Source: Escherichia coli
Lineage (GTDB): Bacteria > Pseudomonadota > Gammaproteobacteria > Enterobacterales > Enterobacteriaceae
Reading direction: 5' to 3' (one strand)
DNA: 53,508 nt
NCBI RefSeq assembly: GCF_003334335.1
Contig: NZ_QOWQ01000033.1
How positions within the stretch are numbered: the first letter of the stretch is position 1; every line of letters begins with the position of its first letter. Positions 1 to 53,508 of this stretch are shown one piece after another. The translations under genes were made by a program, and so were the position numbers. The notes beneath the pieces are model-generated. The model made no database searches. It worked only from the letters and a program-made list of their open reading frames with translations, and was not told the origin of the DNA.

Positions 1-257
1 GCAGCCTGATTAAGGGACATGTGCTGCTCGATCACAGCTTTCACGACCTTAATACGCAACTCTGGATCAGCACTAACGCCTTTAGGTTTGGGAATTAAAC
101 CTTTTTCTCCATGTTTTTCATAGAGGGCAACCCATGTCCTGACCTGGGTTCGGGGGACACCAAAACGTGCCGAGATGATCCTGTAACCATCATCAGTTGT
201 GAAGTAGTGATTCACGACTTCAAGGCGCTTTTCAAAAGGGTATTTTGGCTTTGACAT
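1..257 (-). CDS. insJ: IS150 transposase OrfA (InsJ), N-terminal ~85 codons; C-terminus outside window
   Basis: ATG at 255-257 (minus); translation matches the InsJ helix-turn-helix N-terminus. Confidence 0.8.
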   Translation of the reverse strand, partial: MSKPKYPFEKRLEVVNHYFTTDDGYRIISARFGVPRTQVRTWVALYEKHGEKGLIPKPKGVSADPELRIKVVKAVIEQHMSLNQA

Positions 258-304
258 ATTAGGGGCTATTCCATTTCATCGTCCAACAAAATGGGTGCAG
301 TACA
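1..304 (-). mobile_element. IS150 left end (partial; rest of element lies beyond window start)
   Basis: Minus-strand ORF 1..257 translates to the IS150 OrfA/InsJ N-terminus (MSKPKYPFEKRLEVVNHYFTTDDGYRIISARFGV...); element terminus TGTACTGCACCCATTTTGTTGGACG read on minus strand ends at 304. Recognition from memory, not a search. Confidence 0.8.
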
Positions 305-336
305 TACTCGTTGGAAATCAACACAGGAGGCTGGGA

Positions 337-489
337 ATGCCGCAGAAATATAGATTACTTTCTTTAATAGTGATTTGTTTCACGCTTTTATTTTTCACCT
401 GGATGATAAGAGATTCACTGTGTGAATTGCATATTAAACAGGAGAGTTATGAGCTGGCGGCGTTTTTAGCCTGCAAATTGAAAGAGTAA
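337..489 (+). CDS. hokA: Hok-family type I toxin (small membrane peptide, 50 aa)
   Basis: MPQKYRLLSLIVICFTLLFFTWMIRDSLCELHIKQESYELAAFLACKLKE; ATG at 337 within ORF 295..489; one hydrophobic helix typical of Hok/Gef. Confidence 0.8.
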   Translation: MPQKYRLLSLIVICFTLLFFTWMIRDSLCELHIKQESYELAAFLACKLKE

Positions 490-616
490 GAGTCTTCGGC
501 GGGAAATTATTCCCGCCTTACTTACGGCGTTGCGCATTCTCATTGCACCCAAATTTATTCTTCACAAAAATAATAATAGATTTTATTACGCGATCGATTA
601 TTTATTTCCTGAAAAC

Positions 617-648
617 AAATAAAAAAATCCCCGCCAAATGGCAGGGAT
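617..648 (-). terminator. rho-independent terminator of cspA
   Basis: Minus-strand hairpin ATCCCTGCC-ATTT-GGCGGGGAT followed by a T7 run, 28 bp after the cspA stop. Confidence 0.7.
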
Positions 649-675
649 CTTAGATTCTGTGCTTTTAAGCAGAGA

Positions 676-888
676 TTACAGGCTGGTTACGTTACCAGCT
701 GCCGGGCCTTTAGCGCCGCTTTCGATGGTGAAGGACACTTTCTGACCTTCGTCCAGAGATTTGTAACCATCGTTCTGGATAGCAGAGAAGTGTACGAACA
801 CATCTTTAGAGCCATCGTCAGGAGTGATGAAGCCGAAGCCTTTGTCAGCGTTGAACCATTTTACGATACCAGTCATTTTACCGGACAT
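676..888 (-). CDS. cspA: major cold shock protein CspA (70 aa)
   Basis: [70 protein letters not shown]; RNP1-like KGFGFI motif. Confidence 0.97.
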
Positions 889-1047
889 AGTGTATTACCT
901 TTAATAATTAAGTGTGCCTTTCGGCGATATGGCGTGCTTTACAGATTTTGAAGCGTTAAAGGAATGTGCACTACGAGGGGTATCAACGATAACTCTTGAA
1001 GGGACTTGCCTTACTACACTGCTTTAATGGTCTGTACGTCAAACCGT
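889..1047 (-). promoter_or_regulatory. cspA long 5' UTR (cold box / thermosensor leader, about 160 nt)
   Basis: Sequence between the promoter -10 and the cspA ATG on the minus strand; the long structured leader is established knowledge for cspA. 5' end inferred from promoter position. Confidence 0.6.
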
Positions 1048-1055
1048 TGATGTGC

Positions 1056-1110
1056 ATTAAGCCACGCATTGGCGGGTGATGCAACAATTATTTTTCATAT
1101 TTATGATTAA
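1056..1110 (-). promoter_or_regulatory. cspA promoter (-35 TTGCAT, 17 bp spacer, -10 CTTAAT) with AT-rich UP element upstream
   Basis: Minus-strand reading: TTGCAT cacccgccaatgcgtgg CTTAAT, preceded by AT-rich taatcataaatatgaaaaataattg. Confidence 0.65.
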
Positions 1111-1121
1111 TCGGTTGGAAA

Positions 1122-1143
1122 ACGGTCCTGTCATCAGGACCGT
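1122..1143 (-). terminator. hairpin downstream of yiaG (possible terminator)
   Basis: ACGGTCCTG-tcat-CAGGACCGT perfect 9 bp stem 25 bp after the yiaG stop; the trailing T-run is weak. Confidence 0.4.
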
Positions 1144-1168
1144 AAACAGCAATAAAGTGGATAAAAGT

Positions 1169-1459
1169 CTATTCCATCAACTGCTTACTTAATGCCGGGT
1201 TGGCTTGAATCAAACGCATCAATTTTAGTTCGGCACTTGAAGGCTTCACGCGTCTGGATTCCCATTCCTTTACCATGGCGACTGATACGCCCAAAACCCG
1301 GGCGAAATCATCGATTTTTAATCCTGTCCCTTTTCGTAACTGCTCAATTTCGGTACAGGACGTTGTTCTGTGCGTCAGGGTAATTTTCTGCGTTTCATCT
1401 TTAAAAACAATCTGTTCCAGGCTGCTCAACAGCTCATGCATTGGATCTTTATATTCCAT
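1169..1459 (-). CDS. yiaG: XRE-family HTH transcriptional regulator YiaG (96 aa)
   Basis: Full ORF; HTH segment LRKGTGLKIDDFARVLGVSVAMVKEWE. Confidence 0.9.
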   Translation of the reverse strand: MEYKDPMHELLSSLEQIVFKDETQKITLTHRTTSCTEIEQLRKGTGLKIDDFARVLGVSVAMVKEWESRRVKPSSAELKLMRLIQANPALSKQLME

Positions 1460-1892
1460 TGAAAACTCCTCAAATCACACTGCGGGATCGTGAATTGCAT
1501 CGAAGCTCATTAAGAATAGTCGGGAAAAGCAGACACAGCGGGGTGAAGTCAGGGCATGCTCTGGCTATGATTCGATTCAGCCTGTCATTTAGCGTGACTT
1601 ATAGCCACCTAACGATCTGATAAATGCCGATATATCTCTTACCACTCCTGTTTTGTAAAGATTTCGAAAATCTAACCTTCTGCGAAGGCGTAAATCTCTG
1701 GCTACAAAAAAGGCAACGGCACTATCATTTTTTAACAATGAAACAACAAATTAACCTTGTTTCATTTTCTCCATGATTTTACCAGGAAGATTACGTAGAA
1801 AGGGTATCCTGCAAGCCTGTCCTGGACTATCCTTGTCACGTCAGACACGCGTGTGTCGTTGTGCGCTTTTTTTGGGTGAAAGGAGTAAGAAA

Positions 1893-2603
1893 ATGGCGAC
1901 AGGAAAGTCCTGCTCTCGCTGGTTTGCGCCTCTTGCGGCGTTATTAATGGTAGTTAGCCTGAGTGGGTGTTTTGATAAAGAAGGCGATCAGCGTAAAGCG
2001 TTTATCGACTTCCTGCAGAATACAGTGATGCGTAGCGGTGAACGTCTACCAACCCTGACTGCCGATCAGAAAAAACAGTTTGGTCCTTTTGTCTCTGATT
2101 ACGCGATTCTGTATGGTTATTCTCAGCAGGTGAATCAGGCGATGGATTCCGGTCTGCGCCCGGTTGTAGACAGCGTTAACGCAATTCGCGTACCGCAGGA
2201 TTACGTTACGCAAAGCGGTCCGCTGCGTGAAATGAACGGTTCGCTGGGTGTGCTGGCGCAACAACTGCAAAATGCGAAGTTGCAGGCCGATGCTGCGCAC
2301 TCTGCGCTAAAACAGAGCGATGATTTGAAACCGGTCTTTGATCAGGCATTCACCAAAGTGGTAACGACGCCAGCTGATGCATTGCAACCGTTGATTCCGG
2401 CGGCACAAACTTTCACGCAACAACTGGTGATGGTTGGAGACTACATTGCTCAGCAAGGTACTCAGGTGAGCTTTGTCGCAAATGGCATCCAGTTCCCGAC
2501 TTCACAGCAGGCAAGTGAATATAACAAACTGATTGCGCCATTACCGGCACAGCATCAGGCGTTTAATCAGGCCTGGACTACAGCAGTTACTGCAACCCAA
2601 TAA
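1893..2603 (+). CDS. yiaF: lipoprotein YiaF (DUF3053)
   Basis: ATG at 1893 preceded by AGGAG; signal peptide plus lipobox LSGC; the ORF track's longer 1773 start is an upstream in-frame extension. Confidence 0.9.
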   Translation: MATGKSCSRWFAPLAALLMVVSLSGCFDKEGDQRKAFIDFLQNTVMRSGERLPTLTADQKKQFGPFVSDYAILYGYSQQVNQAMDSGLRPVVDSVNAIRVPQDYVTQSGPLREMNGSLGVLAQQLQNAKLQADAAHSALKQSDDLKPVFDQAFTKVVTTPADALQPLIPAAQTFTQQLVMVGDYIAQQGTQVSFVANGIQFPTSQQASEYNKLIAPLPAQHQAFNQAWTTAVTATQ

Positions 2604-2652
2604 AGAGTAAAAGCCCGAGCGATTATCGGGCTTTACTCTACGCAGTCGCGGC

Positions 2653-3627
2653 TTAGTCCGCGACGTGCGGATTCACACAGTTCTTCTCAACCTTTCCTTG
2701 TAACGCATCAATCAAATTATCCACGGCACAGGCGGCCATGCCATAACGCGTCTCATGGGTGGCAGATCCAATATGCGGTACTGCGACGACGTTGGCCATT
2801 GAGAGCAACGGCGAATCTACGGACAGTGGCTCTTGTTCGAAGACATCCAGCCCGGCAGCGTGAATTTCGCCTTTCTGCAATGCTGCGATCAGTGCATTTT
2901 CGTCAACCACCGGGCCACGTCCGGCATTAATGAAAATGGCGGAGGATTTCATTTTGGCGAATTGTTCTGCGCCAAACAGATGATGCGTCTCATCAGTTAA
3001 CGGCAGGATCAGGCAAACGAAATCTGACTCTTGTAACAGAGTATCCAAATCGCAGTAGCGGGCGTTGAAGCGTTCTTCTGCTTCTTTATGGTGGCGGCGC
3101 GCGTTATAGAGGATGGGCATGTTGAAGCCAAAGTGCGCACGTTGTGCCAGCGCCATGCCGATCCGTCCCATCCCGACAATGCCCAGTGTTTTATGGTGAA
3201 CGTCAGTGCCGTACCAGTCCGGGCCTATGCTCGCGGTCCATTCGCCTGCTTTTACCCGTTCTGCTACCTCCACAACCCGACGAGCGGTAGACAACACCAG
3301 CGCCATCAGCGTATCGGCGACGGTTTCTGTTAATACGGTTGGCGTGTGCATCAGCAGAATTTTTCGGGCGGTAAGCGCATCGACATCAAAATTGTCATAG
3401 CCGACGGAGATCGTTGATGTGGCACGCAGTTTCGGCATTTTTTCCAGCAATGCGGCATTTACATTCTCGTTTGAACCCAGTAAACCTTCAGCTTCGGCAA
3501 AAATTGCTGCATTTTGTTCGACGGTTTGTGGGCTGAGGTTTGCCACCTGGTGAACGGTGAAATGCTCTTGCAGGCGTTGCAGTAAATCATCAGGTAAGGC
3601 TTTGTAGAGGATAACGGACGGCTTCAT
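2653..3627 (-). CDS. ghrB: glyoxylate/hydroxypyruvate reductase B (2-ketogluconate reductase, D-2-hydroxyacid dehydrogenase family)
   Basis: [16 protein letters not shown]...; NAD-binding GxGxxG (GIVGMGRIG); ATG 12 bp inside the listed ORF. Confidence 0.92.
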
Positions 3628-3730
3628 GCTTCTCTCCATTCACTGATAAGGCGATCACCTTAGCCTGAAATATGATGAAGGAAAACTGAAGAATGCCAGG
3701 TGATTTCTGCATCACCTGGCATGAAAGGGA

Positions 3731-4390
3731 TTACAGCGGGCTTAAGGTAATTTCTACACGGCGGTTTTGCGCCTTACCTTCTGCGGTGCTGTTGCTGGCG
3801 ATTGGGTTAGCCGGGCCAAGGCCCTGAGTACGGATGCGGCTGGCGTCCACGCCCTGGGTGATCAACGCGCTGGCAACGGAATCCGCACGTTGCTGGGAGA
3901 GACGCATGTTCAGGTCGTGACCACCCGTGCTGTCGGTATAACCAATCACGTTAACCGCCGTTTTCGGATACTCTTTCAGTACCATTGCCACGCCGGTCAG
4001 GGTGTTAGCGCCCGCCGGTTTCAGGGTCGCGCTGCTGCTGTCGAAGGTCACATTGTTCGGCATATTGAGGATAATGTTATCCCCGCTGCGGGTTACGCTA
4101 ACACCAGTGCCGCGCATTTTGTCGCGCAGCTTCGCTTCCTGCACATCCATGTAATAACCAACGCCGCCGCCCAGAGCTGCGCCTGCTGCTGCGCCAATCA
4201 GCGCGCCTTTACCGCGATCTTTCTTCGAAGAAGAGAGCGCACCAATACCCGCGCCCACGAGAGAGCCCAGACCTGCGCCGATAGCAGATTTACCTGCTTC
4301 GCGTTCGCCGGTGTAAGGGTTAGTTGTGCAGCCAGATACCGCCAGAGCGCCACTCACTACGGCGGCAATAAGATAAACACGTTTCTTCAT
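3731..4390 (-). CDS. yiaD: OmpA-family peptidoglycan-associated outer membrane lipoprotein YiaD
   Basis: Signal peptide with lipobox (LAVSGC), Gly/Ala-rich linker, C-terminal OmpA-like domain (NRRVEITL). Confidence 0.92.
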   Translation of the reverse strand: MKKRVYLIAAVVSGALAVSGCTTNPYTGEREAGKSAIGAGLGSLVGAGIGALSSSKKDRGKGALIGAAAGAALGGGVGYYMDVQEAKLRDKMRGTGVSVTRSGDNIILNMPNNVTFDSSSATLKPAGANTLTGVAMVLKEYPKTAVNVIGYTDSTGGHDLNMRLSQQRADSVASALITQGVDASRIRTQGLGPANPIASNSTAEGKAQNRRVEITLSPL

Positions 4391-4542
4391 TGTTAATCCT
4401 TAATAACCTTTTTATTCTTTGCCACGGGTTCCGTGGCGGGAGATTATGCCGCGTGAACATGAAGATTATTCCTGGGAATACTCGGAAATTTGTAAGTAAT
4501 ATTTAACTGCTCAATACATCTAACCTTTCAGGAGTCTTCGGT

Positions 4543-6876
4543 TTGGCCAACTCATCCTCACGATATTCCGTTCTGACTGCCGCCCATTGGGGGCCCATGC
4601 TGGTTGAAACCGACGGCGAAACCGTGTTTAGCTCGCGTGGCGCGTTAGCCACAGGAATGGAAAACTCCTTGCAGAGCGCGGTTCGCGACCAGGTTCACAG
4701 CAATACGCGGGTACGATTTCCAATGGTGCGAAAAGGCTTTCTTGCGTCACCGGAAAACCCGCAAGGCATTCGTGGGCAGGATGAATTTGTTCGCGTGAGT
4801 TGGGATGAGGCGCTGGATCTTATTCACCAACAACATAAACGCATTCGTGAGGCTTATGGTCCGGCATCGATTTTTGCTGGTTCCTACGGCTGGCGTTCAA
4901 ACGGCGTGCTGCATAAGGCCTCGACATTATTACAACGCTATATGGCGCTGGCAGGCGGTTATACCGGGCATCTGGGGGATTATTCGACCGGCGCGGCACA
5001 GGCGATCATGCCGTATGTCGTGGGTGGTAGTGAAGTTTATCAACAGCAGACCAGTTGGCCGCTGGTGCTGGAACATAGCGATGTCGTGGTGCTGTGGAGT
5101 GCTAACCCACTCAATACGCTGAAAATTGCGTGGAATGCATCCGATGAGCAGGGGCTTTCTTACTTTTCTGCACTGCGTGACAGCGGGAAAAAGCTGATCT
5201 GCATTGATCCAATGCGATCGGAAACCGTCGATTTCTTTGGCGATAAAATGGAGTGGGTGGCACCGCACATGGGCACCGATGTTGCGCTGATGCTGGGGAT
5301 CGCCCATACGCTGGTGGAAAATGGTTGGCACGACGAAGCGTTTCTGGCGCGTTGCACCACAGGTTATGCCGTCTTCGCCTCTTATTTGCTGGGCGAGAGT
5401 GACGGAATAGCGAAAACCGCCGAATGGGCAGCAGAGATTTGTGGTGTTGGCGCAGCGAAAATCCGCGAGCTGGCGGCTATTTTCCACCAAAATACCACCA
5501 TGCTGATGGCAGGCTGGGGAATGCAGCGCCAACAGTTTGGTGAGCAAAAACACTGGATGATCGTCACGCTGGCAGCAATGTTGGGGCAAATCGGCACACC
5601 CGGCGGCGGTTTTGGTCTTTCTTACCATTTTGCCAATGGTGGTAACCCCACGCGGCGTTCTGCGGTGCTCTCTTCCATGCAGGGCAGCTTGCCGGGTGGC
5701 TGCGATGCGGTGGATAAAATCCCTGTTGCCCGCATTGTTGAAGCACTGGAAAACCCTGGTGGCGCATATCAACACAACGGTATGAACCGACATTTCCCGG
5801 ATATTCGTTTTATCTGGTGGGCGGGCGGTGCCAACTTTACTCATCATCAGGATACCAATCGCCTGATCCGTGCCTGGCAAAAACCGGAGCTGGTGGTGAT
5901 CTCTGAATGCTTCTGGACGGCGGCGGCAAAACACGCGGATATCGTTCTGCCTGCGACTACCTCTTTTGAGCGTAATGATCTCACCATGACCGGTGATTAC
6001 AGTAATCAGCATCTGGTGCCGATGAAGCAAGTGGTGCCGCCACGCTATGAAGCGCGTAATGATTTTGATGTTTTTGCCGAGTTAAGTGAACGCTGGGAGA
6101 AGGGCGGTTATGCACGTTTTACGGAAGGAAAAAGTGAGCTGCAATGGCTGGAAACGTTTTATAACGTTGCCCGACAGCGCGGGGCAAGCCAGCAGGTTGA
6201 ATTGCCGCCATTTGCTGAGTTCTGGCAAGCCAACCAGTTAATTGAGATGCCGGAAAACCCGGACAGCGAGCGGTTTATTCGCTTCGCTGATTTTTGCCGC
6301 GATCCGCTGGCGCATCCGTTAAAAACCGCCAGCGGCAAGATTGAAATCTTCTCACAGCGTATTGCCGATTACGGTTACCCGGATTGCCCTGGGCATCCAA
6401 TGTGGCTGGAGCCGGACGAATGGCAGGGCAATGCCGAACCAGAACAGTTGCAGGTACTTTCTGCCCATCCGGCGCACCGCCTGCACAGCCAGCTGAATTA
6501 CAGTTCTCTGCGCGAATTGTACGCGGTGGCAAATCGTGAGCCTGTCACCATTCATCCTGACGATGCCCAGGAGCGCGGCATACAAGATGGCGATACTGTT
6601 CGGTTGTGGAACGCACGCGGGCAAATTCTTGCCGGAGCGGTCATTAGCGAGGGAATTAAACCTGGCGTGATTTGCATTCACGAAGGGGCATGGCCGGATC
6701 TGGATTTAACCGCTGACGGTATTTGTAAAAACGGCGCAGTGAACGTGCTGACCAAAGATCTCCCCAGCTCGCGGCTGGGGAATGGCTGTGCGGGTAATAC
6801 GGCGCTGGCATGGCTGGAAAAATACAACGGTCCGGAACTGACACTTACAGCGTTTGAACCACCGGCCAGCTCATAA
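4543..6876 (+). CDS. bisC: biotin sulfoxide reductase (molybdopterin oxidoreductase)
   Basis: 777 aa ORF of the molybdopterin DMSO-reductase family; the listed start is a TTG, so the true start is uncertain (in-frame ATGs at about 4597 and about 4657). Confidence 0.9.
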
Positions 6877-7285
6877 TCCATGTGGGTAGTTGGGTTTCAT
6901 CCTGCCATGCGCAATCGACAATGTGAAAACCCTGTGCCTGGTAAAAATTTATCGCCGGTTGATTTTTTTGATAAACCTCCAGCATCAGGTGGGGATGGCG
7001 CTGCTGCACATACTGCATCAGCGCCTTACCAATACCGCGCCTGACGGCCTTCGGTGCGACAAACATCGCTGCCAGAAATCGGCCTTCCATAATGCTGACA
7101 AAACCGAGAAGCTTACCGTCTTCTTCCCAGACCCAGTTTTGCGCGTTGGCAAGATAGGCATCCCGCACCAGCGGAATGCAGTCACGCCAGTAATTCGCTT
7201 TTATAAAGGGATGCCCCCAGGTTGTACTTTCCAGCCACAGTTCGAGGATCGCGGGGAGTTCTGAACGTTGCGCTTCCCGAATCAT
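6845..7285 (-). CDS. yiaC: GNAT family N-acetyltransferase YiaC
   Basis: 146 aa with GNAT acetyl-CoA motif (RRGIGKALM); 3' end overlaps the bisC 3' end convergently. Confidence 0.9.
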
Positions 7286-7845
7286 GGTTTATTTCCCGGA
7301 TAGCAACAGCAGCCAACCACATGATCATTCACCAGCCCACATGCCTGCATAAAGGAGTAACAGATTGTGGTGCCGACAAACTTAAAACCACGTTTTTTCA
7401 GTGCCTTAGATAGGGCGTCGGAGGCGGACGTAGATGTGGGAATTTCGCTCAACGTTGTGGCTTGTGTCACCTGTGGCTGATGATTTACAAACGACCAGAC
7501 AAAGTCGACAAACGGTTCGCCGTTCTGTTCCATTTGCAGGTACGCCCGCGCATTACCAATAATTGCCTGAATTTTCCCTCGATGGCGGATAATCCCGGCG
7601 TCCTGTACCAGTCTTTCGACATCCTCTTCCTGCATTGCTGCGACCTTCACCGGATCGAACTGATGAAAGCAGGCGCGATAGTTTTCGCGTTTTTTGAGGA
7701 CGGTGATCCACGATAATCCAGCCTGCTGCCCTTCAAGGCAGATCATTTCGAACAGTTTTTTACTGTCAGTTTCAGGCACGCCCCACTCATTATCATGGTA
7801 GGCAATATAAAGCGGGTCCTGACTCACCCAGCCGCAACGTTCCAT
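7282..7845 (-). CDS. tag: DNA-3-methyladenine glycosylase I (187 aa)
   Basis: MERCGWVSQDPLYIAYHDNEWGVPETDSKKLFE... with C-terminal zinc-site Cys/His; ATG at 7845; the longer ORF to 8082 is an upstream extension. Confidence 0.93.
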   Translation of the reverse strand: MERCGWVSQDPLYIAYHDNEWGVPETDSKKLFEMICLEGQQAGLSWITVLKKRENYRACFHQFDPVKVAAMQEEDVERLVQDAGIIRHRGKIQAIIGNARAYLQMEQNGEPFVDFVWSFVNHQPQVTQATTLSEIPTSTSASDALSKALKKRGFKFVGTTICYSFMQACGLVNDHVVGCCCYPGNKP

Positions 7846-8002
7846 ACTTTCCCTCGCTATGTACCCGATCGTAAAAATTTCAGCCGCTTTTCTTGACGCA
7901 TCGGTGAAAAAGTCAATATTTAATACAGGGCTACTATGCCCGATATCCTTCATACAATGACAATAATATTGCCGAATTCGGCTCTTCCCTGGAGTCGTGT
8001 TA

Positions 8003-8701
8003 ATGATCATAAAAAAAAGCGGTGGTCGCTGGCAGCTAAGCCTGCTGGCGAGCGTGGTAATCAGTGCCTTTTTTCTCAACACAGCTTACGCCTGGCAACA
8101 AGAATATATCGTTGATACGCAACCCGGACTTTCCACAGAGCGTTACACCTGGGATAGTGATCATCAACCTGATTACAACGATATTTTGTCGCAACGTATT
8201 CAAAGTAGCCAAAGGGCGCTGGGACTGGAAGTCAATCTGGCGGAAGAAACCCCTGTGGATGTGACCAGCAGTATGAGTATGGGCTGGAATTTTCCTTTAT
8301 ATGAACAGGTTACAACCGGCCCGGTCGCGGCATTACATTACGATGGCACAACCACCTCGATGTATAACGAGTTTGGCGACAGTACTACCACGCTGACCGA
8401 TCCGTTATGGCATGCCAGCGTGAGTACCTTAGGCTGGCGTGTTGACTCCCGGCTTGGCGATCTCCGACCCTGGGCGCAAATCAGCTATAACCAGCAATTT
8501 GGCGAGAATATCTGGAAGGCGCAATCAGGCCTGAGCCGGATGACGGCGACAAACCAGAACGGCAACTGGCTGGATGTCACCGTAGGCGCTGATATGTTGC
8601 TCAATCAAAATATTGCCGCCTATGCCGCGCTAACTCAGGCAGAAAATACCACTAATAATAGCGACTATCTGTATACGATGGGGGTTAGCGCCAGATTTTA
8701 A
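8003..8701 (+). CDS. yhjY: small outer-membrane beta-barrel protein with autotransporter-like translocator domain (232 aa)
   Basis: N-terminal signal peptide (LLASVVISAFFLNTAYA), C-terminal aromatic residue (…GVSARF) typical of OMP barrels; ATG at 8003. Confidence 0.85.
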   Translation: MIIKKSGGRWQLSLLASVVISAFFLNTAYAWQQEYIVDTQPGLSTERYTWDSDHQPDYNDILSQRIQSSQRALGLEVNLAEETPVDVTSSMSMGWNFPLYEQVTTGPVAALHYDGTTTSMYNEFGDSTTTLTDPLWHASVSTLGWRVDSRLGDLRPWAQISYNQQFGENIWKAQSGLSRMTATNQNGNWLDVTVGADMLLNQNIAAYAALTQAENTTNNSDYLYTMGVSARF

Positions 8702-8815
8702 CGTAACAGTCACAATTGAAACCATTAAATAACAATAGTTGTGGCGATAGTGGGTGCTAACTTACCAAATAATAAATTTGGTGAATAATTGTCGCGTCAT
8801 TCATTCCTGAACTAA

Positions 8816-8846
8816 GGCATTTCATTCCGTTCTGATGGCATTTCAT
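8816..8846 (+). promoter_or_regulatory. YpdB (LytTR response regulator) binding site: direct repeat GGCATTTCAT-N11-GGCATTTCAT
   Basis: Two perfect 10-bp direct repeats 11 bp apart, about 85 bp upstream of the yhjX ATG; matches the published YpdB motif as I recall it. Confidence 0.75.
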
Positions 8847-8929
8847 GCCGTTTTTCCCCAGGCATAAAGTGCACTTCGTTATGGTTGTCGGCAGAGATTT
8901 TTCCTTTTTATTACTGCAGGAATACTGCC

Positions 8930-10138
8930 ATGACACCTTCAAATTATCAGCGTACCCGCTGGCTGACACTCATCGGTACTATCATTACCCAGTTTGCGCT
9001 GGGGTCGGTTTATACCTGGAGCCTGTTTAATGGCGCGCTTTCCGCCAAGCTGGATGCGCCGGTAAGCCAGGTCGCTTTCTCTTTCGGCTTGTTAAGTCTG
9101 GGGCTGGCAATTTCGTCTTCTGTTGCGGGCAAATTACAGGAACGTTTTGGCGTTAAACGCGTCACCATGGCTTCCGGCATTTTGCTGGGATTAGGCTTCT
9201 TCCTGACAGCGCATTCTGACAACCTGATGATGCTGTGGTTAAGCGCCGGTGTGCTGGTGGGACTGGCAGATGGCGCGGGTTATCTGCTGACGCTCTCTAA
9301 CTGTGTGAAGTGGTTCCCGGAGCGTAAAGGTCTGATCTCCGCGTTCGCTATCGGTTCTTATGGTCTGGGTAGCCTGGGTTTCAAATTTATCGACACGCAG
9401 CTGCTGGAAACGGTCGGTCTGGAAAAAACCTTTGTGATTTGGGGAGCGATTGCGCTGTTGATGATTGTTTTCGGCGCAACGTTAATGAAAGACGCACCAA
9501 AACAGGAAGTGAAAACCAGCAATGGTGTGGTGGAGAAAGATTACACGCTGGCAGAGTCGATGCGTAAACCGCAGTACTGGATGTTAGCGGTAATGTTCCT
9601 GACCGCCTGCATGAGCGGCCTGTACGTGATTGGGGTAGCGAAAGATATCGCCCAAAGTCTGGCACACCTTGATGTGGTTTCCGCAGCCAATGCAGTCACT
9701 GTTATTTCCATCGCCAACCTTTCAGGTCGTCTGGTGCTGGGTATTCTGTCTGACAAAATCGCCCGTATCCGTGTTATTACCATTGGTCAGGTGATATCGC
9801 TGGTGGGTATGGCGGCCCTGCTGTTTGCACCATTGAATGCAGTGACGTTCTTTGCAGCGATTGCCTGCGTGGCATTTAACTTTGGCGGCACTATTACCGT
9901 CTTTCCGTCACTGGTCAGTGAGTTCTTTGGCCTCAATAACCTGGCGAAAAACTACGGTGTGATTTATCTCGGTTTCGGTATCGGTAGCATTTGTGGTTCG
10001 ATTATCGCCTCACTGTTTGGCGGCTTCTATGTGACCTTCTACGTGATTTTCGCCCTGCTGATTCTGTCATTGGCGCTTTCTACGACGATTCGTCAGCCAG
10101 AGCAGAAAATGTTGCGTGAGGCGCATGGCTCCCTTTAA
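8930..10138 (+). CDS. yhjX: MFS transporter YhjX (oxalate/formate antiporter-like; pyruvate-responsive)
   Basis: 12-TM MFS profile starting MTPSNYQRTRWLTLIGTIITQFALGSVYTWSLFN; ATG at 8930. Confidence 0.92.
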   Translation: MTPSNYQRTRWLTLIGTIITQFALGSVYTWSLFNGALSAKLDAPVSQVAFSFGLLSLGLAISSSVAGKLQERFGVKRVTMASGILLGLGFFLTAHSDNLMMLWLSAGVLVGLADGAGYLLTLSNCVKWFPERKGLISAFAIGSYGLGSLGFKFIDTQLLETVGLEKTFVIWGAIALLMIVFGATLMKDAPKQEVKTSNGVVEKDYTLAESMRKPQYWMLAVMFLTACMSGLYVIGVAKDIAQSLAHLDVVSAANAVTVISIANLSGRLVLGILSDKIARIRVITIGQVISLVGMAALLFAPLNAVTFFAAIACVAFNFGGTITVFPSLVSEFFGLNNLAKNYGVIYLGFGIGSICGSIIASLFGGFYVTFYVIFALLILSLALSTTIRQPEQKMLREAHGSL

Positions 10139-20875: not shown

Positions 20876-22555
20876 TTACTGCGGGTAAGGCACCCAGTCG
20901 CCGCCGTTCAGGCGAACGTACGGTTTATCCTGGTATTGAATAACTACTGCATTTGAGTTCTCGGAGACCGGTGCTGTTTGTGGCAACCCACTGGTGAGTT
21001 TTTTCCAGTCAACATTGTCTTCGGTGAAAATCTTGCCATCGAGAACGCGAACCACCAGATCGGAGATAGCCAGGAAGCTGCTCGGTTGTTCGATGACAAT
21101 CGGTGCCCCCTGATGCGGTGCCTTCATGCCGAAGAATTTCACCCCAACGGGGACGTCGGTGATAGACGGGCTAGGGATATCACGTAGGCCAGATACCTGC
21201 ATTCTGTCGCCCTTCAGCGCGCCGCCGTGTTCCGGCACCACGACCACCATCACTTTACGACCCGATTTCTCAAGTTCAGTAAAGAAGGCGTCCAGTTCAT
21301 CAAAGAATTTCTGCGCCCGCGCTTTGTAATCCGCTGTTTTGCTGACCCCCGGATAATGGTTGCCGTCATGCAGTGGAAGCGTGTTGTAGAACGTGGCACT
21401 ACGGCTGTTTTTATCTTTTTCGGTAACGTCCAGCCAGCGGTTAAGCACAGCGGTATCGTCATAAACCGGCGAACCATCAAAGCCCAGCAAAATAACCGGC
21501 AGATTTGTTTGATCCATCAATTCGCTCTGCATGCCGCCATTTTCGCGAACTTCTTTCAAAAAACCGCCGAACTGGCCGTTATGTCCCATCATCAGGTGCT
21601 GGGTAAAGCCCAGTTTCGAAAGGTTATCAAACAGATAGCAGTCGTTATTTGCCGGTTGATACAGATTAGTGTGCGAAGTCTGCCCGCAGCTGGCGCGCAG
21701 TAAACGGATCGCCGCCGGGCCACTGTAGGAGGTGGCGGAGTTAAAGTTCTTGAACTCAATATCGAAATGCGACCACAGTGGATGCGACATCAACCCGGCG
21801 GCTTCTATATCCGACCAGGAAAGCGAACAGATGTTAATCACCAGTAGTTCAAATGGCTGAGCATCAGCGGGCAGCGAAGACGGGAAGGTCGATTTACGTT
21901 TCGCCTCCGCGTTATAGAAATTATTCAGCCAGGCGTTAAGGTTCGCCGTTGTTGGCGGTGCAGTTTGTGCGGGCATATCACCCACTACCGGTGCGCCACC
22001 CGTCGCCGCAACGGTTGCCGCTGCGTTACCACCCGTCGTTGTTACAGTGGTCGTCGGTTGTCCGGCTGGCCACAAGGAGAAACTTGGTCCCGCCAGGGTA
22101 AGTACGTTCAGCCATAGCAGTATGGCAACCACAAAAACGGTAATGCGAATCCATTGTGACAGGAATAACCAGGCCACTAATAAAACAAAAATGGCCCCAA
22201 TCATCTGCCAGTTAATAAAGCGTGTGACAAGGTCGATTAAATAATCGGTACTGAACCCCGCCACCTGCGAACCCTGGCTCATTATGCTTTCCGGGCCAGG
22301 CAACCAGGTGTCATGCCAGAACAAAGCAAAGCCGATCGGCAGGGCAATCCAGTGGCGCAAGCGATGCAGGCTGTAGCGCGGAAGGGGCATCAGCAGAAAC
22401 GCGGCAAACACCAAATTGAGGAGCGGATGGAAGTTAAGATATCCCGCCCACAACAGGCCGAACTTAACCAGAAAATAGAAGTTCCAGCCGGAAAGGCCGC
22501 GCCAGTATTGCCAGAGGGAAGAAGGCATGGCGGTATTTTGCGTAAATTGAGTCAT
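20876..22555 (-). CDS. bcsG: cellulose phosphoethanolamine transferase BcsG
   Basis: 559 aa, N-terminal TM helices plus alkaline-phosphatase-superfamily periplasmic domain; ATGA overlap with bcsF. Confidence 0.93.
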
Positions 22556-22743
22556 TTTTTGGTTGCCCTGGCTTTTTCCGTGCGGCGTAACGTCCCGGCC
22601 GGTTTAACATAACGAGGTTTAGCAAAGAACAAACGTAAGGTGTCGCGAATGCGTCGCAAAGAGTGCCGCGCCAGATAGCCCAGCGGGAAAAATATCAGTG
22701 CGCAAACGACAATAATTTCAATGATATCGCTGATGGTCATCAT
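22552..22743 (-). CDS. bcsF: cellulose biosynthesis small membrane protein BcsF (63 aa)
   Basis: [31 protein letters not shown]...; single TM helix; overlaps bcsE and bcsG by 4 bp each. Confidence 0.9.
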
Positions 22744-24311
22744 GATGAGCGCTCCACAGCATCATCTAACAGTCGCATGGGTTCTGGTATTCGTCGCCAG
22801 TGGCGACCATCGTGCTCGGCATTGATGACCGGTTTAGAACTTTGCGTTAAAGGCAGCGGCATGCCCCATTGTTCTGGGGCAAGCAAGCGCATCTGCACCA
22901 GCTCGGCACTGATTTGATCATCTTCAAACCAGACCATACGGTTTGAGAAAATGTCGCCAGTAGGCAATGGGAAAATATGATTCAACGCGGTATCCAGATC
23001 GTTAATCCGACAGAATGAGAGAAACAGCACCAGCCGATTACCGCCAATGGTCATGATATCGCCGGTACGGTTAGGGCGACACAGCGTCAGGGCTTGTTCA
23101 ACGCGGATACCCGGTACCGGACGTAGGGCAACCAGAACGCCTTTACCGTGGGCAGGTAATAGAGGGTTATTCATCATGTTGTTGACGGCATTACAGAACA
23201 CATCCCACTTCTGGAAACCACGCAGTTTGAGCGGCTGGGTCATTGACAGCAAGGTAGTGATATCTTCCGGCACATAGCGACTAAACTTCTGCCCTTGCAC
23301 GCTTTCGATCATCGTCAGACAACGGGAGAGTGGCGCATTCCACGGAATAACCATATTTGCACCGCAGGCCAATAACAAACGTTCATCGGTGGCGCGCAGG
23401 CTAGCGGTATTTTCCCGCACGAGGATTTTCATCGCACTACCGCGCTGGCGACGCAGGGTATGAATGCTGCGGGCCAGTGGCTCGATTTGCGCATTTTGCT
23501 GTAAAGAAAAGACCACCGTCGCCGCCTGAGCGGTACGGGCTTCATTGAACAGGACTTCGTTATTGTTGAACAGTTGCCAGTGTTCCGATAGCGGCGGCGC
23601 ACCTTCCAGTACAGCAACATTACTCAGAATGCGTTTTTCGTCGCTGCGTGGTTGGATCTCCGCCTCTTCGCTTTGAACTAATGTCCAGATACCATTTTGT
23701 TGCTGAACGCTAAGCTGCTGACGGGCGCTGACCCCTTTTTCGTTGCACCAGAAGGCAATATCCAGCAAATGTTGGTCACCCTGAAAACGCAAACTGGCAA
23801 GACCAAAAAGTGAACGGTATTCCTCAAGCAACAATGAAAATTGTTTATCGTTATTATTTCCGGGATTAATTACCAAAAGCGAACAATGGTTTAACCTGCT
23901 CCATTTATTCATTTTATCCAACCATGAGCGAAGCCGCTCGGCAGGAATGTTTTGCCATGCGTTATTTGCGCAAACAAGAATAAAAAGGTAATTATGGGGA
24001 TCAATAGAACACTGCAAATCACGGGTCAAATAGTATAGACCTTTTTCATGATTTAGCATTGAAAATAATTTTATTTTTTCCGGCCCTTGAGAATCATCTA
24101 ATTGAAAGATTTTCGCCGGATCGCTGTCCATGCTAATGACCGCGACGTGTGCGGTTTCAGCCTGGGATGCAATTGTTTGATTCGCCAGACTGATAGCATC
24201 TTCATGGCGATCGACGTTAAACCACCAGACGCCACCTGCTGGCATATGTCGCAGCTCATCCCATAATGATGAGATACCGATAGAGAATACAGGGTCCACA
24301 ATGTCCCTCAT
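22740..24311 (-). CDS. bcsE: cellulose biosynthesis c-di-GMP-binding protein BcsE (GIL domain)
   Basis: 523 aa; RxGD motif (RTGD) seen in ...[15 protein letters not shown].... Confidence 0.93.
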
Positions 24312-24583
24312 GTCACCATTTTGTCTGATTATCAGTTTACTAGCGAAAGCTAAGAAATAAACCTACCATTGAAATTAAAACTTATCAGATTTAGCATGTG
24401 AATCAATTTAGAAGGTCACAAGACGTGTGATTTTAGTCTTTTCGTTTTTAACTTTTTCTGTTGCGTAACGGAAAGTCAAAAAGTGAGCAAATTCCCGTCT
24501 CGCCGTAAACAATAAACCGGCGAAATGCTCACGGTTAGAATTGTCTCATGAACGGTACGGTTATTTCATAGGGATCAAGCAAA

Positions 24584-24772
24584 ATGAATAACAATGAACC
24601 AGATACTCTGCCTGATCCCGCGATAGGCTATATCTTCCAGAATGATATTGTGGCGTTAAAGCAGGCATTTTCACTGCCTGATATTGATTATGCCGATATT
24701 TCCCAACGCGAACAGTTGGCCGCGGCATTAAAACGCTGGCCGTTGCTGGCAGAGTTTGCGCAACAAAAGTAG
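24584..24772 (+). CDS. bcsR: cellulose biosynthesis protein BcsR (62 aa)
   Basis: MNNNEPDTLPDPAIGYIFQNDIVALKQAFSLPDIDYADISQREQLAAALKRWPLLAEFAQQK; divergent from bcsE. Confidence 0.9.
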   Translation: MNNNEPDTLPDPAIGYIFQNDIVALKQAFSLPDIDYADISQREQLAAALKRWPLLAEFAQQK

Positions 24773-24783
24773 GGGATTGGTGA

Positions 24784-25536
24784 ATGGCCGTACTGGGATT
24801 GCAGGGGGTGCGGGGAGGCGTGGGGACAACAACCATCACCGCCGCATTAGCCTGGTCATTACAAATGTTGGGAGAAAATGTCCTGGTGGTCGATGCCTGC
24901 CCGGACAACTTGTTGCGCCTGTCATTTAATGTTGATTTTACCCACCGTCAGGGCTGGGCCAGAGCGATGCTGGATGGCCAGGACTGGCGTGACGCTGGGT
25001 TGCGCTACACCTCGCAGCTCGATTTGCTGCCTTTTGGTCAGTTATCCATTGAAGAACAAGAAAATCCACAGCACTGGCAAACCCGGCTGAGCGATATTTG
25101 CTCCGGCTTACAGCAACTAAAAGCCAGCGGGCGTTACCAGTGGATTTTAATCGACTTACCGCGTGATGCCTCGCAGATAACCCACCAGCTGCTGAGTTTG
25201 TGCGATCACTCGCTGGCAATCGTCAATGTGGATGCCAACTGCCATATCCGACTGCATCAGCAAGCGCTGCCGGATGGCGCACATATTTTGATTAATGACT
25301 TCCGTATTGGCAGTCAGGTTCAGGACGATATTTACCAGCTTTGGTTGCAAAGCCAGCGCCGATTACTGCCGATGCTCATTCATCGTGATGAAGCGATGGC
25401 TGAATGCCTGGCGGCTAAGCAACCAGTAGGTGAATATCGCAGTGATGCGCTGGCGGCTGAAGAGATACTGACGCTGGCGAACTGGTGCCTGTTGAACTAC
25501 TCCGGGCTGAAAACGCCAGTCGGGAGTGCATCATGA
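24784..25536 (+). CDS. bcsQ: cellulose biosynthesis protein BcsQ (MinD/ParA-like), uninterrupted 250-codon frame
   Basis: ATG at 24784, 12 bp after the bcsR stop; codon 6 (24799-24801) is TTG; P-loop-like GVRGGVGTTT; ATGA overlap with bcsA. Confidence 0.9.
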   Translation: MAVLGLQGVRGGVGTTTITAALAWSLQMLGENVLVVDACPDNLLRLSFNVDFTHRQGWARAMLDGQDWRDAGLRYTSQLDLLPFGQLSIEEQENPQHWQTRLSDICSGLQQLKASGRYQWILIDLPRDASQITHQLLSLCDHSLAIVNVDANCHIRLHQQALPDGAHILINDFRIGSQVQDDIYQLWLQSQRRLLPMLIHRDEAMAECLAAKQPVGEYRSDALAAEEILTLANWCLLNYSGLKTPVGSAS

Positions 25537-28151
25537 GTATCCTGACCCGGTGGTTGCTTATCCCGCCGGTCAACGCGCGGCTTATCGGGCGTTATCGCGA
25601 TTATCGTCGTCACGGTGCGTCGGCTTTCAGCGCGACGCTCGGCTGTTTCTGGATGATCCTGGCCTGGATTTTTATTCCGCTGGAGCACCCGCGCTGGCAG
25701 CGTATTCGCGCAGAACATAAAAACCTGTATCCGCATATCAACGCCTCGCGTCCGCGTCCGCTGGACCCGGTCCGTTATCTCATTCAAACATGCTGGTTAT
25801 TGATCGGTGCATCGCGCAAAGAAACGCCGAAACCGCGCAGGCGGGCATTTTCAGGTCTGCAAAATATTCGTGGACGTTACCATCAATGGATGAACGAGCT
25901 GCCTGAGCGCGTTAGCCATAAAACACAGCATCTGGATGAGAAAAAAGAGCTCGGTCATTTGAGTGCCGGGGCGCGGCGGTTGATCCTCGGTATCATCGTC
26001 ACCTTCTCGCTGATTCTGGCGTTAATCTGCGTTACTCAGCCGTTTAACCCGCTGGCGCAGTTTATCTTCCTGATGCTGCTGTGGGGGGTAGCGCTGATCG
26101 TACGGCGGATGCCGGGGCGCTTCTCGGCGCTAATGTTGATTGTGCTGTCGCTGACCGTTTCTTGCCGTTATATCTGGTGGCGTTACACCTCTACGCTGAA
26201 CTGGGACGATCCGGTCAGCCTGGTGTGCGGGCTTATTCTGCTCTTCGCTGAAACGTACGCGTGGATTGTGCTGGTGCTCGGCTACTTCCAGGTAGTATGG
26301 CCGCTGAATCGTCAGCCGGTGCCATTGCCGAAAGATATGTCGCTGTGGCCGTCGGTGGATATCTTTGTCCCGACTTACAACGAAGATCTCAACGTGGTGA
26401 AAAATACCATTTACGCCTCGCTGGGTATCGACTGGCCGAAAGATAAGCTGAATATCTGGATCCTTGATGACGGCGGCAGGGAAGAGTTTCGCCAGTTTGC
26501 GCAAAACGTGGGGGTGAAATATATCGCCCGCACCACTCATGAACATGCGAAAGCAGGCAACATCAACAATGCGCTGAAATATGCCAAAGGCGAGTTCGTG
26601 TCGATTTTCGACTGCGACCACGTACCAACGCGATCGTTCTTGCAAATGACCATGGGCTGGTTCCTGAAAGAAAAACAGCTGGCGATGATGCAGACGCCGC
26701 ACCACTTCTTCTCACCGGACCCGTTTGAACGCAACCTGGGGCGTTTCCGTAAAACGCCGAACGAAGGCACGCTGTTCTATGGTCTGGTGCAGGATGGCAA
26801 CGATATGTGGGACGCCACTTTCTTCTGCGGTTCCTGTGCGGTGATTCGTCGTAAGCCGCTGGATGAAATTGGCGGCATTGCTGTCGAAACCGTGACTGAA
26901 GATGCGCATACTTCTCTGCGGTTGCACCGTCGTGGCTATACCTCCGCGTATATGCGTATTCCGCAGGCGGCGGGGCTGGCGACCGAAAGTCTGTCGGCGC
27001 ATATCGGTCAGCGTATTCGCTGGGCGCGCGGGATGGTACAAATCTTCCGTCTCGATAACCCGCTCACCGGTAAAGGGCTGAAGTTTGCTCAGCGGCTATG
27101 TTACGTCAACGCCATGTTCCACTTCTTGTCGGGCATTCCACGGCTGATCTTCCTGACTGCGCCGCTGGCGTTCCTGCTGCTTCATGCCTACATCATCTAT
27201 GCGCCAGCGTTGATGATCGCCCTATTCGTGCTGCCGCATATGATCCATGCCAGCCTGACCAACTCCAAGATCCAGGGCAAATATCGCCACTCTTTCTGGA
27301 GTGAAATCTACGAAACGGTGCTGGCGTGGTATATCGCACCACCGACGCTGGTGGCGCTGATTAACCCGCACAAAGGCAAATTTAACGTCACCGCCAAAGG
27401 TGGACTGGTGGAAGAAGAGTACGTCGACTGGGTGATCTCGCGGCCCTACATCTTCCTTGTCCTGCTCAACCTGGTGGGCGTTGCGGTAGGCATCTGGCGC
27501 TACTTCTATGGCCCGCCAACCGAGATGCTCACCGTGGTCGTCAGTATGGTGTGGGTGTTCTACAACCTGATTGTTCTTGGCGGCGCAGTTGCGGTATCGG
27601 TAGAAAGCAAACAGGTACGCCGATCGCACCGCGTGGAGATGACGATGCCCGCGGCAATTGCCCGCGAAGATGGTCACCTCTTCTCGTGTACCGTTCAGGA
27701 TTTCTCCGACGGTGGTTTGGGGATCAAGATCAACGGTCAGGCGCAGATTCTGGAAGGGCAGAAAGTGAATCTGTTGCTTAAACGCGGTCAGCAGGAATAC
27801 GTCTTCCCGACCCAGGTGGCGCGCGTGATGGGTAATGAAGTTGGGCTGAAATTAATGCCGCTCACCACCCAGCAACATATCGATTTTGTGCAGTGTACGT
27901 TTGCCCGTGCGGATACATGGGCGCTCTGGCAGGACAGCTACCCGGAAGATAAGCCGCTGGAAAGTCTGCTGGATATTCTGAAGCTCGGCTTCCGTGGCTA
28001 CCGCCATCTGGCGGAGTTTGCGCCTTCTTCGGTGAAGGGCATATTCCGTGTGCTGACTTCTCTGGTTTCCTGGGTTGTATCGTTTATTCCGCGCCGCCCG
28101 GAGCGGAGCGAAACGGCACAACCATCGGATCAGGCTTTGGCTCAACAATGA
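25533..28151 (+). CDS. bcsA: cellulose synthase catalytic subunit BcsA (GT2 + PilZ)
   Basis: GT2 motifs (DDG, TED in VTEDAHTS, QRIRW), C-terminal PilZ motifs RRSHR and DFSDGG; ATG at 25533. Confidence 0.96.
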   Translation: MSILTRWLLIPPVNARLIGRYRDYRRHGASAFSATLGCFWMILAWIFIPLEHPRWQRIRAEHKNLYPHINASRPRPLDPVRYLIQTCWLLIGASRKETPKPRRRAFSGLQNIRGRYHQWMNELPERVSHKTQHLDEKKELGHLSAGARRLILGIIVTFSLILALICVTQPFNPLAQFIFLMLLWGVALIVRRMPGRFSALMLIVLSLTVSCRYIWWRYTSTLNWDDPVSLVCGLILLFAETYAWIVLVLGYFQVVWPLNRQPVPLPKDMSLWPSVDIFVPTYNEDLNVVKNTIYASLGIDWPKDKLNIWILDDGGREEFRQFAQNVGVKYIARTTHEHAKAGNINNALKYAKGEFVSIFDCDHVPTRSFLQMTMGWFLKEKQLAMMQTPHHFFSPDPFERNLGRFRKTPNEGTLFYGLVQDGNDMWDATFFCGSCAVIRRKPLDEIGGIAVETVTEDAHTSLRLHRRGYTSAYMRIPQAAGLATESLSAHIGQRIRWARGMVQIFRLDNPLTGKGLKFAQRLCYVNAMFHFLSGIPRLIFLTAPLAFLLLHAYIIYAPALMIALFVLPHMIHASLTNSKIQGKYRHSFWSEIYETVLAWYIAPPTLVALINPHKGKFNVTAKGGLVEEEYVDWVISRPYIFLVLLNLVGVAVGIWRYFYGPPTEMLTVVVSMVWVFYNLIVLGGAVAVSVESKQVRRSHRVEMTMPAAIAREDGHLFSCTVQDFSDGGLGIKINGQAQILEGQKVNLLLKRGQQEYVFPTQVARVMGNEVGLKLMPLTTQQHIDFVQCTFARADTWALWQDSYPEDKPLESLLDILKLGFRGYRHLAEFAPSSVKGIFRVLTSLVSWVVSFIPRRPERSETAQPSDQALAQQ

Positions 28152-28161
28152 TGATAACGCG

Positions 28162-30501
28162 ATGAAAAGAAAACTATTCTGGATTTGTGCAGTGGCTATG
28201 GGGATGAGTGCGTTCCCCTCTTTCATGACGCAGGCGACGCCAGCAACGCAACCACTGATCAATGCTGAGCCAGCTGTAGCCGCCCAGACGGAACAAAATC
28301 CGCAGGTGGGGCAAGTGATGCCGGGCGTGCAGGGCGCTGATGCGCCAGTCGTGGCGCAGAACGGTCCTTCGCGTGATGTGAAGCTGACCTTTGCGCAAAT
28401 TGCACCGCCGCCGGGCAGCATGGTGCTACGTGGCATTAACCCGAACGGCAGCATTGAGTTTGGTATGCGCAGCGATGAAGTGGTGACGAAGGCGATGCTC
28501 AACCTCGAATACACCCCATCGCCATCGTTACTGCCTGTCCAGTCGCAGTTAAAGGTTTATCTCAATGATGAACTGATGGGCGTGCTGCCAGTGACCAAAG
28601 AACAGTTGGGTAAAAAAACGCTGGCGCAAATGCCCATTAACCCACTGTTTATTACCGACTTCAACCGTGTACGGCTGGAGTTTGTCGGCCATTATCAGGA
28701 CGTGTGCGAAAACCCGGCCAGCACCACGCTTTGGCTGGATGTTGGGCGGAGCAGTGGACTGGATCTGACCTATCAGACCCTGAATGTGAAGAATGACCTG
28801 TCACACTTCCCGGTGCCATTCTTTGACCCGCGCGATAACCGCACCAACACCTTGCCGATGGTCTTTGCGGGTGCGCCGGATGTTGGGCTGCAACAAGCCT
28901 CTGCCATTGTCGCCTCGTGGTTTGGTTCGCGTTCTGGCTGGCGTGGGCAGAACTTCCCGGTACTCTATAACCAACTGCCGGATCGCAATGCCATTGTCTT
29001 TGCAACCAACGACAAACGGCCGGACTTCCTGCGCGATCATCCGGCGGTAAAAGCCCCGGTGATTGAGATGATTAACCATCCGCAGAATCCTTACGTCAAA
29101 CTGCTGGTGGTGTTTGGTCGTGACGACAAAGACCTGTTGCAGGCAGCGAAAGGTATCGCTCAGGGTAACATTCTGTTCCGTGGTGAAAGCGTGGTAGTGA
29201 ATGAAGTGAAACCGCTGCTACCGCGTAAGCCGTACGATGCGCCGAACTGGGTACGTACCGATCGTCCGGTCACATTTGGCGAACTGAAAACCTATGAAGA
29301 ACAGTTACAATCCAGCGGTCTTGAGCCAGCAGCGATTAACGTTTCGCTAAACCTGCCGCCGGATCTCTACCTGATGCGCAGTATCGGCATTGATATGGAT
29401 ATTAATTACCGCTACACCATGCCGCCGGTGAAAGACAGTTCGCGGATGGATATCAGCCTGAATAACCAGTTCCTGCAATCCTTCAACCTGAGCAGCAAAC
29501 AGGAGGCGAACCGCCTGCTGCTGCGGATTCCGGTATTACAAGGTTTGCTGGATGGCAAAACAGATGTCTCTATTCCGGCGCTGAAACTGGGCGCGACCAA
29601 CCAGCTGCGCTTCGACTTTGAGTATATGAACCCGATGCCGGGCGGTTCGGTGGATAACTGTATTACCTTCCAGCCGGTGCAGAATCATGTGGTGATTGGT
29701 GACGACTCCACCATCGACTTCTCGAAGTATTACCACTTCATCCCGATGCCGGATCTACGCGCCTTTGCTAACGCGGGCTTCCCATTCAGCCGGATGGCGG
29801 ATCTGTCGCAAACCATCACCGTGATGCCGAAAGCGCCTAACGAAGCACAGATGGAAACGTTGCTGAATACTGTTGGTTTTATCGGCGCACAGACGGGCTT
29901 CCCGGCGATTAATCTGACGGTGACCGATGATGGCAGCACCATTCAGGGCAAAGATGCCGACATCATGATCATCGGTGGTATCCCGGACAAACTGAAAGAC
30001 GATAAGCAGATCGACCTATTGGTGCAGGCGACCGAAAGCTGGGTGAAAACACCGATGCGCCAGACCCCGTTCCCCGGCATTGTGCCGGACGAGAGCGATC
30101 GCGCGGCAGAAACCCGGTCAACGCTGACCTCTTCCGGTGCGATGGCGGCGGTGATTGGCTTCCAGTCGCCGTATAACGACCAGCGCAGCGTGATTGCGTT
30201 GTTGGCAGATAGCCCACGCGGTTATGAAATGCTTAACGATGCGGTGAACGATAGCGGCAAACGCGCCACCATGTTCGGTTCGGTCGCGGTGATCCGCGAG
30301 TCCGGTATCAACAGCCTACGTGTTGGCGACGTTTATTACGTAGGTCATCTGCCGTGGTTCGAGCGCGTGTGGTATGCGCTGGCAAACCATCCGATTCTGC
30401 TGGCGGTGCTGGCGGCTATCAGTGTGATATTGCTGGCATGGGTACTGTGGCGTCTGCTGCGAATTATTAGTCGTCGTCGTCTTAACCCGGATAACGAGTA
30501 A
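28162..30501 (+). CDS. bcsB: cellulose synthase periplasmic subunit BcsB
   Basis: 779 aa starting MKRKLFWICAVAMGMSAFPSF (signal peptide) with C-terminal TM anchor; the ORF track's 28075 start overlaps the bcsA end. Confidence 0.95.
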   Translation: MKRKLFWICAVAMGMSAFPSFMTQATPATQPLINAEPAVAAQTEQNPQVGQVMPGVQGADAPVVAQNGPSRDVKLTFAQIAPPPGSMVLRGINPNGSIEFGMRSDEVVTKAMLNLEYTPSPSLLPVQSQLKVYLNDELMGVLPVTKEQLGKKTLAQMPINPLFITDFNRVRLEFVGHYQDVCENPASTTLWLDVGRSSGLDLTYQTLNVKNDLSHFPVPFFDPRDNRTNTLPMVFAGAPDVGLQQASAIVASWFGSRSGWRGQNFPVLYNQLPDRNAIVFATNDKRPDFLRDHPAVKAPVIEMINHPQNPYVKLLVVFGRDDKDLLQAAKGIAQGNILFRGESVVVNEVKPLLPRKPYDAPNWVRTDRPVTFGELKTYEEQLQSSGLEPAAINVSLNLPPDLYLMRSIGIDMDINYRYTMPPVKDSSRMDISLNNQFLQSFNLSSKQEANRLLLRIPVLQGLLDGKTDVSIPALKLGATNQLRFDFEYMNPMPGGSVDNCITFQPVQNHVVIGDDSTIDFSKYYHFIPMPDLRAFANAGFPFSRMADLSQTITVMPKAPNEAQMETLLNTVGFIGAQTGFPAINLTVTDDGSTIQGKDADIMIIGGIPDKLKDDKQIDLLVQATESWVKTPMRQTPFPGIVPDESDRAAETRSTLTSSGAMAAVIGFQSPYNDQRSVIALLADSPRGYEMLNDAVNDSGKRATMFGSVAVIRESGINSLRVGDVYYVGHLPWFERVWYALANHPILLAVLAAISVILLAWVLWRLLRIISRRRLNPDNE

Positions 30502-30507
30502 TTGAAG

Positions 30508-31614
30508 ATGAATGTGTTGCGTAGTGGAATCGTGACGATGCTGCTGCTGGCTGCCTTTAGTGTTCAGGCAGCCTGTACCTGGCCTGCCTGGGAGCAGTTT
30601 AAAAAGGATTACATCAGTCAGGAAGGGCGCGTCATCGACCCCAGCGACGCGCGCAAAATCACCACCTCCGAAGGGCAAAGTTACGGCATGTTCTCTGCCC
30701 TGGCGGCTAACGACCGTGCAGCTTTCGATAATATTCTCGACTGGACGCAGAACAATCTCGCTCAGGGTTCTTTAAAAGAACGTTTGCCCGCCTGGCTGTG
30801 GGGCAAGAAAGAGAACAGTAAGTGGGAAGTGCTGGACAGCAATTCGGCCTCCGATGGTGATGTCTGGATGGCCTGGTCGTTGCTGGAGGCGGGGCGTTTG
30901 TGGAAAGAGCAGCGTTATACCGACATCGGCAGCGCGTTGCTAAAACGTATCGCGCGGGAGGAAGTGGTGACGGTGCCTGGGCTGGGTTCCATGTTGTTAC
31001 CGGGCAAAGTGGGTTTTGCTGAGGATAACAGCTGGCGTTTTAACCCCAGCTACCTGCCGCCGACGCTGGCGCAGTATTTCACCCGCTTTGGCGCGCCGTG
31101 GACCACGCTGCGCGAAACCAATCAACGTTTATTGCTGGAAACCGCCCCGAAAGGTTTTTCGCCAGACTGGGTGCGCTATGAGAAAGACAAAGGCTGGCAG
31201 CTAAAAGCCGAAAAAACATTGATCAGCAGCTACGACGCTATCCGCGTTTACATGTGGGTAGGCATGATGCCTGACAGCGATCCGCAAAAAGCGCGGATGC
31301 TCAACCGGTTTAAACCGATGGCGACATTCACTGAGAAAAACGGTTATCCGCCGGAAAAAGTGGATGTGGCTACGGGGAAAGCGCAGGGTAAAGGACCAGT
31401 CGGTTTTTCTGCCGCCATGCTGCCCTTTTTACAAAACCGCGATGCGCAGGCCGTTCAGCGCCAGCGCGTGGCCGATAACTTTCCCGGCAGCGATGCCTAT
31501 TACAACTATGTGCTGACCCTGTTTGGACAAGGCTGGGATCAACACCGTTTCCGCTTCTCGACAAAAGGTGAGTTATTACCTGACTGGGGCCAGGAATGCG
31601 CAAATTCACACTAA
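30508..31614 (+). CDS. bcsZ: endo-1,4-beta-glucanase BcsZ (glycoside hydrolase family 8)
   Basis: 368 aa with signal peptide ([21 protein letters not shown]) and GH8-like segment [12 protein letters not shown]. Confidence 0.95.
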
Positions 31615-34600
31615 ACATATTCACGCTTTCCCTCGGTCTGGCCGTCATGCCGATGGTCGAGGCAGCACCAACCGCTCAGCAACAGTTGCTGGAGCAAGTT
31701 CGGTTAGGCGAAGCGACCCATCGTGAAGATCTGGTGCAACAGTCGTTATATCGGCTGGAACTTATTGATCCGAATAACCCGGACGTCGTTGCCGCCCGTT
31801 TCCGTTCTTTGTTACGTCAGGGCGATATTGATGGCGCGCAAAAACAGCTCGATCGGCTGTCGCAGTTAGCGCCGAGTTCAAATGCGTATAAATCGTCGCG
31901 GACTACGATGCTACTTTCCACGCCGGATGGTCGTCAGGCACTGCAACAGGCACGATTGCAGGCGACGACCGGTCATGCAGAAGAAGCTGTGGCGAGTTAC
32001 AACAAACTGTTCAACGGTGCGCCGCCGGAAGGTGACATTGCTGTCGAGTACTGGAGTACGGTGGCGAAAATTCCGGCTCGCCGTGGCGAAGCGATTAATC
32101 AGTTAAAACGCATCAATGCGGATGCACCGGGCAATACGGGCCTGCAAAACAATCTGGCGCTATTGCTGTTTAGTAGCGATCGCCGTGACGAAGGTTTTGC
32201 CGTCCTGGAACAGATGGCAAAATCGAACGCCGGGCGCGAAGGGGCCTCTAAAATCTGGTACGGGCAGATTAAAGACATGCCCGTCAGTGATGCCAGTGTG
32301 TCGGCGCTGAAAAAATATCTCTCGATCTTTAGTGATGGCGATAGCGTGGCGGCTGCGCAATCGCAACTGGCAGAACAGCAAAAACAGCTGGCCGATCCTG
32401 CTTTCCGCGCTCGTGCGCAAGGTTTAGCGGCGGTGGACTCTGGTATGGCGGGTAAAGCCATTCCCGAACTACAACAGGCGGTGCGGGCGAACCCGAAAGA
32501 CAGTGAAGCTCTGGGGGCGCTGGGCCAGGCGTATTCTCAGAAAGGCGATCGCGCCAATGCAGTGGCGAATCTGGAAAAAGCCCTCGCACTGGACCCGCAC
32601 AGCAGCAACAACGACAAATGGAACAGTCTGCTGAAAGTAAACCGCTACTGGCTGGCGATCCAGCAGGGCGATGCTGCGCTGAAAGCCAATAATCCTGACC
32701 GGGCAGAACGCCTGTTCCAGCAGGCGCGTAATGTCGATAACACCGACAGTTATGCCGTGCTGGGGCTGGGCGATGTGGCGATGGCGCGAAAAGATTATCC
32801 CGCCGCCGAACGTTATTATCAGCAGACCTTGCGTATGGACAGCGGCAACACTAACGCCGTGCGCGGGCTGGCAAATATTTACCGCCAGCAATCGCCAGAA
32901 AAAGCTGAAGCGTTTATCGCCTCGCTCTCTGCCAGTCAGCGGCGTAGCATTGATGATATCGAACGCAGCCTGCAAAACGACCGTCTGGCACAGCAGGCAG
33001 AGGCACTGGAAAACCAGGGCAAATGGGCGCAGGCGGCAGCACTTCAGCGGCAACGACTGGCGCTGGACCCCGGCAGCGTATGGATTACTTACCGACTTTC
33101 GCAGGATCTCTGGCAGGCCGGACAACGCAGCCAGGCCGATACGTTAATGCGCAATCTGGCGCAGCAGAAGTCGAACGACCCGGAGCAGGTTTACGCTTAC
33201 GGGCTGTACCTCTCTGGTCATGACCAGGACAGAGCGGCGCTGGCGCATATCAACAGCCTGCCGCGTGCGCAGTGGAACAGCAATATTCAGGAGCTGGTTA
33301 ATCGACTGCAAAGCGATCAGGTGCTGGAAACCGCTAACCGCCTGCGAGAAAGCGGCAAAGAGGCAGAAGCGGAAGCGATGCTGCGCCAGCAACCACCTTC
33401 CACGCGTATTGACCTCACGCTGGCTGACTGGGCGCAACAACGACGTGATTACACCGCCGCCCGCGCTGCATATCAGAATGTCCTGACGCGGGAGCCAGCT
33501 AACGCCGACGCCATTCTTGGTCTGACGGAAGTGGATATTGCTGCCGGTGACAAAGCGGCGGCACGTAGCCAGCTGGCGAAACTGCCCGCTACCGATAACG
33601 CCTCGCTGAACACACAGCGGCGCGTGGCGCTGGCACAGGCGCAGCTTGGCGATACCGCAGCAGCGCAGCGGACGTTTAATAAGTTGATCCCGCAGGCAAA
33701 ATCTCAGCCACCGTCGATGGAAAGCGCGATGGTGCTGCGTGATGGTGCGAAGTTTGAAGCGCAGGCGGGCGATCCAACGCAGGCGCTGGAAACCTACAAA
33801 GACGCCATGGTCGCATCCGGTGTGACTACGACGCGTCCGCAGGATAACGACACCTTTACCCGACTGACCCGTAACGACGAGAAAGATGACTGGCTGAAAC
33901 GTGGCGTGCGCAGCGATGCGGCGGACCTCTATCGCCAGCAGGATCTTAACGTCACCCTTGAGCACGATTACTGGGGTTCGAGCGGCACCGGTGGTTACTC
34001 CGATCTGAAAGCGCACACTACCATGTTGCAGGTGGATGCGCCGTATTCTGACGGGCGGATGTTCTTTCGCAGTGATTTCGTCAATATGAACGTCGGCAGT
34101 TTCTCCACTAATGCCGATGGCAAATGGGATGACAACTGGGGCACCTGTACATTACAGGACTGTAGCGGCAACCGCAGCCAGTCGGATTCCGGTGCCAGCG
34201 TGGCGGTCGGCTGGCGAAATGACGTCTGGAGCTGGGATATCGGTACCACGCCGATGGGCTTCAACGTGGTGGATGTGGTCGGCGGCATCAGTTACAGCGA
34301 TGATATCGGGCCGCTGGGTTACACCGTTAACGCCCACCGTCGGCCCATCTCCAGTTCTTTGCTGGCCTTTGGTGGGCAAAAAGACTCCCCGAGCAATACC
34401 GGGAAAAAATGGGGTGGCGTACGTGCCGACGGTGTGGGGCTAAGTCTGAGCTACGATAAAGGTGAAGCAAACGGCGTCTGGGCATCGCTTAGTGGCGACC
34501 AGTTAACCGGTAAAAATGTCGAAGATAACTGGCGCGTGCGCTGGATGACGGGCTATTACTATAAGGTCATTAACCAGAACAATCGCCGCGTCACAATCGG

Positions 34601-35069
34601 CCTGAACAACATGATCTGGCATTACGACAAAGATCTGAGTGGCTACTCACTCGGTCAGGGCGGTTACTACAGTCCGCAGGAATACCTGTCGTTTGCCATA
34701 CCGGTGATGTGGCGGGAGCGCACGGAAAACTGGTCGTGGGAGCTGGGTGCGTCTGGCTCGTGGTCGCATTCACGCACCAAAACCATGCCGCGTTATCCGC
34801 TGATGAATCTGATCCCGACCGACTGGCAGGAAGAAGCTGCGCGGCAATCCAACGATGGCGGCAGCAGTCAGGGCTTCGGCTACACGGCGCGGGCATTACT
34901 TGAACGACGTGTTACTTCCAACTGGTTTGTTGGCACGGCAATTGATATCCAGCAGGCGAAAGATTACGCACCCAGCCATTTCCTGCTCTACGTACGTTAT
35001 TCCGCCGCCGGATGGCAGGGTGACATGGATTTACCGCCGCAGCCGCTGATACCTTACGCCGACTGGTAA
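31596..35069 (+). CDS. bcsC: cellulose synthase outer-membrane subunit BcsC (TPR repeats + C-terminal beta-barrel)
   Basis: 1157 aa; signal peptide, long Ala/Leu/Gln-rich TPR region, Gly/Tyr/Trp-rich C-terminal barrel; start overlaps the bcsZ 3' end by 19 bp. Confidence 0.95.
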
Positions 35070-35150
35070 GTTTTCAGATAGCGCCTCTCTTAATGCCGCT
35101 GCGATCGGGTATACTCGGGCGGCAATCTGGGATTTCCGGGGGGAGACAAT

Positions 35151-37139
35151 TTGCGCGTAAGTCGCTCGTTAACAATCAAGCAGATGGCAATGGTGGCAGC
35201 CGTTGTCCTGGTGTTCGTTTTTATTTTTTGCACCGTTTTGCTGTTCCATCTGGTCCAGCAGAATCGCTATAACACGGCTACGCAACTGGAAAGCATTGCT
35301 CGCTCTGTCCGCGAACCCTTATCTTCAGCTATTTTGAAAGGCGATATTCCCGAAGCGGAAGCTATTCTTGCCAGCATTAAACCGGCAGGCGTGGTCAGCC
35401 GTGCCGATGTAGTGCTGCCTAACCAGTTCCAGGCGCTGCGTAAAAGTTTTATTCCAGAGCGCCCGGTGCCGGTAATGGTTACTCGCCTGTTTGAGCTACC
35501 GGTTCAAATCTCGCTGGGCGTTTACTCGCTCGAACGTCCGGCAAACCCGCAGCCAATTGCCTATCTGGTACTACAGGCGGATTCCTTCCGTATGTATAAG
35601 TTCGTGATGAGCACCCTCTCAACGTTAGTGACCATTTACTTACTTTTGTCGCTTATCCTGACCGTCGCCATCAGCTGGTGCATTAACCGCCTGATTTTGC
35701 ATCCGTTACGCAATATTGCTCGCGAACTTAACGCCATCCCAGCCAAGGAGCTTGTTGGTCACCAACTGGCATTACCGCGTCTGCATCAGGACGATGAAAT
35801 CGGTATGTTGGTGCGCAGTTACAACCTCAACCAGCAATTGCTGCAGCGCCATTATGAAGAACAGAACGAAAATGCGATGCGCTTCCCGGTGTCGGATTTG
35901 CCGAACAAAGCCTTGCTGATGGAGATGCTGGAGCAGGTTGTCGCGCGTAAACAAACCACCGCGCTGATGATCATCACCTGTGAAACCCTGCGTGATACTG
36001 CGGGCGTGCTGAAAGAGGCGCAACGAGAAATTCTGCTGCTGACGCTGGTGGAAAAACTCAAATCGGTACTGTCGCCACGTATGATCCTCGCGCAGATTAG
36101 CGGTTATGACTTTGCTGTCATTGCCAACGGTGTACAGGAACCGTGGCACGCAATCACCTTAGGTCAGCAAGTGCTCACTATCATGAGCGAGCGCCTGCCG
36201 ATTGAACGTATTCAACTCCGTCCGCACTGTAGCATTGGCGTGGCGATGTTCTACGGCGATCTCACCGCCGAACAGCTTTACAGTCGCGCTATTTCTGCGG
36301 CATTTACCGCTCGCCATAAAGGCAAGAATCAGATTCAGTTCTTTGATCCGCAGCAGATGGAAGCCGCCCAGAAGCGGTTGACGGAAGAGAGCGATATCCT
36401 TAATGCACTGGAAAATCATCAGTTTGCTATTTGGTTACAGCCACAGGTCGAGATGACCAGCGGTAAACTGGTCAGTGCGGAAGTGTTACTGCGTATCCAG
36501 CAACCGGATGGCAGTTGGGACCTGCCGGATGGCTTAATCGATCGCATTGAGTGCTGTGGGCTGATGGTTACCGTCGGTCACTGGGTGCTGGAAGAGTCCT
36601 GTCGATTGCTTGCAGCCTGGCAAGAGCGCGGCATTATGCTGCCCTTGTCGGTAAACCTCTCTGCGCTGCAACTGATGCACCCGAATATGGTGGCGGATAT
36701 GCTGGAACTGTTAACCCGCTATCGCATTCAGCCGGGAACACTGATTCTGGAAGTGACAGAAAGCCGACGTATTGACGACCCTCATGCTGCGGTGGCAATC
36801 CTCCGTCCGCTGCGCAATGCCGGAGTTCGGGTGGCGCTGGATGATTTCGGCATGGGCTACGCAGGGCTGCGTCAGCTGCAGCATATGAAATCGTTGCCAA
36901 TCGACGTACTGAAAATCGACAAAATGTTTGTTGAAGGCTTGCCGGGAGATAGCAGCATGATTGCTGCAATTATCATGCTGGCGCAGAGCCTGAACTTACA
37001 AATGATTGCCGAAGGCGTGGAGACTGAAGCACAACGCGACTGGCTGGCAAAAGCGGGCGTTGGTATTGCCCAGGGCTTCCTTTTTGCTCGCCCACTCCCT
37101 ATTGAAATCTTCGAAGAGAGTTACCTGGAAGAAAAGTAG
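35151..37139 (+). CDS. pdeK: c-di-GMP phosphodiesterase PdeK (membrane sensor, degenerate GGDEF + EAL)
   Basis: N-terminal TM/periplasmic region, degenerate GGDEF position (SGYDF), EAL domain (EVLLR...[10 protein letters not shown]); the listed start is TTG, alternative ATG at 35184. Confidence 0.9.
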
Positions 37140-37285
37140 CTACCCCAAACTGATTACAAAACTTTAAAAAGTGCTGGTTTGTGCGAGCCAGCTCAAACTT
37201 TTTAACCTTTTTGTTTCAATTATGATCCAGGTACATTTCTGTGATGTTGTCTGGGTGTTATTTTAAGGCCGCAGGTACCCCATAA

Positions 37286-38608
<1,323 letters not shown>

Positions 38609-38622
38609 TCTCATCACTTATG

Positions 38623-38654
38623 CCCGCACTCCCTTCCCCGAGTGCGGGTGTTTG
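38623..38654 (+). terminator. rho-independent terminator of dctA
   Basis: CCCGCACTC-ccttcccc-GAGTGCGGG followed by TGTTTG. Confidence 0.7.
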
Positions 38655-38828
38655 CGCATAATTGACCCCTGTGCCTGAACTTACCACCTGGGTGAGTTCA
38701 GGTTTATTTCACTTCTTCCGTGACATTTTCATGTTCTTGCGGTCTAACACGAAGTGTTTTTAACGTCATTTAGACTGACCGACAACGGGCAGTTTTTTTA
38801 TTACCAGGATAGTTGATCAGGGGTTCAC

Positions 38829-40325
38829 ATGCAGGGCACAAAAATTCGACTTTTAGCGGGCGGTTTGCTGATGATGGCCACTGCTGGCTATGTGCAGGCA
38901 GATGCGCTCCAGCCTGATCCAGCATGGCAACAGGGGACGCTTTCCAACGGTTTACAGTGGCAAGTGCTGACCACCCCCCAGCGTCCCAGCGATCGTGTTG
39001 AAATTCGCCTGCTGGTTAATACCGGTTCGCTCGCCGAAAGTACACAACAGAGCGGTTACAGTCACGCCATCCCTCGTATTGCGCTAACGCAAAGCGGTGG
39101 CCTTGACGCAGCACAGGCGCGTTCATTGTGGCAGCAGGGGATCGACCCTAAACGCCCGATGCCGCCGGTAATTGTCTCTTATGACACCACGCTGTTTAAT
39201 CTGAGTTTGCCCAATAACCGTAACGATTTGCTGAAAGAAGCGCTCTCTTATCTGGCAAATGCCACTGGCAAATTGACCATCACACCAGAAACCATCAACC
39301 ACGCGCTGCAAAGTCAGGACATGGTGGCAACCTGGCCTGCCGATACTAAAGAGGGCTGGTGGCGCTATCGTCTGAAAGGGTCAACCTTGTTAGGTCACGA
39401 TCCTGCCGATCCGCTGAAACAACCCGTTGAAGCGGAAAAAATTAAAGATTTCTATCAGAAATGGTACACCCCGGATGCAATGACGCTACTGGTGGTGGGA
39501 AACGTGGATGCGCGCTCGGTTGTCGACCAAATAAACAAAACGTTTGGCGAACTGAAAGGCAAACGTGAAACGCCAGCTCCGGTGCCGACGCTTTCTCCGC
39601 TGCGTGCGGAAGCGGTGAGTATTATGACTGACGCGGTGCGTCAGGACCGGTTATCTATCATGTGGGATACGCCGTGGCAGCCGATTCGTGAATCAGCCGC
39701 ACTGCTGCGCTACTGGCGTGCGGACCTGGCCCGCGAGGCGCTGTTCTGGCATGTTCAGCAAGCGTTAAGTGCCAGTAACAGCAAAGACATCGGTCTTGGA
39801 TTTGACTGCCGTGTGCTGTATCTGCGTGCGCAGTGTGCCATCAACATCGAATCACCAAACGACAAGCTGAACAGCAACCTTAATCTGGTGGCGCGTGAAC
39901 TGGCGAAGGTTCGCGATAAAGGTCTGCCGGAAGAAGAGTTCAATGCGTTAGTGGCGCAAAAGAAACTGGAGCTGCAGAAACTGTTTGCCGCCTATGCACG
40001 AGCTGATACCGATATTCTGATGGGTCAGCGGATGCGTTCGTTGCAAAATCAGGTTGTCGATATCGCGCCGGAGCAATATCAGAAACTGCGGCAGGATTTC
40101 CTTAATAGCCTGACGGTAGAGATGTTAAATCAGGATCTGCGTCAACAGTTGTCGAATGATATGGCGTTAATACTGCTGCAGCCGAAAGGCGAGCCGGAAT
40201 TTAACATGAAAGCGTTGCAGGCGGTCTGGGATCAAATCATGGCCCCATCTACCGCCGCTGCGACCACCTCTGTCGCCACGGATGACGTACATCCTGAAGT
40301 GACGGATATTCCACCTGCACAGTAA
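38829..40325 (+). CDS. yhjJ: periplasmic M16-like (pitrilysin family) putative zinc peptidase YhjJ
   Basis: 498 aa with signal peptide; recognised as YhjJ. Confidence 0.88.
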   Translation: MQGTKIRLLAGGLLMMATAGYVQADALQPDPAWQQGTLSNGLQWQVLTTPQRPSDRVEIRLLVNTGSLAESTQQSGYSHAIPRIALTQSGGLDAAQARSLWQQGIDPKRPMPPVIVSYDTTLFNLSLPNNRNDLLKEALSYLANATGKLTITPETINHALQSQDMVATWPADTKEGWWRYRLKGSTLLGHDPADPLKQPVEAEKIKDFYQKWYTPDAMTLLVVGNVDARSVVDQINKTFGELKGKRETPAPVPTLSPLRAEAVSIMTDAVRQDRLSIMWDTPWQPIRESAALLRYWRADLAREALFWHVQQALSASNSKDIGLGFDCRVLYLRAQCAINIESPNDKLNSNLNLVARELAKVRDKGLPEEEFNALVAQKKLELQKLFAAYARADTDILMGQRMRSLQNQVVDIAPEQYQKLRQDFLNSLTVEMLNQDLRQQLSNDMALILLQPKGEPEFNMKALQAVWDQIMAPSTAAATTSVATDDVHPEVTDIPPAQ

Positions 40326-40420
40326 TGCCTGATGGTGATGAGTTAGCACAACCATCAGGTATTTATGGATGAGCTGGATAGAGGGGTAACACTTTATCCA
40401 GCCTTTTGCATATGCTGCGT

Positions 40421-41350
40421 TTACGCTGGCATCGCCTCACGCGGGATAATCGCGCCGCGATACTGAATAACGGTACTTGCGGTCAGGTGCCCACGTTTCG
40501 CCGCGTCTTCCGCGCTGCCGCCTGTCAGACGTACCGCCAGATAACCGGCACTGAAAGAGTCGCCAGCTGCGGTGGTATCGATCACTTTTTCTTTCGGCAG
40601 TTTCACCGCCGGAACATCCACTAACCCTTCGCCAGCAATGGACACCAGGCAAGAATCCGCCCCGCGTTTCACCACCACTTCTTTCACGCCCGCGTTATGG
40701 GTGCGCGCAATGACGTCTTCCACCGGCTGTTGACCCCACAGCGCGTCTTCGTCGTCCAGCGTCAGGAAGGCGATATCCGTGCATTCCAGCATTTGTTGGT
40801 ACACCTGCTGTGTCTCTTCTTTGCTGGCCCACAGGCGCGGACGATAGTTATTGTCGAAAATCACTTTTCCGCCGTTGGCGCGGCATTCGCGCAGCAGGGA
40901 AAGCAGCTTTTCGCGGCTGGTCGGGCTTAAGATCGCCAGGCTAATCCCGCTCAGGTAGAGATAATCGAAATTCGCCAGCTCTTCGCAAATCGCCGCAGAC
41001 TGCTCACTCTCCAGCCAGAATTTGGCGGCGGCTTCGTTCCGCCAGTAGTAGAACGTACGCTCGCCGGTGCTGTCGGTTTCAATGTAGTAAAGGCCCGGCA
41101 GACGGTTTTCCATCCGTTGGGTCAGGGAAGTATCAACGTTCTCGCCGTGCCAGGCGTCCAGCATCTGCTGGCTAAAACTGTCCGTTCCCAGCGCCGTTAC
41201 GTAATGAACGGTTAATGCCGCAGGATCGACCTGACGGGCGATATAGACGGAAGTGTTCAGGGTATCGCCGCCGAAACCGCGCTTAACGTCCGCGCCTTTC
41301 TCGGAAAGCTCAATCATGCATTCGCCAATCACGGCAATCTTTTTGGACAT
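40421..41350 (-). CDS. kdgK: 2-dehydro-3-deoxygluconokinase KdgK (PfkB family, 309 aa)
   Basis: MSKKIAVIGECMIELSEKGADVKRGFGGDTLNTSVY...; PfkB motif DTTAAGDSF; ATG at 41350, the long upstream extension to 41698 rejected. Confidence 0.93.
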   Translation of the reverse strand: MSKKIAVIGECMIELSEKGADVKRGFGGDTLNTSVYIARQVDPAALTVHYVTALGTDSFSQQMLDAWHGENVDTSLTQRMENRLPGLYYIETDSTGERTFYYWRNEAAAKFWLESEQSAAICEELANFDYLYLSGISLAILSPTSREKLLSLLRECRANGGKVIFDNNYRPRLWASKEETQQVYQQMLECTDIAFLTLDDEDALWGQQPVEDVIARTHNAGVKEVVVKRGADSCLVSIAGEGLVDVPAVKLPKEKVIDTTAAGDSFSAGYLAVRLTGGSAEDAAKRGHLTASTVIQYRGAIIPREAMPA

Positions 41351-41415
41351 AGTCGTGAACCTGATCTGTAAAAAATTAGCGTTAGTTTGCGCTGTGGTGG
41401 TTTGCTGGTCAACCA

Positions 41416-41437
41416 TATTAAAACAGTGTTCCATTAT
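41416..41437. promoter_or_regulatory. putative KdgR operator upstream of kdgK
   Basis: TTAAAACAGTGTTCCATTA resembles the KdgR consensus (AAATGAAACA-N-TGTTTCATTT half-sites), about 70 bp upstream of the kdgK start. Confidence 0.4.
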
Positions 41438-41506
41438 TTTTTTGAGCCAGAACGTATTCCTGAAAGATTCCGTTGTGGAGTGAGGAAATTTACCCCGGCC
41501 AGGCGG

Positions 41507-41533
41507 TAAAGTTCTGCCCTTACGCGCCGATAA
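41507..41533 (+). promoter_or_regulatory. sigma-28 (FliA) class 3 flagellar promoter of pdeH
   Basis: TAAA-N15-GCCGATAA exact consensus (TAAAgttctgcccttacgcGCCGATAA), about 50 bp upstream of the pdeH ATG. Confidence 0.8.
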
Positions 41534-41581
41534 TCTTTGTCGAGTCCGGGCAGCATCACTTTTAAACACAGGACATCTTTG

Positions 41582-42349
41582 ATGATAAGGCAGGTTATCC
41601 AGCGAATAAGCAACCCTGAAGCAAGCATCGAGAGCTTGCAGGAACGGCGTTTTTGGTTGCAGTGTGAGCGTGCTTACACCTGGCAGCCGATCTATCAAAC
41701 ATGCGGGCGGTTAATGGCCGTGGAGCTATTAACGGTGGTCACGCATCCCTTGAACCCTTCGCAACGCCTGCCGCCGGATCGCTATTTTACTGAAATCACC
41801 GTCAGCCATCGGATGGAGGTTGTGAAAGAGCAGATTGATTTGCTGGCGCAAAAAGCCGACTTCTTTATAGAGCACGGCCTGCTGGCATCGGTCAATATTG
41901 ATGGCCCTACGCTCATCGCCCTGCGTCAGCAACCAAAAATCCTGCGCCAGATTGAGCGTCTTCCCTGGCTGCGTTTCGAACTGGTGGAGCATATCCGTCT
42001 GCCGAAAGATTCAACCTTTGCCTCGATGTGTGAATTTGGCCCGCTGTGGCTGGATGATTTTGGTACCGGGATGGCAAATTTCTCTGCGCTAAGTGAAGTG
42101 CGTTATGACTACATCAAAATCGCGCGAGAACTGTTTGTGATGCTGCGTCAGTCGCCGGAAGGACGCACACTCTTTTCTCAGCTTTTACATCTAATGAATC
42201 GCTATTGTCGCGGGGTGATTGTCGAGGGCGTAGAAACGCCGGAAGAGTGGCGTGATGTTCAGAACTCGCCCGCATTCGCCGCACAAGGCTGGTTTCTTTC
42301 ACGCCCGGCACCGATAGAAACGCTGAATACGGCGGTTCTGGCGCTATAA
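41582..42349 (+). CDS. pdeH: c-di-GMP phosphodiesterase PdeH (EAL-only, 255 aa)
   Basis: MIRQVIQRISNPEASIESLQERRFWLQCE...; EAL-type ELL motif in MAVELLTVV; DDFGTGMANF. Confidence 0.93.
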   Translation: MIRQVIQRISNPEASIESLQERRFWLQCERAYTWQPIYQTCGRLMAVELLTVVTHPLNPSQRLPPDRYFTEITVSHRMEVVKEQIDLLAQKADFFIEHGLLASVNIDGPTLIALRQQPKILRQIERLPWLRFELVEHIRLPKDSTFASMCEFGPLWLDDFGTGMANFSALSEVRYDYIKIARELFVMLRQSPEGRTLFSQLLHLMNRYCRGVIVEGVETPEEWRDVQNSPAFAAQGWFLSRPAPIETLNTAVLAL

Positions 42350-42418
42350 GCTGCCTCATTTTCCGCCTGGCTGGACTATCTTTAGGACTGGCACAGGAAG
42401 AATATGAGGAAGCGAACG

Positions 42419-44479
42419 ATGAGCAAGGCAGGCAAAATAACCGCTGCGATTTCAGGGGCTTTCTTGTTGTTGATTGTCGTGGCGATCATTTTGATTGCAA
42501 CTTTTGACTGGAATCGACTCAAACCGACTATCAACCAGAAAGTCTCTGCGGAGTTGAATCGTCCGTTCGCTATCCGTGGCGATCTGGGCGTGGTGTGGGA
42601 GCGGCAAAAACAAGAAACTGGCTGGCGCAGCTGGGTGCCGTGGCCCCATGTACACGCGGAAGACATCATTCTTGGCAATCCACCGGATATTCCCGAAGTC
42701 ACGATGGTGCATTTGCCACGCGTAGAGGCAACGCTGGCCCCGCTGGCGCTGCTGACCAAAACGGTCTGGCTGCCGTGGATCAAGCTCGAAAAGCCCGACG
42801 CGCGCCTGATTCGCCTCTCTGAAAAGAACAATAACTGGACGTTTAATCTTGCCAACGATGATAACAAAGACGCGAATGCAAAGCCGTCGGCATGGTCGTT
42901 TCGGCTGGATAATATTCTTTTCGATCAAGGGCGGATCGCCATTGATGACAAAGTAAGCAAAGCGGATCTGGAGATTTTTGTTGATCCCTTAGGCAAGCCG
43001 CTGCCGTTCAGCGAAGTTACTGGATCGAAAGGTAAAGCGGATAAAGAAAAGGTGGGCGATTACGTTTTTGGCCTGAAGGCGCAGGGACGATATAACGGTG
43101 AACCGCTCACGGGTACGGGAAAAATAGGCGGTATGCTGGCGCTGCGTGGCGAAGGGACGCCGTTTCCGGTACAGGCTGATTTCCGCTCTGGTAACACCCG
43201 TGTTGCTTTTGATGGCGTCGTGAATGACCCAATGAAGATGGGCGGTGTCGATTTACGGCTTAAATTTTCTGGCGATTCACTGGGTGATCTCTATGAACTG
43301 ACGGGCGTTCTGCTGCCCGATACCCCGCCGTTTGAAACGGATGGTCGGCTGGTAGCGAAAATCGACACTGAAAAATCGTCGGTCTTTGATTATCGCGGTT
43401 TTAATGGGCGAATTGGTGATAGCGATATCCACGGTTCTCTGGTCTACACCACCGGAAAGCCACGACCAAAACTGGAAGGTGATGTCGAGTCGCGGCAATT
43501 GCGGCTGGCGGACCTGGGACCGTTGATTGGCGTTGATTCCGGGAAAGGGGCAGAAAAGTCGAAACGGTCTGAACAGAAGAAGGGCGAAAAAAGCGTTCAG
43601 CCTGCGGGCAAAGTGCTGCCTTATGACCGCTTCGAAACCGATAAATGGGACGTTATGGATGCCGATGTTCGCTTCAAAGGGCGGCGCATTGAGCATGGCA
43701 GTAGCCTGCCGATTAGCGATCTTTCTACTCATATCATCCTCAAAAATGCTGACCTGCGCCTGCAACCGCTGAAATTTGGCATGGCGGGCGGCAGCATTGC
43801 GGCGAATATTCATCTGGAAGGCGATAAAAAGCCGATGCAGGGGCGGGCAGATATTCAGGCTCGTCGACTGAAACTGAAAGAACTGATGCCCGATGTGGAA
43901 CTGATGCAGAAGACGCTGGGGGAAATGAACGGTGACGCGGAACTACGCGGTAGCGGTAACTCGGTGGCGGCACTTTTAGGCAACAGTAACGGCAACCTGA
44001 AACTGTTGATGAATGACGGGCTGGTGAGCCGCAACCTGATGGAGATTGTTGGGCTGAATGTCGGCAACTACATTGTCGGTGCGATATTTGGTGATGATGA
44101 GGTGCGGGTGAACTGCGCGGCGGCGAATCTGAATATTGCCAACGGCGTGGCGCGCCCGCAGATTTTTGCTTTCGATACTGAGAACGCGTTGATTAATGTT
44201 ACCGGCACGGCAAGTTTTGCTTCGGAACAGCTGGATTTGACTATTGATCCGGAGAGTAAAGGAATTCGGATTATCACACTGCGTTCGCCGCTGTATGTGC
44301 GGGGGACGTTTAAAAATCCGCAGGCTGGGGTGAAAGCCGGACCGCTGATTGCCCGTGGTGCTGTTGCTGCGGCACTGGCAACGCTGGTAACACCGGCGGC
44401 GGCGTTACTGGCACTGATCTCACCTTCCGAAGGGGAGGCTAATCAGTGTCGGACGATTTTGTCGCAGATGAAGAAGTGA
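42419..44479 (+). CDS. yhjG: AsmA-family envelope protein YhjG
   Basis: 686 aa with N-terminal TM anchor (MSKAGKITAAISGAFLLLIVVAIILIATF), large periplasmic domain. Confidence 0.9.
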   Translation: MSKAGKITAAISGAFLLLIVVAIILIATFDWNRLKPTINQKVSAELNRPFAIRGDLGVVWERQKQETGWRSWVPWPHVHAEDIILGNPPDIPEVTMVHLPRVEATLAPLALLTKTVWLPWIKLEKPDARLIRLSEKNNNWTFNLANDDNKDANAKPSAWSFRLDNILFDQGRIAIDDKVSKADLEIFVDPLGKPLPFSEVTGSKGKADKEKVGDYVFGLKAQGRYNGEPLTGTGKIGGMLALRGEGTPFPVQADFRSGNTRVAFDGVVNDPMKMGGVDLRLKFSGDSLGDLYELTGVLLPDTPPFETDGRLVAKIDTEKSSVFDYRGFNGRIGDSDIHGSLVYTTGKPRPKLEGDVESRQLRLADLGPLIGVDSGKGAEKSKRSEQKKGEKSVQPAGKVLPYDRFETDKWDVMDADVRFKGRRIEHGSSLPISDLSTHIILKNADLRLQPLKFGMAGGSIAANIHLEGDKKPMQGRADIQARRLKLKELMPDVELMQKTLGEMNGDAELRGSGNSVAALLGNSNGNLKLLMNDGLVSRNLMEIVGLNVGNYIVGAIFGDDEVRVNCAAANLNIANGVARPQIFAFDTENALINVTGTASFASEQLDLTIDPESKGIRIITLRSPLYVRGTFKNPQAGVKAGPLIARGAVAAALATLVTPAAALLALISPSEGEANQCRTILSQMKK

Positions 44480-44485
44480 TGATAA

Positions 44486-44510
44486 TTGCCGGATGTCTGA
44501 CATCCGGCAA
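44486..44510 (+). terminator. perfect hairpin after yhjG between convergent genes (possible bidirectional terminator)
   Basis: TTGCCGGATGT-ctg-ACATCCGGCAA, 7 bp after the yhjG stop; no strong T-run. Confidence 0.4.
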
Positions 44511-44550
44511 TTAAACAGATTTAGATTGTTGGCAAAGTGTGCTTTGTTCA

Positions 44551-44648
44551 TGCCGGATGCGGCGTGAACGCCTTATCCGGCCTACAAATCCTTGCGAATT
44601 CAATATATTGTATGGAAATTCAGGCCTGATAAGCGTAGCGCATCAGGC
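44551..44648. repeat. REP elements (pair) between yhjG and yhjE
   Basis: TGCCGGATGCGGCGTGAACGCCTTATCCGGCCTAC and AGGCCTGATAAGCGTAGCGCATCAGGC. Confidence 0.8.
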
Positions 44649-44660
44649 TTTTCACTCTTA

Positions 44661-53508: not shown

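Follow-up and report, generated by a model that had tools for sequence, protein, structure and literature searches.

The beginning of the window (the whole stretch of Escherichia coli DNA analysed here, 53,508 nt of contig NZ_QOWQ01000033.1, assembly GCF_003334335.1) is very probably the downstream part of a hokA/mokA/sokA type I toxin–antitoxin locus that has been disassembled by the insertion sequence IS150, with hokA left silent and the IS not acting as an activator. As the sequence shows, hokA is left with no promoter within reach, mokA lacks its ribosome-binding site and start codon, and sokA lacks its 5' end and, on the putative assignment of its promoter, the −10 box as well. Since a toxin gene without its antitoxin is carried by so many genomes, we infer that hokA is silent: HokA would not be made, and its reading frame would persist as a silent, intact relic, passed on by vertical descent within a large E. 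coli lineage. The disruption itself is already known, having been published since 1999 and entered in the reference annotation. The hokA::IS150 allele of K-12 was reported by Pedersen & Gerdes (1999, Mol Microbiol 32:1090), as relayed in PMC11551753 and PMC12214031, the former describing sokA of MG1655 as disrupted by IS150 and the latter listing hokA, hokC and hokE as inactivated by insertion elements. For genome scans, the locus illustrates that an intact toxin ORF is not the same as a working toxin–antitoxin system; this one has lost its promoter, its coupling frame and its antitoxin.

The IS150–hokA junction and its uninterrupted counterpart

The left 304 bp of IS150 occupy positions 1–304 on the minus strand and are exactly identical to the annotated IS150 of MG1655. 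The start codon of insJ lies at 257–255, from where the minus strand (257 to 1) encodes the N-terminus of InsJ, with a weak match to the N-terminal region of IS3-family transposases, and transcription of insJ is directed away from hokA. The IS150 transposase, InsJ/InsK, is produced by programmed frameshifting. The left inverted repeat spans 274–304 (minus strand), and its terminus, TGTACTG(CACCC...), ends at 304 and is shared by the other IS150 copies examined; on the plus strand, positions 293–304 read GGGTGCAGTACA (...CAGTACA), the reverse complement of the IS150 left terminus TGTACTGCACCC. Both features by which this IS3-family element is recognised, the terminal repeat and the insJ start, lie inside the window. 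The remainder of the 1,443-bp element falls outside it, and the complete element is found in the identical locus of MG1655.

A gap of 32 bases (305–336) separates the IS end from the hokA ATG. The hokA ORF (337–489, plus strand) is intact, with 50 codons followed by TAA, the size of a Hok-family toxin (about 50 residues); its translation, MPQKYRLLSLIVICFTLLFFTWMIRDSLCELHIKQESYELAAFLACKLKE, is identical to the protein of uninterrupted alleles and matches the NCBIfam HokA equivalog NF007290 over its full length (1–50) with 129.7 bits, the cut-off being 89. The sequence-only reading had placed the IS150 end at 304 and the hokA start codon at 337, and both coordinates agree with direct reading and with the MG1655 annotation. 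Window positions 1–3937 are the reverse complement of MG1655, base for base over the compared stretch, and RefSeq annotates the locus in that strain with IS150 (3720633–3722075), insJ, insK and hokA, together with a mokA pseudogene that ends at the IS boundary and a 35-nt sokA pseudogene beyond IS150 (the features of the MG1655 hokA/mokA/sokA locus being b4455, b4647 and b4614). The K-12 locus carries the same allele as the window: the IS150 boundary coincides, mokA and sokA are likewise called as pseudogenes, and the two do not differ at this locus.

The layout of an undisturbed hokA can be read from other strains: the segment corresponding to 305–700 is present in 5,423 of 5,426 complete E. 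coli genomes, and in the IS-free strains L002 and L003 the hokA locus follows directly after glyS. In L002, the Rfam hok/sok leader RF01794 matches positions 2884–3035 (152 nt, 120 bits). Because this match ends on the hokA ATG, the hokA leader is 149 nt long, which bears out the earlier statement that a regulatory leader of about 150 bp lies 5' of hok in intact loci. In uninterrupted alleles, mokA starts at leader position +90 and runs for 70 codons, in frame into hokA. When the 369-nt wild-type transcript is folded, its 5' end, GGGUGCUUGAG (tac), is predicted to pair with CUCAUUGCACCC near the 3' end (z = −7.96); such 5'–3' closure by tac and fbi is typical of hok mRNAs. On the opposite strand, a relaxed promoter scan of the uninterrupted allele finds TTGATT-17-TAACCT (7/12 match), which we take to be the putative sokA promoter from its position and from the layout of the R1 locus. 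Intact alleles would then produce a hokA mRNA of about 365 nt that starts 149 nt upstream of hokA and is closed by tac–fbi pairing, and a SokA RNA, transcribed on the other strand from the putative promoter at about +106 to +134, which would cover the mokA ribosome-binding site.

Compared with this layout, the leader of the window allele is partly kept, partly displaced and partly lost. On its far side, the MG1655 IS150 is flanked by leader sequence up to +78 (...ATCAAAGT) with one T added, and on its near side the leader continues from +118 (TACTCG...); the 39 nt in between (GAGGCCCCTCTATGCATAGACACCATAAGGTTAGCCTCT, +79 to +117), which adjoined the left end of IS150, are absent. They carried the GAGG and ATG of mokA and, for sokA, the 5' end together with the −10 box of the putative promoter. 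Beyond the 1,443-bp IS150, outside the window, the promoter is kept along with leader nucleotides 1–78, and there MG1655 yields a partial RF01794 match to the 5' half of the leader (69 bits); within the window, no RF01794 match was obtained in 250–600 or in 1–3000, even at E ≤ 10. Next to hokA there remain the last 32 nt of the leader (+118 to +149; 305–336, plus strand), as delimited by comparison with L002 and L003 and by the RF01794 alignment. They hold mokA codons 11–20, in frame with hokA, and the hokA Shine–Dalgarno sequence AGGAGG at 325–330. On the minus strand, positions 316–321 carry an orphan TTGATT, the −35 hexamer of the putative sokA promoter (assigned from the relaxed scan of the uninterrupted allele), and the position of the −10 hexamer, TAACCT in the uninterrupted allele, is occupied by IS150 sequence. 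Downstream of the ORF, a 3' stem-loop of the hokA mRNA, GGCGGGAA-ATTA-TTCCCGCC (498–517, plus strand), appears in the predicted folds of the wild type and of the remnant alike, and an fbi-like 3' element, CTCATTGCACCC (539–550, plus strand), is the one that pairs with tac in the fold of the intact allele.

No regulatory module of the locus is therefore whole in the window. Only codons 11–20 (305–336) are left of a mok frame with its own Shine–Dalgarno sequence and start, and only the −35-like TTGATT (321–316) of a Sok antisense gene with its own promoter, sokA surviving otherwise as its 3' 35 nt, annotated as a pseudogene, beyond IS150. A structured RF01794 leader with tac–fbi pairing is likewise not found in the window: the fbi-like element is present, and its tac partner lies 1.5 kb away, beyond IS150 and outside the window. 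No intact mok/sok region lies between 304 and 337, where these codons, the orphan hexamer and the hokA Shine–Dalgarno sequence are located. The earlier view of an intact toxin ORF with displaced native regulation is thus largely right, given the full-length HokA match and the lack of an RF01794 match. Its picture of a leader replaced by IS150 holds less well, in that 32 nt are kept, the promoter and 78 nt displaced and 39 nt deleted.

Two neighbours lie on the minus strand. A 23-codon ORF annotated in RefSeq MG1655, ysaE (466–537, coordinates converted from MG1655), stands outside the toxin–antitoxin system and overlaps, in antisense, the final 24 nt of hokA and the region of its 3' stem-loop. 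Further on, a complete cspA mRNA with its thermoregulator (621–1048; RF01766, 500.8 bits) is convergent with hokA; in most other genomes, the gene bears the PGAP label 'cspE'.

Spread and origin of the allele

Four arrangements of the hokA leader were counted by separate junction searches in 5,426 complete E. coli genomes; the counts, which sum to 5,426 and may contain small overlaps or omissions, are of genomes and not of independent events. The leader is uninterrupted in 2,790 genomes, whereas the allele of the window, with the IS150 left end next to TACTCG, is present in 1,659, as judged by a 140-bp junction. A simple insertion co-directional with hokA, with the target duplication AAG at CAAAG^TGAGG (class 2), accounts for 883, and an insertion in the orientation of the window, with the duplication AAG and the 39 bp retained (class 3), for 94. 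A search for the far junction of the window allele gave 1,643 genomes out of the 5,426. Given that the same 140-bp junction recurs in so many genomes, it is real and not a product of chance, and, as its carriers include K-12 derivatives, E. coli B and ATCC 8739, the allele is old, vertically inherited and no laboratory accident.

Other insertions in or near such leaders were also seen. In strain UTME-10, an IS481-family element (L005, 3615–4661) has landed 10 bp before the hokA ATG; in strain VL7S7, IS1A sits inside IS150 (L006, 1479–2176); and in H218, a hok-like locus of a plasmid has the IS3-like ISKpn8 at the corresponding position. The K-12-type IS150/hokA junction is present in NZ_CP029371.1 ('strain C, cow's milk'; H52), and the hokA of 'E. 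coli C' has been used as an IS-free functional allele (bioRxiv 10.1101/2025.08.07.668861); NZ_CP029371.1 is probably a different strain of the same name.

With respect to origin, there is next to no chance that IS150 simply inserted here, duplicating 3 bp of target and removing nothing. Other strains do have simple insertions at this site, in both orientations and with the duplication AAG, and other IS150 copies at the hot spot show duplications of AAG, CCA, ACCC or AAC. The 3-bp (sometimes 4-bp) duplication of IS150 is nevertheless absent here: the flanks in MG1655, ...CAAAGTT and TACTCG..., have no trinucleotide in common (GTT versus TAC), so that the duplication suggested earlier as something to look for at the other IS150 end does not exist and the event was not a simple insertion. 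In addition, 39 bp present in the uninterrupted genomes are missing from the allele. A simple insertion with target duplication was rejected on these two grounds. Apart from the absent duplication, the IS150 copy of the window is typical.

The most economical origin, as far as the junction sequences tell, would be an insertion at the hot spot or beside it, after which the adjoining 39 bp were lost. IS150 would have entered the leader at, or 1–2 nt from, CAAAG^TGAGG, just 5' of the mokA Shine–Dalgarno sequence, with its left end toward hokA, and the adjacent 39 nt (+79 to +117) would subsequently have been lost. A class 3 insertion with a deletion alone was rejected as the origin because the far junctions differ, with CAAAGTT abutting the IS here and CAAAG abutting it in class 3. 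Extra bases occur at other junctions too. In two IS150 copies at hok hot spots (L004, 2058–2060; L010, 1125–1127), an additional TG stands between the target duplication and the IS150 left terminus, and the K-12-type copy has an additional T at the right terminus; these bases suggest imprecise end processing or variant IS150 ends.

Expression of hokA

If hokA were transcribed from a promoter inside the end of IS150, or from a hybrid one formed at the junction, the toxin would be rewired rather than silenced, a reading that we consider very unlikely. A perfect −35-like hexamer, TTGACA, is read directly at 251–256 (plus strand) and faces hokA, a strong AGGAGG is retained 6 nt from the hokA ATG, and IS150 has been able to drive neighbouring DNA in evolution experiments (PMC11101190). 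However, the hexamers 16–18 nt past TTGACA (ATTTCA, TTTCAT and TTCATC) all lack the essential A at position 2, and TTTCAT, the one 17 nt downstream, is no acceptable −10. A consensus promoter scan of the plus strand over 1–1000 returned no promoter-like site, and a relaxed scan facing hokA gave weak candidates only, the best reaching 8/12 (TTCAAA-18-CATATT), with no consensus −10; over the whole IS150 on the hokA strand, the consensus scan found a single 9/12 site, about 1.3 kb upstream of hokA. It is, moreover, the left end that faces hokA, the one upstream of insJ, which reads away from hokA. The known outward promoter of IS150 is located at its 3' end and has a modest effect (uz-Zaman et al., PMC11101190), and this right end points away from hokA, toward the sokA remnant. 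Fuqua and Wagner took the terminal 150 bp from the left and from the right of IS150 as parents for the very reason that, in reporter assays of both strands, neither gave any detectable promoter activity (PMC12095673). Outward transcription from IS150 into hokA, put forward by the sequence-only reading, is thus unsupported for the left end: direct reading, both scans and the reporter result revealed no functional promoter facing hokA. A transcript from the IS end would also have to do without the mokA start required for coupled translation, which is deleted, and with a hokA Shine–Dalgarno sequence and AUG that are predicted to be paired. Finally, with sokA destroyed, true expression should be toxic, yet the allele is carried by 1,659 genomes.

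The native promoter might instead still feed hokA by read-through of the 1.44-kb IS150, antisense to insJK, and, in favour of this, the promoter region is indeed intact beyond the element, as are leader nucleotides 1–78. Such read-through is extremely unlikely: 45–80 nt inside the right end of IS150, a 15-bp stem with a T-run forms a terminator-like structure in the same direction, and any RNA that reached hokA would still lack the ribosome-binding site and start codon of mokA. Long untranslated antisense RNA is, furthermore, a typical target of Rho termination, which the approximately 1.4 kb of such RNA would be expected to meet. At that end of the element, the 3' end of the MG1655 IS150 (L001, 5077–5140, outside the window) points into the 35-nt sokA remnant and the terminator-like GGTGGGGCTTTTCTCT, and a chimeric IS150–'sokA RNA is conceivable in the MG1655-type allele.

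The preferred reading, a silent hokA, may be set beside what has been reported for hok genes. In plasmid R1, mutation of the mok start codon is among the loss-of-function mutations that rescue cells from hok without Sok (PMC9841398), and over-expression of the HokA coding sequence is reported to be toxic (bioRxiv 10.1101/2025.08.07.668861). Minimum-free-energy prediction for the remnant places the hokA Shine–Dalgarno sequence and AUG in a helix of about 16 bp with the 3' part of the ORF, and the same helix is predicted in the wild-type fold. With the ORF intact and the AGGAGG perfect, some expression could persist or could occur under certain conditions. Within the IS end, a GTG at 295 in frame with hokA opens a 64-codon hybrid ORF, with no ribosome-binding site ahead of it. 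In the long-term evolution experiment, 'proto-genes' likewise have an IS150 end directly upstream of an ORF; there, the promoter lies at the IS150 3' end, whereas in the window the 5' (left) end faces hokA and no promoter was detected (PMC11101190).

IS150 in hok leaders and relatives of the locus

In hokA, hokB, hokC and plasmid hok alike, IS150 lies on the 5' side of the mok GAGG at a distance of 0–1 nt, and about 49% of complete E. coli genomes have IS150 in the hokA leader. Its junction is present at hokB in 575 genomes (example, L010), at a hokC-type gene in 276 genomes (L009) and at the R1-type plasmid hok in 954 PLSDB plasmids (L008); in each of these, the element is co-directional with hok and flanked by a 3–4-bp duplication. 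IS150 insertions at hokB/sokB were reportedly also obtained in Lenski's long-term lines by Schneider et al. in 2000 and Woods et al. in 2006. De novo IS150 insertions at position 16,972 were described by Finn et al. in clones AN-2K-1, AN-2K-4 and FL-2K-4, along with insertions at hokE and mokB (PMC5419217), and the published position falls on the hokC site of REL606 (record positions 16,971–16,974). Furthermore, sokE::IS150 is known from more than 400 isolates (PMC11551753), and hok/sok homologues have been recognised as hot spots of mobile-element insertion in E. coli and Klebsiella pneumoniae (bioRxiv 10.1101/527788). The IS150 hot spot is an example of an insertion site that shapes a gene family across a species, a pattern that has been noted before.

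The preference of IS150 for hok leaders is precise to the nucleotide. Targeting through inverted-repeat similarity has been described for some IS3-family elements. Similarity between the hok leaders and the IS150 inverted repeats was rejected as the basis of targeting, in that no local alignment beat the shuffled controls; the best one, the 9-nt CACGAGGCA, concerned the plasmid hok target only (p ~0.07, uncorrected). It is tentatively proposed, though rather doubtful, that IS150 recognises a specific feature of the hok leader, that about half of the genomes have been hit at hokA in this way, and that the allele of the window is a rearranged derivative of such a hit. If this held as targeting at the level of the transposase, not as survivorship, the nucleotide-level mechanism alone would be new. 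A second type I toxin–antitoxin pair occurs elsewhere in the window, ldrD (35 aa; 20682–20789, plus strand) with the antisense RNA rdlD (20570–20633, minus strand), and an evolution experiment with hok-locus insertions also yielded IS150 next to ldr loci (PMC5419217).

Among known systems, the uninterrupted hokA shares with hok/sok (parB) of plasmid R1, the reference type I toxin–antitoxin system, the RF01794 leader, the tac–fbi pairing, an upstream mok and a homologously placed antisense promoter. In contrast to R1, the mok frame of hokA is in frame with hok, and the window allele is without the mok start, sok and the promoter. The other IS150 insertions in hok leaders involve the same element and the same target region as the window allele; they keep the mok start and have 3–4-bp duplications, whereas the window allele has lost 39 bp and has no duplication.

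Over 53 kb, the window differs from MG1655 by 13 substitutions and by having one 168-bp repeat unit fewer. The missing unit belongs to the RtT repeats between proK and dppA (window positions about 12303–12410). The window also has fewer units than every best-matching genome listed, all of which matched in two pieces that span 5,169 bp against 5,001 bp in the query, and the missing unit could be either a real difference in copy number or a repeat collapsed in the source assembly. At the start of bcsQ (24784–24843, plus strand), the window has Leu at codon 6 (MAVLGLQG...) and the gene is intact, whereas MG1655 has a stop at this codon (MAVLG*QG). Judged by these sequence differences, the source of the window is not MG1655 but a close relative of K-12 in which bcsQ is intact.

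Follow-up and report, generated by a model that had tools for sequence, protein, structure and literature searches.

The window analyzed here, a stretch of 53,508 nucleotides of an Escherichia coli contig (NZ_QOWQ01000033.1, RefSeq assembly GCF_003334335.1), contains the genes bisC and yiaC in tail-to-tail orientation, with tag located directly upstream of yiaC. The following features are found at the gene junction:

4543..6876, + strand: bisC coding sequence, biotin sulfoxide reductase, 777 amino acids (RefSeq, NCBIfam, Pfam)
6845..7285, - strand: yiaC coding sequence, GNAT N-acetyltransferase, 146 amino acids (RefSeq, NCBIfam, Pfam, AF2)
7282..7845, - strand: tag coding sequence, 3-methyladenine DNA glycosylase I (transferred RefSeq annotation)
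6845..6876, both strands: dual-coding segment of bisC and yiaC, 32 nt (sequence, ORF list, RefSeq)

The bisC gene is annotated in RefSeq with a TTG start codon (4543-4545) that has an AGGAG Shine-Dalgarno sequence 8 nt upstream; such a non-ATG start fits a weakly translated gene. At its 3' end bisC reads AGC TCA TAA, with the stop codon at positions 6874-6876. On the opposite strand, yiaC extends from its ATG at 7285-7283 to a TAA stop codon at 6847-6845 (the reverse complement of 'tta'). The shared segment comprises nine full sense codons plus the stop codon of each gene, corresponding to residues T769-S777 of BisC and M138-L146 of YiaC. On the + strand it encodes, after part of the codon for L768, the BisC residues T A F E P P A S S and the stop, and on the - strand, after part of the codon for I137, the YiaC residues M S W P V V Q T L and the stop. 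An initial annotation of this DNA had described a 32-bp convergent overlap in which the two genes share, on opposite strands, the DNA of about their last ten codons. The sequence and the ORF list bear this out, and RefSeq gives the same two stops.

In the RefSeq annotation of E. coli K-12 MG1655, yiaC (3713652..3714092) and bisC (3714061..3716394) have identical gene ends, and the two genes of the window are base-for-base identical to those of this strain. From the ORF list and the MG1655 annotation, the conversion K12 = 3720937 - window was derived for coordinates. The RefSeq annotation of strain ETEC1716 likewise places the ends of both genes as in the window. The DNA around the overlap belongs to the E. 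coli chromosome; an 801-nt query had matches in 5423 of the 5426 complete E. coli genomes, with identities of up to 100%. The overlap as such is already known, since it is annotated in RefSeq and the gene pair is named in a published list of excludons (see below).

An antisense run of ten open codons is by itself not improbable by chance. The overlap is judged to be real because both gene ends are confirmed by homologs and are conserved. BisC matches the NCBIfam profile TIGR00509 (bisC_fam) with 1094 bits (cut-off 1017.55), the alignment reaching profile position 768 of 772, and carries the Pfam domains PF00384, PF01568 and PF18364. Homologs of the BisC family were found in the thousands. When these are clustered at 50%, the BisC, TorZ, TorA and DorA representatives without exception have a C-terminus of the form EKYxG...(T/V)AFxPP followed by a short tail; they include a TorZ-like paralog that is encoded beside a cytochrome gene without yiaC nearby. 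In the structures of TorA and DMSO reductase in the PDB, the chains stop 2-4 residues past the point that aligns with BisC residue 775.

With 267 bits (cut-off 125), YiaC aligns to positions 1 to 145 of the NCBIfam equivalog NF007853, which has 146 positions, and it contains the Pfam domain PF00583. Hundreds of homologs were found; the orthologs have 146 or 148 amino acids, and YjaB (2kcw), the closest relative with a solved structure, has 147. The AF2 model of YiaC (pLDDT 94.5) was identified by Foldseek as a GNAT fold, with TM scores of 0.81-0.84 to 2kcw and 3fnc, the value for YjaB 2kcw being 0.81. The last beta-strand of the model comprises residues 133-140, and the tail formed by residues 141-146 is a coil of low confidence with a pLDDT below 50 at residues 144-146.

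With profiles, structures and orthologs in agreement, the proviso of the initial annotation that the gene ends be as called holds. Overlaps of this orientation in databases are sometimes annotation errors: 124 of 178 long convergent overlaps (>60 bp) were judged to be misannotations of 3' ends (Palleja et al. 2008, PMC2478687), and one could suspect that here, too, one stop is wrong or one gene ends earlier, so that no true overlap exists. However, 32 bp falls below the length class in which artefacts dominate, both proteins are full length when compared to curated profiles and to solved or predicted structures, and purifying selection is detected on both frames inside the overlap (see below). 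Furthermore, a 52-nt segment is present at 95% identity or more in 5418 of 5426 complete E. coli genomes and both stops are found in these genomes as well as in 17 of 17 loci analyzed across genera, which argues against a sequencing error or an alternative stop in one of the genes. We therefore regard an annotation or sequencing artefact as extremely improbable. Of the E. coli strains deviating in this segment two were inspected, and both differences are located just outside the 32 nt.

The conservation of the overlap was assessed in 17 loci consisting of the window, five loci of other Escherichia species or clades, nine loci of other genera (Salmonella, Enterobacter, Kosakonia, Citrobacter, Pseudescherichia, Lelliottia, Phytobacter, Franconibacter and Kluyvera) and two metagenomic contigs. 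The five Escherichia loci were obtained by scanning contigs with strict, exact YiaC peptide patterns, and the wider taxa were reached via protein matches and the contigs encoding them. All 17 loci, representing at least 10 named genera, share the gene order yhjX-yhjY-tag-yiaC-bisC and an overlap of either 32 or 38 nt with both stop codons in place. The 32-nt form goes along with a YiaC of 146 amino acids and the 38-nt form with a YiaC of 148. The switch between both forms is a single base, the third position of the codon for BisC Leu768, where all variants are synonymous in BisC. With CTT in bisC, the stop codon of yiaC is TAA and with CTC it is TGA, whereas a CTG reads as TCA (Ser) on the yiaC strand and lengthens YiaC by two codons. 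A silent change in the Leu768 codon of bisC hence alters the length of the YiaC protein.

In the overlap, the third position of yiaC codons lies opposite the second position of bisC codons and vice versa, and the first positions are paired with each other. As a result of this phase, no change is silent in both genes except for a few at first positions. The substitution pattern in the 17 loci is as follows:

Overlap (32 nt): mean pairwise difference 0.138; invariant third positions 9/11 for yiaC and 5/11 for bisC
yiaC alone: mean pairwise difference 0.310; invariant yiaC third positions 9/136
bisC alone (adjacent 300 nt): mean pairwise difference 0.240; invariant bisC third positions 4/100

A diversity as low as that of the overlap is found in none of 378 windows of 32 nt in yiaC and in one of 269 in bisC. 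The excess of invariant third positions in the overlap gave Fisher p-values of 3e-8 for yiaC and 4e-4 for bisC, which are indicative only as the tests assume independence of the sites and of 17 related sequences and cover just 32 sites. Beyond the 32 nt, variation at third positions is free (about 0.50). Starting with YiaC codon 141, all variable columns are second positions of yiaC and third positions of bisC; the YiaC tail thus drifts via changes that are silent in BisC, and the difference between the E. coli tail PVVQTL and the consensus QADQTP is made up of changes of precisely this kind. By contrast, no change occurs at the four-fold degenerate sites of BisC that face the YiaC residues M138, W140, Q144 and T145. 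This pattern indicates that purifying selection acts on both reading frames within the overlap. The sequence conservation of the segment is fully accounted for by this double coding constraint, without the need for a function at the RNA level. bisC and yiaC are therefore a convergent overlapping protein-coding pair: both are real genes, each stop lies within the coding sequence of the partner, the arrangement is conserved, and both frames are under selection.

Within the shared segment, the very last residues of each protein, which are themselves under little constraint, are encoded opposite a constrained element of the partner. The T-A-F-x-P-P motif of the BisC family faces the six-residue YiaC tail predicted as a low-confidence coil by AF2, and the end of the last strand of the YiaC GNAT fold (I-M-x-W) faces the last three residues and the stop codon of BisC. 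Because the constrained elements face the tails of the partner in this way, the 32 nt are under purifying selection in two frames and evolve more slowly than their flanks.

As there is no intergenic DNA, there is no terminator between bisC and yiaC, in line with the initial annotation. A scan of positions 6300-7500 for consensus terminators gave no site on the + strand and none inside the overlap; on the - strand, two terminator-like sites were detected, as compared to 1.5 expected by chance. Around the junction, the RNA of neither strand folded better than shuffled sequences did (z-scores -0.6 and +1.0), and Rfam covariance models gave no match at E <= 1 between positions 4300 and 8200. By scan and folds, the gene junction hence lacks a bidirectional intrinsic terminator with a GC-rich hairpin and an A-tract/U-tract. 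Since both intergenic DNA and such a hairpin are missing, both mRNAs must run into the partner gene.

Published RNA data for MG1655 agree with this geometry. The pair yiaC-bisC is one of 165 convergent excludons that were detected in 50% or more of 58 MG1655 RNA-seq samples (ExcludonFinder 2025, PMC12288877, Table 1). In addition, Adams et al. 2021 (PMC7815308, supplementary file 2) report a Rho termination region at MG1655 position 3714344 on the + strand, antisense to bisC. The number of reads upstream and downstream of this position was 90 and 23 without bicyclomycin (BCM) and 60 and 112 in its presence (Rho score 7.3, p 5.5e-14; PMC7815308). After coordinate conversion, the site corresponds to position 6593 on the - strand of the window, 252 nt past the yiaC stop, a coarse coordinate as it originates from 800-nt comparison windows (PMC7815308). 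These two data sets support the view that the transcripts of both convergent units overlap in vivo, as had been proposed from the sequence. For the region between the stop codon of yiaC and the Rho site, as well as for one of the sites from the terminator scan, two further features were defined:

6593..6844, - strand: proposed 3' part of the tag-yiaC transcript that is untranslated and runs antisense to bisC (Rho peak from PMC7815308 and base composition)
6760..6782, - strand: candidate terminator-like hairpin (consensus scan; 9 bp with 6 G-C pairs, tail AUCUUUGGUC)

The RNA of the 6593..6844 segment is rich in C and poor in G (C/G 1.1-1.7), as expected for a Rho loading region. The transcript concerned is probably that of a tag-yiaC unit, since tag and the start of yiaC have 4 nt in common (ATGA, 7282-7285), which suggests a single transcription unit running into bisC. 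For the bisC strand, neither a mapped transcript end nor a Rho entry was found in the tables of Adams 2021. The RNA downstream of the bisC stop is C-rich from about +100 to +320, and it may reasonably be assumed that bisC transcripts end by Rho as well. The TERMITe supplements contain nothing on bisC or yiaC.

The candidate hairpin at 6760-6782 would offer another way to end the tag-yiaC transcript. If termination occurred mainly here, within bisC and followed by AUCUUUGGUC, the transcripts would overlap by about 95 nt and Rho would play a secondary role. The hairpin is located 63 nt downstream of the yiaC stop within the bisC codons for D-L-P-S-S-R-L-G-N. It was picked up by the consensus scan, is formed in the MFE as well as the centroid fold and is kept in most genera, and in the Kosakonia/Phytobacter group one pair is preserved by a double change from C-G to G-C, located at synonymous sites. 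However, its U-tract is poor, the number of sites on this strand is close to the chance expectation given above, and the z-score of the fold is -0.6. The arms (CCCCAGC/GCUGGGG) encode the conserved BisC residues P-S and L-G. In an alignment of 15 loci, 91.5% of the cells are paired and four of the nine pairs never vary; covariation is weak, as the double change is the sole compensatory pair, probably reflects a single event, and two taxa break this pair. Furthermore, no curated Term-seq 3' end lies between MG1655 3710464 and 3717247 in Adams et al. (PMC7815308), and the Rho-dependent drop occurs further downstream. The hairpin could be a weak terminator inside the gene or simply a consequence of coding conservation, and we consider it rather unlikely that it is the main end of the tag-yiaC transcript.

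Antisense interference between bisC and yiaC, as raised in the initial annotation, is possible in principle, and nothing in the sequence requires it. In a functional excludon, tag-yiaC and bisC would repress each other by collision of RNA polymerases or by RNase III cleavage of the duplex, so that either unit would go down when the other is induced, and the overlap would be kept for this purpose. This view could draw on the listing of the pair in the MG1655 excludome, on the antisense read-through, which reaches about 250 nt into bisC until Rho intervenes, and on the presence of the arrangement at every locus of our set. The listing, however, carries no information on an effect because overlapping coding sequences lead to it automatically once both genes are transcribed, and our literature search retrieved no study testing interference between bisC and yiaC. 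The substitution pattern is explained in full by the protein-coding constraint on two frames, and the free variation of third positions outside the 32 nt gives no sign of an extended RNA duplex under conservation. Moreover, the low read counts in the Rho region (90 and 23 per 800 nt) suggest weak expression. Taken together, we regard a mutual repression that maintains the overlap as unlikely. The more specific idea that the overlap and the Rho-limited antisense read-through form a selected cis-acting switch, by which tag-yiaC would tune BisC or the reverse and the 6760-6782 hairpin would set the reach of the antisense RNA, appears very unlikely to us. If interference were demonstrated, it would add one tested case to the 165 predicted E. 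coli excludons.

We therefore favor as very probable that bisC and yiaC form a genuine and ancient tail-to-tail overlap of two real genes, which is a passive product of tight packing and not a dedicated regulatory device. The gene ends, the conservation and the dual constraint are shown by the present analysis, the overlap of the transcripts and the Rho termination on the yiaC strand come from published work, and the passive origin is what we infer. According to this explanation, the tag-yiaC transcript would run on untranslated as a C-rich RNA for about 250 nt antisense to bisC until it is stopped by Rho. The bisC transcript must extend over 32 nt or more at the 3' end of yiaC, and it is probably terminated by Rho, too. 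Transcriptional interference or duplex cleavage, if any, would be a side effect, and the overlap would be maintained since both proteins need the shared codons. It has to be noted that an overlap would persist over such long times, too, had selection favored the arrangement as such for a regulatory role; conservation fits an overlap that is hard to undo and one that is useful equally well.

Convergent overlaps are common. E. coli has 75 convergent overlapping pairs (Huvet & Stumpf 2014, PMC4161906), real overlaps are tolerated in the convergent orientation of genes in particular (Palleja et al., PMC2478687), and conserved convergent pairs of prokaryotes were described by Rogozin et al. 2002, as cited in PMC2478687. 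Like these, bisC and yiaC are real genes whose stops lie within the coding sequence of the partner, and their overlap is short, conserved and reduced in divergence by double coding. The usual origin of such overlaps is the loss of a stop codon followed by extension of the 3' end. This origin fits poorly here: as BisC and YiaC end where their families end, with no sign of an extension in either protein, we rejected stop-loss extension as the source of the overlap. Two gene ends of normal length were probably joined in an ancestor of these Enterobacteriaceae. Apart from this, nothing essential distinguishes the pair from the other conserved convergent overlaps.

With convergent excludons the pair shares, besides its entry in the MG1655 list, two convergent units with overlapping transcripts (PMC12288877); the defining outcome of excludons is mutually exclusive expression through interference or RNase III, and yiaC-bisC resembles them in the overlap of its transcripts. 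Classical excludons overlap by long UTRs, whereas the mandatory overlap of yiaC and bisC consists of coding sequence, to which a Rho-limited read-through of about 250 nt is added. The yiaC strand resembles other cases of Rho-terminated antisense read-through (PMC7815308) in that a bicyclomycin-sensitive drop follows a C-rich, G-poor stretch that begins at the yiaC stop. In this data set, only the event on the yiaC strand is documented, and no equivalent entry for the bisC strand was found (PMC7815308).

Bidirectional intrinsic terminators are another solution for convergent gene ends with little or no spacer, and reportedly they are shared by convergent genes in the SEnd-seq work of Ju et al. 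2019. bisC and yiaC also have convergent ends without a spacer, but a symmetric GC-rich hairpin with A/U tracts is present neither in nor beside the overlap; this solution is not used here.

The 32 nt provide a clean, small example of double coding constraint, with the silent sites of each gene frozen by its partner. In practical terms, when bisC or yiaC is deleted or recoded, the terminal 32 nt of the partner have to be kept intact. Beyond such bookkeeping, the overlap is of little importance, and the constraint pattern as well as the stop toggle are tidy details and not a new kind of phenomenon. A deletion that leaves the partner intact is found in the complete genome of E. coli BE104 (NZ_CP040643.1), where most of bisC, equivalent to about 4700-6836 of the window, is missing. 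The deletion ends at window position 6837, 8 nt beyond the yiaC stop, so that yiaC is intact, and the remaining 51 codons of bisC are annotated as a pseudogene. BE104 is probably an engineered strain; its record is without host or source.

Long open reading frames are also present on the antisense strands of bisC (4930-6030, - strand, 366 codons without stop) and of yiaD (3767-4396, + strand, 209 codons without stop). They probably reflect codon bias in genes of balanced G+C content, which commonly gives rise to such reading frames.

The upstream junction of yiaC is variable, too, with short or longer overlaps on the same strand. In E. coli, Tag has 187 amino acids and tag and yiaC overlap by 4 nt, a form also found in Franconibacter. 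In the gene-caller output for most other genera, Tag has 193 amino acids (192 in two loci) and the tag-yiaC overlap comprises 20 or 23 nt. Some assemblies contain YiaC calls of 190-202 amino acids that are extended upstream into tag, and one protein of 190 amino acids combines the Pfam domain of Tag with a 97% match to YiaC over half of its length. These longer calls appear to result either from a different choice of start codon or from frameshift fusions where tag and yiaC meet.

Follow-up and report, generated by a model that had tools for sequence, protein, structure and literature searches.

yhjY lies on the plus strand of the 53,508-nucleotide stretch of Escherichia coli DNA analyzed here (the window), next to and divergent from tag (Table 1). 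It is a long-known gene, presumably b3548, and its product is 99% identical to the E. coli protein cluster P0002, named "autotransporter domain-containing protein." The open reading frame and its 232-residue product agree with the initial annotation made from the DNA letters. RefSeq annotates yhjY in 5423 of 5426 complete E. coli genomes, and in all 81 Enterobacteriaceae species surveyed the frame was unbroken, encoded 226 to 237 residues, and adjoined tag. Partial forms occur in Shigella, and the gene is split by IS1 in one E. coli strain; it is thus dispensable in those lineages. Our searches found no phenotype for yhjY in the literature, no proteomic evidence for the protein in the searchable literature, and nothing relevant on passenger-less autotransporters or on b3548. 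YhjY has been included in a curated set of E. coli outer membrane proteins, on predictive grounds only (PMC7383365).

Table 1. Features of the tag-yhjY region, in window coordinates
Feature	Position	Strand	Remarks
tag (3-methyladenine DNA glycosylase I)	7282..7845	-	divergent neighbor, synteny anchor
tag-yhjY divergent intergenic region	7846..8002		presumed promoters
yhjY coding sequence	8003..8701	+	232 codons plus TAA (ATG 8003, TAA 8699-8701)
Signal peptide, residues 1-30	8003..8092	+	basic n-region, hydrophobic core, A-x-A motif, predicted cut after A-Y-A
Putative RybB sRNA 5' seed complement, codons 3-8	8011..8026	+	AAAAAAAAGCGGTGGT vs RybB-16 GCCACUGCUUUUCUUU
Probable relic of GDSL-esterase passenger N terminus, residues 31-69	8093..8209	+	former strand 1, block I loop, helix 1
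Variable junction segment with presumed deletion scar, residues 70-87	8210..8263	+	short predicted strand 74-79
Last ~7 autotransporter barrel strands and C-terminal beta-signal, residues 88-232	8264..8698	+	PF03797, TIGR01414

Composition of the 232-residue product

By inspection, the N terminus reads MIIKKSGGRWQ, LSLLASVVISAFFL, and NTAYA/WQQ, the slash standing at the A-x-A cleavage motif. A28 and A30 are conserved in at least 90% of sequences and are followed by an invariant W31. At the other end, PF03797 (E 1e-11) aligns residues 88 to 209 with model positions 119 to 253 of 255 only, and TIGR01414 (21.4 bits; cutoff, 16) aligns residues 88 to 232 with positions 285 to 432 of 432. The protein ends in YLYTMGVSARF, and Y224, G227, V228, S229, A230, and the terminal F232 are invariant (alignment A2). 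Pfam and NCBIfam gave YhjY no match other than these autotransporter models, so neither Lipase_GDSL (Pfam) nor membership in an OmpA-, OmpX-, OmpW-, or PagP-type family was found.

Between these ends lies a segment that proved informative. A profile built from residues 31 to 69 alone matches full-length esterase autotransporters, always in the same place, at their residues ~32 to 70, and the better of these matches score 30 to 39 bits (E 1e-8 to 1e-5 for an assumed 1e6 sequences). Thirteen positions of this relic are invariant in the 81 species (W31, Q33, E34, Y35, R47, Y48, W50, D51, P56, Y58, D60, L62, and R65). Its most variable positions, 38 to 45, are the former site of the GDSL motif; the FGDSLSD of full-length proteins aligns with VDTQPGL in E. 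coli YhjY, and GDSL/SGNH block I with its nucleophilic serine is thus absent. The sequence that carries blocks II, III, and V (Gly, Asn, and Asp-x-x-His) is missing altogether. The following junction segment, residues 70 to 87, is the most variable part of the mature protein (entropy, 1.76 bits); it is shortened in Cronobacter and different in Pantoea.

The initial annotation was therefore right about the signal peptide, for which the basic n-region, hydrophobic core, and A-Y-A/W junction can be seen by inspection, and about the C-terminal barrel signature with its terminal Phe, which the invariant residues of ...GVSARF and the two model matches bear out. Its view that yhjY encodes only a beta-domain does not hold: the HMM matches are confined to the C-terminal half of the model, which leaves YhjY with about 7 of 12 barrel strands, and the relic comes in addition. 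The claim that there is no passenger is half correct. With 57 residues from the signal peptide to the Pfam match, there is indeed no room for a passenger domain, but residues 31 to 69 are a recognizable remainder of a GDSL passenger.

Full-length relatives in the same chromosomal slot

Searched with a profile, a set of 1.84 billion representative proteins yielded 123 relatives of YhjY. The long ones (658 to 713 residues) match profile positions ~90 to 234 with their C termini, and three match at the N terminus too; the closest of them are GDSL-esterase autotransporters of 658 to 665 residues. One of these, P0133, has a Lipase_GDSL domain at residues 35 to 348 and an Autotransporter domain at residues 396 to 643. 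BLASTP aligns it with YhjY in two collinear matches, YhjY 1 to 66 with P0133 1 to 69 (E 1e-6) and YhjY 57 to 232 with P0133 486 to 665 (E 1e-40), the barrel segment being 39% identical to P0133 486 to 665. The A-x-A/W junction is common to YhjY and the full-length relatives, and their signal peptides align.

Gene order places these long genes where yhjY is. In tblastn searches with the window's Tag, all 80 Enterobacteriaceae loci retrieved had tag upstream of the yhjY homologue and divergent from it; tag also lay upstream of the full-length genes of Winslowiella, Duffyella, and Serratia (~662 to 665 residues, GDSL-esterase autotransporters divergent from tag) and of a small form in Pantoea. 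In Serratia liquefaciens the order is yiaD-yiaC-tag/AT, where AT is the full-length gene. Beyond the 80-species Enterobacteriaceae survey, the slot holds a small gene in Klebsiella, Cronobacter, and Pantoea as well. The locus survey, made with the narrower alignment A4, covered Enterobacteriaceae loci, and other Enterobacterales families were represented by a few look-ups.

The tag-adjacent esterase autotransporters thus share with YhjY the chromosomal slot, a homologous signal peptide and first ~39 mature residues, and a last ~150 to 175 residues that are 36 to 46% identical by BLAST. They differ in having ~430 residues that YhjY lacks, which make up almost all of the esterase domain together with the linker helix and barrel strands 1 through 4 or 5. 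YhjY is also without ~7 residues of the loop ...KSTQTSFTR..., a loop conserved among the full-length proteins that were compared. At the serine position of block I, conservation has been lost in YhjY. Of the features that define a type Va autotransporter, YhjY keeps the N-terminal Sec signal peptide, as judged by inspection, and the beta-signal with an aromatic C-terminal residue. What is left of an exported passenger is ~39 residues with no Pfam passenger domain; the pore-filling alpha-helical linker (P0133 residues 349 to 395) has no counterpart; and the 12-stranded beta-domain, complete in P0133 (PF03797 positions 2 to 254), is incomplete.

EstA of Pseudomonas aeruginosa (PDB 3KVN) belongs to the same family as the presumed ancestor of YhjY; it matches P0133 with an E of 1e-34, and its residues 455 to 605 are matched by the YhjY-family profile (E 0.002). 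AaaA of P. aeruginosa (PDB 9OQA), which we take to be an aminopeptidase autotransporter, is also full length, and only the C-terminal two-thirds of its barrel can be aligned. Both were reached only with the family profile; phmmer with YhjY alone against PDB sequences gave nothing meaningful. Distant paralogues are likewise full length. EstA/ApeE-type proteins, such as ApeE of Salmonella and EstA of S. liquefaciens, are described in a review of type V secretion (PMC6555100); these proteins are intact, active esterases exposed on the cell surface, and they have a pore helix and a barrel of 12 strands, whereas YhjY lacks the catalytic apparatus. Salmonella has yhjY at the tag locus, and therefore its ApeE would be a paralogue encoded elsewhere.

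Predicted fold

AlphaFold2, run with 82 diverse sequences, gave seven confident strands (residues 88 to 100, 103 to 114, 138 to 149, 154 to 166, 188 to 199, 205 to 214, and 222 to 231; pLDDT up to 91), one short strand (74 to 79), and a helix (58 to 68), with a mean pLDDT of 66.5 and a pTM of 0.54; with 34 close orthologues, the pLDDT was 36.7. Hydrophobic residues alternate at positions 75, 77, and 79 of the short strand, which would be the closing strand but sits in the least conserved segment, the one shortened in Cronobacter. In structural superposition, the model fits about two-thirds of 12-stranded barrels best and matches 8-stranded ones poorly, and AFDB models of YhjY orthologues agree with it only at TM scores of 0.55 to 0.63. 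In an earlier homology model, the YhjY barrel was called "deformed or broken" (PMC7383365).

Selection and expression

Overall dN/dS for yhjY was 0.17. By segment, it was 0.52 for the signal peptide, the fastest part at the protein level, 0.30 for the junction, 0.145 for the relic, and 0.11 for the barrel.

One sigma-70-like match lies upstream of the gene at 7893 to 7920 on the plus strand, with a number of matches not above the shuffle expectation. A promoter and terminator scan and an Rfam search of positions 7700 to 9000 gave nothing above chance and no Rfam family. Published data do show regulation: yhjY is 55-fold RpoS dependent in strain EDL933 (PMC2907692) and is induced on entry into stationary phase (PMC2241611), and a TRIC-seq preprint lists it as a new contact of the sRNA RybB (bioRxiv 10.1101/2025.09.11.675593). 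With the RybB-16 sequence, GCCACUGCUUUUCUUU, taken from PMC4911921, the yhjY duplex has an energy of -17.5 kcal/mol, compared with -7.9 ± 1.9 kcal/mol for shuffled seeds, and 65 of 81 yhjY orthologues reach -12 kcal/mol or lower. This complementarity suggests that RybB pairs with codons 3 to 8. We imagine that YhjY rises in stationary phase through RpoS and may be repressed by the sigma-E-dependent RybB, as are other outer membrane proteins.

Discussion

The best explanation as a whole, to which we give a probability of roughly 0.8, is that yhjY is an internally deleted but retained GDSL-esterase autotransporter. Full-length genes occupy the same tag-adjacent slot, and therefore yhjY very probably arose by an in-frame internal deletion in place, the part of this reading of which we are most confident. 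The ancestor would have been a classical (type Va) GDSL-esterase autotransporter, encoded beside tag in an ancestor of enteric bacteria. The deletion would have removed roughly 425 to 430 codons, joining a 5' part (the signal peptide and first ~39 passenger residues, up to ...DILAE(K/R)I) to a 3' part (the final third, starting at the loop that precedes barrel strand 6 and ending with the C-terminal Phe). Lost with it would be the rest of the esterase fold with the other SGNH blocks, the pore-filling linker helix, and the first four or five barrel strands, and the nucleophile position of block I presumably decayed afterward.

The initial annotation had already supposed a remnant of a larger autotransporter of the lipase/esterase type, and the two-ended match to P0133 and the full-length genes in the tag slot argue strongly for that view. 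It had expected passenger-coding sequence upstream of yhjY in other genomes; such sequence lies instead inside the orthologous gene, which indicates an internal deletion rather than a 5' truncation. It had also held orthologues of identical length everywhere to speak against its view. Such uniformity is seen within the Enterobacteriaceae but breaks down with the Erwiniaceae and Serratia.

Two other accounts of the gene's history have to be weighed. YhjY could be the ancestral form, a small stand-alone barrel that never had a passenger and from which the long esterase autotransporters arose by fusion. All Enterobacteriaceae orthologues are equally short, as this would have it. However, YhjY contains a piece of the GDSL fold that is meaningless outside a whole domain, and it matches just half of the barrel model; two other families have full-length forms at this locus, the distant paralogues are also full length, and the long branches belong to the small forms and the short ones to the full-length forms. 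We give this account hardly any credence, and the minimal stand-alone barrel raised in the initial annotation, in its never-had-a-passenger version, is contradicted by the relic and the half-barrel match. A pseudogene that has stayed open by chance, with no selected role, is a slightly better prospect but still decidedly improbable. The founding deletion would have destroyed both known activities, esterase and passenger export; yhjY diverges faster than tag (identity to E. coli of 73% versus 83 to 86% in Salmonella and of 51% versus 77 to 78% in Buttiauxella); and the Shigella truncations, the IS1 insertion, and the lack of a published phenotype point the same way. Against this, the frame is open and of near-constant length in every one of the 81 species across the family, the Pantoea small form keeps a near-constant ~211 to 258 residues genus-wide even at 43% identity, expression is regulated, and conservation is much higher in the relic and strands than in the signal peptide and junction. 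The dN/dS result largely refutes the pseudogene account: because of purifying selection, a remnant is not here a pseudogene. It is likely, then, that yhjY encodes a retained, selected protein.

How the deleted protein folds is less clear. In the model that we think likeliest, YhjY would be exported by Sec and recognized by BAM through its intact C-terminal beta-signal. Once inserted into the outer membrane, it would be a small protein of beta-sheet type with seven inherited strands plus one short new strand, and the conserved relic with its short helix (residues 58 to 68) would extend from it, either in soluble form or like a plug. Our tentative choice is a closed barrel of eight strands formed by a monomer, at somewhat less than an even chance. 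PagP is a small 8-stranded outer membrane protein with an N-terminal helix, and proteins like it share with YhjY a mature length of ~200 residues, an even predicted number of strands, a short helix before the first strand, and an aromatic C-terminal beta-signal; with no sequence relation and weak structural matches, the likeness is one of architecture only. It is unlikely, though worth considering, that YhjY is an incomplete barrel closed only by association, as a homo-oligomer (for example, 2 x 8 strands) or with another outer membrane partner. The odd number of inherited strands, a would-be closing strand that is short, variable, and partly absent in Cronobacter, orthologue models that do not converge, and the better fit to two-thirds of 12-stranded barrels than to 8-stranded ones would all be consistent with this. 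Yet no conserved partner gene stands beside yhjY, the right-hand neighbors differing among the Enterobacteriaceae, Serratia, and the Erwiniaceae; the alignment given to AlphaFold2 held autotransporter barrels, whose curvature the model may simply copy; and we know of no multi-chain barrel made of 8-strand protomers. Very improbable, finally, is a minimal autotransporter that displays the ~40-residue relic on the cell surface by the hairpin route. A helix at 58 to 68 followed by strands resembles the order of linker helix and barrel, the relic is very strongly conserved, and with only the seven inherited strands the N terminus of the sheet would, by autotransporter topology, point outward. But the true linker helix and strands 1 to 5 are lost, the lumen of a 7- to 8-stranded barrel is not wide enough for a helix, and most of the relic, RYTWD included, is absent from the Pantoea form.

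Since the passenger, linker, and strands are deleted and the nucleophile has degenerated, YhjY, judged by its sequence, cannot be a lipase or act as an autotransporter. The names "lipase," "Lipase 1," and "putative lipase" found in many records are therefore wrong, the catalytic machinery being gone, and "autotransporter" misleads as well, since YhjY lacks three of the five features that define the class. The invariant residues of the relic (WQQEY...RYTWD...P.Y.DIL.ERI) point to a function independent of the esterase fold. With internal deletion and retention as the preferred reading, yhjY is a natural experiment with a known ancestor, in which about 7 of 12 barrel strands and a 39-residue relic have been kept under selection family-wide. 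The fragment might form a closed barrel of 8 or 10 strands, associate into an oligomer, or make a hybrid with another protein, and which of these it does is relevant to the handling of incomplete barrels by BAM and to evolutionary change in strand number. An engineered equivalent could be tested directly, one design being removal of residues ~73 to 496 from the esterase of Serratia or Winslowiella.

The Pantoea small form (211 to 258 residues, 66 clusters), which occupies the tag-adjacent slot, raises the question of whether this happened once or twice. Like YhjY, it has a signal peptide, a relic ending in ...YNxILAEKI, and the last ~7 strands, and both lack the L5 loop segment. It is only ~30% identical to E. 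coli YhjY, however; its relic, which has no RYTWD, is shorter by ~10 residues, and the protein has both an extra segment of ~20 to 25 residues and, in loop L4, a conserved cysteine pair. We considered whether this extra segment (~25 residues) came from part of the full-length protein, but the best profile matches were at most 6.6 bits, and its source is therefore untraceable. Both flanks of the Pantoea locus are of the Erwiniaceae type. A neighbor-joining tree of 142 barrel columns puts all small forms together on long branches (bootstrap, 49%); by the Tag tree (44 to 58% support) and by both flanks, the Pantoea locus belongs with those Erwiniaceae in which the gene is full length. One can envision two independent internal deletions with the same resulting architecture, one in the ancestor of the Enterobacteriaceae and one in the Erwiniaceae line to Pantoea, both fixed and conserved, although we consider this doubtful. 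If true, a signal peptide, a GDSL strand and helix, and ~7 strands would make a self-sufficient, selectable outer membrane folding unit; the locus would offer a natural, datable remodeling of a 12-stranded barrel into a smaller or multi-chain one; and the invariant N-terminal relic would have a new role.

A last observation concerns the Winslowiella gene, in which GACGATAT occurs at codons 61 to 64 and again at codons 487 to 490. YDDI is thus encoded twice in that gene, and EstA, with DYDD(L/I) at the corresponding barrel position, retains the barrel copy. Slippage between the two repeats was considered as the deletion junction and rejected, as YhjY runs on into ...DILAERI past the motif. Of the 7 positions in this stretch, 6 agree with the N-terminal DILAEKI and 3 with the barrel DISRRII; it therefore fits the N-terminal copy better, which would put the junction downstream of the YDDI repeat.

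The gene and its partial barrel

In the window, yhjY is divergent from tag, the gene for 3-methyladenine DNA glycosylase I, and yhjX lies downstream of it. Among complete E. coli genomes, 5423 of 5426 carry the yhjY DNA, chromosomal every time and annotated as yhjY. A 266-aa GTG-started ORF on the minus strand (7282-8082) overlaps the yhjY start; we reject it, because it only extends the tag frame mechanically further upstream; the actual Tag protein has 187 aa (MERCGW...) and starts at 7845.

The initial annotation took YhjY to be only an autotransporter beta-domain with a signal peptide, a C-terminal barrel signature, and no passenger, and this is essentially right. Both ends are upheld: the N-terminal segment bears the hallmarks of a Sec signal peptide, with a predicted A-Y-A/W cleavage site, and the C-terminal YLYTMGVSARF, nearly invariant in the orthologue alignment, is a typical outer-membrane beta-signal. 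The term "beta-domain," however, fails. PF03797 (Pfam) matches residues 88-209 only, at model positions 119-253 of 255 (E 1e-11), and TIGR01414 (NCBIfam) matches residues 88-232 at positions 285-432 of 432. YhjY is thus half a barrel; nothing in it corresponds to the first ~46% of the barrel model, whereas its full-length relative P0133 covers PF03797 positions 2-254.

Origin from an esterase autotransporter

Among 1.84 billion representative proteins, a profile from 34 YhjY orthologues detected just 123 relatives. Leaving aside short forms and fragments, they are 658-713 aa long, and their C-termini align to profile positions ~90-234. The best long relative, cluster P0133 (665 aa; named members from Winslowiella), has Lipase_GDSL (35-348) and Autotransporter (396-643) domains. 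BLASTP of YhjY against P0133 gave two collinear matches, of residues 57-232 to 486-665 (39% identity, E 1e-40) and of residues 1-66 to 1-69 (35% identity, E 1e-6). To rule out a signal-peptide artefact, we made a profile of mature residues 31-69 (81 species). It matches the full-length esterase autotransporters at ~32-70, directly after their signal peptides, with 30-39 bits for the better matches (E 1e-8 to 1e-5 if the database is taken to contain one million sequences). Therefore, AWQQEYIVDTQPGLSTE--RYTWDSDHQPDYNDILSQRI corresponds to AWDQLYVFGDSLSDSGNNGRYTWDGSTHPLYDDILAEKI, and this segment, here called the passenger relic, is the first strand, block I loop, and first helix of the GDSL fold.

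YhjY is descended from the GDSL-esterase autotransporters, the family of EstA (3KVN), ApeE, and Serratia EstA. The simplest reading of its origin is an in-frame internal deletion in place. Such a deletion, of about 425-430 codons, would have left little of the passenger and taken out the linker helix along with the first 4-5 strands; its junction falls somewhere within YhjY residues 66-88, a range rather than an exact position. In Winslowiella, Duffyella, and Serratia (S. liquefaciens), the gene divergent from tag is full-length, and a short gene occupied the same slot in 80 of 80 Enterobacteriaceae species loci fetched. Together with the two-ended match to P0133, the full-length genes in this slot confirm and sharpen the suggestion, also made initially, of a remnant of a lipase/esterase autotransporter. 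The full-length homologue of Pantoea ananatis is located elsewhere and is a paralogue; we infer the same for the Salmonella esterase ApeE, since yhjY is already present at the Salmonella tag locus. We found no description of an internal-deletion origin of yhjY in the literature searched, and consider the finding to be of moderate specialist interest.

A direct repeat was considered as a junction. YDDI occurs twice in the full-length Winslowiella gene (locus L001), in the passenger (6181-6192, codons 61-64) and in barrel strand 5 (7459-7470, codons 487-490), and the two copies share an 8-nt core, GACGATAT; P. aeruginosa EstA has the barrel copy as well. The repeat resembles a deletion hotspot but is probably not the junction, which the YhjY sequence suggests lies further downstream.

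One deletion or two

Pantoea has a small form (66 clusters, 211-258 aa, most 227-242) in the same tag slot of an otherwise Erwiniaceae-type locus. It resembles YhjY in overall architecture, shares its left boundary (...YNxILAEKI), and is without the same L5 barrel-loop segment. Its identity to YhjY is only about 30%, versus 44% to the Winslowiella barrel, and its relic is shorter. Unlike YhjY, it has an extra ~25-residue segment (...LWDAALNAPA...), for which no source was detectable in the full-length protein, and a conserved cysteine pair (C....QC), perhaps a disulphide, in a shortened L4 loop. In a distance-based tree built from the barrel, all small forms group together, with only 49% bootstrap and long branches. 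By its neighbouring Tag protein and its flanks on both sides, the Pantoea locus falls among Erwiniaceae with the full-length gene. Since a passenger cannot be regained once it has been deleted, two independent deletions would follow from vertical descent. We put the odds of two deletions versus one at roughly even.

In Erwiniaceae, a gene for a conserved 215-227-aa protein follows the autotransporter or small form, and dnaT-dnaC come next; a Pfam search of this protein gave no match.

Features of yhjY, its protein, and related loci (genes are separated by hyphens or slashes)
Feature	Position	Strand	Remarks
yhjY	ATG 8003 to TAA 8699-8701	+	232-aa ORF; dN/dS 0.17
tag	7282-7845	-	divergent from yhjY
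Candidate RybB 5' seed pairing site	8011-8026	+	yhjY codons 3-8; nearly perfect complementarity
Signal peptide	residues 1-30		dN/dS 0.52
Passenger relic	residues 31-69		dN/dS 0.145
Junction	residues 70-90		dN/dS 0.30
Barrel part	residues 91-232		dN/dS 0.11
Helix	residues 58-68		AlphaFold2
Short strand	residues 74-79		AlphaFold2
Seven long strands	residues 88-100, 103-114, 138-149, 154-166, 188-199, 205-214, 222-231		AlphaFold2; core pLDDT 88-91
Winslowiella locus			yiaD-tag / 665 aa / 215 aa-dnaT-dnaC
Duffyella locus			full-length gene divergent from tag
Serratia liquefaciens locus			yiaD-yiaC-tag / 662 aa
Klebsiella, Cronobacter loci			bisC-yiaC-tag / yhjY / yhjX / eptB
Pantoea small form	L003 (Pantoea locus) 6001-6711		proteins P0271, P0298-P0359
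Erwiniaceae 215-227-aa protein gene	L001 8114-8761; L003 6788-7471; L008 (Erwiniaceae locus) 7101-7760

Selection, loss, and fold

yhjY shows no decay. The ORF is intact in all 81 species (226-237 aa), and dN/dS (Nei-Gojobori, 380 species pairs, dS 0.15-1.2) is given by region in the table. The YhjY sequence changes faster than that of Tag. Thirteen relic residues (W31, Q33, E34, Y35, R47, Y48, W50, D51, P56, Y58, D60, L62, and R65) are invariant in 81 of 81 species, whereas positions 38-45, the former site of the catalytic GDSL motif, are highly variable; the relic is therefore kept for a non-esterase reason. The gene is truncated in Shigella, with products of 146-176 aa in large clusters that include Shigella flexneri (P0064, P0082, P0083), and IS1 interrupts it in one E. 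coli isolate from a pig (NZ_CP053720.1). Thus, yhjY is dispensable in some settings and can be lost.

AlphaFold2, given a diverse 82-row alignment, returned a model with mean pLDDT 66.5 and pTM 0.54, without confident structure at residues 25-50. Foldseek against the PDB gave query-normalised TM-scores of at most 0.40, and AFDB orthologue models agreed with ours at TM of only 0.55-0.63. A review calls the YhjY barrel "deformed or broken" (PMC7383365). We read the modelled strands and their pairing as inherited from the autotransporter barrel. Closure of the sheet may come about within a monomer (a barrel of 8, possibly 10, strands), within an oligomer, or through strand pairing to a different protein. 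The alternating hydrophobic pattern kept at residues 75, 77, and 79 in the 81-species alignment mildly favours an eighth strand, but this segment is the least conserved and is shorter in Cronobacter.

Expression and RybB

In O157:H7 EDL933, yhjY shows 55-fold RpoS dependence (PMC2907692); the gene is also induced as cells enter stationary phase (PMC2241611). A TRIC-seq preprint includes yhjY with the outer-membrane protein mRNAs newly found to contact RybB (bioRxiv 10.1101/2025.09.11.675593). With the RybB seed sequence confirmed in PMC4911921, the predicted seed-yhjY duplex has -17.5 kcal/mol, versus -7.9 +/- 1.9 for shuffled seeds, and 65 of 81 orthologues reach -12 kcal/mol or lower; most Enterobacteriaceae keep the match. 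The 5' end shows less synonymous divergence than the barrel part (0.62 versus 1.17), consistent with RNA-level constraint. Apparently, the cell handles yhjY as an outer-membrane protein gene. An identical synonymous change, S21S (codon 21, window about 8063-8065), arose in 5 of 12 rifampicin-resistant evolution lines without measurable fitness gain (bioRxiv 10.1101/2023.01.13.524028); possible causes are a hotspot for mutation, a variant that was already present, or an effect on the RNA.

Naming

YhjY lacks three of five defining features of autotransporters and all of the tested defining features of GDSL esterases. We recommend describing it as a small outer-membrane protein derived from an autotransporter, neither lipase nor autotransporter. 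In many database records (Cronobacter, Klebsiella quasipneumoniae, E. fergusonii, Shigella, and EDL933), the short protein goes by "lipase," "Lipase 1," or "putative lipase" despite the absent catalytic domain. Of the characterised relatives, a database paper puts Photorhabdus Lipase 1 nearest to YhjY (PMC6637259). A record titled Chryseobacterium sp. 18061 (L076) holds a typical Enterobacteriaceae tag-yhjY locus, near-identical to that in a Citrobacter record of the same study, and Pantoea-type small forms (P0337, P0346) are deposited as Enterobacter; these are probably mislabelled or contaminated assemblies.

Follow-up and report, generated by a model that had tools for sequence, protein, structure and literature searches.

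The window analysed here is a 53,508-bp stretch of Escherichia coli DNA. Two open reading frames on the + strand, yhjY (8003–8701) and yhjX (8930–10138), are separated by a gap of 228 bp with 39% G+C, and a pair of direct repeats is located in this gap. An exact duplicate had been proposed in a sequence-only reading of the same DNA, and the proposal was confirmed. From 8816 to 8846 the order is GGCATTTCAT, TCCGTTCTGAT (11 nt) and GGCATTTCAT, and the two copies occupy 8816–8825 and 8837–8846 with an 11-bp spacer. The repeats are on the coding strand, and 83 nt separate the end of the second copy from the yhjX ATG at 8930. The similarity of the pair extends past 10 nt, since GGCATTTCAT-T-CCGTT and GGCATTTCAT-G-CCGTT are equal at 15 of 16 positions. 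An automated repeat search did not return the GGCATTTCAT pair, and a match in a 25-bp register was returned instead; reading the sequence directly and searching it for the pattern confirmed the pair. The sites are named here as in the published work described below. Site A (8816–8828, + strand) is the high-affinity GGCATTTCAT with the conserved extension TCC, and site B (8837–8854, + strand) is the low-affinity, promoter-proximal GGCATTTCAT with the conserved extension GCCGTTTT. The variable part of the spacer (8829–8836, + strand) holds the start-to-start spacing at 21 bp, which is about two helical turns.

The downstream gene had been read as yhjX, and this is also its annotation in RefSeq records with 100% identity across this 1 kb. 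The regulated gene (8930–10138, + strand) encodes an MFS transporter of the oxalate/formate antiporter family, and YhjX scores 478 bits against TIGR00890 (cut-off 375). The RefSeq name of YhjX is "L-lactate MFS transporter", and the equivalog model NF049980 (SfMCT) is passed narrowly, with 342 bits against 320. In the experimental literature, YhjX is treated as a pyruvate importer or exporter whose function is unsettled.

Several other features are present in the window. According to Rfam matches above the gathering score, a cspA thermoregulator 5′ UTR (621–1048, − strand), a tRNA annotated as tRNA-Pro (12245–12318, + strand), naRNA4 (12415–12494, − strand), ES036 (14730–14772, − strand) and the rdlD antitoxin RNA beside ldrD (20568–20633, − strand) are located there. 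A tandem duplication of the 13-mer CACACTTTTTCCC precedes eptB (10309–10321 and 10322–10334), and a third copy, GCACTTTTTCCC, is found at 10389–10400, about 60 nt before the eptB start. A sigma-E-type promoter is known for eptB, and this last copy may overlap it. The window and the genome NZ_CP128939.1 are collinear with sparse SNPs, and the two diverge at 1–570 and at about 48,900–50,000, where NZ_CP128939.1 carries copies of IS150 and IS1. Over its first 300 nt, the window resembles an IS transposase gene in reverse orientation.

The repeat by itself, 10 nt in a 53-kb window, is only weakly remarkable and statistically unexceptional. According to the pattern search of both strands, the two copies are the only exact occurrences of GGCATTTCAT in the whole window. 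Seven exact direct repeats of 10 bp or more with a spacing of 10–40 bp are present in the window, against about 1.6–1.9 expected, and most of the seven are within coding DNA. The expectation of one such repeat in this 228-bp intergenic region is about 0.007. When up to one mismatch was allowed, 13 matches were found against 6.2 expected; 13 was reached by 2 of 100 shuffles, and the enrichment is not clear. Exact direct repeats of 10–11 bp with a spacing of 16–33 bp were also observed at 16429, 17534, 21996, 43880 and 48732, mostly in coding sequence (dppC, dppD, bcsG and yhjG), and the one near 48732 is non-coding. As the repeat statistics are weak, the case rests on the identity with a published site and on conservation.

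The sequence-only reading had taken the repeat for the motif bound by the LytTR regulator YpdB. This motif agrees with the published one: YpdB binds a GGCATTTCAT direct repeat in the promoter PyhjX, and this sequence is printed in the paper of Behr, Heermann and Jung (2016; PMC4847170). Without its G/C clamps, the oligonucleotide used there for SPR has a 58-nt core that corresponds to 8793–8850 of the window at 58 of 58 nt with no mismatch. In the A-site mutant oligonucleotide, exactly the 10 nt of 8816–8825 are swapped (PMC4847170); thus, site A is the distal copy and site B is the proximal copy. The KD values are 1.2 nM for the high-affinity site and 21 nM for the low-affinity site (PMC4847170). 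These are assigned to A and B, respectively, because the B-mutated fragment keeps the slowly dissociating interaction (PMC4847170). The two sites are identical 10-mers with an affinity gap of about 20-fold, which the authors ascribe to the flanking nucleotides (PMC4847170). YpdB-D53E, a variant that causes constitutive expression, does not bind at all once site A is mutated, and the occupation of site B needs site A (PMC4847170). Both protein forms of YpdB are monomeric in solution. In the published model, binding is cooperative and proceeds sequentially from A to B, and the sites are cleared rapidly from B to A, which would result in pulsed expression (PMC4847170). These comparisons indicate that the feature is already known, and that a documented regulatory site of E. 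coli was correctly re-identified. For E. coli K-12, the YpdB site of the yhjX promoter was reportedly defined in a primary paper by Fried, Behr and Jung from 2013.

Within E. coli, the 31-bp element was found in 5387 of 5426 complete genomes when at least 28 consecutive identical bases were required. It occupies a median of one place per genome (maximum two), and plasmid-borne copies number zero. In 5396 genomes the 58-bp module could be detected, against 3986 and 4194 for the 58-mers directly upstream and directly downstream of it, respectively. Variation is much greater in the intergenic DNA around the module than in the module itself. According to a preprint, natural variants of the yhjX promoter differ from MG1655 by up to 27 SNPs. 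In the variants inspected here, the first G of site A is changed to T and positions 8795 and 8797 are also changed; the TTCATTCC cores are untouched. Two insertions were observed as separate cases. In E. coli B1172 (L087, NZ_CP120549.1), an IS4-family element annotated as ISVsa5 is present at 170–1500, which corresponds to about 8871–8879 of the window. This insertion splits the YpdB sites from the predicted −10 element described below, and the operator is about 1.3 kb away from yhjX. In strain CP131_Sichuan, IS1 is located somewhere within the 1-kb query 8400–9400, which runs from the end of yhjY across the intergenic region into the start of yhjX.

Conservation between genera was analysed by a scan of one genome per species. 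Of the 303 relatives of yhjX that it gave, the 80 best loci were used further (84–99% protein identity, about 25 genera). Position counts were made on 79 unique Enterobacteriaceae sequences upstream of yhjX. The two motif copies are exactly 21 bp apart in all 80 of these best loci, and the spacer sequence varies. The distance from the end of site B to the start codon is 67–84 nt across the same best 80 of 303. In site A, GCA-TTCATTCC is kept in 78–79 of the 79 sequences, and in site B, GCA--TCATGCC-TTTT is kept to the same extent (78–79 of 79). At the first position of the E. coli motif, G and T alternate across the 79 sequences. The conserved core of the motif reads GCAnTTCATkCC rather than GGCATTTCAT. 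The pattern TTCAT[TG]CC-N13-TTCAT[TG]CC occurs 138 times upstream of yhjX and 0 times elsewhere on both strands of the 943 kb of those loci. This comparison adds a functional module at about 8796–8854, which is wider than the two 10-mers. We assign the repeats at 8816–8846 as the YpdB operator of the pyruvate-responsive yhjX promoter with a probability of about 95%.

The upstream part of this module is a third element, named here site 0 (8796–8807, + strand). Its sequence, GTCATTCATTCC, is related to the motif, and it is located exactly 21 bp upstream of site A. The core TTCATTCC is common to site 0 and site A. In the 79 sequences, G8796, TTCAT (8800–8804) and C8806 are invariant (79/79), and the remaining positions are kept in 60–76; the conservation of site 0 equals that of sites A and B. 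Upstream of 8795, the conservation of the yhjX upstream regions collapses. Site 0 is inside the SPR oligonucleotide of PMC4847170 and is unnamed in that paper, where only two sites are described and the word "third" is absent.

Downstream of site B, a degenerate copy of the motif, GCATAAAGTGC, is located at 8862–8872, over the predicted −35/spacer region. The inverted motif GCATGAAATGC was found with up to two mismatches within 45 nt downstream of site B in 33 of the 79 sequences, against about 0.4% expected per sequence. The E. coli copy GCATAAAGTGC has two mismatches to the inverted motif. The copy is clear in many other genera and is not conserved in Enterobacter or Lelliottia. As GGCAT/ATGCC is palindromic, the orientation of this copy is set by the central triplet alone. 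Two possible structures were tested by folding, namely a hairpin joining site B to the downstream copy and a structured 5′ UTR, and neither folds better than shuffled sequences.

The core promoter was predicted from the same alignment. In the predicted −10 element TATGGT (8880–8885, + strand), T8880, A8881 and T8885 are the most conserved positions locally, forming a TAnnnT pattern, and a conserved CAG is present on its 3′ side at 8892–8894. TATGGT and this CAG are the best candidate for the −10 element and the start, and transcription would begin near 8892–8893. With this predicted start, the centres of the three repeats would be at about −50, −71 and −92. The predicted −10 element would set the −35 position at about 8857–8862, immediately 3′ of position 8854, where the conserved part of site B ends. 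A mapped yhjX start was found neither in a full-text literature search nor in the supplements of two genome-wide TSS studies. Two other promoters were weighed. A consensus promoter scan gave a single sigma-70-like site at 8762–8789, upstream of the operator. It was rejected as the yhjX promoter, because it is at the chance level (one found, 1.0 expected) and is located in DNA not conserved between genera, and the activator site would fall downstream of its start. An alternative −10 element, CATAAA/TAAAGT at 8863–8870, would place site B over the −35 position; it is less likely, being unconserved in Enterobacter and Lelliottia. The ribosome-binding region of yhjX, GCAGGA (8917–8922, + strand), is conserved and is located 8 nt before the ATG. 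A near-palindrome, TATTACTGCAGGAATA at 8909–8924, overlaps the ribosome-binding site and contains GGA. CsrA is reported to act positively on YhjX.

The regulator genes are not linked to this promoter. The sequence-only reading had placed the genes of YpdB outside the window, and a tblastn search with YpdA and YpdB found nothing in the whole window. The annotation of the collinear genome NZ_CP128939.1, which matches the window without mismatch over the stretch of about 5–10 kb, contains no kinase or LytTR gene across window positions 1–50,000. In NZ_CP128939.1, ypdB and ypdA are located at 1,405,903–1,408,349 and yhjX is located at 227,119–228,327. The distance in that genome, 1,177,576 bp, agrees with the claim of a distant regulator. 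YpdB consists of a receiver domain (Response_reg, E = 3e-24) and a LytTR domain (E = 5e-34). In the best 80 of the 303 loci, all from Enterobacteriaceae, no homologue of YpdA or YpdB was found within 6 kb of yhjX. In Yersinia and Aeromonas, the putative target adjoins the two-component genes (Behr et al., 2017). The further claim that yhjX is the single target gene is disputed. It corresponds to the view of the Jung laboratory, including PMC4847170, but pbpC is cited as a further target: a 2026 paper cites Miyake et al. (2019) for pbpC regulation by PyrSR, the newer name of YpdAB. In the UPEC strain UTI89, the active pair at the yhjX promoter is reportedly the non-cognate BtsS–YpdB, and acid and serine induce this promoter via pyruvate and BtsS–YpdB.

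The response of the promoter to pyruvate is well documented. Expression of yhjX increases 678-fold with 3 mM pyruvate (PMC7660256), and the system is activated by pyruvate at about 0.6 mM or more (Behr et al., 2017). In the preprint on natural yhjX promoter variants, expression was detected in pyruvate only and depended on its concentration. A mechanism has been published for E. coli K-12. External pyruvate of at least about 0.6 mM activates the membrane kinase YpdA, a role taken in UPEC by the paralogous BtsS, and YpdB is then phosphorylated at Asp53. A phospho-YpdB monomer takes the distal site A (8816–8825) first, and its occupation lets a second YpdB molecule take the proximal site B (8837–8846). 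YpdB at site B then recruits RNA polymerase to a promoter that has no usable −35 element, and the fast vacating of site B results in pulsed expression of YhjX. We would add to this that, in the conserved module 8796–8854, the three TTCATkCC cores, 21 bp apart, would be on one face of the helix. The module would end just upstream of the −35 position for the predicted −10 element at 8880–8885. YpdB binding and pyruvate activation are published for MG1655 and UTI89 only.

Other explanations of the repeats were weighed against this assignment. The repeats might be bound by the paralogous LytTR regulator BtsR (YehT), instead of or besides YpdB, and we consider this very improbable. The BtsR motif is not known to be related in sequence to the YpdB motif. 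The two systems are functionally linked, and the activity of BtsS/BtsR lowers yhjX expression under some conditions (Behr et al., 2017); the induction of yhjX in UPEC also depends on BtsS. However, in UPEC BtsS reportedly works through YpdB at this promoter, and a btsS ypdB double mutant shows no activity of the yhjX promoter. In addition, YpdB does not bind PyjiY, the target of BtsR, which was used as the no-binding control (PMC4847170). Alternatively, the repeat might have no regulatory role and have arisen by chance, or be structural, for example as the terminator of yhjY. Seven close, exact direct repeats of 10 bp in the window and the fact that GGCATTTCATGCC is itself a small palindrome would suit such an origin, but no terminator-like site is present and single-strand folding is no better than that of shuffled sequences (z = −1.24). 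The repeats are also deeply conserved amid otherwise variable intergenic DNA, and the binding of YpdB is published (PMC4847170). Because of this conservation and the published binding data, the chance or structural reading is refuted, and we give it a negligible probability.

A different question is whether the YpdB operator is limited to two sites. Site 0 may be a third, weak contact of YpdB that loads site A, and the two-site AB–BA model would then be incomplete. The conservation of site 0 in the 79 sequences at the level of A and B, its 21-bp phase and its TTCATTCC core point to this three-part operator. When 153 kb was scanned for motif pairs with up to three mismatches, only A + B and site 0 + A were detected. 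The gap of about 20-fold between the identical 10-mers A and B, which was attributed to flanking nucleotides (PMC4847170), is also consistent with it; site 0 could contribute to the high affinity of A over B. However, mutation of site A abolished the binding of YpdB-D53E with site 0 and site B intact (PMC4847170), and thus site 0 cannot bind alone. The 5′ half of site 0 (GyCA) is out of register with GCAT. Site 0 could instead bind another factor or act as a bending element, and Fried 2013 may have described it already. We hold the three-part operator as a tentative reading, possible but somewhat doubtful. If site 0 contacts YpdB, the sequential-binding model for this LytTR regulator needs a third step. 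A more elaborate arrangement is unlikely: an array of three repeats (8796–8807, 8816–8828 and 8837–8854), 21 bp apart, together with the inverted copy over the core promoter in many genera, on which a higher-order complex of YpdB would be nucleated at site 0 and site A, and in which the downstream copy could help to shut off the promoter and thereby give a pulse. Such an array, if true, would explain the affinity gap between the identical 10-mers.

The YpdB operator at 8816–8846 can be compared with known systems. Relative to the YpdB (PyrR) site of K-12, the locus, the 58-nt sequence, the motif, the 11-nt spacer and the downstream gene are the same, and the site itself is without difference. 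The source strain is not strictly K-12, and sparse SNPs and differences at the two ends set the window apart from the best-matching RefSeq record. The site serves chiefly as a positive control for the sequence-only reading. The BtsR (YehT) site of the yjiY/btsT promoter resembles the yhjX site in its pyruvate-sensing LytS/LytTR paralogue, its main target, which is an unlinked transporter gene, and its direct-repeat operator (Behr et al., 2017). It differs in that its motif is another one, the pyruvate affinity of the BtsR system is high and not low (Behr et al., 2017), and the site is outside the window. Other LytTR operators, namely AgrA P2/P3 of S. aureus and those of ComE, PlnC/PlnD and VirR, consist of two repeats of 9–11 nt that are 11–13 nt apart (PMC4847170). 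They are located upstream of an activator-dependent promoter and are bound cooperatively (PMC4847170). The yhjX repeats, with 10 nt each and a spacer of 11 nt, are in accordance with the general spacing of LytTR operators. The operators of this family have no common consensus sequence (PMC4847170), and the yhjX operator region is distinguished by a third conserved element in phase with the two repeats.

Follow-up and report, generated by a model that had tools for sequence, protein, structure and literature searches.

An intact type II bcs cellulose locus with a sense codon 6 in bcsQ on the chromosome of a close relative of Escherichia coli K-12

The cellulose secretion system of E. coli is heavily studied. 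In the K-12 strains MG1655 and W3110 bcsQ is interrupted by an amber codon and the strains are cellulose-negative; repair of codon 6 of bcsQ from TAG to TTG in W3110 restores cellulose, giving strain AR3110 (PMC7397504, PMC5944007), which has been shown experimentally to produce phosphoethanolamine (pEtN)-cellulose (PMC7397504). [quoted passage not shown] Type I systems (Komagataeibacter-like, with bcsD) and type III systems (Agrobacterium/Rhodobacter-like) have the BcsA–BcsB core and PilZ-mediated activation by c-di-GMP in common with the locus described here.

The window, meaning the whole 53.5-kb stretch of DNA analysed, is E. coli chromosome; relative to K-12 MG1655 it shows 13 SNPs and a single repeat deletion of 168 bp. 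Positions 20876–35069 almost certainly represent the canonical, chromosomally encoded Bcs locus for cellulose secretion of type II (E. coli-like), part of the core genome and in its undamaged, wild-type form. Nucleotide identity with MG1655/W3110 over the locus was 99.94% and the flanking genes were the same, whereas bcsQ carries a sense codon in place of the K-12 amber. Gene order and intergenic sequence were shared with AR3110, as were the amino-acid sequences of BcsG, F, E, R, Q, A, Z and C; the two loci were distinguished by four synonymous differences (one in bcsE, one in bcsB and two in bcsC) and by four residues of BcsB, which are S165, K184, S224 and T408 in AR3110 and T165, N184, R224 and I408 in the window. 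BcsB of strain 1094 agrees with the window at 165, 184 and 224 but has T408 and L736 in place of I408 and V736, and the remaining 1094 subunits matched end to end. Unlike type I and type III systems the window contains bcsE, bcsF and bcsG, which define type II and pEtN modification. BcsA of Rhodobacter sphaeroides (4hg6/4p00) aligned over residues 155–731, and the matching 50-kb region, with its 43 annotated features, contained no annotated bcsD.

Nine bcs genes were identified, three in a minus-strand operon (bcsEFG) and six in the divergent plus-strand operon bcsRQABZC; all nine open reading frames begin with ATG, end in a stop codon, are divisible by three and contain no internal stop. The preliminary description had likewise reported both operons free of frameshifts, and its coordinates proved exact: 20876 is the final base of the bcsG stop codon, and the stop codon of bcsC ends at 35069. 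The program-made list of open reading frames included longer, GTG- or TTG-started versions of bcsA, bcsB and bcsZ, and the annotated ATG starts of matching genomes were adopted. The same description had the genes joined by 4-bp overlaps, which held at three of the seven junctions only (bcsG/bcsF, bcsF/bcsE and bcsQ/bcsA); bcsZ and bcsC overlap by 19 bp, and gaps of 11, 10 and 6 bp separate bcsR/bcsQ, bcsA/bcsB and bcsB/bcsZ respectively.

All nine proteins scored above their NCBIfam equivalog cut-offs. Chance matches are no concern because the E-values ranged from 1e-21 to 0 and every score exceeded a curated cut-off. The synthase core, bcsA and bcsB, is adjacent and intact, with bcsR, bcsQ, bcsZ and bcsC alongside it, and the divergent bcsEFG operon lies 272 bp from bcsR. 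Pfam searches recovered GT2, PilZ, BcsE/GIL, BcsG, BcsB, GH8, TPR and BCSC_C, so that the domains foreseen for the locus were all found except a sulfatase-like family in BcsG. Every large subunit searched had an E. coli structure match, to which the chains encoded in the window were identical or nearly so.

In the minus-strand operon, bcsG (20876–22555, 559 aa; TIGR03368, 817 bits against a cut-off of 410) encodes a membrane-anchored periplasmic phosphoethanolamine transferase. It matched the E. coli BcsG structures 9b8v, 9fmv and 6pcz, the last being the catalytic domain, and residues C243, Y277, S278, H396, E442, H443 and R458 were present. We take C243, H396, E442 and H443 to be the metal site, as in crystal-structure work on BcsG. 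An alkaline-phosphatase-like domain had been proposed for this protein. Pfam reported PF11658 (CBP_BcsG, E=5e-236) alone, with no match to alkaline-phosphatase or sulfatase families; it is structures and the literature (PMC11379886) that show the alkaline-phosphatase-type fold and identify Ser278 as the nucleophile. The missing Pfam match leaves the membership of BcsG unaffected, the tie to the superfamily being structural. Overlapping both bcsG and bcsE by 4 bp, bcsF (22552–22743, minus strand, 63 aa; TIGR03493, 116 bits against 56) encodes a small single-pass membrane protein which brings BcsE to the membrane (PMC11470070). The product of bcsE (22740–24311, minus strand, 523 aa; NF011619, 1190 bits against 929) is the cytosolic second c-di-GMP sensor, with a GIL/degenerate GGDEF domain. 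PF10995 covered it at full length (E=2e-227), it matched PDB 9fnn, 6tj0 and 6ybb, and the RxGD I-site-like motif noted earlier was located as RTGD at R415–D418, residues whose role is described in PMC7439463.

The 272-bp divergent region between bcsE and bcsR (24312–24583) presumably holds the promoters of both operons and is identical to that of K-12. A consensus promoter scan of 20400–37400 gave eight sites compared with 12.4 expected from shuffled sequence, and no promoter was assigned in the intergenic region because consensus sites were no more numerous than in shuffled sequence. Terminator-like sites in the same interval numbered 21 against 19.8 expected from shuffled sequence. A strong hairpin was observed at 20839–20866, between the convergent ldrD and bcsG. 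At gathering thresholds Rfam returned no RNA family within the locus, and only rdlD adjoining it.

On the plus strand, bcsR (yhjR; 24584–24772, 62 aa; NF040717, 75 bits against 46) encodes the partner and stabilizer of BcsQ, and bcsQ (24784–25536, 250 aa; NF007460, 543 bits against 399) a SIMIBI/MinD-type ATPase matching PDB 6ybu and 6yar across residues 1–250. Codon 6 (24799–24801) is the key difference between this locus and that of K-12, in which TAG abolishes cellulose production. Position 24800 is T in the window and A in MG1655, where bcsQ is annotated as a pseudogene; the codon thus reads TTG (Leu), the reading frame is full length at 250 aa, and this is the only difference between the two BcsQ sequences. 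BcsG, F, E, R, A, Z and C were identical to K-12 at the amino-acid level.

The inner-membrane GT2 cellulose synthase with its C-terminal PilZ c-di-GMP receptor is encoded by bcsA (25533–28151, plus strand, 872 aa; NF008558, 1794 bits against 992). Pfam placed GT2 at residues 277–447 (E=1e-23) and PilZ (PF07238) at 694–790 (E=2e-14), and PDB matches were 9fmv, 9b8v and 7lby. Four BcsA motifs had been read from the translation, and all were recovered: TED (455–457) and QRIRW (493–497), which with DDG (312–314) and DCD (360–362) complete the D,D,D,QxxRW signature, and the PilZ motifs RRSHR (RxxxR, 696–700) and DFSDGG (DxSxxG, 723–728). FFCGS was also present at 430–434. Downstream of bcsB, bcsZ (30508–31614, plus strand, 368 aa; NF008305, 591 bits against 299) encodes a periplasmic GH8 endoglucanase (PF01270, E=6e-162) with E55 and D243 present, and bcsC (31596–35069, plus strand, 1157 aa; NF008520, 2199 bits against 858) a periplasmic TPR scaffold with a C-terminal outer-membrane beta-barrel porin; several TPR matches were found, and BCSC_C at 802–1136 (E=4e-120).

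Beyond the span covered by the preliminary description lies pdeK (35151–37139, plus strand), encoding a membrane c-di-GMP phosphodiesterase and annotated hmsP/pdeK (also yhjK) in matching genomes. It is identical to its K-12 counterpart and starts 81 bp past bcsC with no terminator-like site in between. PdeK interacts with BcsB and antagonizes DgcC (PMC7397504), and the gene is functionally linked to the adjacent bcs locus as a local c-di-GMP sink.

A mechanism was drawn from the literature on identical proteins (PMC11379886, PMC11470070, PMC7439463, PMC8892547). On this scheme, binding of c-di-GMP to the PilZ domain of BcsA would lead to polymerization of UDP-glucose into beta-1,4-glucan and its translocation over the inner membrane by BcsA, with BcsB expected to form the periplasmic crown. 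The synthase would be activated by BcsR, BcsQ and the BcsF-tethered second sensor BcsE, which assemble on it. Phosphoethanolamine from phosphatidylethanolamine would be taken up on Ser278 by a trimer of BcsG and passed to the C6-OH of glucose in the growing chain; trimming of the glucan would fall to BcsZ, and the polymer would pass through the periplasm and outer membrane via BcsC.

Of 5426 complete E. coli genomes, 5286 carried the locus at a coverage of at least 80%. The earlier reading of a described, rather than a novel, system was right; the observation is correct, but ordinary and already known. The best genome matches differed from it at four of 14194 bases, and exact identity to the best megablast matches was ruled out, the reported 100.0% being a product of rounding. 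Elsewhere in the window, the 168-bp difference from MG1655 was resolved by BLAST as a deletion between two 108-bp direct repeats in the region 12000–13300. Tandem Repeats Finder reported nothing in that region in either the window or FORC 064, because the longer allele holds fewer than two repeat copies, so that the difference is visible by BLAST only. The window and MG1655 also carry the same IS150 beside hokA.

Four of the six private SNPs in the 53.5-kb window fall in bcs. One is a synonymous change in bcsE at 24234, and another produces the substitution T408I in BcsB. The bcsB gene (28162–30501, plus strand, 779 aa; NF008325, 1384 bits against 922) encodes the tail-anchored periplasmic co-catalytic subunit, which forms a hexameric crown (PF03170, E=4e-223). 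Relative to 7lby (K-12) the protein carries S165T, K184N, S224R and T408I, and relative to 6yg8 (strain 1094) T408I and L736V. No exact match for a 57-base query around 29384, the T408I site, was found in any of the 5426 complete E. coli genomes. As the best 120 homologue matches were mostly Citrobacter sequences at 85% identity, too shallow for a judgement of conservation, this was assessed on 119 representatives of 50%-identity clusters. Position 408 was among the least conserved of its neighbourhood (K, R, Q, S, A, E or Y across the family representatives; T or N in Citrobacter), although isoleucine is atypical at this mostly polar position. The BcsB variant T408I is the sole element for which the databases searched offer no precedent, and its position is poorly conserved. 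Residue ranges for the D3 luminal loops of BcsB are not given in the texts of PMC7840130 and PMC8892547. It is conceivable, but very doubtful, that the private bcs SNPs reflect recent selection on cellulose production and that T408I, in periplasmic BcsB, alters the packing of the crown or the guidance of the polymer, thereby tuning output. K-12 offers a possible parallel: it has three clustered BcsB substitutions of its own beside the bcsQ amber codon.

The locus had been predicted to be competent for pEtN-cellulose, and at the level of the locus this prediction is well supported, because Leu6 of BcsQ is exactly the change through which AR3110 gained production of pEtN-cellulose, and all other subunits except BcsB are identical to those of K-12. 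Directly observed were the gene complement, its integrity, the motifs and the near-identity to experimentally characterized proteins; from these we infer that the locus would be expressed and active in the source strain. Cellulose production also requires c-di-GMP from DgcC under CsgD/RpoS control (PMC7397504), and csgD, dgcC and rpoS are all encoded outside the window.

An intact locus might nevertheless be silent or attenuated, through T408I or through regulatory lesions elsewhere (the csgD promoter, rpoS or dgcC), a situation known from other phylogroup A strains. In BL21 and H10407 the bcs genes are uninterrupted, yet no cellulose can be detected (PMC5944007), and repeated attenuation of cellulose production is documented in ExPEC lineages (PMC10881479); the absence of an exact match for the T408I site and the oddity of isoleucine there point the same way. 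However, position 408 is poorly conserved among the 119 representatives, the remaining residues all match alleles of demonstrated function and no sign of a regulatory defect was seen in the window, and we consider this explanation unlikely. That unmodified cellulose is made through a non-functional BcsEFG module is highly improbable. Modification with pEtN depends on BcsG activity, with BcsE and BcsF promoting it (PMC7397504), and nothing specific favours a failure of these proteins; they are the K-12 proteins with which AR3110 makes pEtN-cellulose (PMC7397504), and S278, the nucleophile of BcsG, is present together with C243, E442, H443 and H396. The near-identity to MG1655 and the shared IS150 by hokA might suggest that a K-12-type pseudogenized locus, with a bcsQ amber codon polar on bcsA, had been overlooked, but this is refuted by TTG at 24799–24801 and the full 250-aa reading frame and has practically no chance of being correct.

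The preferred reading remains that of an undamaged type II locus. It carries little weight as a discovery, and its value is mainly for annotation: the source strain is a very close relative of K-12 which keeps a functional bcsQ allele. Unlike laboratory K-12, the strain is predicted to be able to produce a biofilm matrix of pEtN-cellulose and curli.

The stretch from 20876 to 35069 was, with very little doubt, an intact type II bcs locus, and the coordinates assigned to it in the preliminary description were exact. Nine ORFs were located, three on the minus strand, bcsG (20876-22555), bcsF (22552-22743) and bcsE (22740-24311), and six on the plus strand, bcsR (24584-24772), bcsQ (24784-25536), bcsA (25533-28151), bcsB (28162-30501), bcsZ (30508-31614) and bcsC (31596-35069), with a divergent intergenic region of 272 bp between the two groups. 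The genes had been described as free of frameshifts, which was borne out: all nine had an ATG start, a stop codon, a length divisible by three and zero internal stops. They had also been said to be joined by 4-bp overlaps; this held for bcsG/bcsF, bcsF/bcsE and bcsQ/bcsA (ATGA-type), but not for the remaining four junctions, as bcsZ and bcsC overlapped by 19 bp and gaps of 11, 10 and 6 bp were present at bcsR/bcsQ, bcsA/bcsB and bcsB/bcsZ respectively.

Domain searches recovered the predicted Bcs families, with every one of the nine proteins scoring above the curated NCBIfam cut-off (for example, BcsA 1794 bits versus 992, BcsG 817 versus 410, BcsE 1190 versus 929, BcsQ 543 versus 399 and BcsC 2199 versus 858). 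Pfam placed GT2 (277-447) and PilZ (694-790) domains in BcsA, PF10995 over the full length of BcsE, PF03170 in BcsB, GH8 (PF01270) in BcsZ, and multiple TPR matches and BCSC_C (802-1136) in BcsC. The motifs that had been read in BcsA were found at 455-457 (TED) and 493-497 (QRIRW) for GT2, and at 696-700 (RRSHR) and 723-728 (DFSDGG) for PilZ, together with DDG at 312, DCD at 360 and FFCGS at 430. The GIL RxGD motif of BcsE was RTGD at 415-418, of which R415 and D418 contact c-di-GMP in the BcsE crystal structure (PMC7439463). BcsG carried Ser278, the nucleophile (PMC11379886), plus C243, H396, E442 and H443. The alkaline-phosphatase-like domain attributed to BcsG was supported in part: Pfam returned the dedicated BcsG family PF11658 and no sulfatase or alkaline-phosphatase family; the kinship of fold rests on the matched structures 6pcz and 5ojh.

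Of the 5426 complete E. coli genomes, 5425 gave a megablast match to the locus, and in 5286 the match covered ≥80% of it, with uniform annotation (bcsGFE/bcsRQABZC); the locus is part of the E. coli chromosome. In about 140 complete genomes coverage stayed below 80%, truncated loci and loci with insertions being examples. Matches to the bcs locus in this genome collection, as distinct from the window itself, numbered 5590, of which 135 were on plasmids, in line with a 2025 preprint on bcs clusters acquired horizontally in E. coli (10.1101/2025.05.09.653004). The whole 53.5-kb window was collinear with K-12 MG1655, from which it differed by 13 substitutions, and it opens mid-element in an IS150 (∼1-304) beside hokA (337-489), an insertion also present in K-12; the source strain is therefore a very close K-12 relative. 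The window lacked 168 bp held by both K-12 and FORC 064, one of the nearest relatives, owing to a deletion at 12303-12410, between two 108-bp direct repeats in the REP/naRNA4 region that separates proK (tRNA-Pro, 12245-12318) and dppA. The short form also occurred in strain 300709. After hokA lies cspA with its 5' thermoregulator (621-1048; Rfam RF01766, 500 bits), a gene named cspE by PGAP in FORC 064 and cspA in MG1655.

Position 24800 was T in the window versus A in MG1655, so that codon 6 of bcsQ reads TTG (Leu) and not the TAG which makes bcsQ a pseudogene in MG1655. This amber codon causes the cellulose-negativity of K-12, and its change back to TTG yielded AR3110, a pEtN-cellulose producer (PMC7397504; PMC5944007). 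BcsQ of the window equals the repaired K-12 allele, and BcsG, BcsF, BcsE, BcsR, BcsA, BcsZ and BcsC are the same as in K-12, whereas BcsB differs at residues 165, 184, 224 and 408. At the first three the window has T, N and R, as does the cellulose-producing strain 1094 (PDB 6yg8), and it is K-12 that deviates, with S, K and S (PDB 7lby). All three changes seen in MG1655 (T165S, N184K and R224S relative to the window) are nonsynonymous and stem from transversions at 28655, 28713 and 28831, a span of 177 bp. Judged against strain 1094 they look K-12-side, although a single reference strain does not fix their polarity; such a pattern would fit a loosening of constraint once bcsQ had been knocked out.

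Differences from K-12 fell disproportionately in bcs (9 of 13, p = 0.0016) and in bcsB (5 of 13, p = 0.00015). Six substitutions in the window (10315, 24234, 29384, 30199, 32756 and 53042) were absent from both FORC 064 and K-12, four of them in bcs, a locus that takes up 26.5% of the window (post hoc binomial p = 0.046); for the six, real private variation, sequencing error and a weak clustering due to chance are each possible. Those at 24234 (bcsE G26), 30199 (bcsB L680) and 32756 (bcsC A387) were synonymous, while that at 29384 was nonsynonymous (BcsB T408I), codon 408 being ATC versus ACC elsewhere. A 57-base query centred on 29384 had no exact match in the 5426 complete E. coli genomes, the best being 56/57. 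Both experimentally used alleles (1094 and K-12) have Thr at 408; this residue is also found in E. coli, in Shigella and in several species of Citrobacter, and C. koseri has N. In a set of 119 full-length BcsB sequences, each representing one cluster at 50% identity, the residue was K, R, Q, S, A, E or Y, while P399, P400, D401, G409, Y416, R417 and Y418 were strongly conserved. Because relatives differ here while the neighbours stay conserved, 408 is a variable, mostly polar site; Ile is unusual, but a disabling effect is unlikely.

The literature on the same proteins suggests how the products would act (PMC11470070; PMC11379886; PMC8892547). Binding of c-di-GMP to PilZ would activate UDP-glucose polymerization and glucan translocation by BcsA, with BcsB forming a hexameric periplasmic crown and BcsR and BcsQ as essential cytosolic partners. 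A BcsF dimer would tether BcsE, a second c-di-GMP sensor, which would hold BcsRQ at the synthase. A BcsG trimer docked on BcsA would take phosphoethanolamine from phosphatidylethanolamine and, by way of Ser278, attach it to the growing chain; BcsZ, a glucan hydrolase, would be needed for efficient secretion, and BcsC would supply the TPR path and outer-membrane pore. The product of eptB (10462-12153, ∼9 kb from bcsG), a Kdo2-lipid A phosphoethanolamine transferase, is a second phosphoethanolamine-transferring enzyme in the window besides BcsG. Adjoining bcsG is a type I toxin-antitoxin pair, ldrD (20682-20789, plus strand) and the antisense RNA rdlD (20568-20633, minus strand; Rfam, 87 bits), and the convergent ends of ldrD and bcsG enclose an 11-pair GC-rich hairpin (20839-20866).

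Although the preliminary description ended the locus at bcsC, pdeK/hmsP (35151-37139, TTG start), encoding a c-di-GMP phosphodiesterase 81 bp downstream, belongs to it functionally. No terminator-like site was found in the 81-bp gap, and PdeK is reported to bind BcsB and to act as a local c-di-GMP sink against DgcC (PMC7397504). A second downstream c-di-GMP phosphodiesterase gene, pdeH, lies at 41582-42349.

Cellulose production also needs DgcC via the RpoS/MlrA/CsgD cascade (PMC7397504), all of which lie outside the window. The locus might be functionally silent in this strain, as in phylogroup A strains BL21 and H10407, in which bcs genes are uninterrupted and cellulose is undetectable (PMC5944007); this is improbable. 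The system was correctly called described and not novel, as its gene order, its motifs and also the bcsQ difference between K-12 and the wild type have already been published. The observation is correct and ordinary, and only the private SNPs are without precedent, minor curiosities rather than a new system. Since its proteins match functional alleles, pEtN-cellulose competence at the level of the locus is strongly predicted.

Follow-up and report, generated by a model that had tools for sequence, protein, structure and literature searches.

Cellulose synthesis in Escherichia coli reportedly depends on BcsQ, which Le Quere and Ghigo 2009 are said to have found essential, and Serra et al. 2013 reportedly described AR3110 as a 'de-domesticated' W3110 in which bcsQ has been repaired and which is cellulose-positive. 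That repair is cited in the passages of PMC7397504 and PMC5014196 that deal with the strain. The lesion in K-12 is a stop at codon 6 of bcsQ, given as 'TTG/TAG (17 T>A)' in PMC5944007. The stop SNP, the repair to TTG in AR3110 and the polarity on the synthase genes are treated in PMC7397504, PMC5014196, PMC4238805 and PMC5944007. Among these, PMC5944007 and PMC4238805 report the K-12 stop as polar on bcsA and bcsB and the strain as cellulose-negative; the latter is a review from the same group as Serra et al. 2013, used here for its passage on the polarity.

We compared these systems with a 53,508-nt stretch of E. coli DNA (contig NZ_QOWQ01000033.1 of assembly GCF_003334335.1), called the window below. 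In reverse complement it matches MG1655 NC_000913.3 from 3,667,261 to 3,720,936, with which it is collinear, and it runs from within IS150 through hokA, cspA, bisC, eptB, proK, dppABCDF, both bcs operons, pdeK, dctA, pdeH and treF into the gadA-ccp spacer. Over the 53.5 kb the window and MG1655 are separated by 13 SNPs and one 168-bp indel (identity > 99.97%). The other genomes compared were W3110 and the isolates 300709 (human stool), FORC 064 (cucumber), Z1323CEC0013 (chicken) and E. coli C. E. coli C is far more divergent, with 189 differences in the aligned part, and the haplotype argument is therefore built on 300709, FORC 064 and Z1323CEC0013. The features discussed are collected in Table 1.

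Table 1. Positions of features in the window
Feature	Position	Strand	Basis or remark
IS150 left end; window starts inside insJ; abuts hokA at the junction of K-12	1..304	-	Sequence comparison
hokA toxin ORF beside the IS150 end	337..489	+	Annotated hokA in MG1655 and natural isolates
cspA thermoregulator 5' UTR	621-1048	-	Rfam, above gathering score
Site of the 168-bp length difference, 3' of tRNA-Pro proK; short form in window	12303..12410	.	Long-form RefSeq records annotate RtT sRNA
ES036 (CssrF) sRNA, 3' of dppA	14730-14772	-	Rfam, above gathering score
rdlD antitoxin RNA of the ldrD/rdlD pair beside bcsG	20568-20633	-	Rfam, above gathering score
bcsEFG, divergent operon, all intact	20876..24311	-	bcsE 22740-24311, bcsF 22552-22743, bcsG 20876-22555
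bcsR (yhjR), first gene of bcsRQABZC, 62 aa	24584..24772	+	NCBIfam NF040717 BcsR, 75.2 bits; same place in MG1655 and natural isolates
bcsQ CDS, 250 codons + TGA, full-length wild-type allele	24784..25536	+	ORF list, translation, HMM, PDB match
bcsQ codon 6, TTG (Leu)	24799..24801	+	TAG in K-12; T at window 24800 vs A
bcsA, cellulose synthase catalytic subunit, 872 aa	25533..28151	+	ATG overlaps bcsQ stop
bcsB, 779 aa; natural T165/N184/R224 and rare T408I (29384T)	28162..30501	+	
bcsZ, endoglucanase, 368 aa, intact	30508..31614	+	
bcsC, outer-membrane channel, 1157 aa, intact	31596..35069	+	

The bcsQ frame, which lies between bcsR and bcsA in the bcsRQABZC operon, opens by direct reading with ATG GCC GTA CTG GGA TTG CAG GGG GTG CGG from 24784, and its translation through 25536 gives 250 residues and a single stop, at the end. 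Sequence, translation and ORF list agree on the uninterrupted frame of 250 codons with TTG at codon 6 that a preliminary description of the window had given. The overlap of the bcsQ stop with the bcsA start, also in that description, can be read directly: the TGA at 25534-25536 shares the ATGA of 25533-25536 with the bcsA ATG at 25533-25535. A GGGAG Shine-Dalgarno-like motif stands at 25522-25526, six bases 5' of that ATG, and the same 4-nt overlap is present in MG1655 (bcsA ends at 3695236 and bcsQ starts at 3695233).

The product scores 542.9 bits against the NCBIfam equivalog NF007460 BcsQ (cut-off 399), aligned over 1-250 of 250, and 297.7 bits against TIGR03371 (cut-off 157.85); Pfam PF06564 is recorded for a product identical to it (our locus record L011). 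It equals the crystallised E. coli BcsQ 6YBU at 248 of 250 residues, and its residues 1-17, MAVLGLQGVRGGVGTTT, are the same in the crystallised protein. The P-loop GGVGTTT takes up residues 11-17 of these, after an intact first strand, and codon 6 is upstream of it. The DNA of the gene is identical to the natural-isolate bcsQ annotated as WP_000279528.1. On these matches the ORF is without doubt a true BcsQ, a member of the MinD/ParA-like SIMIBI ATPase family, and not a chance ORF. From its 99% identity to the characterised protein, it would be expected to dimerise in an ATP-dependent manner, to bind BcsR and BcsE and to be needed in cellulose secretion.

Base-by-base comparison places the K-12 difference at window 24800, where T (TTG) stands against A (TAG) in MG1655 NC_000913.3 (genome position 3695969); W3110 shares the A of MG1655. 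The preliminary description had given TAG as codon 6 of K-12 laboratory strains and had allowed that the reference might carry TTG or have its stop at another codon; the alignment to both K-12 genomes shows that TAG at codon 6 was right. The distribution of the two alleles was assessed with two 55-mers centred on 24800, so designed that every 28-base megablast seed spans the variable base. Once a local check had confirmed that each matched its own allele only, both were run on 5426 complete E. coli genomes, of which 349 matched the TAG 55-mer. When 60 of these rows were sampled evenly, all 60 were K-12 laboratory derivatives or had K-12-like size or the O16:H48 serotype; the sampled carriers include MG1655, BW25113, DH5alpha, DH1, C600, J53, HB101, MC4100, TG1 and XL1-Blue. 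The TTG 55-mer matched in at least 4899 genomes (about 90%). TTG is the normal state of the species and TAG is a marker of the K-12 lineage.

The annotation of the TAG allele varies. In MG1655 bcsQ (b3534) is a pseudogene (25234-25986 of locus record L001), and in RefSeq W3110 the same allele is a CDS (27455-28183 of L010), a 'BcsQ' of 242 aa that restarts at GTG codon 9. Such a putative W3110 protein would be without the residues that precede the P-loop. The search tables list the K-12 matches as plain bcsQ with no pseudogene flag, and under that naming the defect could escape annotation-based screens. The K-12 allele at 28713 was found in 357 of the 5426 genomes, against 349 for the TAG 55-mer; the eight K-12-like genomes without the exact TAG context may be repaired, deleted or further mutated there.

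The codon 6 base belongs to a wider haplotype. At seven of the 13 SNPs (12822, 19169, 24800, 28655, 28713, 28831 and 33254) the window agrees with 300709, FORC 064 and Z1323CEC0013, and K-12 alone differs; of the K-12-private alleles other than that of codon 6 (12822G, 19169C, 28655G, 28713A, 28831A and 33254T) none is in the window, which has the natural allele at all six. At the remaining six SNPs (10315, 24234, 29384, 30199, 32756 and 53042) the window differs both from K-12 and from the three natural isolates, the Z1323CEC0013 comparison stopping short of 53042. Two of these window-private alleles, 24234A and 29384T, recur in the natural NCBI drafts GCA_014417825.1 and GCA_043522535.1, from which the window differs at only three sites in about 15-22 kb. 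Megablast searches with longer queries, of 24 kb and 19.5 kb, gave near-perfect hits and none better. W3110 equals MG1655 at every site compared, and in the part compared it differs from the window at codon 6, at 11 further SNPs and by the 168-bp indel. In the flanks, 1-10314 and 33255-53041, the window is identical to K-12; the natural isolates are equally identical apart from private SNPs of their own, so that the flanks carry no information on lineage.

The 168-bp segment falls between the proK tRNA (12245-12318) and dppA. It is present in MG1655, W3110, FORC 064 and Z1323CEC0013 and absent from the window and from 300709; the difference is a presence/absence polymorphism that is seen among natural isolates too. 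The indel was also considered as a tandem array, and Tandem Repeats Finder found no array in the window copy. Rfam gives only tRNA-Pro and naRNA4 at this site, the latter at 12415-12494 on the minus strand. The other Rfam elements of Table 1 (cspA UTR, rdlD and ES036) are all at the positions expected from K-12.

Taken by its variants, the window very probably holds an ordinary wild-type bcs locus from a natural phylogroup A lineage, very closely related to K-12 but distinct from it, where 'natural phylogroup A relative' denotes similarity to the named isolates. The first explanation offered in the preliminary description, that the source is not a standard K-12, is upheld by the absence of all seven K-12-private alleles.

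Three other origins were weighed. The best of them is a K-12 hybrid in which at least 10315-53042 of the window (at least 43 kb), and maybe all of it, was replaced from a natural isolate by conjugation or transduction. Hybrids of K-12 with wild strains do exist in laboratories, HB101 is among the TAG carriers, and the identity of the two flanks to K-12 is what such a strain would show; the same flanks, however, are equally identical in natural isolates and are therefore not evidence of K-12. Against a hybrid, moreover, none of the seven K-12-private alleles is in the window, window-private SNPs lie near both of its ends (10315 and 53042), two window-private alleles are also found in natural drafts, and natural genomes with the IS150-hokA junction (about 1300, see below) far outnumber such constructs. 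We regard this origin as unlikely.

The preliminary description also offered a repaired derivative as the source. AR3110, in which the TAG of W3110 has become TTG, would be such a strain, and so would a P1 transductant that received the repaired allele. This origin accounts for codon 6, which is exactly the TTG of AR3110, and the IS150-hokA junction and the identity above 99.97% are common to the window and K-12. It fails on the rest of the haplotype, since W3110 differs from the window at the 11 further SNPs and the 168-bp indel, including the three K-12 substitutions in BcsB. The co-transducible kan cassette of the Hengge laboratory is in the dppF-yhjV gap, and in the window that gap (18906-18934) is collinear with MG1655 and has neither insert nor scar. 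AR3110 would have six of the seven K-12-private alleles and the window has none, which excludes that strain; repaired K-12 derivatives as a class are a very improbable source, and the suggestion of a repaired derivative is set aside. Least credible of all is a K-12 source in which T at 24800 arose by faulty sequencing or assembly, as a difference of one base might suggest, because twelve other SNPs and the indel also separate the window from K-12, seven of the 13 SNPs, 24800 included, match the natural-isolate allele, and most genomes (at least 4899) have TTG.

The IS150-hokA arrangement had been taken in the preliminary description as an association with K-12, at odds with an intact bcsQ. We searched the 5426 complete genomes with window 1-608, a query split evenly over the junction, and counted a genome when the query was covered in one place. 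The junction was found in 1651 genomes (~30%), many of the matches being 100% identical and in a single piece. The carriers include isolates from human stool, chicken, pig, goose, dog, river water and cucumber, as well as E. coli C and AS19-RrmA-. Since at most about 350 of them can be K-12, roughly 1300 non-K-12 genomes have the insertion. The junction is indeed present in K-12, but it is not diagnostic: the insertion beside hokA is old, goes back to the ancestry of a large clade, and is neither a K-12 signature nor a laboratory artefact. Because it is common outside K-12 it coexists naturally with an intact bcsQ, and the two markers do not conflict; intact bcsQ with IS150-hokA is the usual combination. 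The locus that the IS150 end abuts is the mokA/hokA type I toxin locus.

All nine bcs ORFs of the window are as long as expected and are free of internal stops, and their order is that of the MG1655 annotation. The complete bcsRQABZC operon with the divergent bcsEFG is the E. coli-type (type II) cluster for phosphoethanolamine cellulose. The window and K-12 are the same throughout bcsA and throughout the bcsE-bcsR intergenic region. The changes in yhjV, in bcsE (24234), at bcsB codon 680 and in bcsC (32756 and 33254) are synonymous. In BcsB, K-12 has S165/K184/S224, and the window and the natural isolates have T165/N184/R224. At bcsB codon 408 (window 29384) the window has ATC (Ile), against ACC (Thr) in all compared genomes, and all E. 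coli BcsB chains in the PDB have T408. A 55-mer specific for I408 had no match in the 5426 complete genomes, and the exact BcsB protein of the window, with I408, is encoded on eight NCBI draft contigs.

The K-12-private SNPs are clustered, with seven in the ~20 kb from 12822 to 33254 of the window and none in the other 33 kb, and three of them (28655, 28713 and 28831) are transversions that fall in a 177-bp part of bcsB and change the protein. The cluster could reflect relaxed selection or a clustered mutational event in an operon that the bcsQ stop had already silenced, and T408I could alter the cellulose synthase of the window; taken together, these two suggestions are unlikely.

The consequence of TTG for the operon can be outlined. 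In the window, bcsQ can be translated from the ATG at 24784 through TTG up to its own stop, in the overlap with the bcsA start; ribosomes would cover the full bcsQ message and couple into bcsA, and bcsRQABZC would be expressible. In K-12, termination at codon 6 would leave ~735 nt untranslated, with loss of BcsQ and presumably lowered expression of bcsA and bcsB. The coupling and polarity proposed here follow what is established on translational coupling and on Rho-dependent polarity, together with the statements of the papers cited above. Either the loss of BcsQ or the polarity would suffice alone. The preliminary description had stated that TAG is polar on bcsA and abolishes cellulose, and this is borne out by the four papers cited above for the stop.

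With all nine bcs genes intact, the locus is, as far as its sequence tells, genetically competent for cellulose. An intact bcsQ is necessary for cellulose production and not sufficient. Production also requires CsgD, DgcC and RpoS, whose genes lie outside the window. BL21 and ETEC H10407 are calcofluor-negative despite complete bcs genes (PMC5944007), and H10407 matches the window exactly over 24500-25600 (bcsR, bcsQ and the bcsA start). Given calcofluor-negative strains with intact bcs genes, and the rare T408I in BcsB, production is not inferable from the intact locus. Of the earlier statement that the locus is cellulose-proficient, the nine intact genes stand, but proficiency goes too far, as H10407 illustrates.

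For strain typing, K-12 can be recognised reliably in this region by its bcsQ codon 6 allele and its three BcsB substitutions, but not by the IS150-hokA junction. Users of the window sequence should take it to come from a natural relative of K-12 whose cellulose locus is genetically complete, and should not read cellulose production from an intact bcsQ absent a phenotype. Earlier work has described the TTG allele, the exception in K-12, its experimental repair and the inactivation of the hokA locus by IS150; the codon 6 finding is correct but ordinary and advances no open question.

Among known systems, K-12 bcsQ (b3534) has the same place as the bcsQ of the window, the same flanking genes and the same IS150-hokA junction ~24 kb off, and differs within the gene by one base. 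K-12, unlike the window, has TAG at codon 6, is cellulose-negative and carries BcsB S165/K184/S224 and four other private SNPs. AR3110, like the window, has an intact operon and reads TTG at codon 6; otherwise it is W3110 by construction, and the window is not. The structurally characterised proteins come from E. coli 1094 (6YBU, 6YG8), a strain that groups with ATCC 8739 and HS and not with K-12 (PMC5944007). Its BcsQ differs from that of the window at residues 172 (D vs N) and 249 (A vs K), and its BcsB at 408 (I in the window vs T) and 736 (V vs L), with T165/N184/R224 in common.

E. coli C (NZ_CP020543.1; 18241-23506 of locus record L009) has the bcsQ of the window, but the annotation gives its bcsE an internal stop and its bcsA a frameshift. 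Its dppA (8729-10329 of L009) is annotated as frameshifted too, and a divergence of ~1% between its dpp region and the window points to a recombined patch. A full match is the wild-type bcsQ (WP_000279528.1) of 300709, FORC 064, E. coli C and H10407, whose DNA from 24500 to 25600 is 100% identical to the window. These strains have the same 250-aa product with no difference within bcsQ, the same ATGA overlap and the same bcsRQABZC/bcsEFG layout; elsewhere the window is set apart from them by its own rare BcsB T408I and by synonymous changes in bcsE, bcsB and bcsC.

Follow-up and report, generated by a model that had tools for sequence, protein, structure and literature searches.

The lysine-less P-loop of BcsQ in an Escherichia coli cellulose synthase operon, a known degenerate Walker A motif, and its occurrence across the BcsQ family

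The DNA analysed here, a stretch of 53,508 nucleotides hereafter called the window, is a piece of the E. coli chromosome: it carries (from about yiaF) cspA, bisC, eptB, dppABCDF, the bcs genes and yhjA, and is collinear with annotated genomes. With the annotated reference locus L001, window coordinates are obtained by adding 4583 to those of L001. The features relevant to this work are reported in Table 1. The gene of interest, bcsQ, is placed between bcsR and bcsA in the cellulose synthase operon bcsRQABZC, and a bcsEFG operon diverges from it, whose products were recognised by the profiles NF011619 (BcsE, 1188 bits), TIGR03493 (BcsF, 116 bits) and TIGR03368 (BcsG, 817 bits). The presence of bcsE, bcsF and bcsG beside bcsRQABZC means that the Bcs system of the window is of Type II (E. 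coli-like). The ATG of bcsA overlaps the stop codon of bcsQ, an arrangement that suggests translational coupling of the BcsA synthase to BcsQ. The rdlD antitoxin RNA and the ldrD type I toxin reading frame, both found between yhjV and bcsG, are ordinary E. coli content, and the cspA thermoregulator, the proline tRNA and the two REP-derived sRNA families flanking eptB and dppA are expected for the region. An Rfam scan of the window gave no match within or near bcsQ.

Table 1. Features of the window, with the positions of the BcsQ residues discussed in the text.
Feature	Positions	Strand	Remarks and basis
cspA 5'UTR thermoregulator	621..1048	-	Rfam scan, 500.8 bits
tRNA-Pro(CGG)	12245..12321	+	
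naRNA4 and ES036 (REP-derived sRNA families)	12415..12494; 14730..14772	-	
rdlD antitoxin RNA	20568..20633	-	Rfam RF01813, 87 bits
ldrD type I toxin reading frame	~20682..20789	+	
bcsEFG operon	20876..24311	-	divergent from bcsRQABZC
bcsG	20876..22555	-	
bcsF	22552..22743	-	
bcsE	22740..24311	-	
bcsR	24584..24772	+	62 aa; NCBIfam NF040717, 75.2 bits (cutoff 46); annotation
bcsQ coding sequence	24784..25536	+	250 aa, intact allele; profile, PDB and DNA identity
Codon 6 of bcsQ	24799..24801	+	TTG (Leu)
Degenerate P-loop (deviant Walker A)	24805..24834	+	GVRGGVGTTT, residues 8-17; alignments to MinD and canonical BcsQ
R10	24811..24813	+	CGG; signature-lysine (trans) position, equivalent to MinD K11; alignment
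T15	24826..24828	+	ACA; cis Walker A lysine position, equivalent to MinD K16; alignment
Switch I / Walker A'	24892..24906	+	D37-A-C39-P-D41; C39 at the position of the catalytic, water-activating Asp (MinD D40)
D124	25153..25155	+	Walker B aspartate (ILIDLP), kept; invariant in alignment A1
D150-A-N152-C-H-I-R156	25231..25251	+	residues read; roles from PMC7840130
N171	25294..25296	+	contacts adenine; residue read, role from PMC7840130
D172	25297..25299	+	N172 in the crystallised protein
A249	25528..25530	+	K249 in the crystallised protein
ATGA overlap	25533..25536	+	bcsQ stop codon and bcsA ATG
bcsA	25533..28151	+	cellulose synthase; NF008558, 1794 bits
bcsB, bcsZ, bcsC	28162..35069	+	remainder of the bcsRQABZC operon; collinear annotated genome

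The gene is an ordinary, intact E. coli bcsQ. The translation of its forward-strand reading frame begins MAVLGLQGVRGGVGTTTITAAL and matches the Pfam family PF06564 (CBP_BcsQ) over residues 1 to 236 with an E-value of 6.5e-115. It passes the family thresholds of NCBIfam NF007460 (542.9 bits for a cutoff of 399) and of TIGR03371 (297.7 for 157.85). At the DNA level it matches the bcsQ annotated in many E. coli genomes with 100% identity, and a bcsR-bcsQ query was covered over at least 80% of its length in 5245 of the 5426 complete genomes of the species. Compared by phmmer with the crystallised BcsQ of E. coli 1094 (PDB 6YBU and 6YAR; also 9FNN), the protein is identical at 248 of its 250 residues, and its N-terminus matches at every residue. 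The crystals of the 1094 protein are 6YAR, 6YAY, 6YB3, 6YB5 and 6YBU, with 6YBB for the R156E mutant, and the cryo-EM structures are 9FNN, 9FP0 and 9FP2. Both proteins share the P-loop, C39, D150, N152, R156 and N171, and both are encoded in a bcsR-bcsQ-bcsA cluster with a divergent bcsEFG. They differ at residues 172 and 249 (Table 1). Of 109 close homologues of 250 aa, 108 have D172, the residue beside the adenine-binding N171; it is thus the crystallised strain that carries a minor variant, N172.

A sequence-only reading of this DNA had remarked, at 24784..24840 (codons 1 to 19 of bcsQ, a correct placement), on a nucleotide-binding loop reading GVRGGVGTTT, in which both lysines of the deviant Walker A motif of MinD/ParA-type ATPases, KGGxGK[ST], would be replaced. 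The loop does read so, at codons 8 to 17 of the intact gene, and several independent alignments, with MinD and with canonical members of the BcsQ family, agreed on its register. phmmer paired GVRGGVGTTT with SGKGGVGKTT of Aquifex MinD (PDB 4V02 and 4V03). When residues 9 to 40 of the E. coli MinD chain (3Q9L) were aligned to BcsQ 8 to 39, R10 fell on K11, T15 on K16 and C39 on D40. Weak matches in the PDB (Soj, ParA, FleN, ArsA, Get3 and ParF) all lay on BcsQ residues ~3 to 55, and the NCBIfam MinD and ParA profiles matched the same N-terminal stretch. Finally, members of the BcsQ family that read KGGVGKTT align column for column with the BcsQ of the window (alignment A1), in which G11, G12, G14, T16, D37 and D124 are invariant, the MinD fragment included. 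The protein contains three lysines in total, K113, K212 and K243. A scan of all its 250 residues for GK[ST] and GxxxxGx[ST] returned none, which rules out a true P-loop elsewhere in the protein. Besides the two lysines, the switch I residue C39 constitutes a third degenerate catalytic position, absent from the sequence-only reading.

Compared with MinD, ParA (Soj) and FlhG/FleN, BcsQ has in common the SIMIBI fold, the nucleotide-sandwich dimer, the glycine-rich loop, the Mg-binding threonine (T16), D37 and the Walker B aspartate (D124), and BcsR occupies the same site at the dimer interface as MinE does on MinD (PMC7840130). It differs by the replacement of KGGxGK[ST] by RGGVGTT and of the catalytic aspartate by a cysteine, so that the signature lysine, the Walker A lysine and the catalytic switch I aspartate are all missing, and by the fact that its ATP stays bound, with no ATPase cycle (PMC7840130). 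Its scores are far below the MinD/ParA equivalog cutoffs (23.8 for 212.9 with TIGR01968, 36.4 for 180 with NF041546). Other members of this superfamily have lost a single lysine: the signature lysine alone is missing in McdA, involved in carboxysome positioning (SGGQGKT, PMC9178275), and the Walker A lysine alone is replaced, by an arginine, in the KGGVGR-motif AAA ATPase family NF047398, whereas BcsQ is devoid of both lysines and of the catalytic aspartate. BcsQ does not belong to the latter family, as it scores 27.7 bits for a cutoff of 90 and reads RGGVGT rather than KGGVGR.

The lysine-less loop is already known, and structurally explained, for a protein 99% identical to that of the window. 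The review PMC8892547 (2021) quotes it verbatim as a "deviant Walker A motif (G8VRGGVGTTT)" and credits it to Le Quere and Ghigo (2009); PMC9178275 tabulates "BcsQ RGGVGTT" alongside MinD and ParA. Structures of BcsRQ at 1.6 to 2.1 Å were reported by Abidi et al. in 2021 (PMC7840130). The fold of BcsQ is a classical SIMIBI one, and in every crystal the protein forms an ATP-Mg sandwich dimer, which its obligate partner BcsR stitches together at the interface. T15, in place of the cis lysine, is directed into the core of the beta-sheet, away from ATP, and R10, in place of the trans lysine, is flipped off ATP and makes a salt bridge with D150. C39 (a serine in some relatives) replaces the water-activating aspartate, and the partner subunit reaches the ATP phosphates in trans with its N152 and R156, in the role of an arginine finger. 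No hydrolysis or exchange of this ATP was observed over long incubations (PMC7840130), and it was kept even after incubation with chelators or ADP (PMC7840130, PMC8892547). The ATPase activity of BcsQ is weak, and further inhibited by BcsE (PMC7840130). Non-canonical nucleotide handling, which the sequence-only reading had proposed from the letters of the loop, is therefore experimentally established for the 99% identical protein.

Taking these data together, we consider it probable that BcsQ, with its SIMIBI/MinD fold, still binds ATP but has lost the residues for hydrolysis, and that its ATP serves mainly to lock a long-lived dimer. ATP-Mg would be held in cis by the P-loop backbone at G11, G12 and G14 and by T16/T17, with N171 on the adenine, and N152 and R156 of the partner subunit would reach the phosphates in trans. 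Intrinsic hydrolysis would be very slow as a result of the three degenerate positions, T15, R10 (parked on D150) and C39, and this slowness would make of ATP mainly the glue of a long-lived BcsR2Q2 sandwich dimer. Such a dimer would bind BcsE, be recruited to the membrane via BcsF, and buttress the PilZ domain of BcsA, keeping the synthase active. From the near identity of the two proteins, the same fold, the same ATP-bound sandwich dimer with BcsR and the same main ATP state can be expected for the window allele, with the reservation that the published data concern the crystallised protein, from which the window allele departs at D172 and A249. We infer that BcsQ functions mainly through its long-lived ATP state rather than through turnover.

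Conservation in the family was examined among 97 representatives, taken at 50% identity, whose P-loop could be aligned, down to ~27% identity to the query. They were drawn from the best 150 of 740 matches (E ≤1e-3), i.e. those most similar to E. coli, and the sample is therefore biased towards E. coli-like proteins. Among these 97 representatives (best 150 of 740), the residues for binding were mostly kept: position 16 (Mg-binding) was T in 86 and S in 10, position 37 (switch I) D in 94, position 171 (adenine contact) N in 83, and position 150, which pairs with R10, D in 82. In the same 97 (best 150 of 740), position 15 (cis Walker A lysine) was occupied by T (43), A (22), V (8), S (7), K (6), C (5), R (3), N (2) or G (1), position 10 (trans signature lysine) by R in 60, K in 18 and other residues in 19, and position 39 (catalytic Asp) by C in 30, S in 20, N in 17 and D in 16. 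The rarity of Lys15 and Asp39 compared to the retention of the binding residues fits a loss of catalysis with binding preserved. The lysine-less motif was kept across Type II BcsQ proteins down to ~27% identity. The pair N152/R156 was scarce, being present in only 10 of the 97 (best 150 of 740), where A152/L156 was the commonest combination (28 of the 97). This scarcity weighs against the preferred reading in its details, since the exact E. coli geometry may not generalise across the family; judging from these sequences, the substitute "finger" N152/R156 is a feature of the subgroup near E. coli.

The sequence-only reading had also held the loop to be consistent with a scaffolding rather than an enzymatic role. 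Carried to its end, this idea makes of BcsQ a pure pseudo-ATPase scaffold, in which ATP is a permanent structural cofactor never hydrolysed in vivo. We would give this alternative a little less than an even chance. The retention of ATP without exchange after chelators or ADP agrees with it, and so does the degeneracy of all three catalytic positions across a large clade. Moreover, in the 2.85 Å cryo-EM analysis of Anso et al. (2024, PMC11470070), the BcsQ dimer is ATP-bound in the assembled macrocomplex, where it buttresses the PilZ domain of BcsA, an observation that favours a structural role and also supports the dimer held by ATP. Against it, the ATPase activity is weak but measurable, and single mutations have effects that a scaffold does not account for (PMC7840130). 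The T15K protein still binds ATP and dimerises, yet secretion is abolished, a loss of function that is unexplained if dimerisation glued by ATP is sufficient, and the gain-of-function mutants go the other way: R156E increases both ATPase and secretion, and C39D increases secretion. These three mutants also count against our preferred reading. Other substitutions reported in the same study reduce secretion (R10E and D150A) or lead to its progressive loss (N152D, N152D-R156E, N152A-R156A-N171A). The latter series shows that secretion needs ATP bound within the sandwich dimer, so that the absence of the lysines does not entail the absence of the nucleotide.

From the loss observed with T15K and the gains with R156E and C39D, Abidi et al. 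proposed that hydrolysis is delayed until after assembly (PMC7840130). In this one-shot model, BcsERQ would first reach the membrane, and ATP would then be hydrolysed a single time to power the sorting or assembly of BcsA, a partner or a change of conformation supplying water activation in trans. It overlaps with the dimer locked by ATP, the sole difference being whether or not hydrolysis is functionally required, and we regard it as possible but rather doubtful. In its favour, other SIMIBI proteins are poor ATPases until a partner activates them (PMC7840130). On the other hand, the model calls for an activating partner or catalytic residue that is so far hypothetical, the C39A-D41A mutant remains functional, and BcsE inhibits the ATPase (PMC7840130). 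Within the assembled macrocomplex BcsQ retains its ATP, and the family accepts A, V, C, S or N at position 15, with residues 152 and 156 often not polar. As to the scaffold proposal of the sequence-only reading, the part that stands is the ATP-bound buttress with its weak ATPase; the denial of an enzymatic role is less secure, as ATP binding is essential and the mutants T15K, R156E and C39D keep a late hydrolysis step under debate.

An artefact, that is a P-loop located elsewhere, a wrong start codon, or a decaying pseudogene of the kind found in K-12, whose TAG at codon 6 had led us to check this point, found no support and has a negligible probability, given the lack of any GK[ST], an N-terminus identical to that of the crystallised BcsQ (which rules out a wrong start codon or frame), the TTG at codon 6 (which rules out the K-12 allele), and the wide conservation of the motif. 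Indeed, GVRGGVGTT[ST] was present in 115 of the best 120 clusters at 90% identity, and this conservation in relatives, together with the 100% DNA identity across genomes, indicates that the motif is due neither to chance nor to a sequencing error.

In K-12 strains, the TAG at bcsQ codon 6 abolishes cellulose production (PMC5944007). A 61-mer carrying the K-12 allele was found exactly in 349 of the 5426 complete E. coli genomes, and MG1655, C600, J53 and other laboratory strains were among the six matches listed at 100% identity. One cluster of 537 protein sequences (P0006, 225 aa), labelled "partial BcsQ", starts at residue 26 (LQMLGENV...) and has no P-loop; it presumably corresponds to the truncated gene of K-12 type, re-annotated from a downstream start codon. 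An IS1A element was also seen under the bcsR-bcsQ match in several E. coli genomes. In the single one inspected, that of strain M159-1 (L016, NZ_CP058719.1; 373..1266), the element lies at the 5' end of bcsR; this gene is cut to 147 nt, and the bcsE frame is interrupted by a stop codon. This allele looks like an independent route to the loss of cellulose production.

We then considered how the lysine-less and the canonical forms are distributed in the family. Lys15 was found in 6 of the 97 representatives (P0228, P0235, P0243, P0244, P0248 and P0263; best 150 of 740 matches), all of which also have K10 and D39. They belong to the same Pfam and NCBIfam family as the BcsQ of the window, with scores of 216 to 247 bits for the TIGR03371 cutoff of 157.85. 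When the P-loop and switch I columns were left out of the alignment, they formed an exclusive clade (6/93) in a simple NJ tree. These canonical proteins (SAKGGVGKTT...DLDPQN) are encoded in clusters of the BcsD/BcsP type (Type I-like). Like the BcsQ of the window, they are found directly upstream of bcsA and after a BcsR-domain protein; unlike it, they keep K10, K15 and D39, and their upstream partner is a long BcsP-like protein instead of a short BcsR accompanied by BcsE, BcsF and BcsG.

Genomic context separated the two forms in all cases where it could be read, a split that rests on ~12 loci. Lysine-less proteins were associated with bcsE and/or bcsG in the window and in the six loci out of six from other organisms with an informative context. 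Both bcsE and bcsG were present at L006 (P0170; Q10/A15/C39, 31% identity), L008 (P0171), L012 (P0256; K10/T15/C39), L013 (P0242; N10/R15/D39) and L014 (P0176), and at L009 (P0201) the upstream reading frame encodes a BcsG (44% identity). Lysine-less bcsQ genes were downstream of a short bcsR (58 to 78 aa). Canonical bcsQ genes, in five cases out of five (four of the six representatives and a paralogue at L008), were downstream of a long BcsP-like gene encoding 129 to 213 aa with a BcsR domain (L004, L008, L011, L017 and L002). bcsD accompanied them at L004 and L008, whose contigs are long enough to show it. The contigs of P0235 and P0145 (L002/L003 and L015), with no Pfam-assigned neighbours, and those of P0234 and P0263 (L010 and L011), with just the upstream BcsR-domain gene, are too short for bcsE/G or bcsD, and the upstream BcsR or BcsP-like gene alone was used for them.

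The two kinds of cluster are adjacent on one metagenomic contig, L008 (1760..3504 on the minus strand and 4305..16705 on the plus strand). The BcsQ of its bcsD / BcsP-like / bcsQ / bcsA cluster, Type I-like, reads SAKGGVGKTT...VDLDPQN, and that of its bcsE-F-G-R-Q-A-B-Z-C cluster, Type II, reads GLRGGVGTTS...IDLCPDN. At L013 (7411..8356), the BcsQ of the bcsE/bcsG cluster reads SGNGGVGRTT, with D39 kept and an arginine at the position of the Walker A lysine. Its upstream neighbour is a hydrophobic peptide of 55 aa in place of a recognisable BcsR, and this BcsQ may be an intermediate between the canonical and lysine-less forms. When the tree was rooted on the canonical clade, the next group was (N/T)10-R15-D39, followed by K10-T15-C39 and then by the R10 forms, an order that tentatively hints at a stepwise degeneration of the catalytic positions.

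The absence of the two P-loop lysines and the catalytic aspartate might therefore be no peculiarity of E. coli but a derived character common to all of the bcsE/bcsG-linked (Type II) lineage. The ancestor of this lineage would be a canonical BcsQ with K10, K15 and D39, a form still found in bcsD/bcsP (Type I-like) clusters, and the short BcsR and BcsE-F-G would have been recruited at the time when a cycling ATPase became an ATP-locked dimer. The N/T10-R15-D39 and K10-T15-C39 proteins would be intermediates in this change. We regard this scenario as evenly balanced between being right and being wrong. The split by context was not found stated in the BcsQ literature cited here, and may already be reported.

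The motif, the structure, the mutants and the weak ATPase have all been published, and the loop described here has little weight as a discovery. BcsQ nevertheless illustrates usefully how a P-loop NTPase can lose its catalytic residues and retain ATP as a cofactor for dimerisation. The split of the family into canonical and lysine-less forms, sometimes present together in one genome, provides a natural comparison for asking if the assembly of the cellulose synthase depends on one late hydrolysis event.
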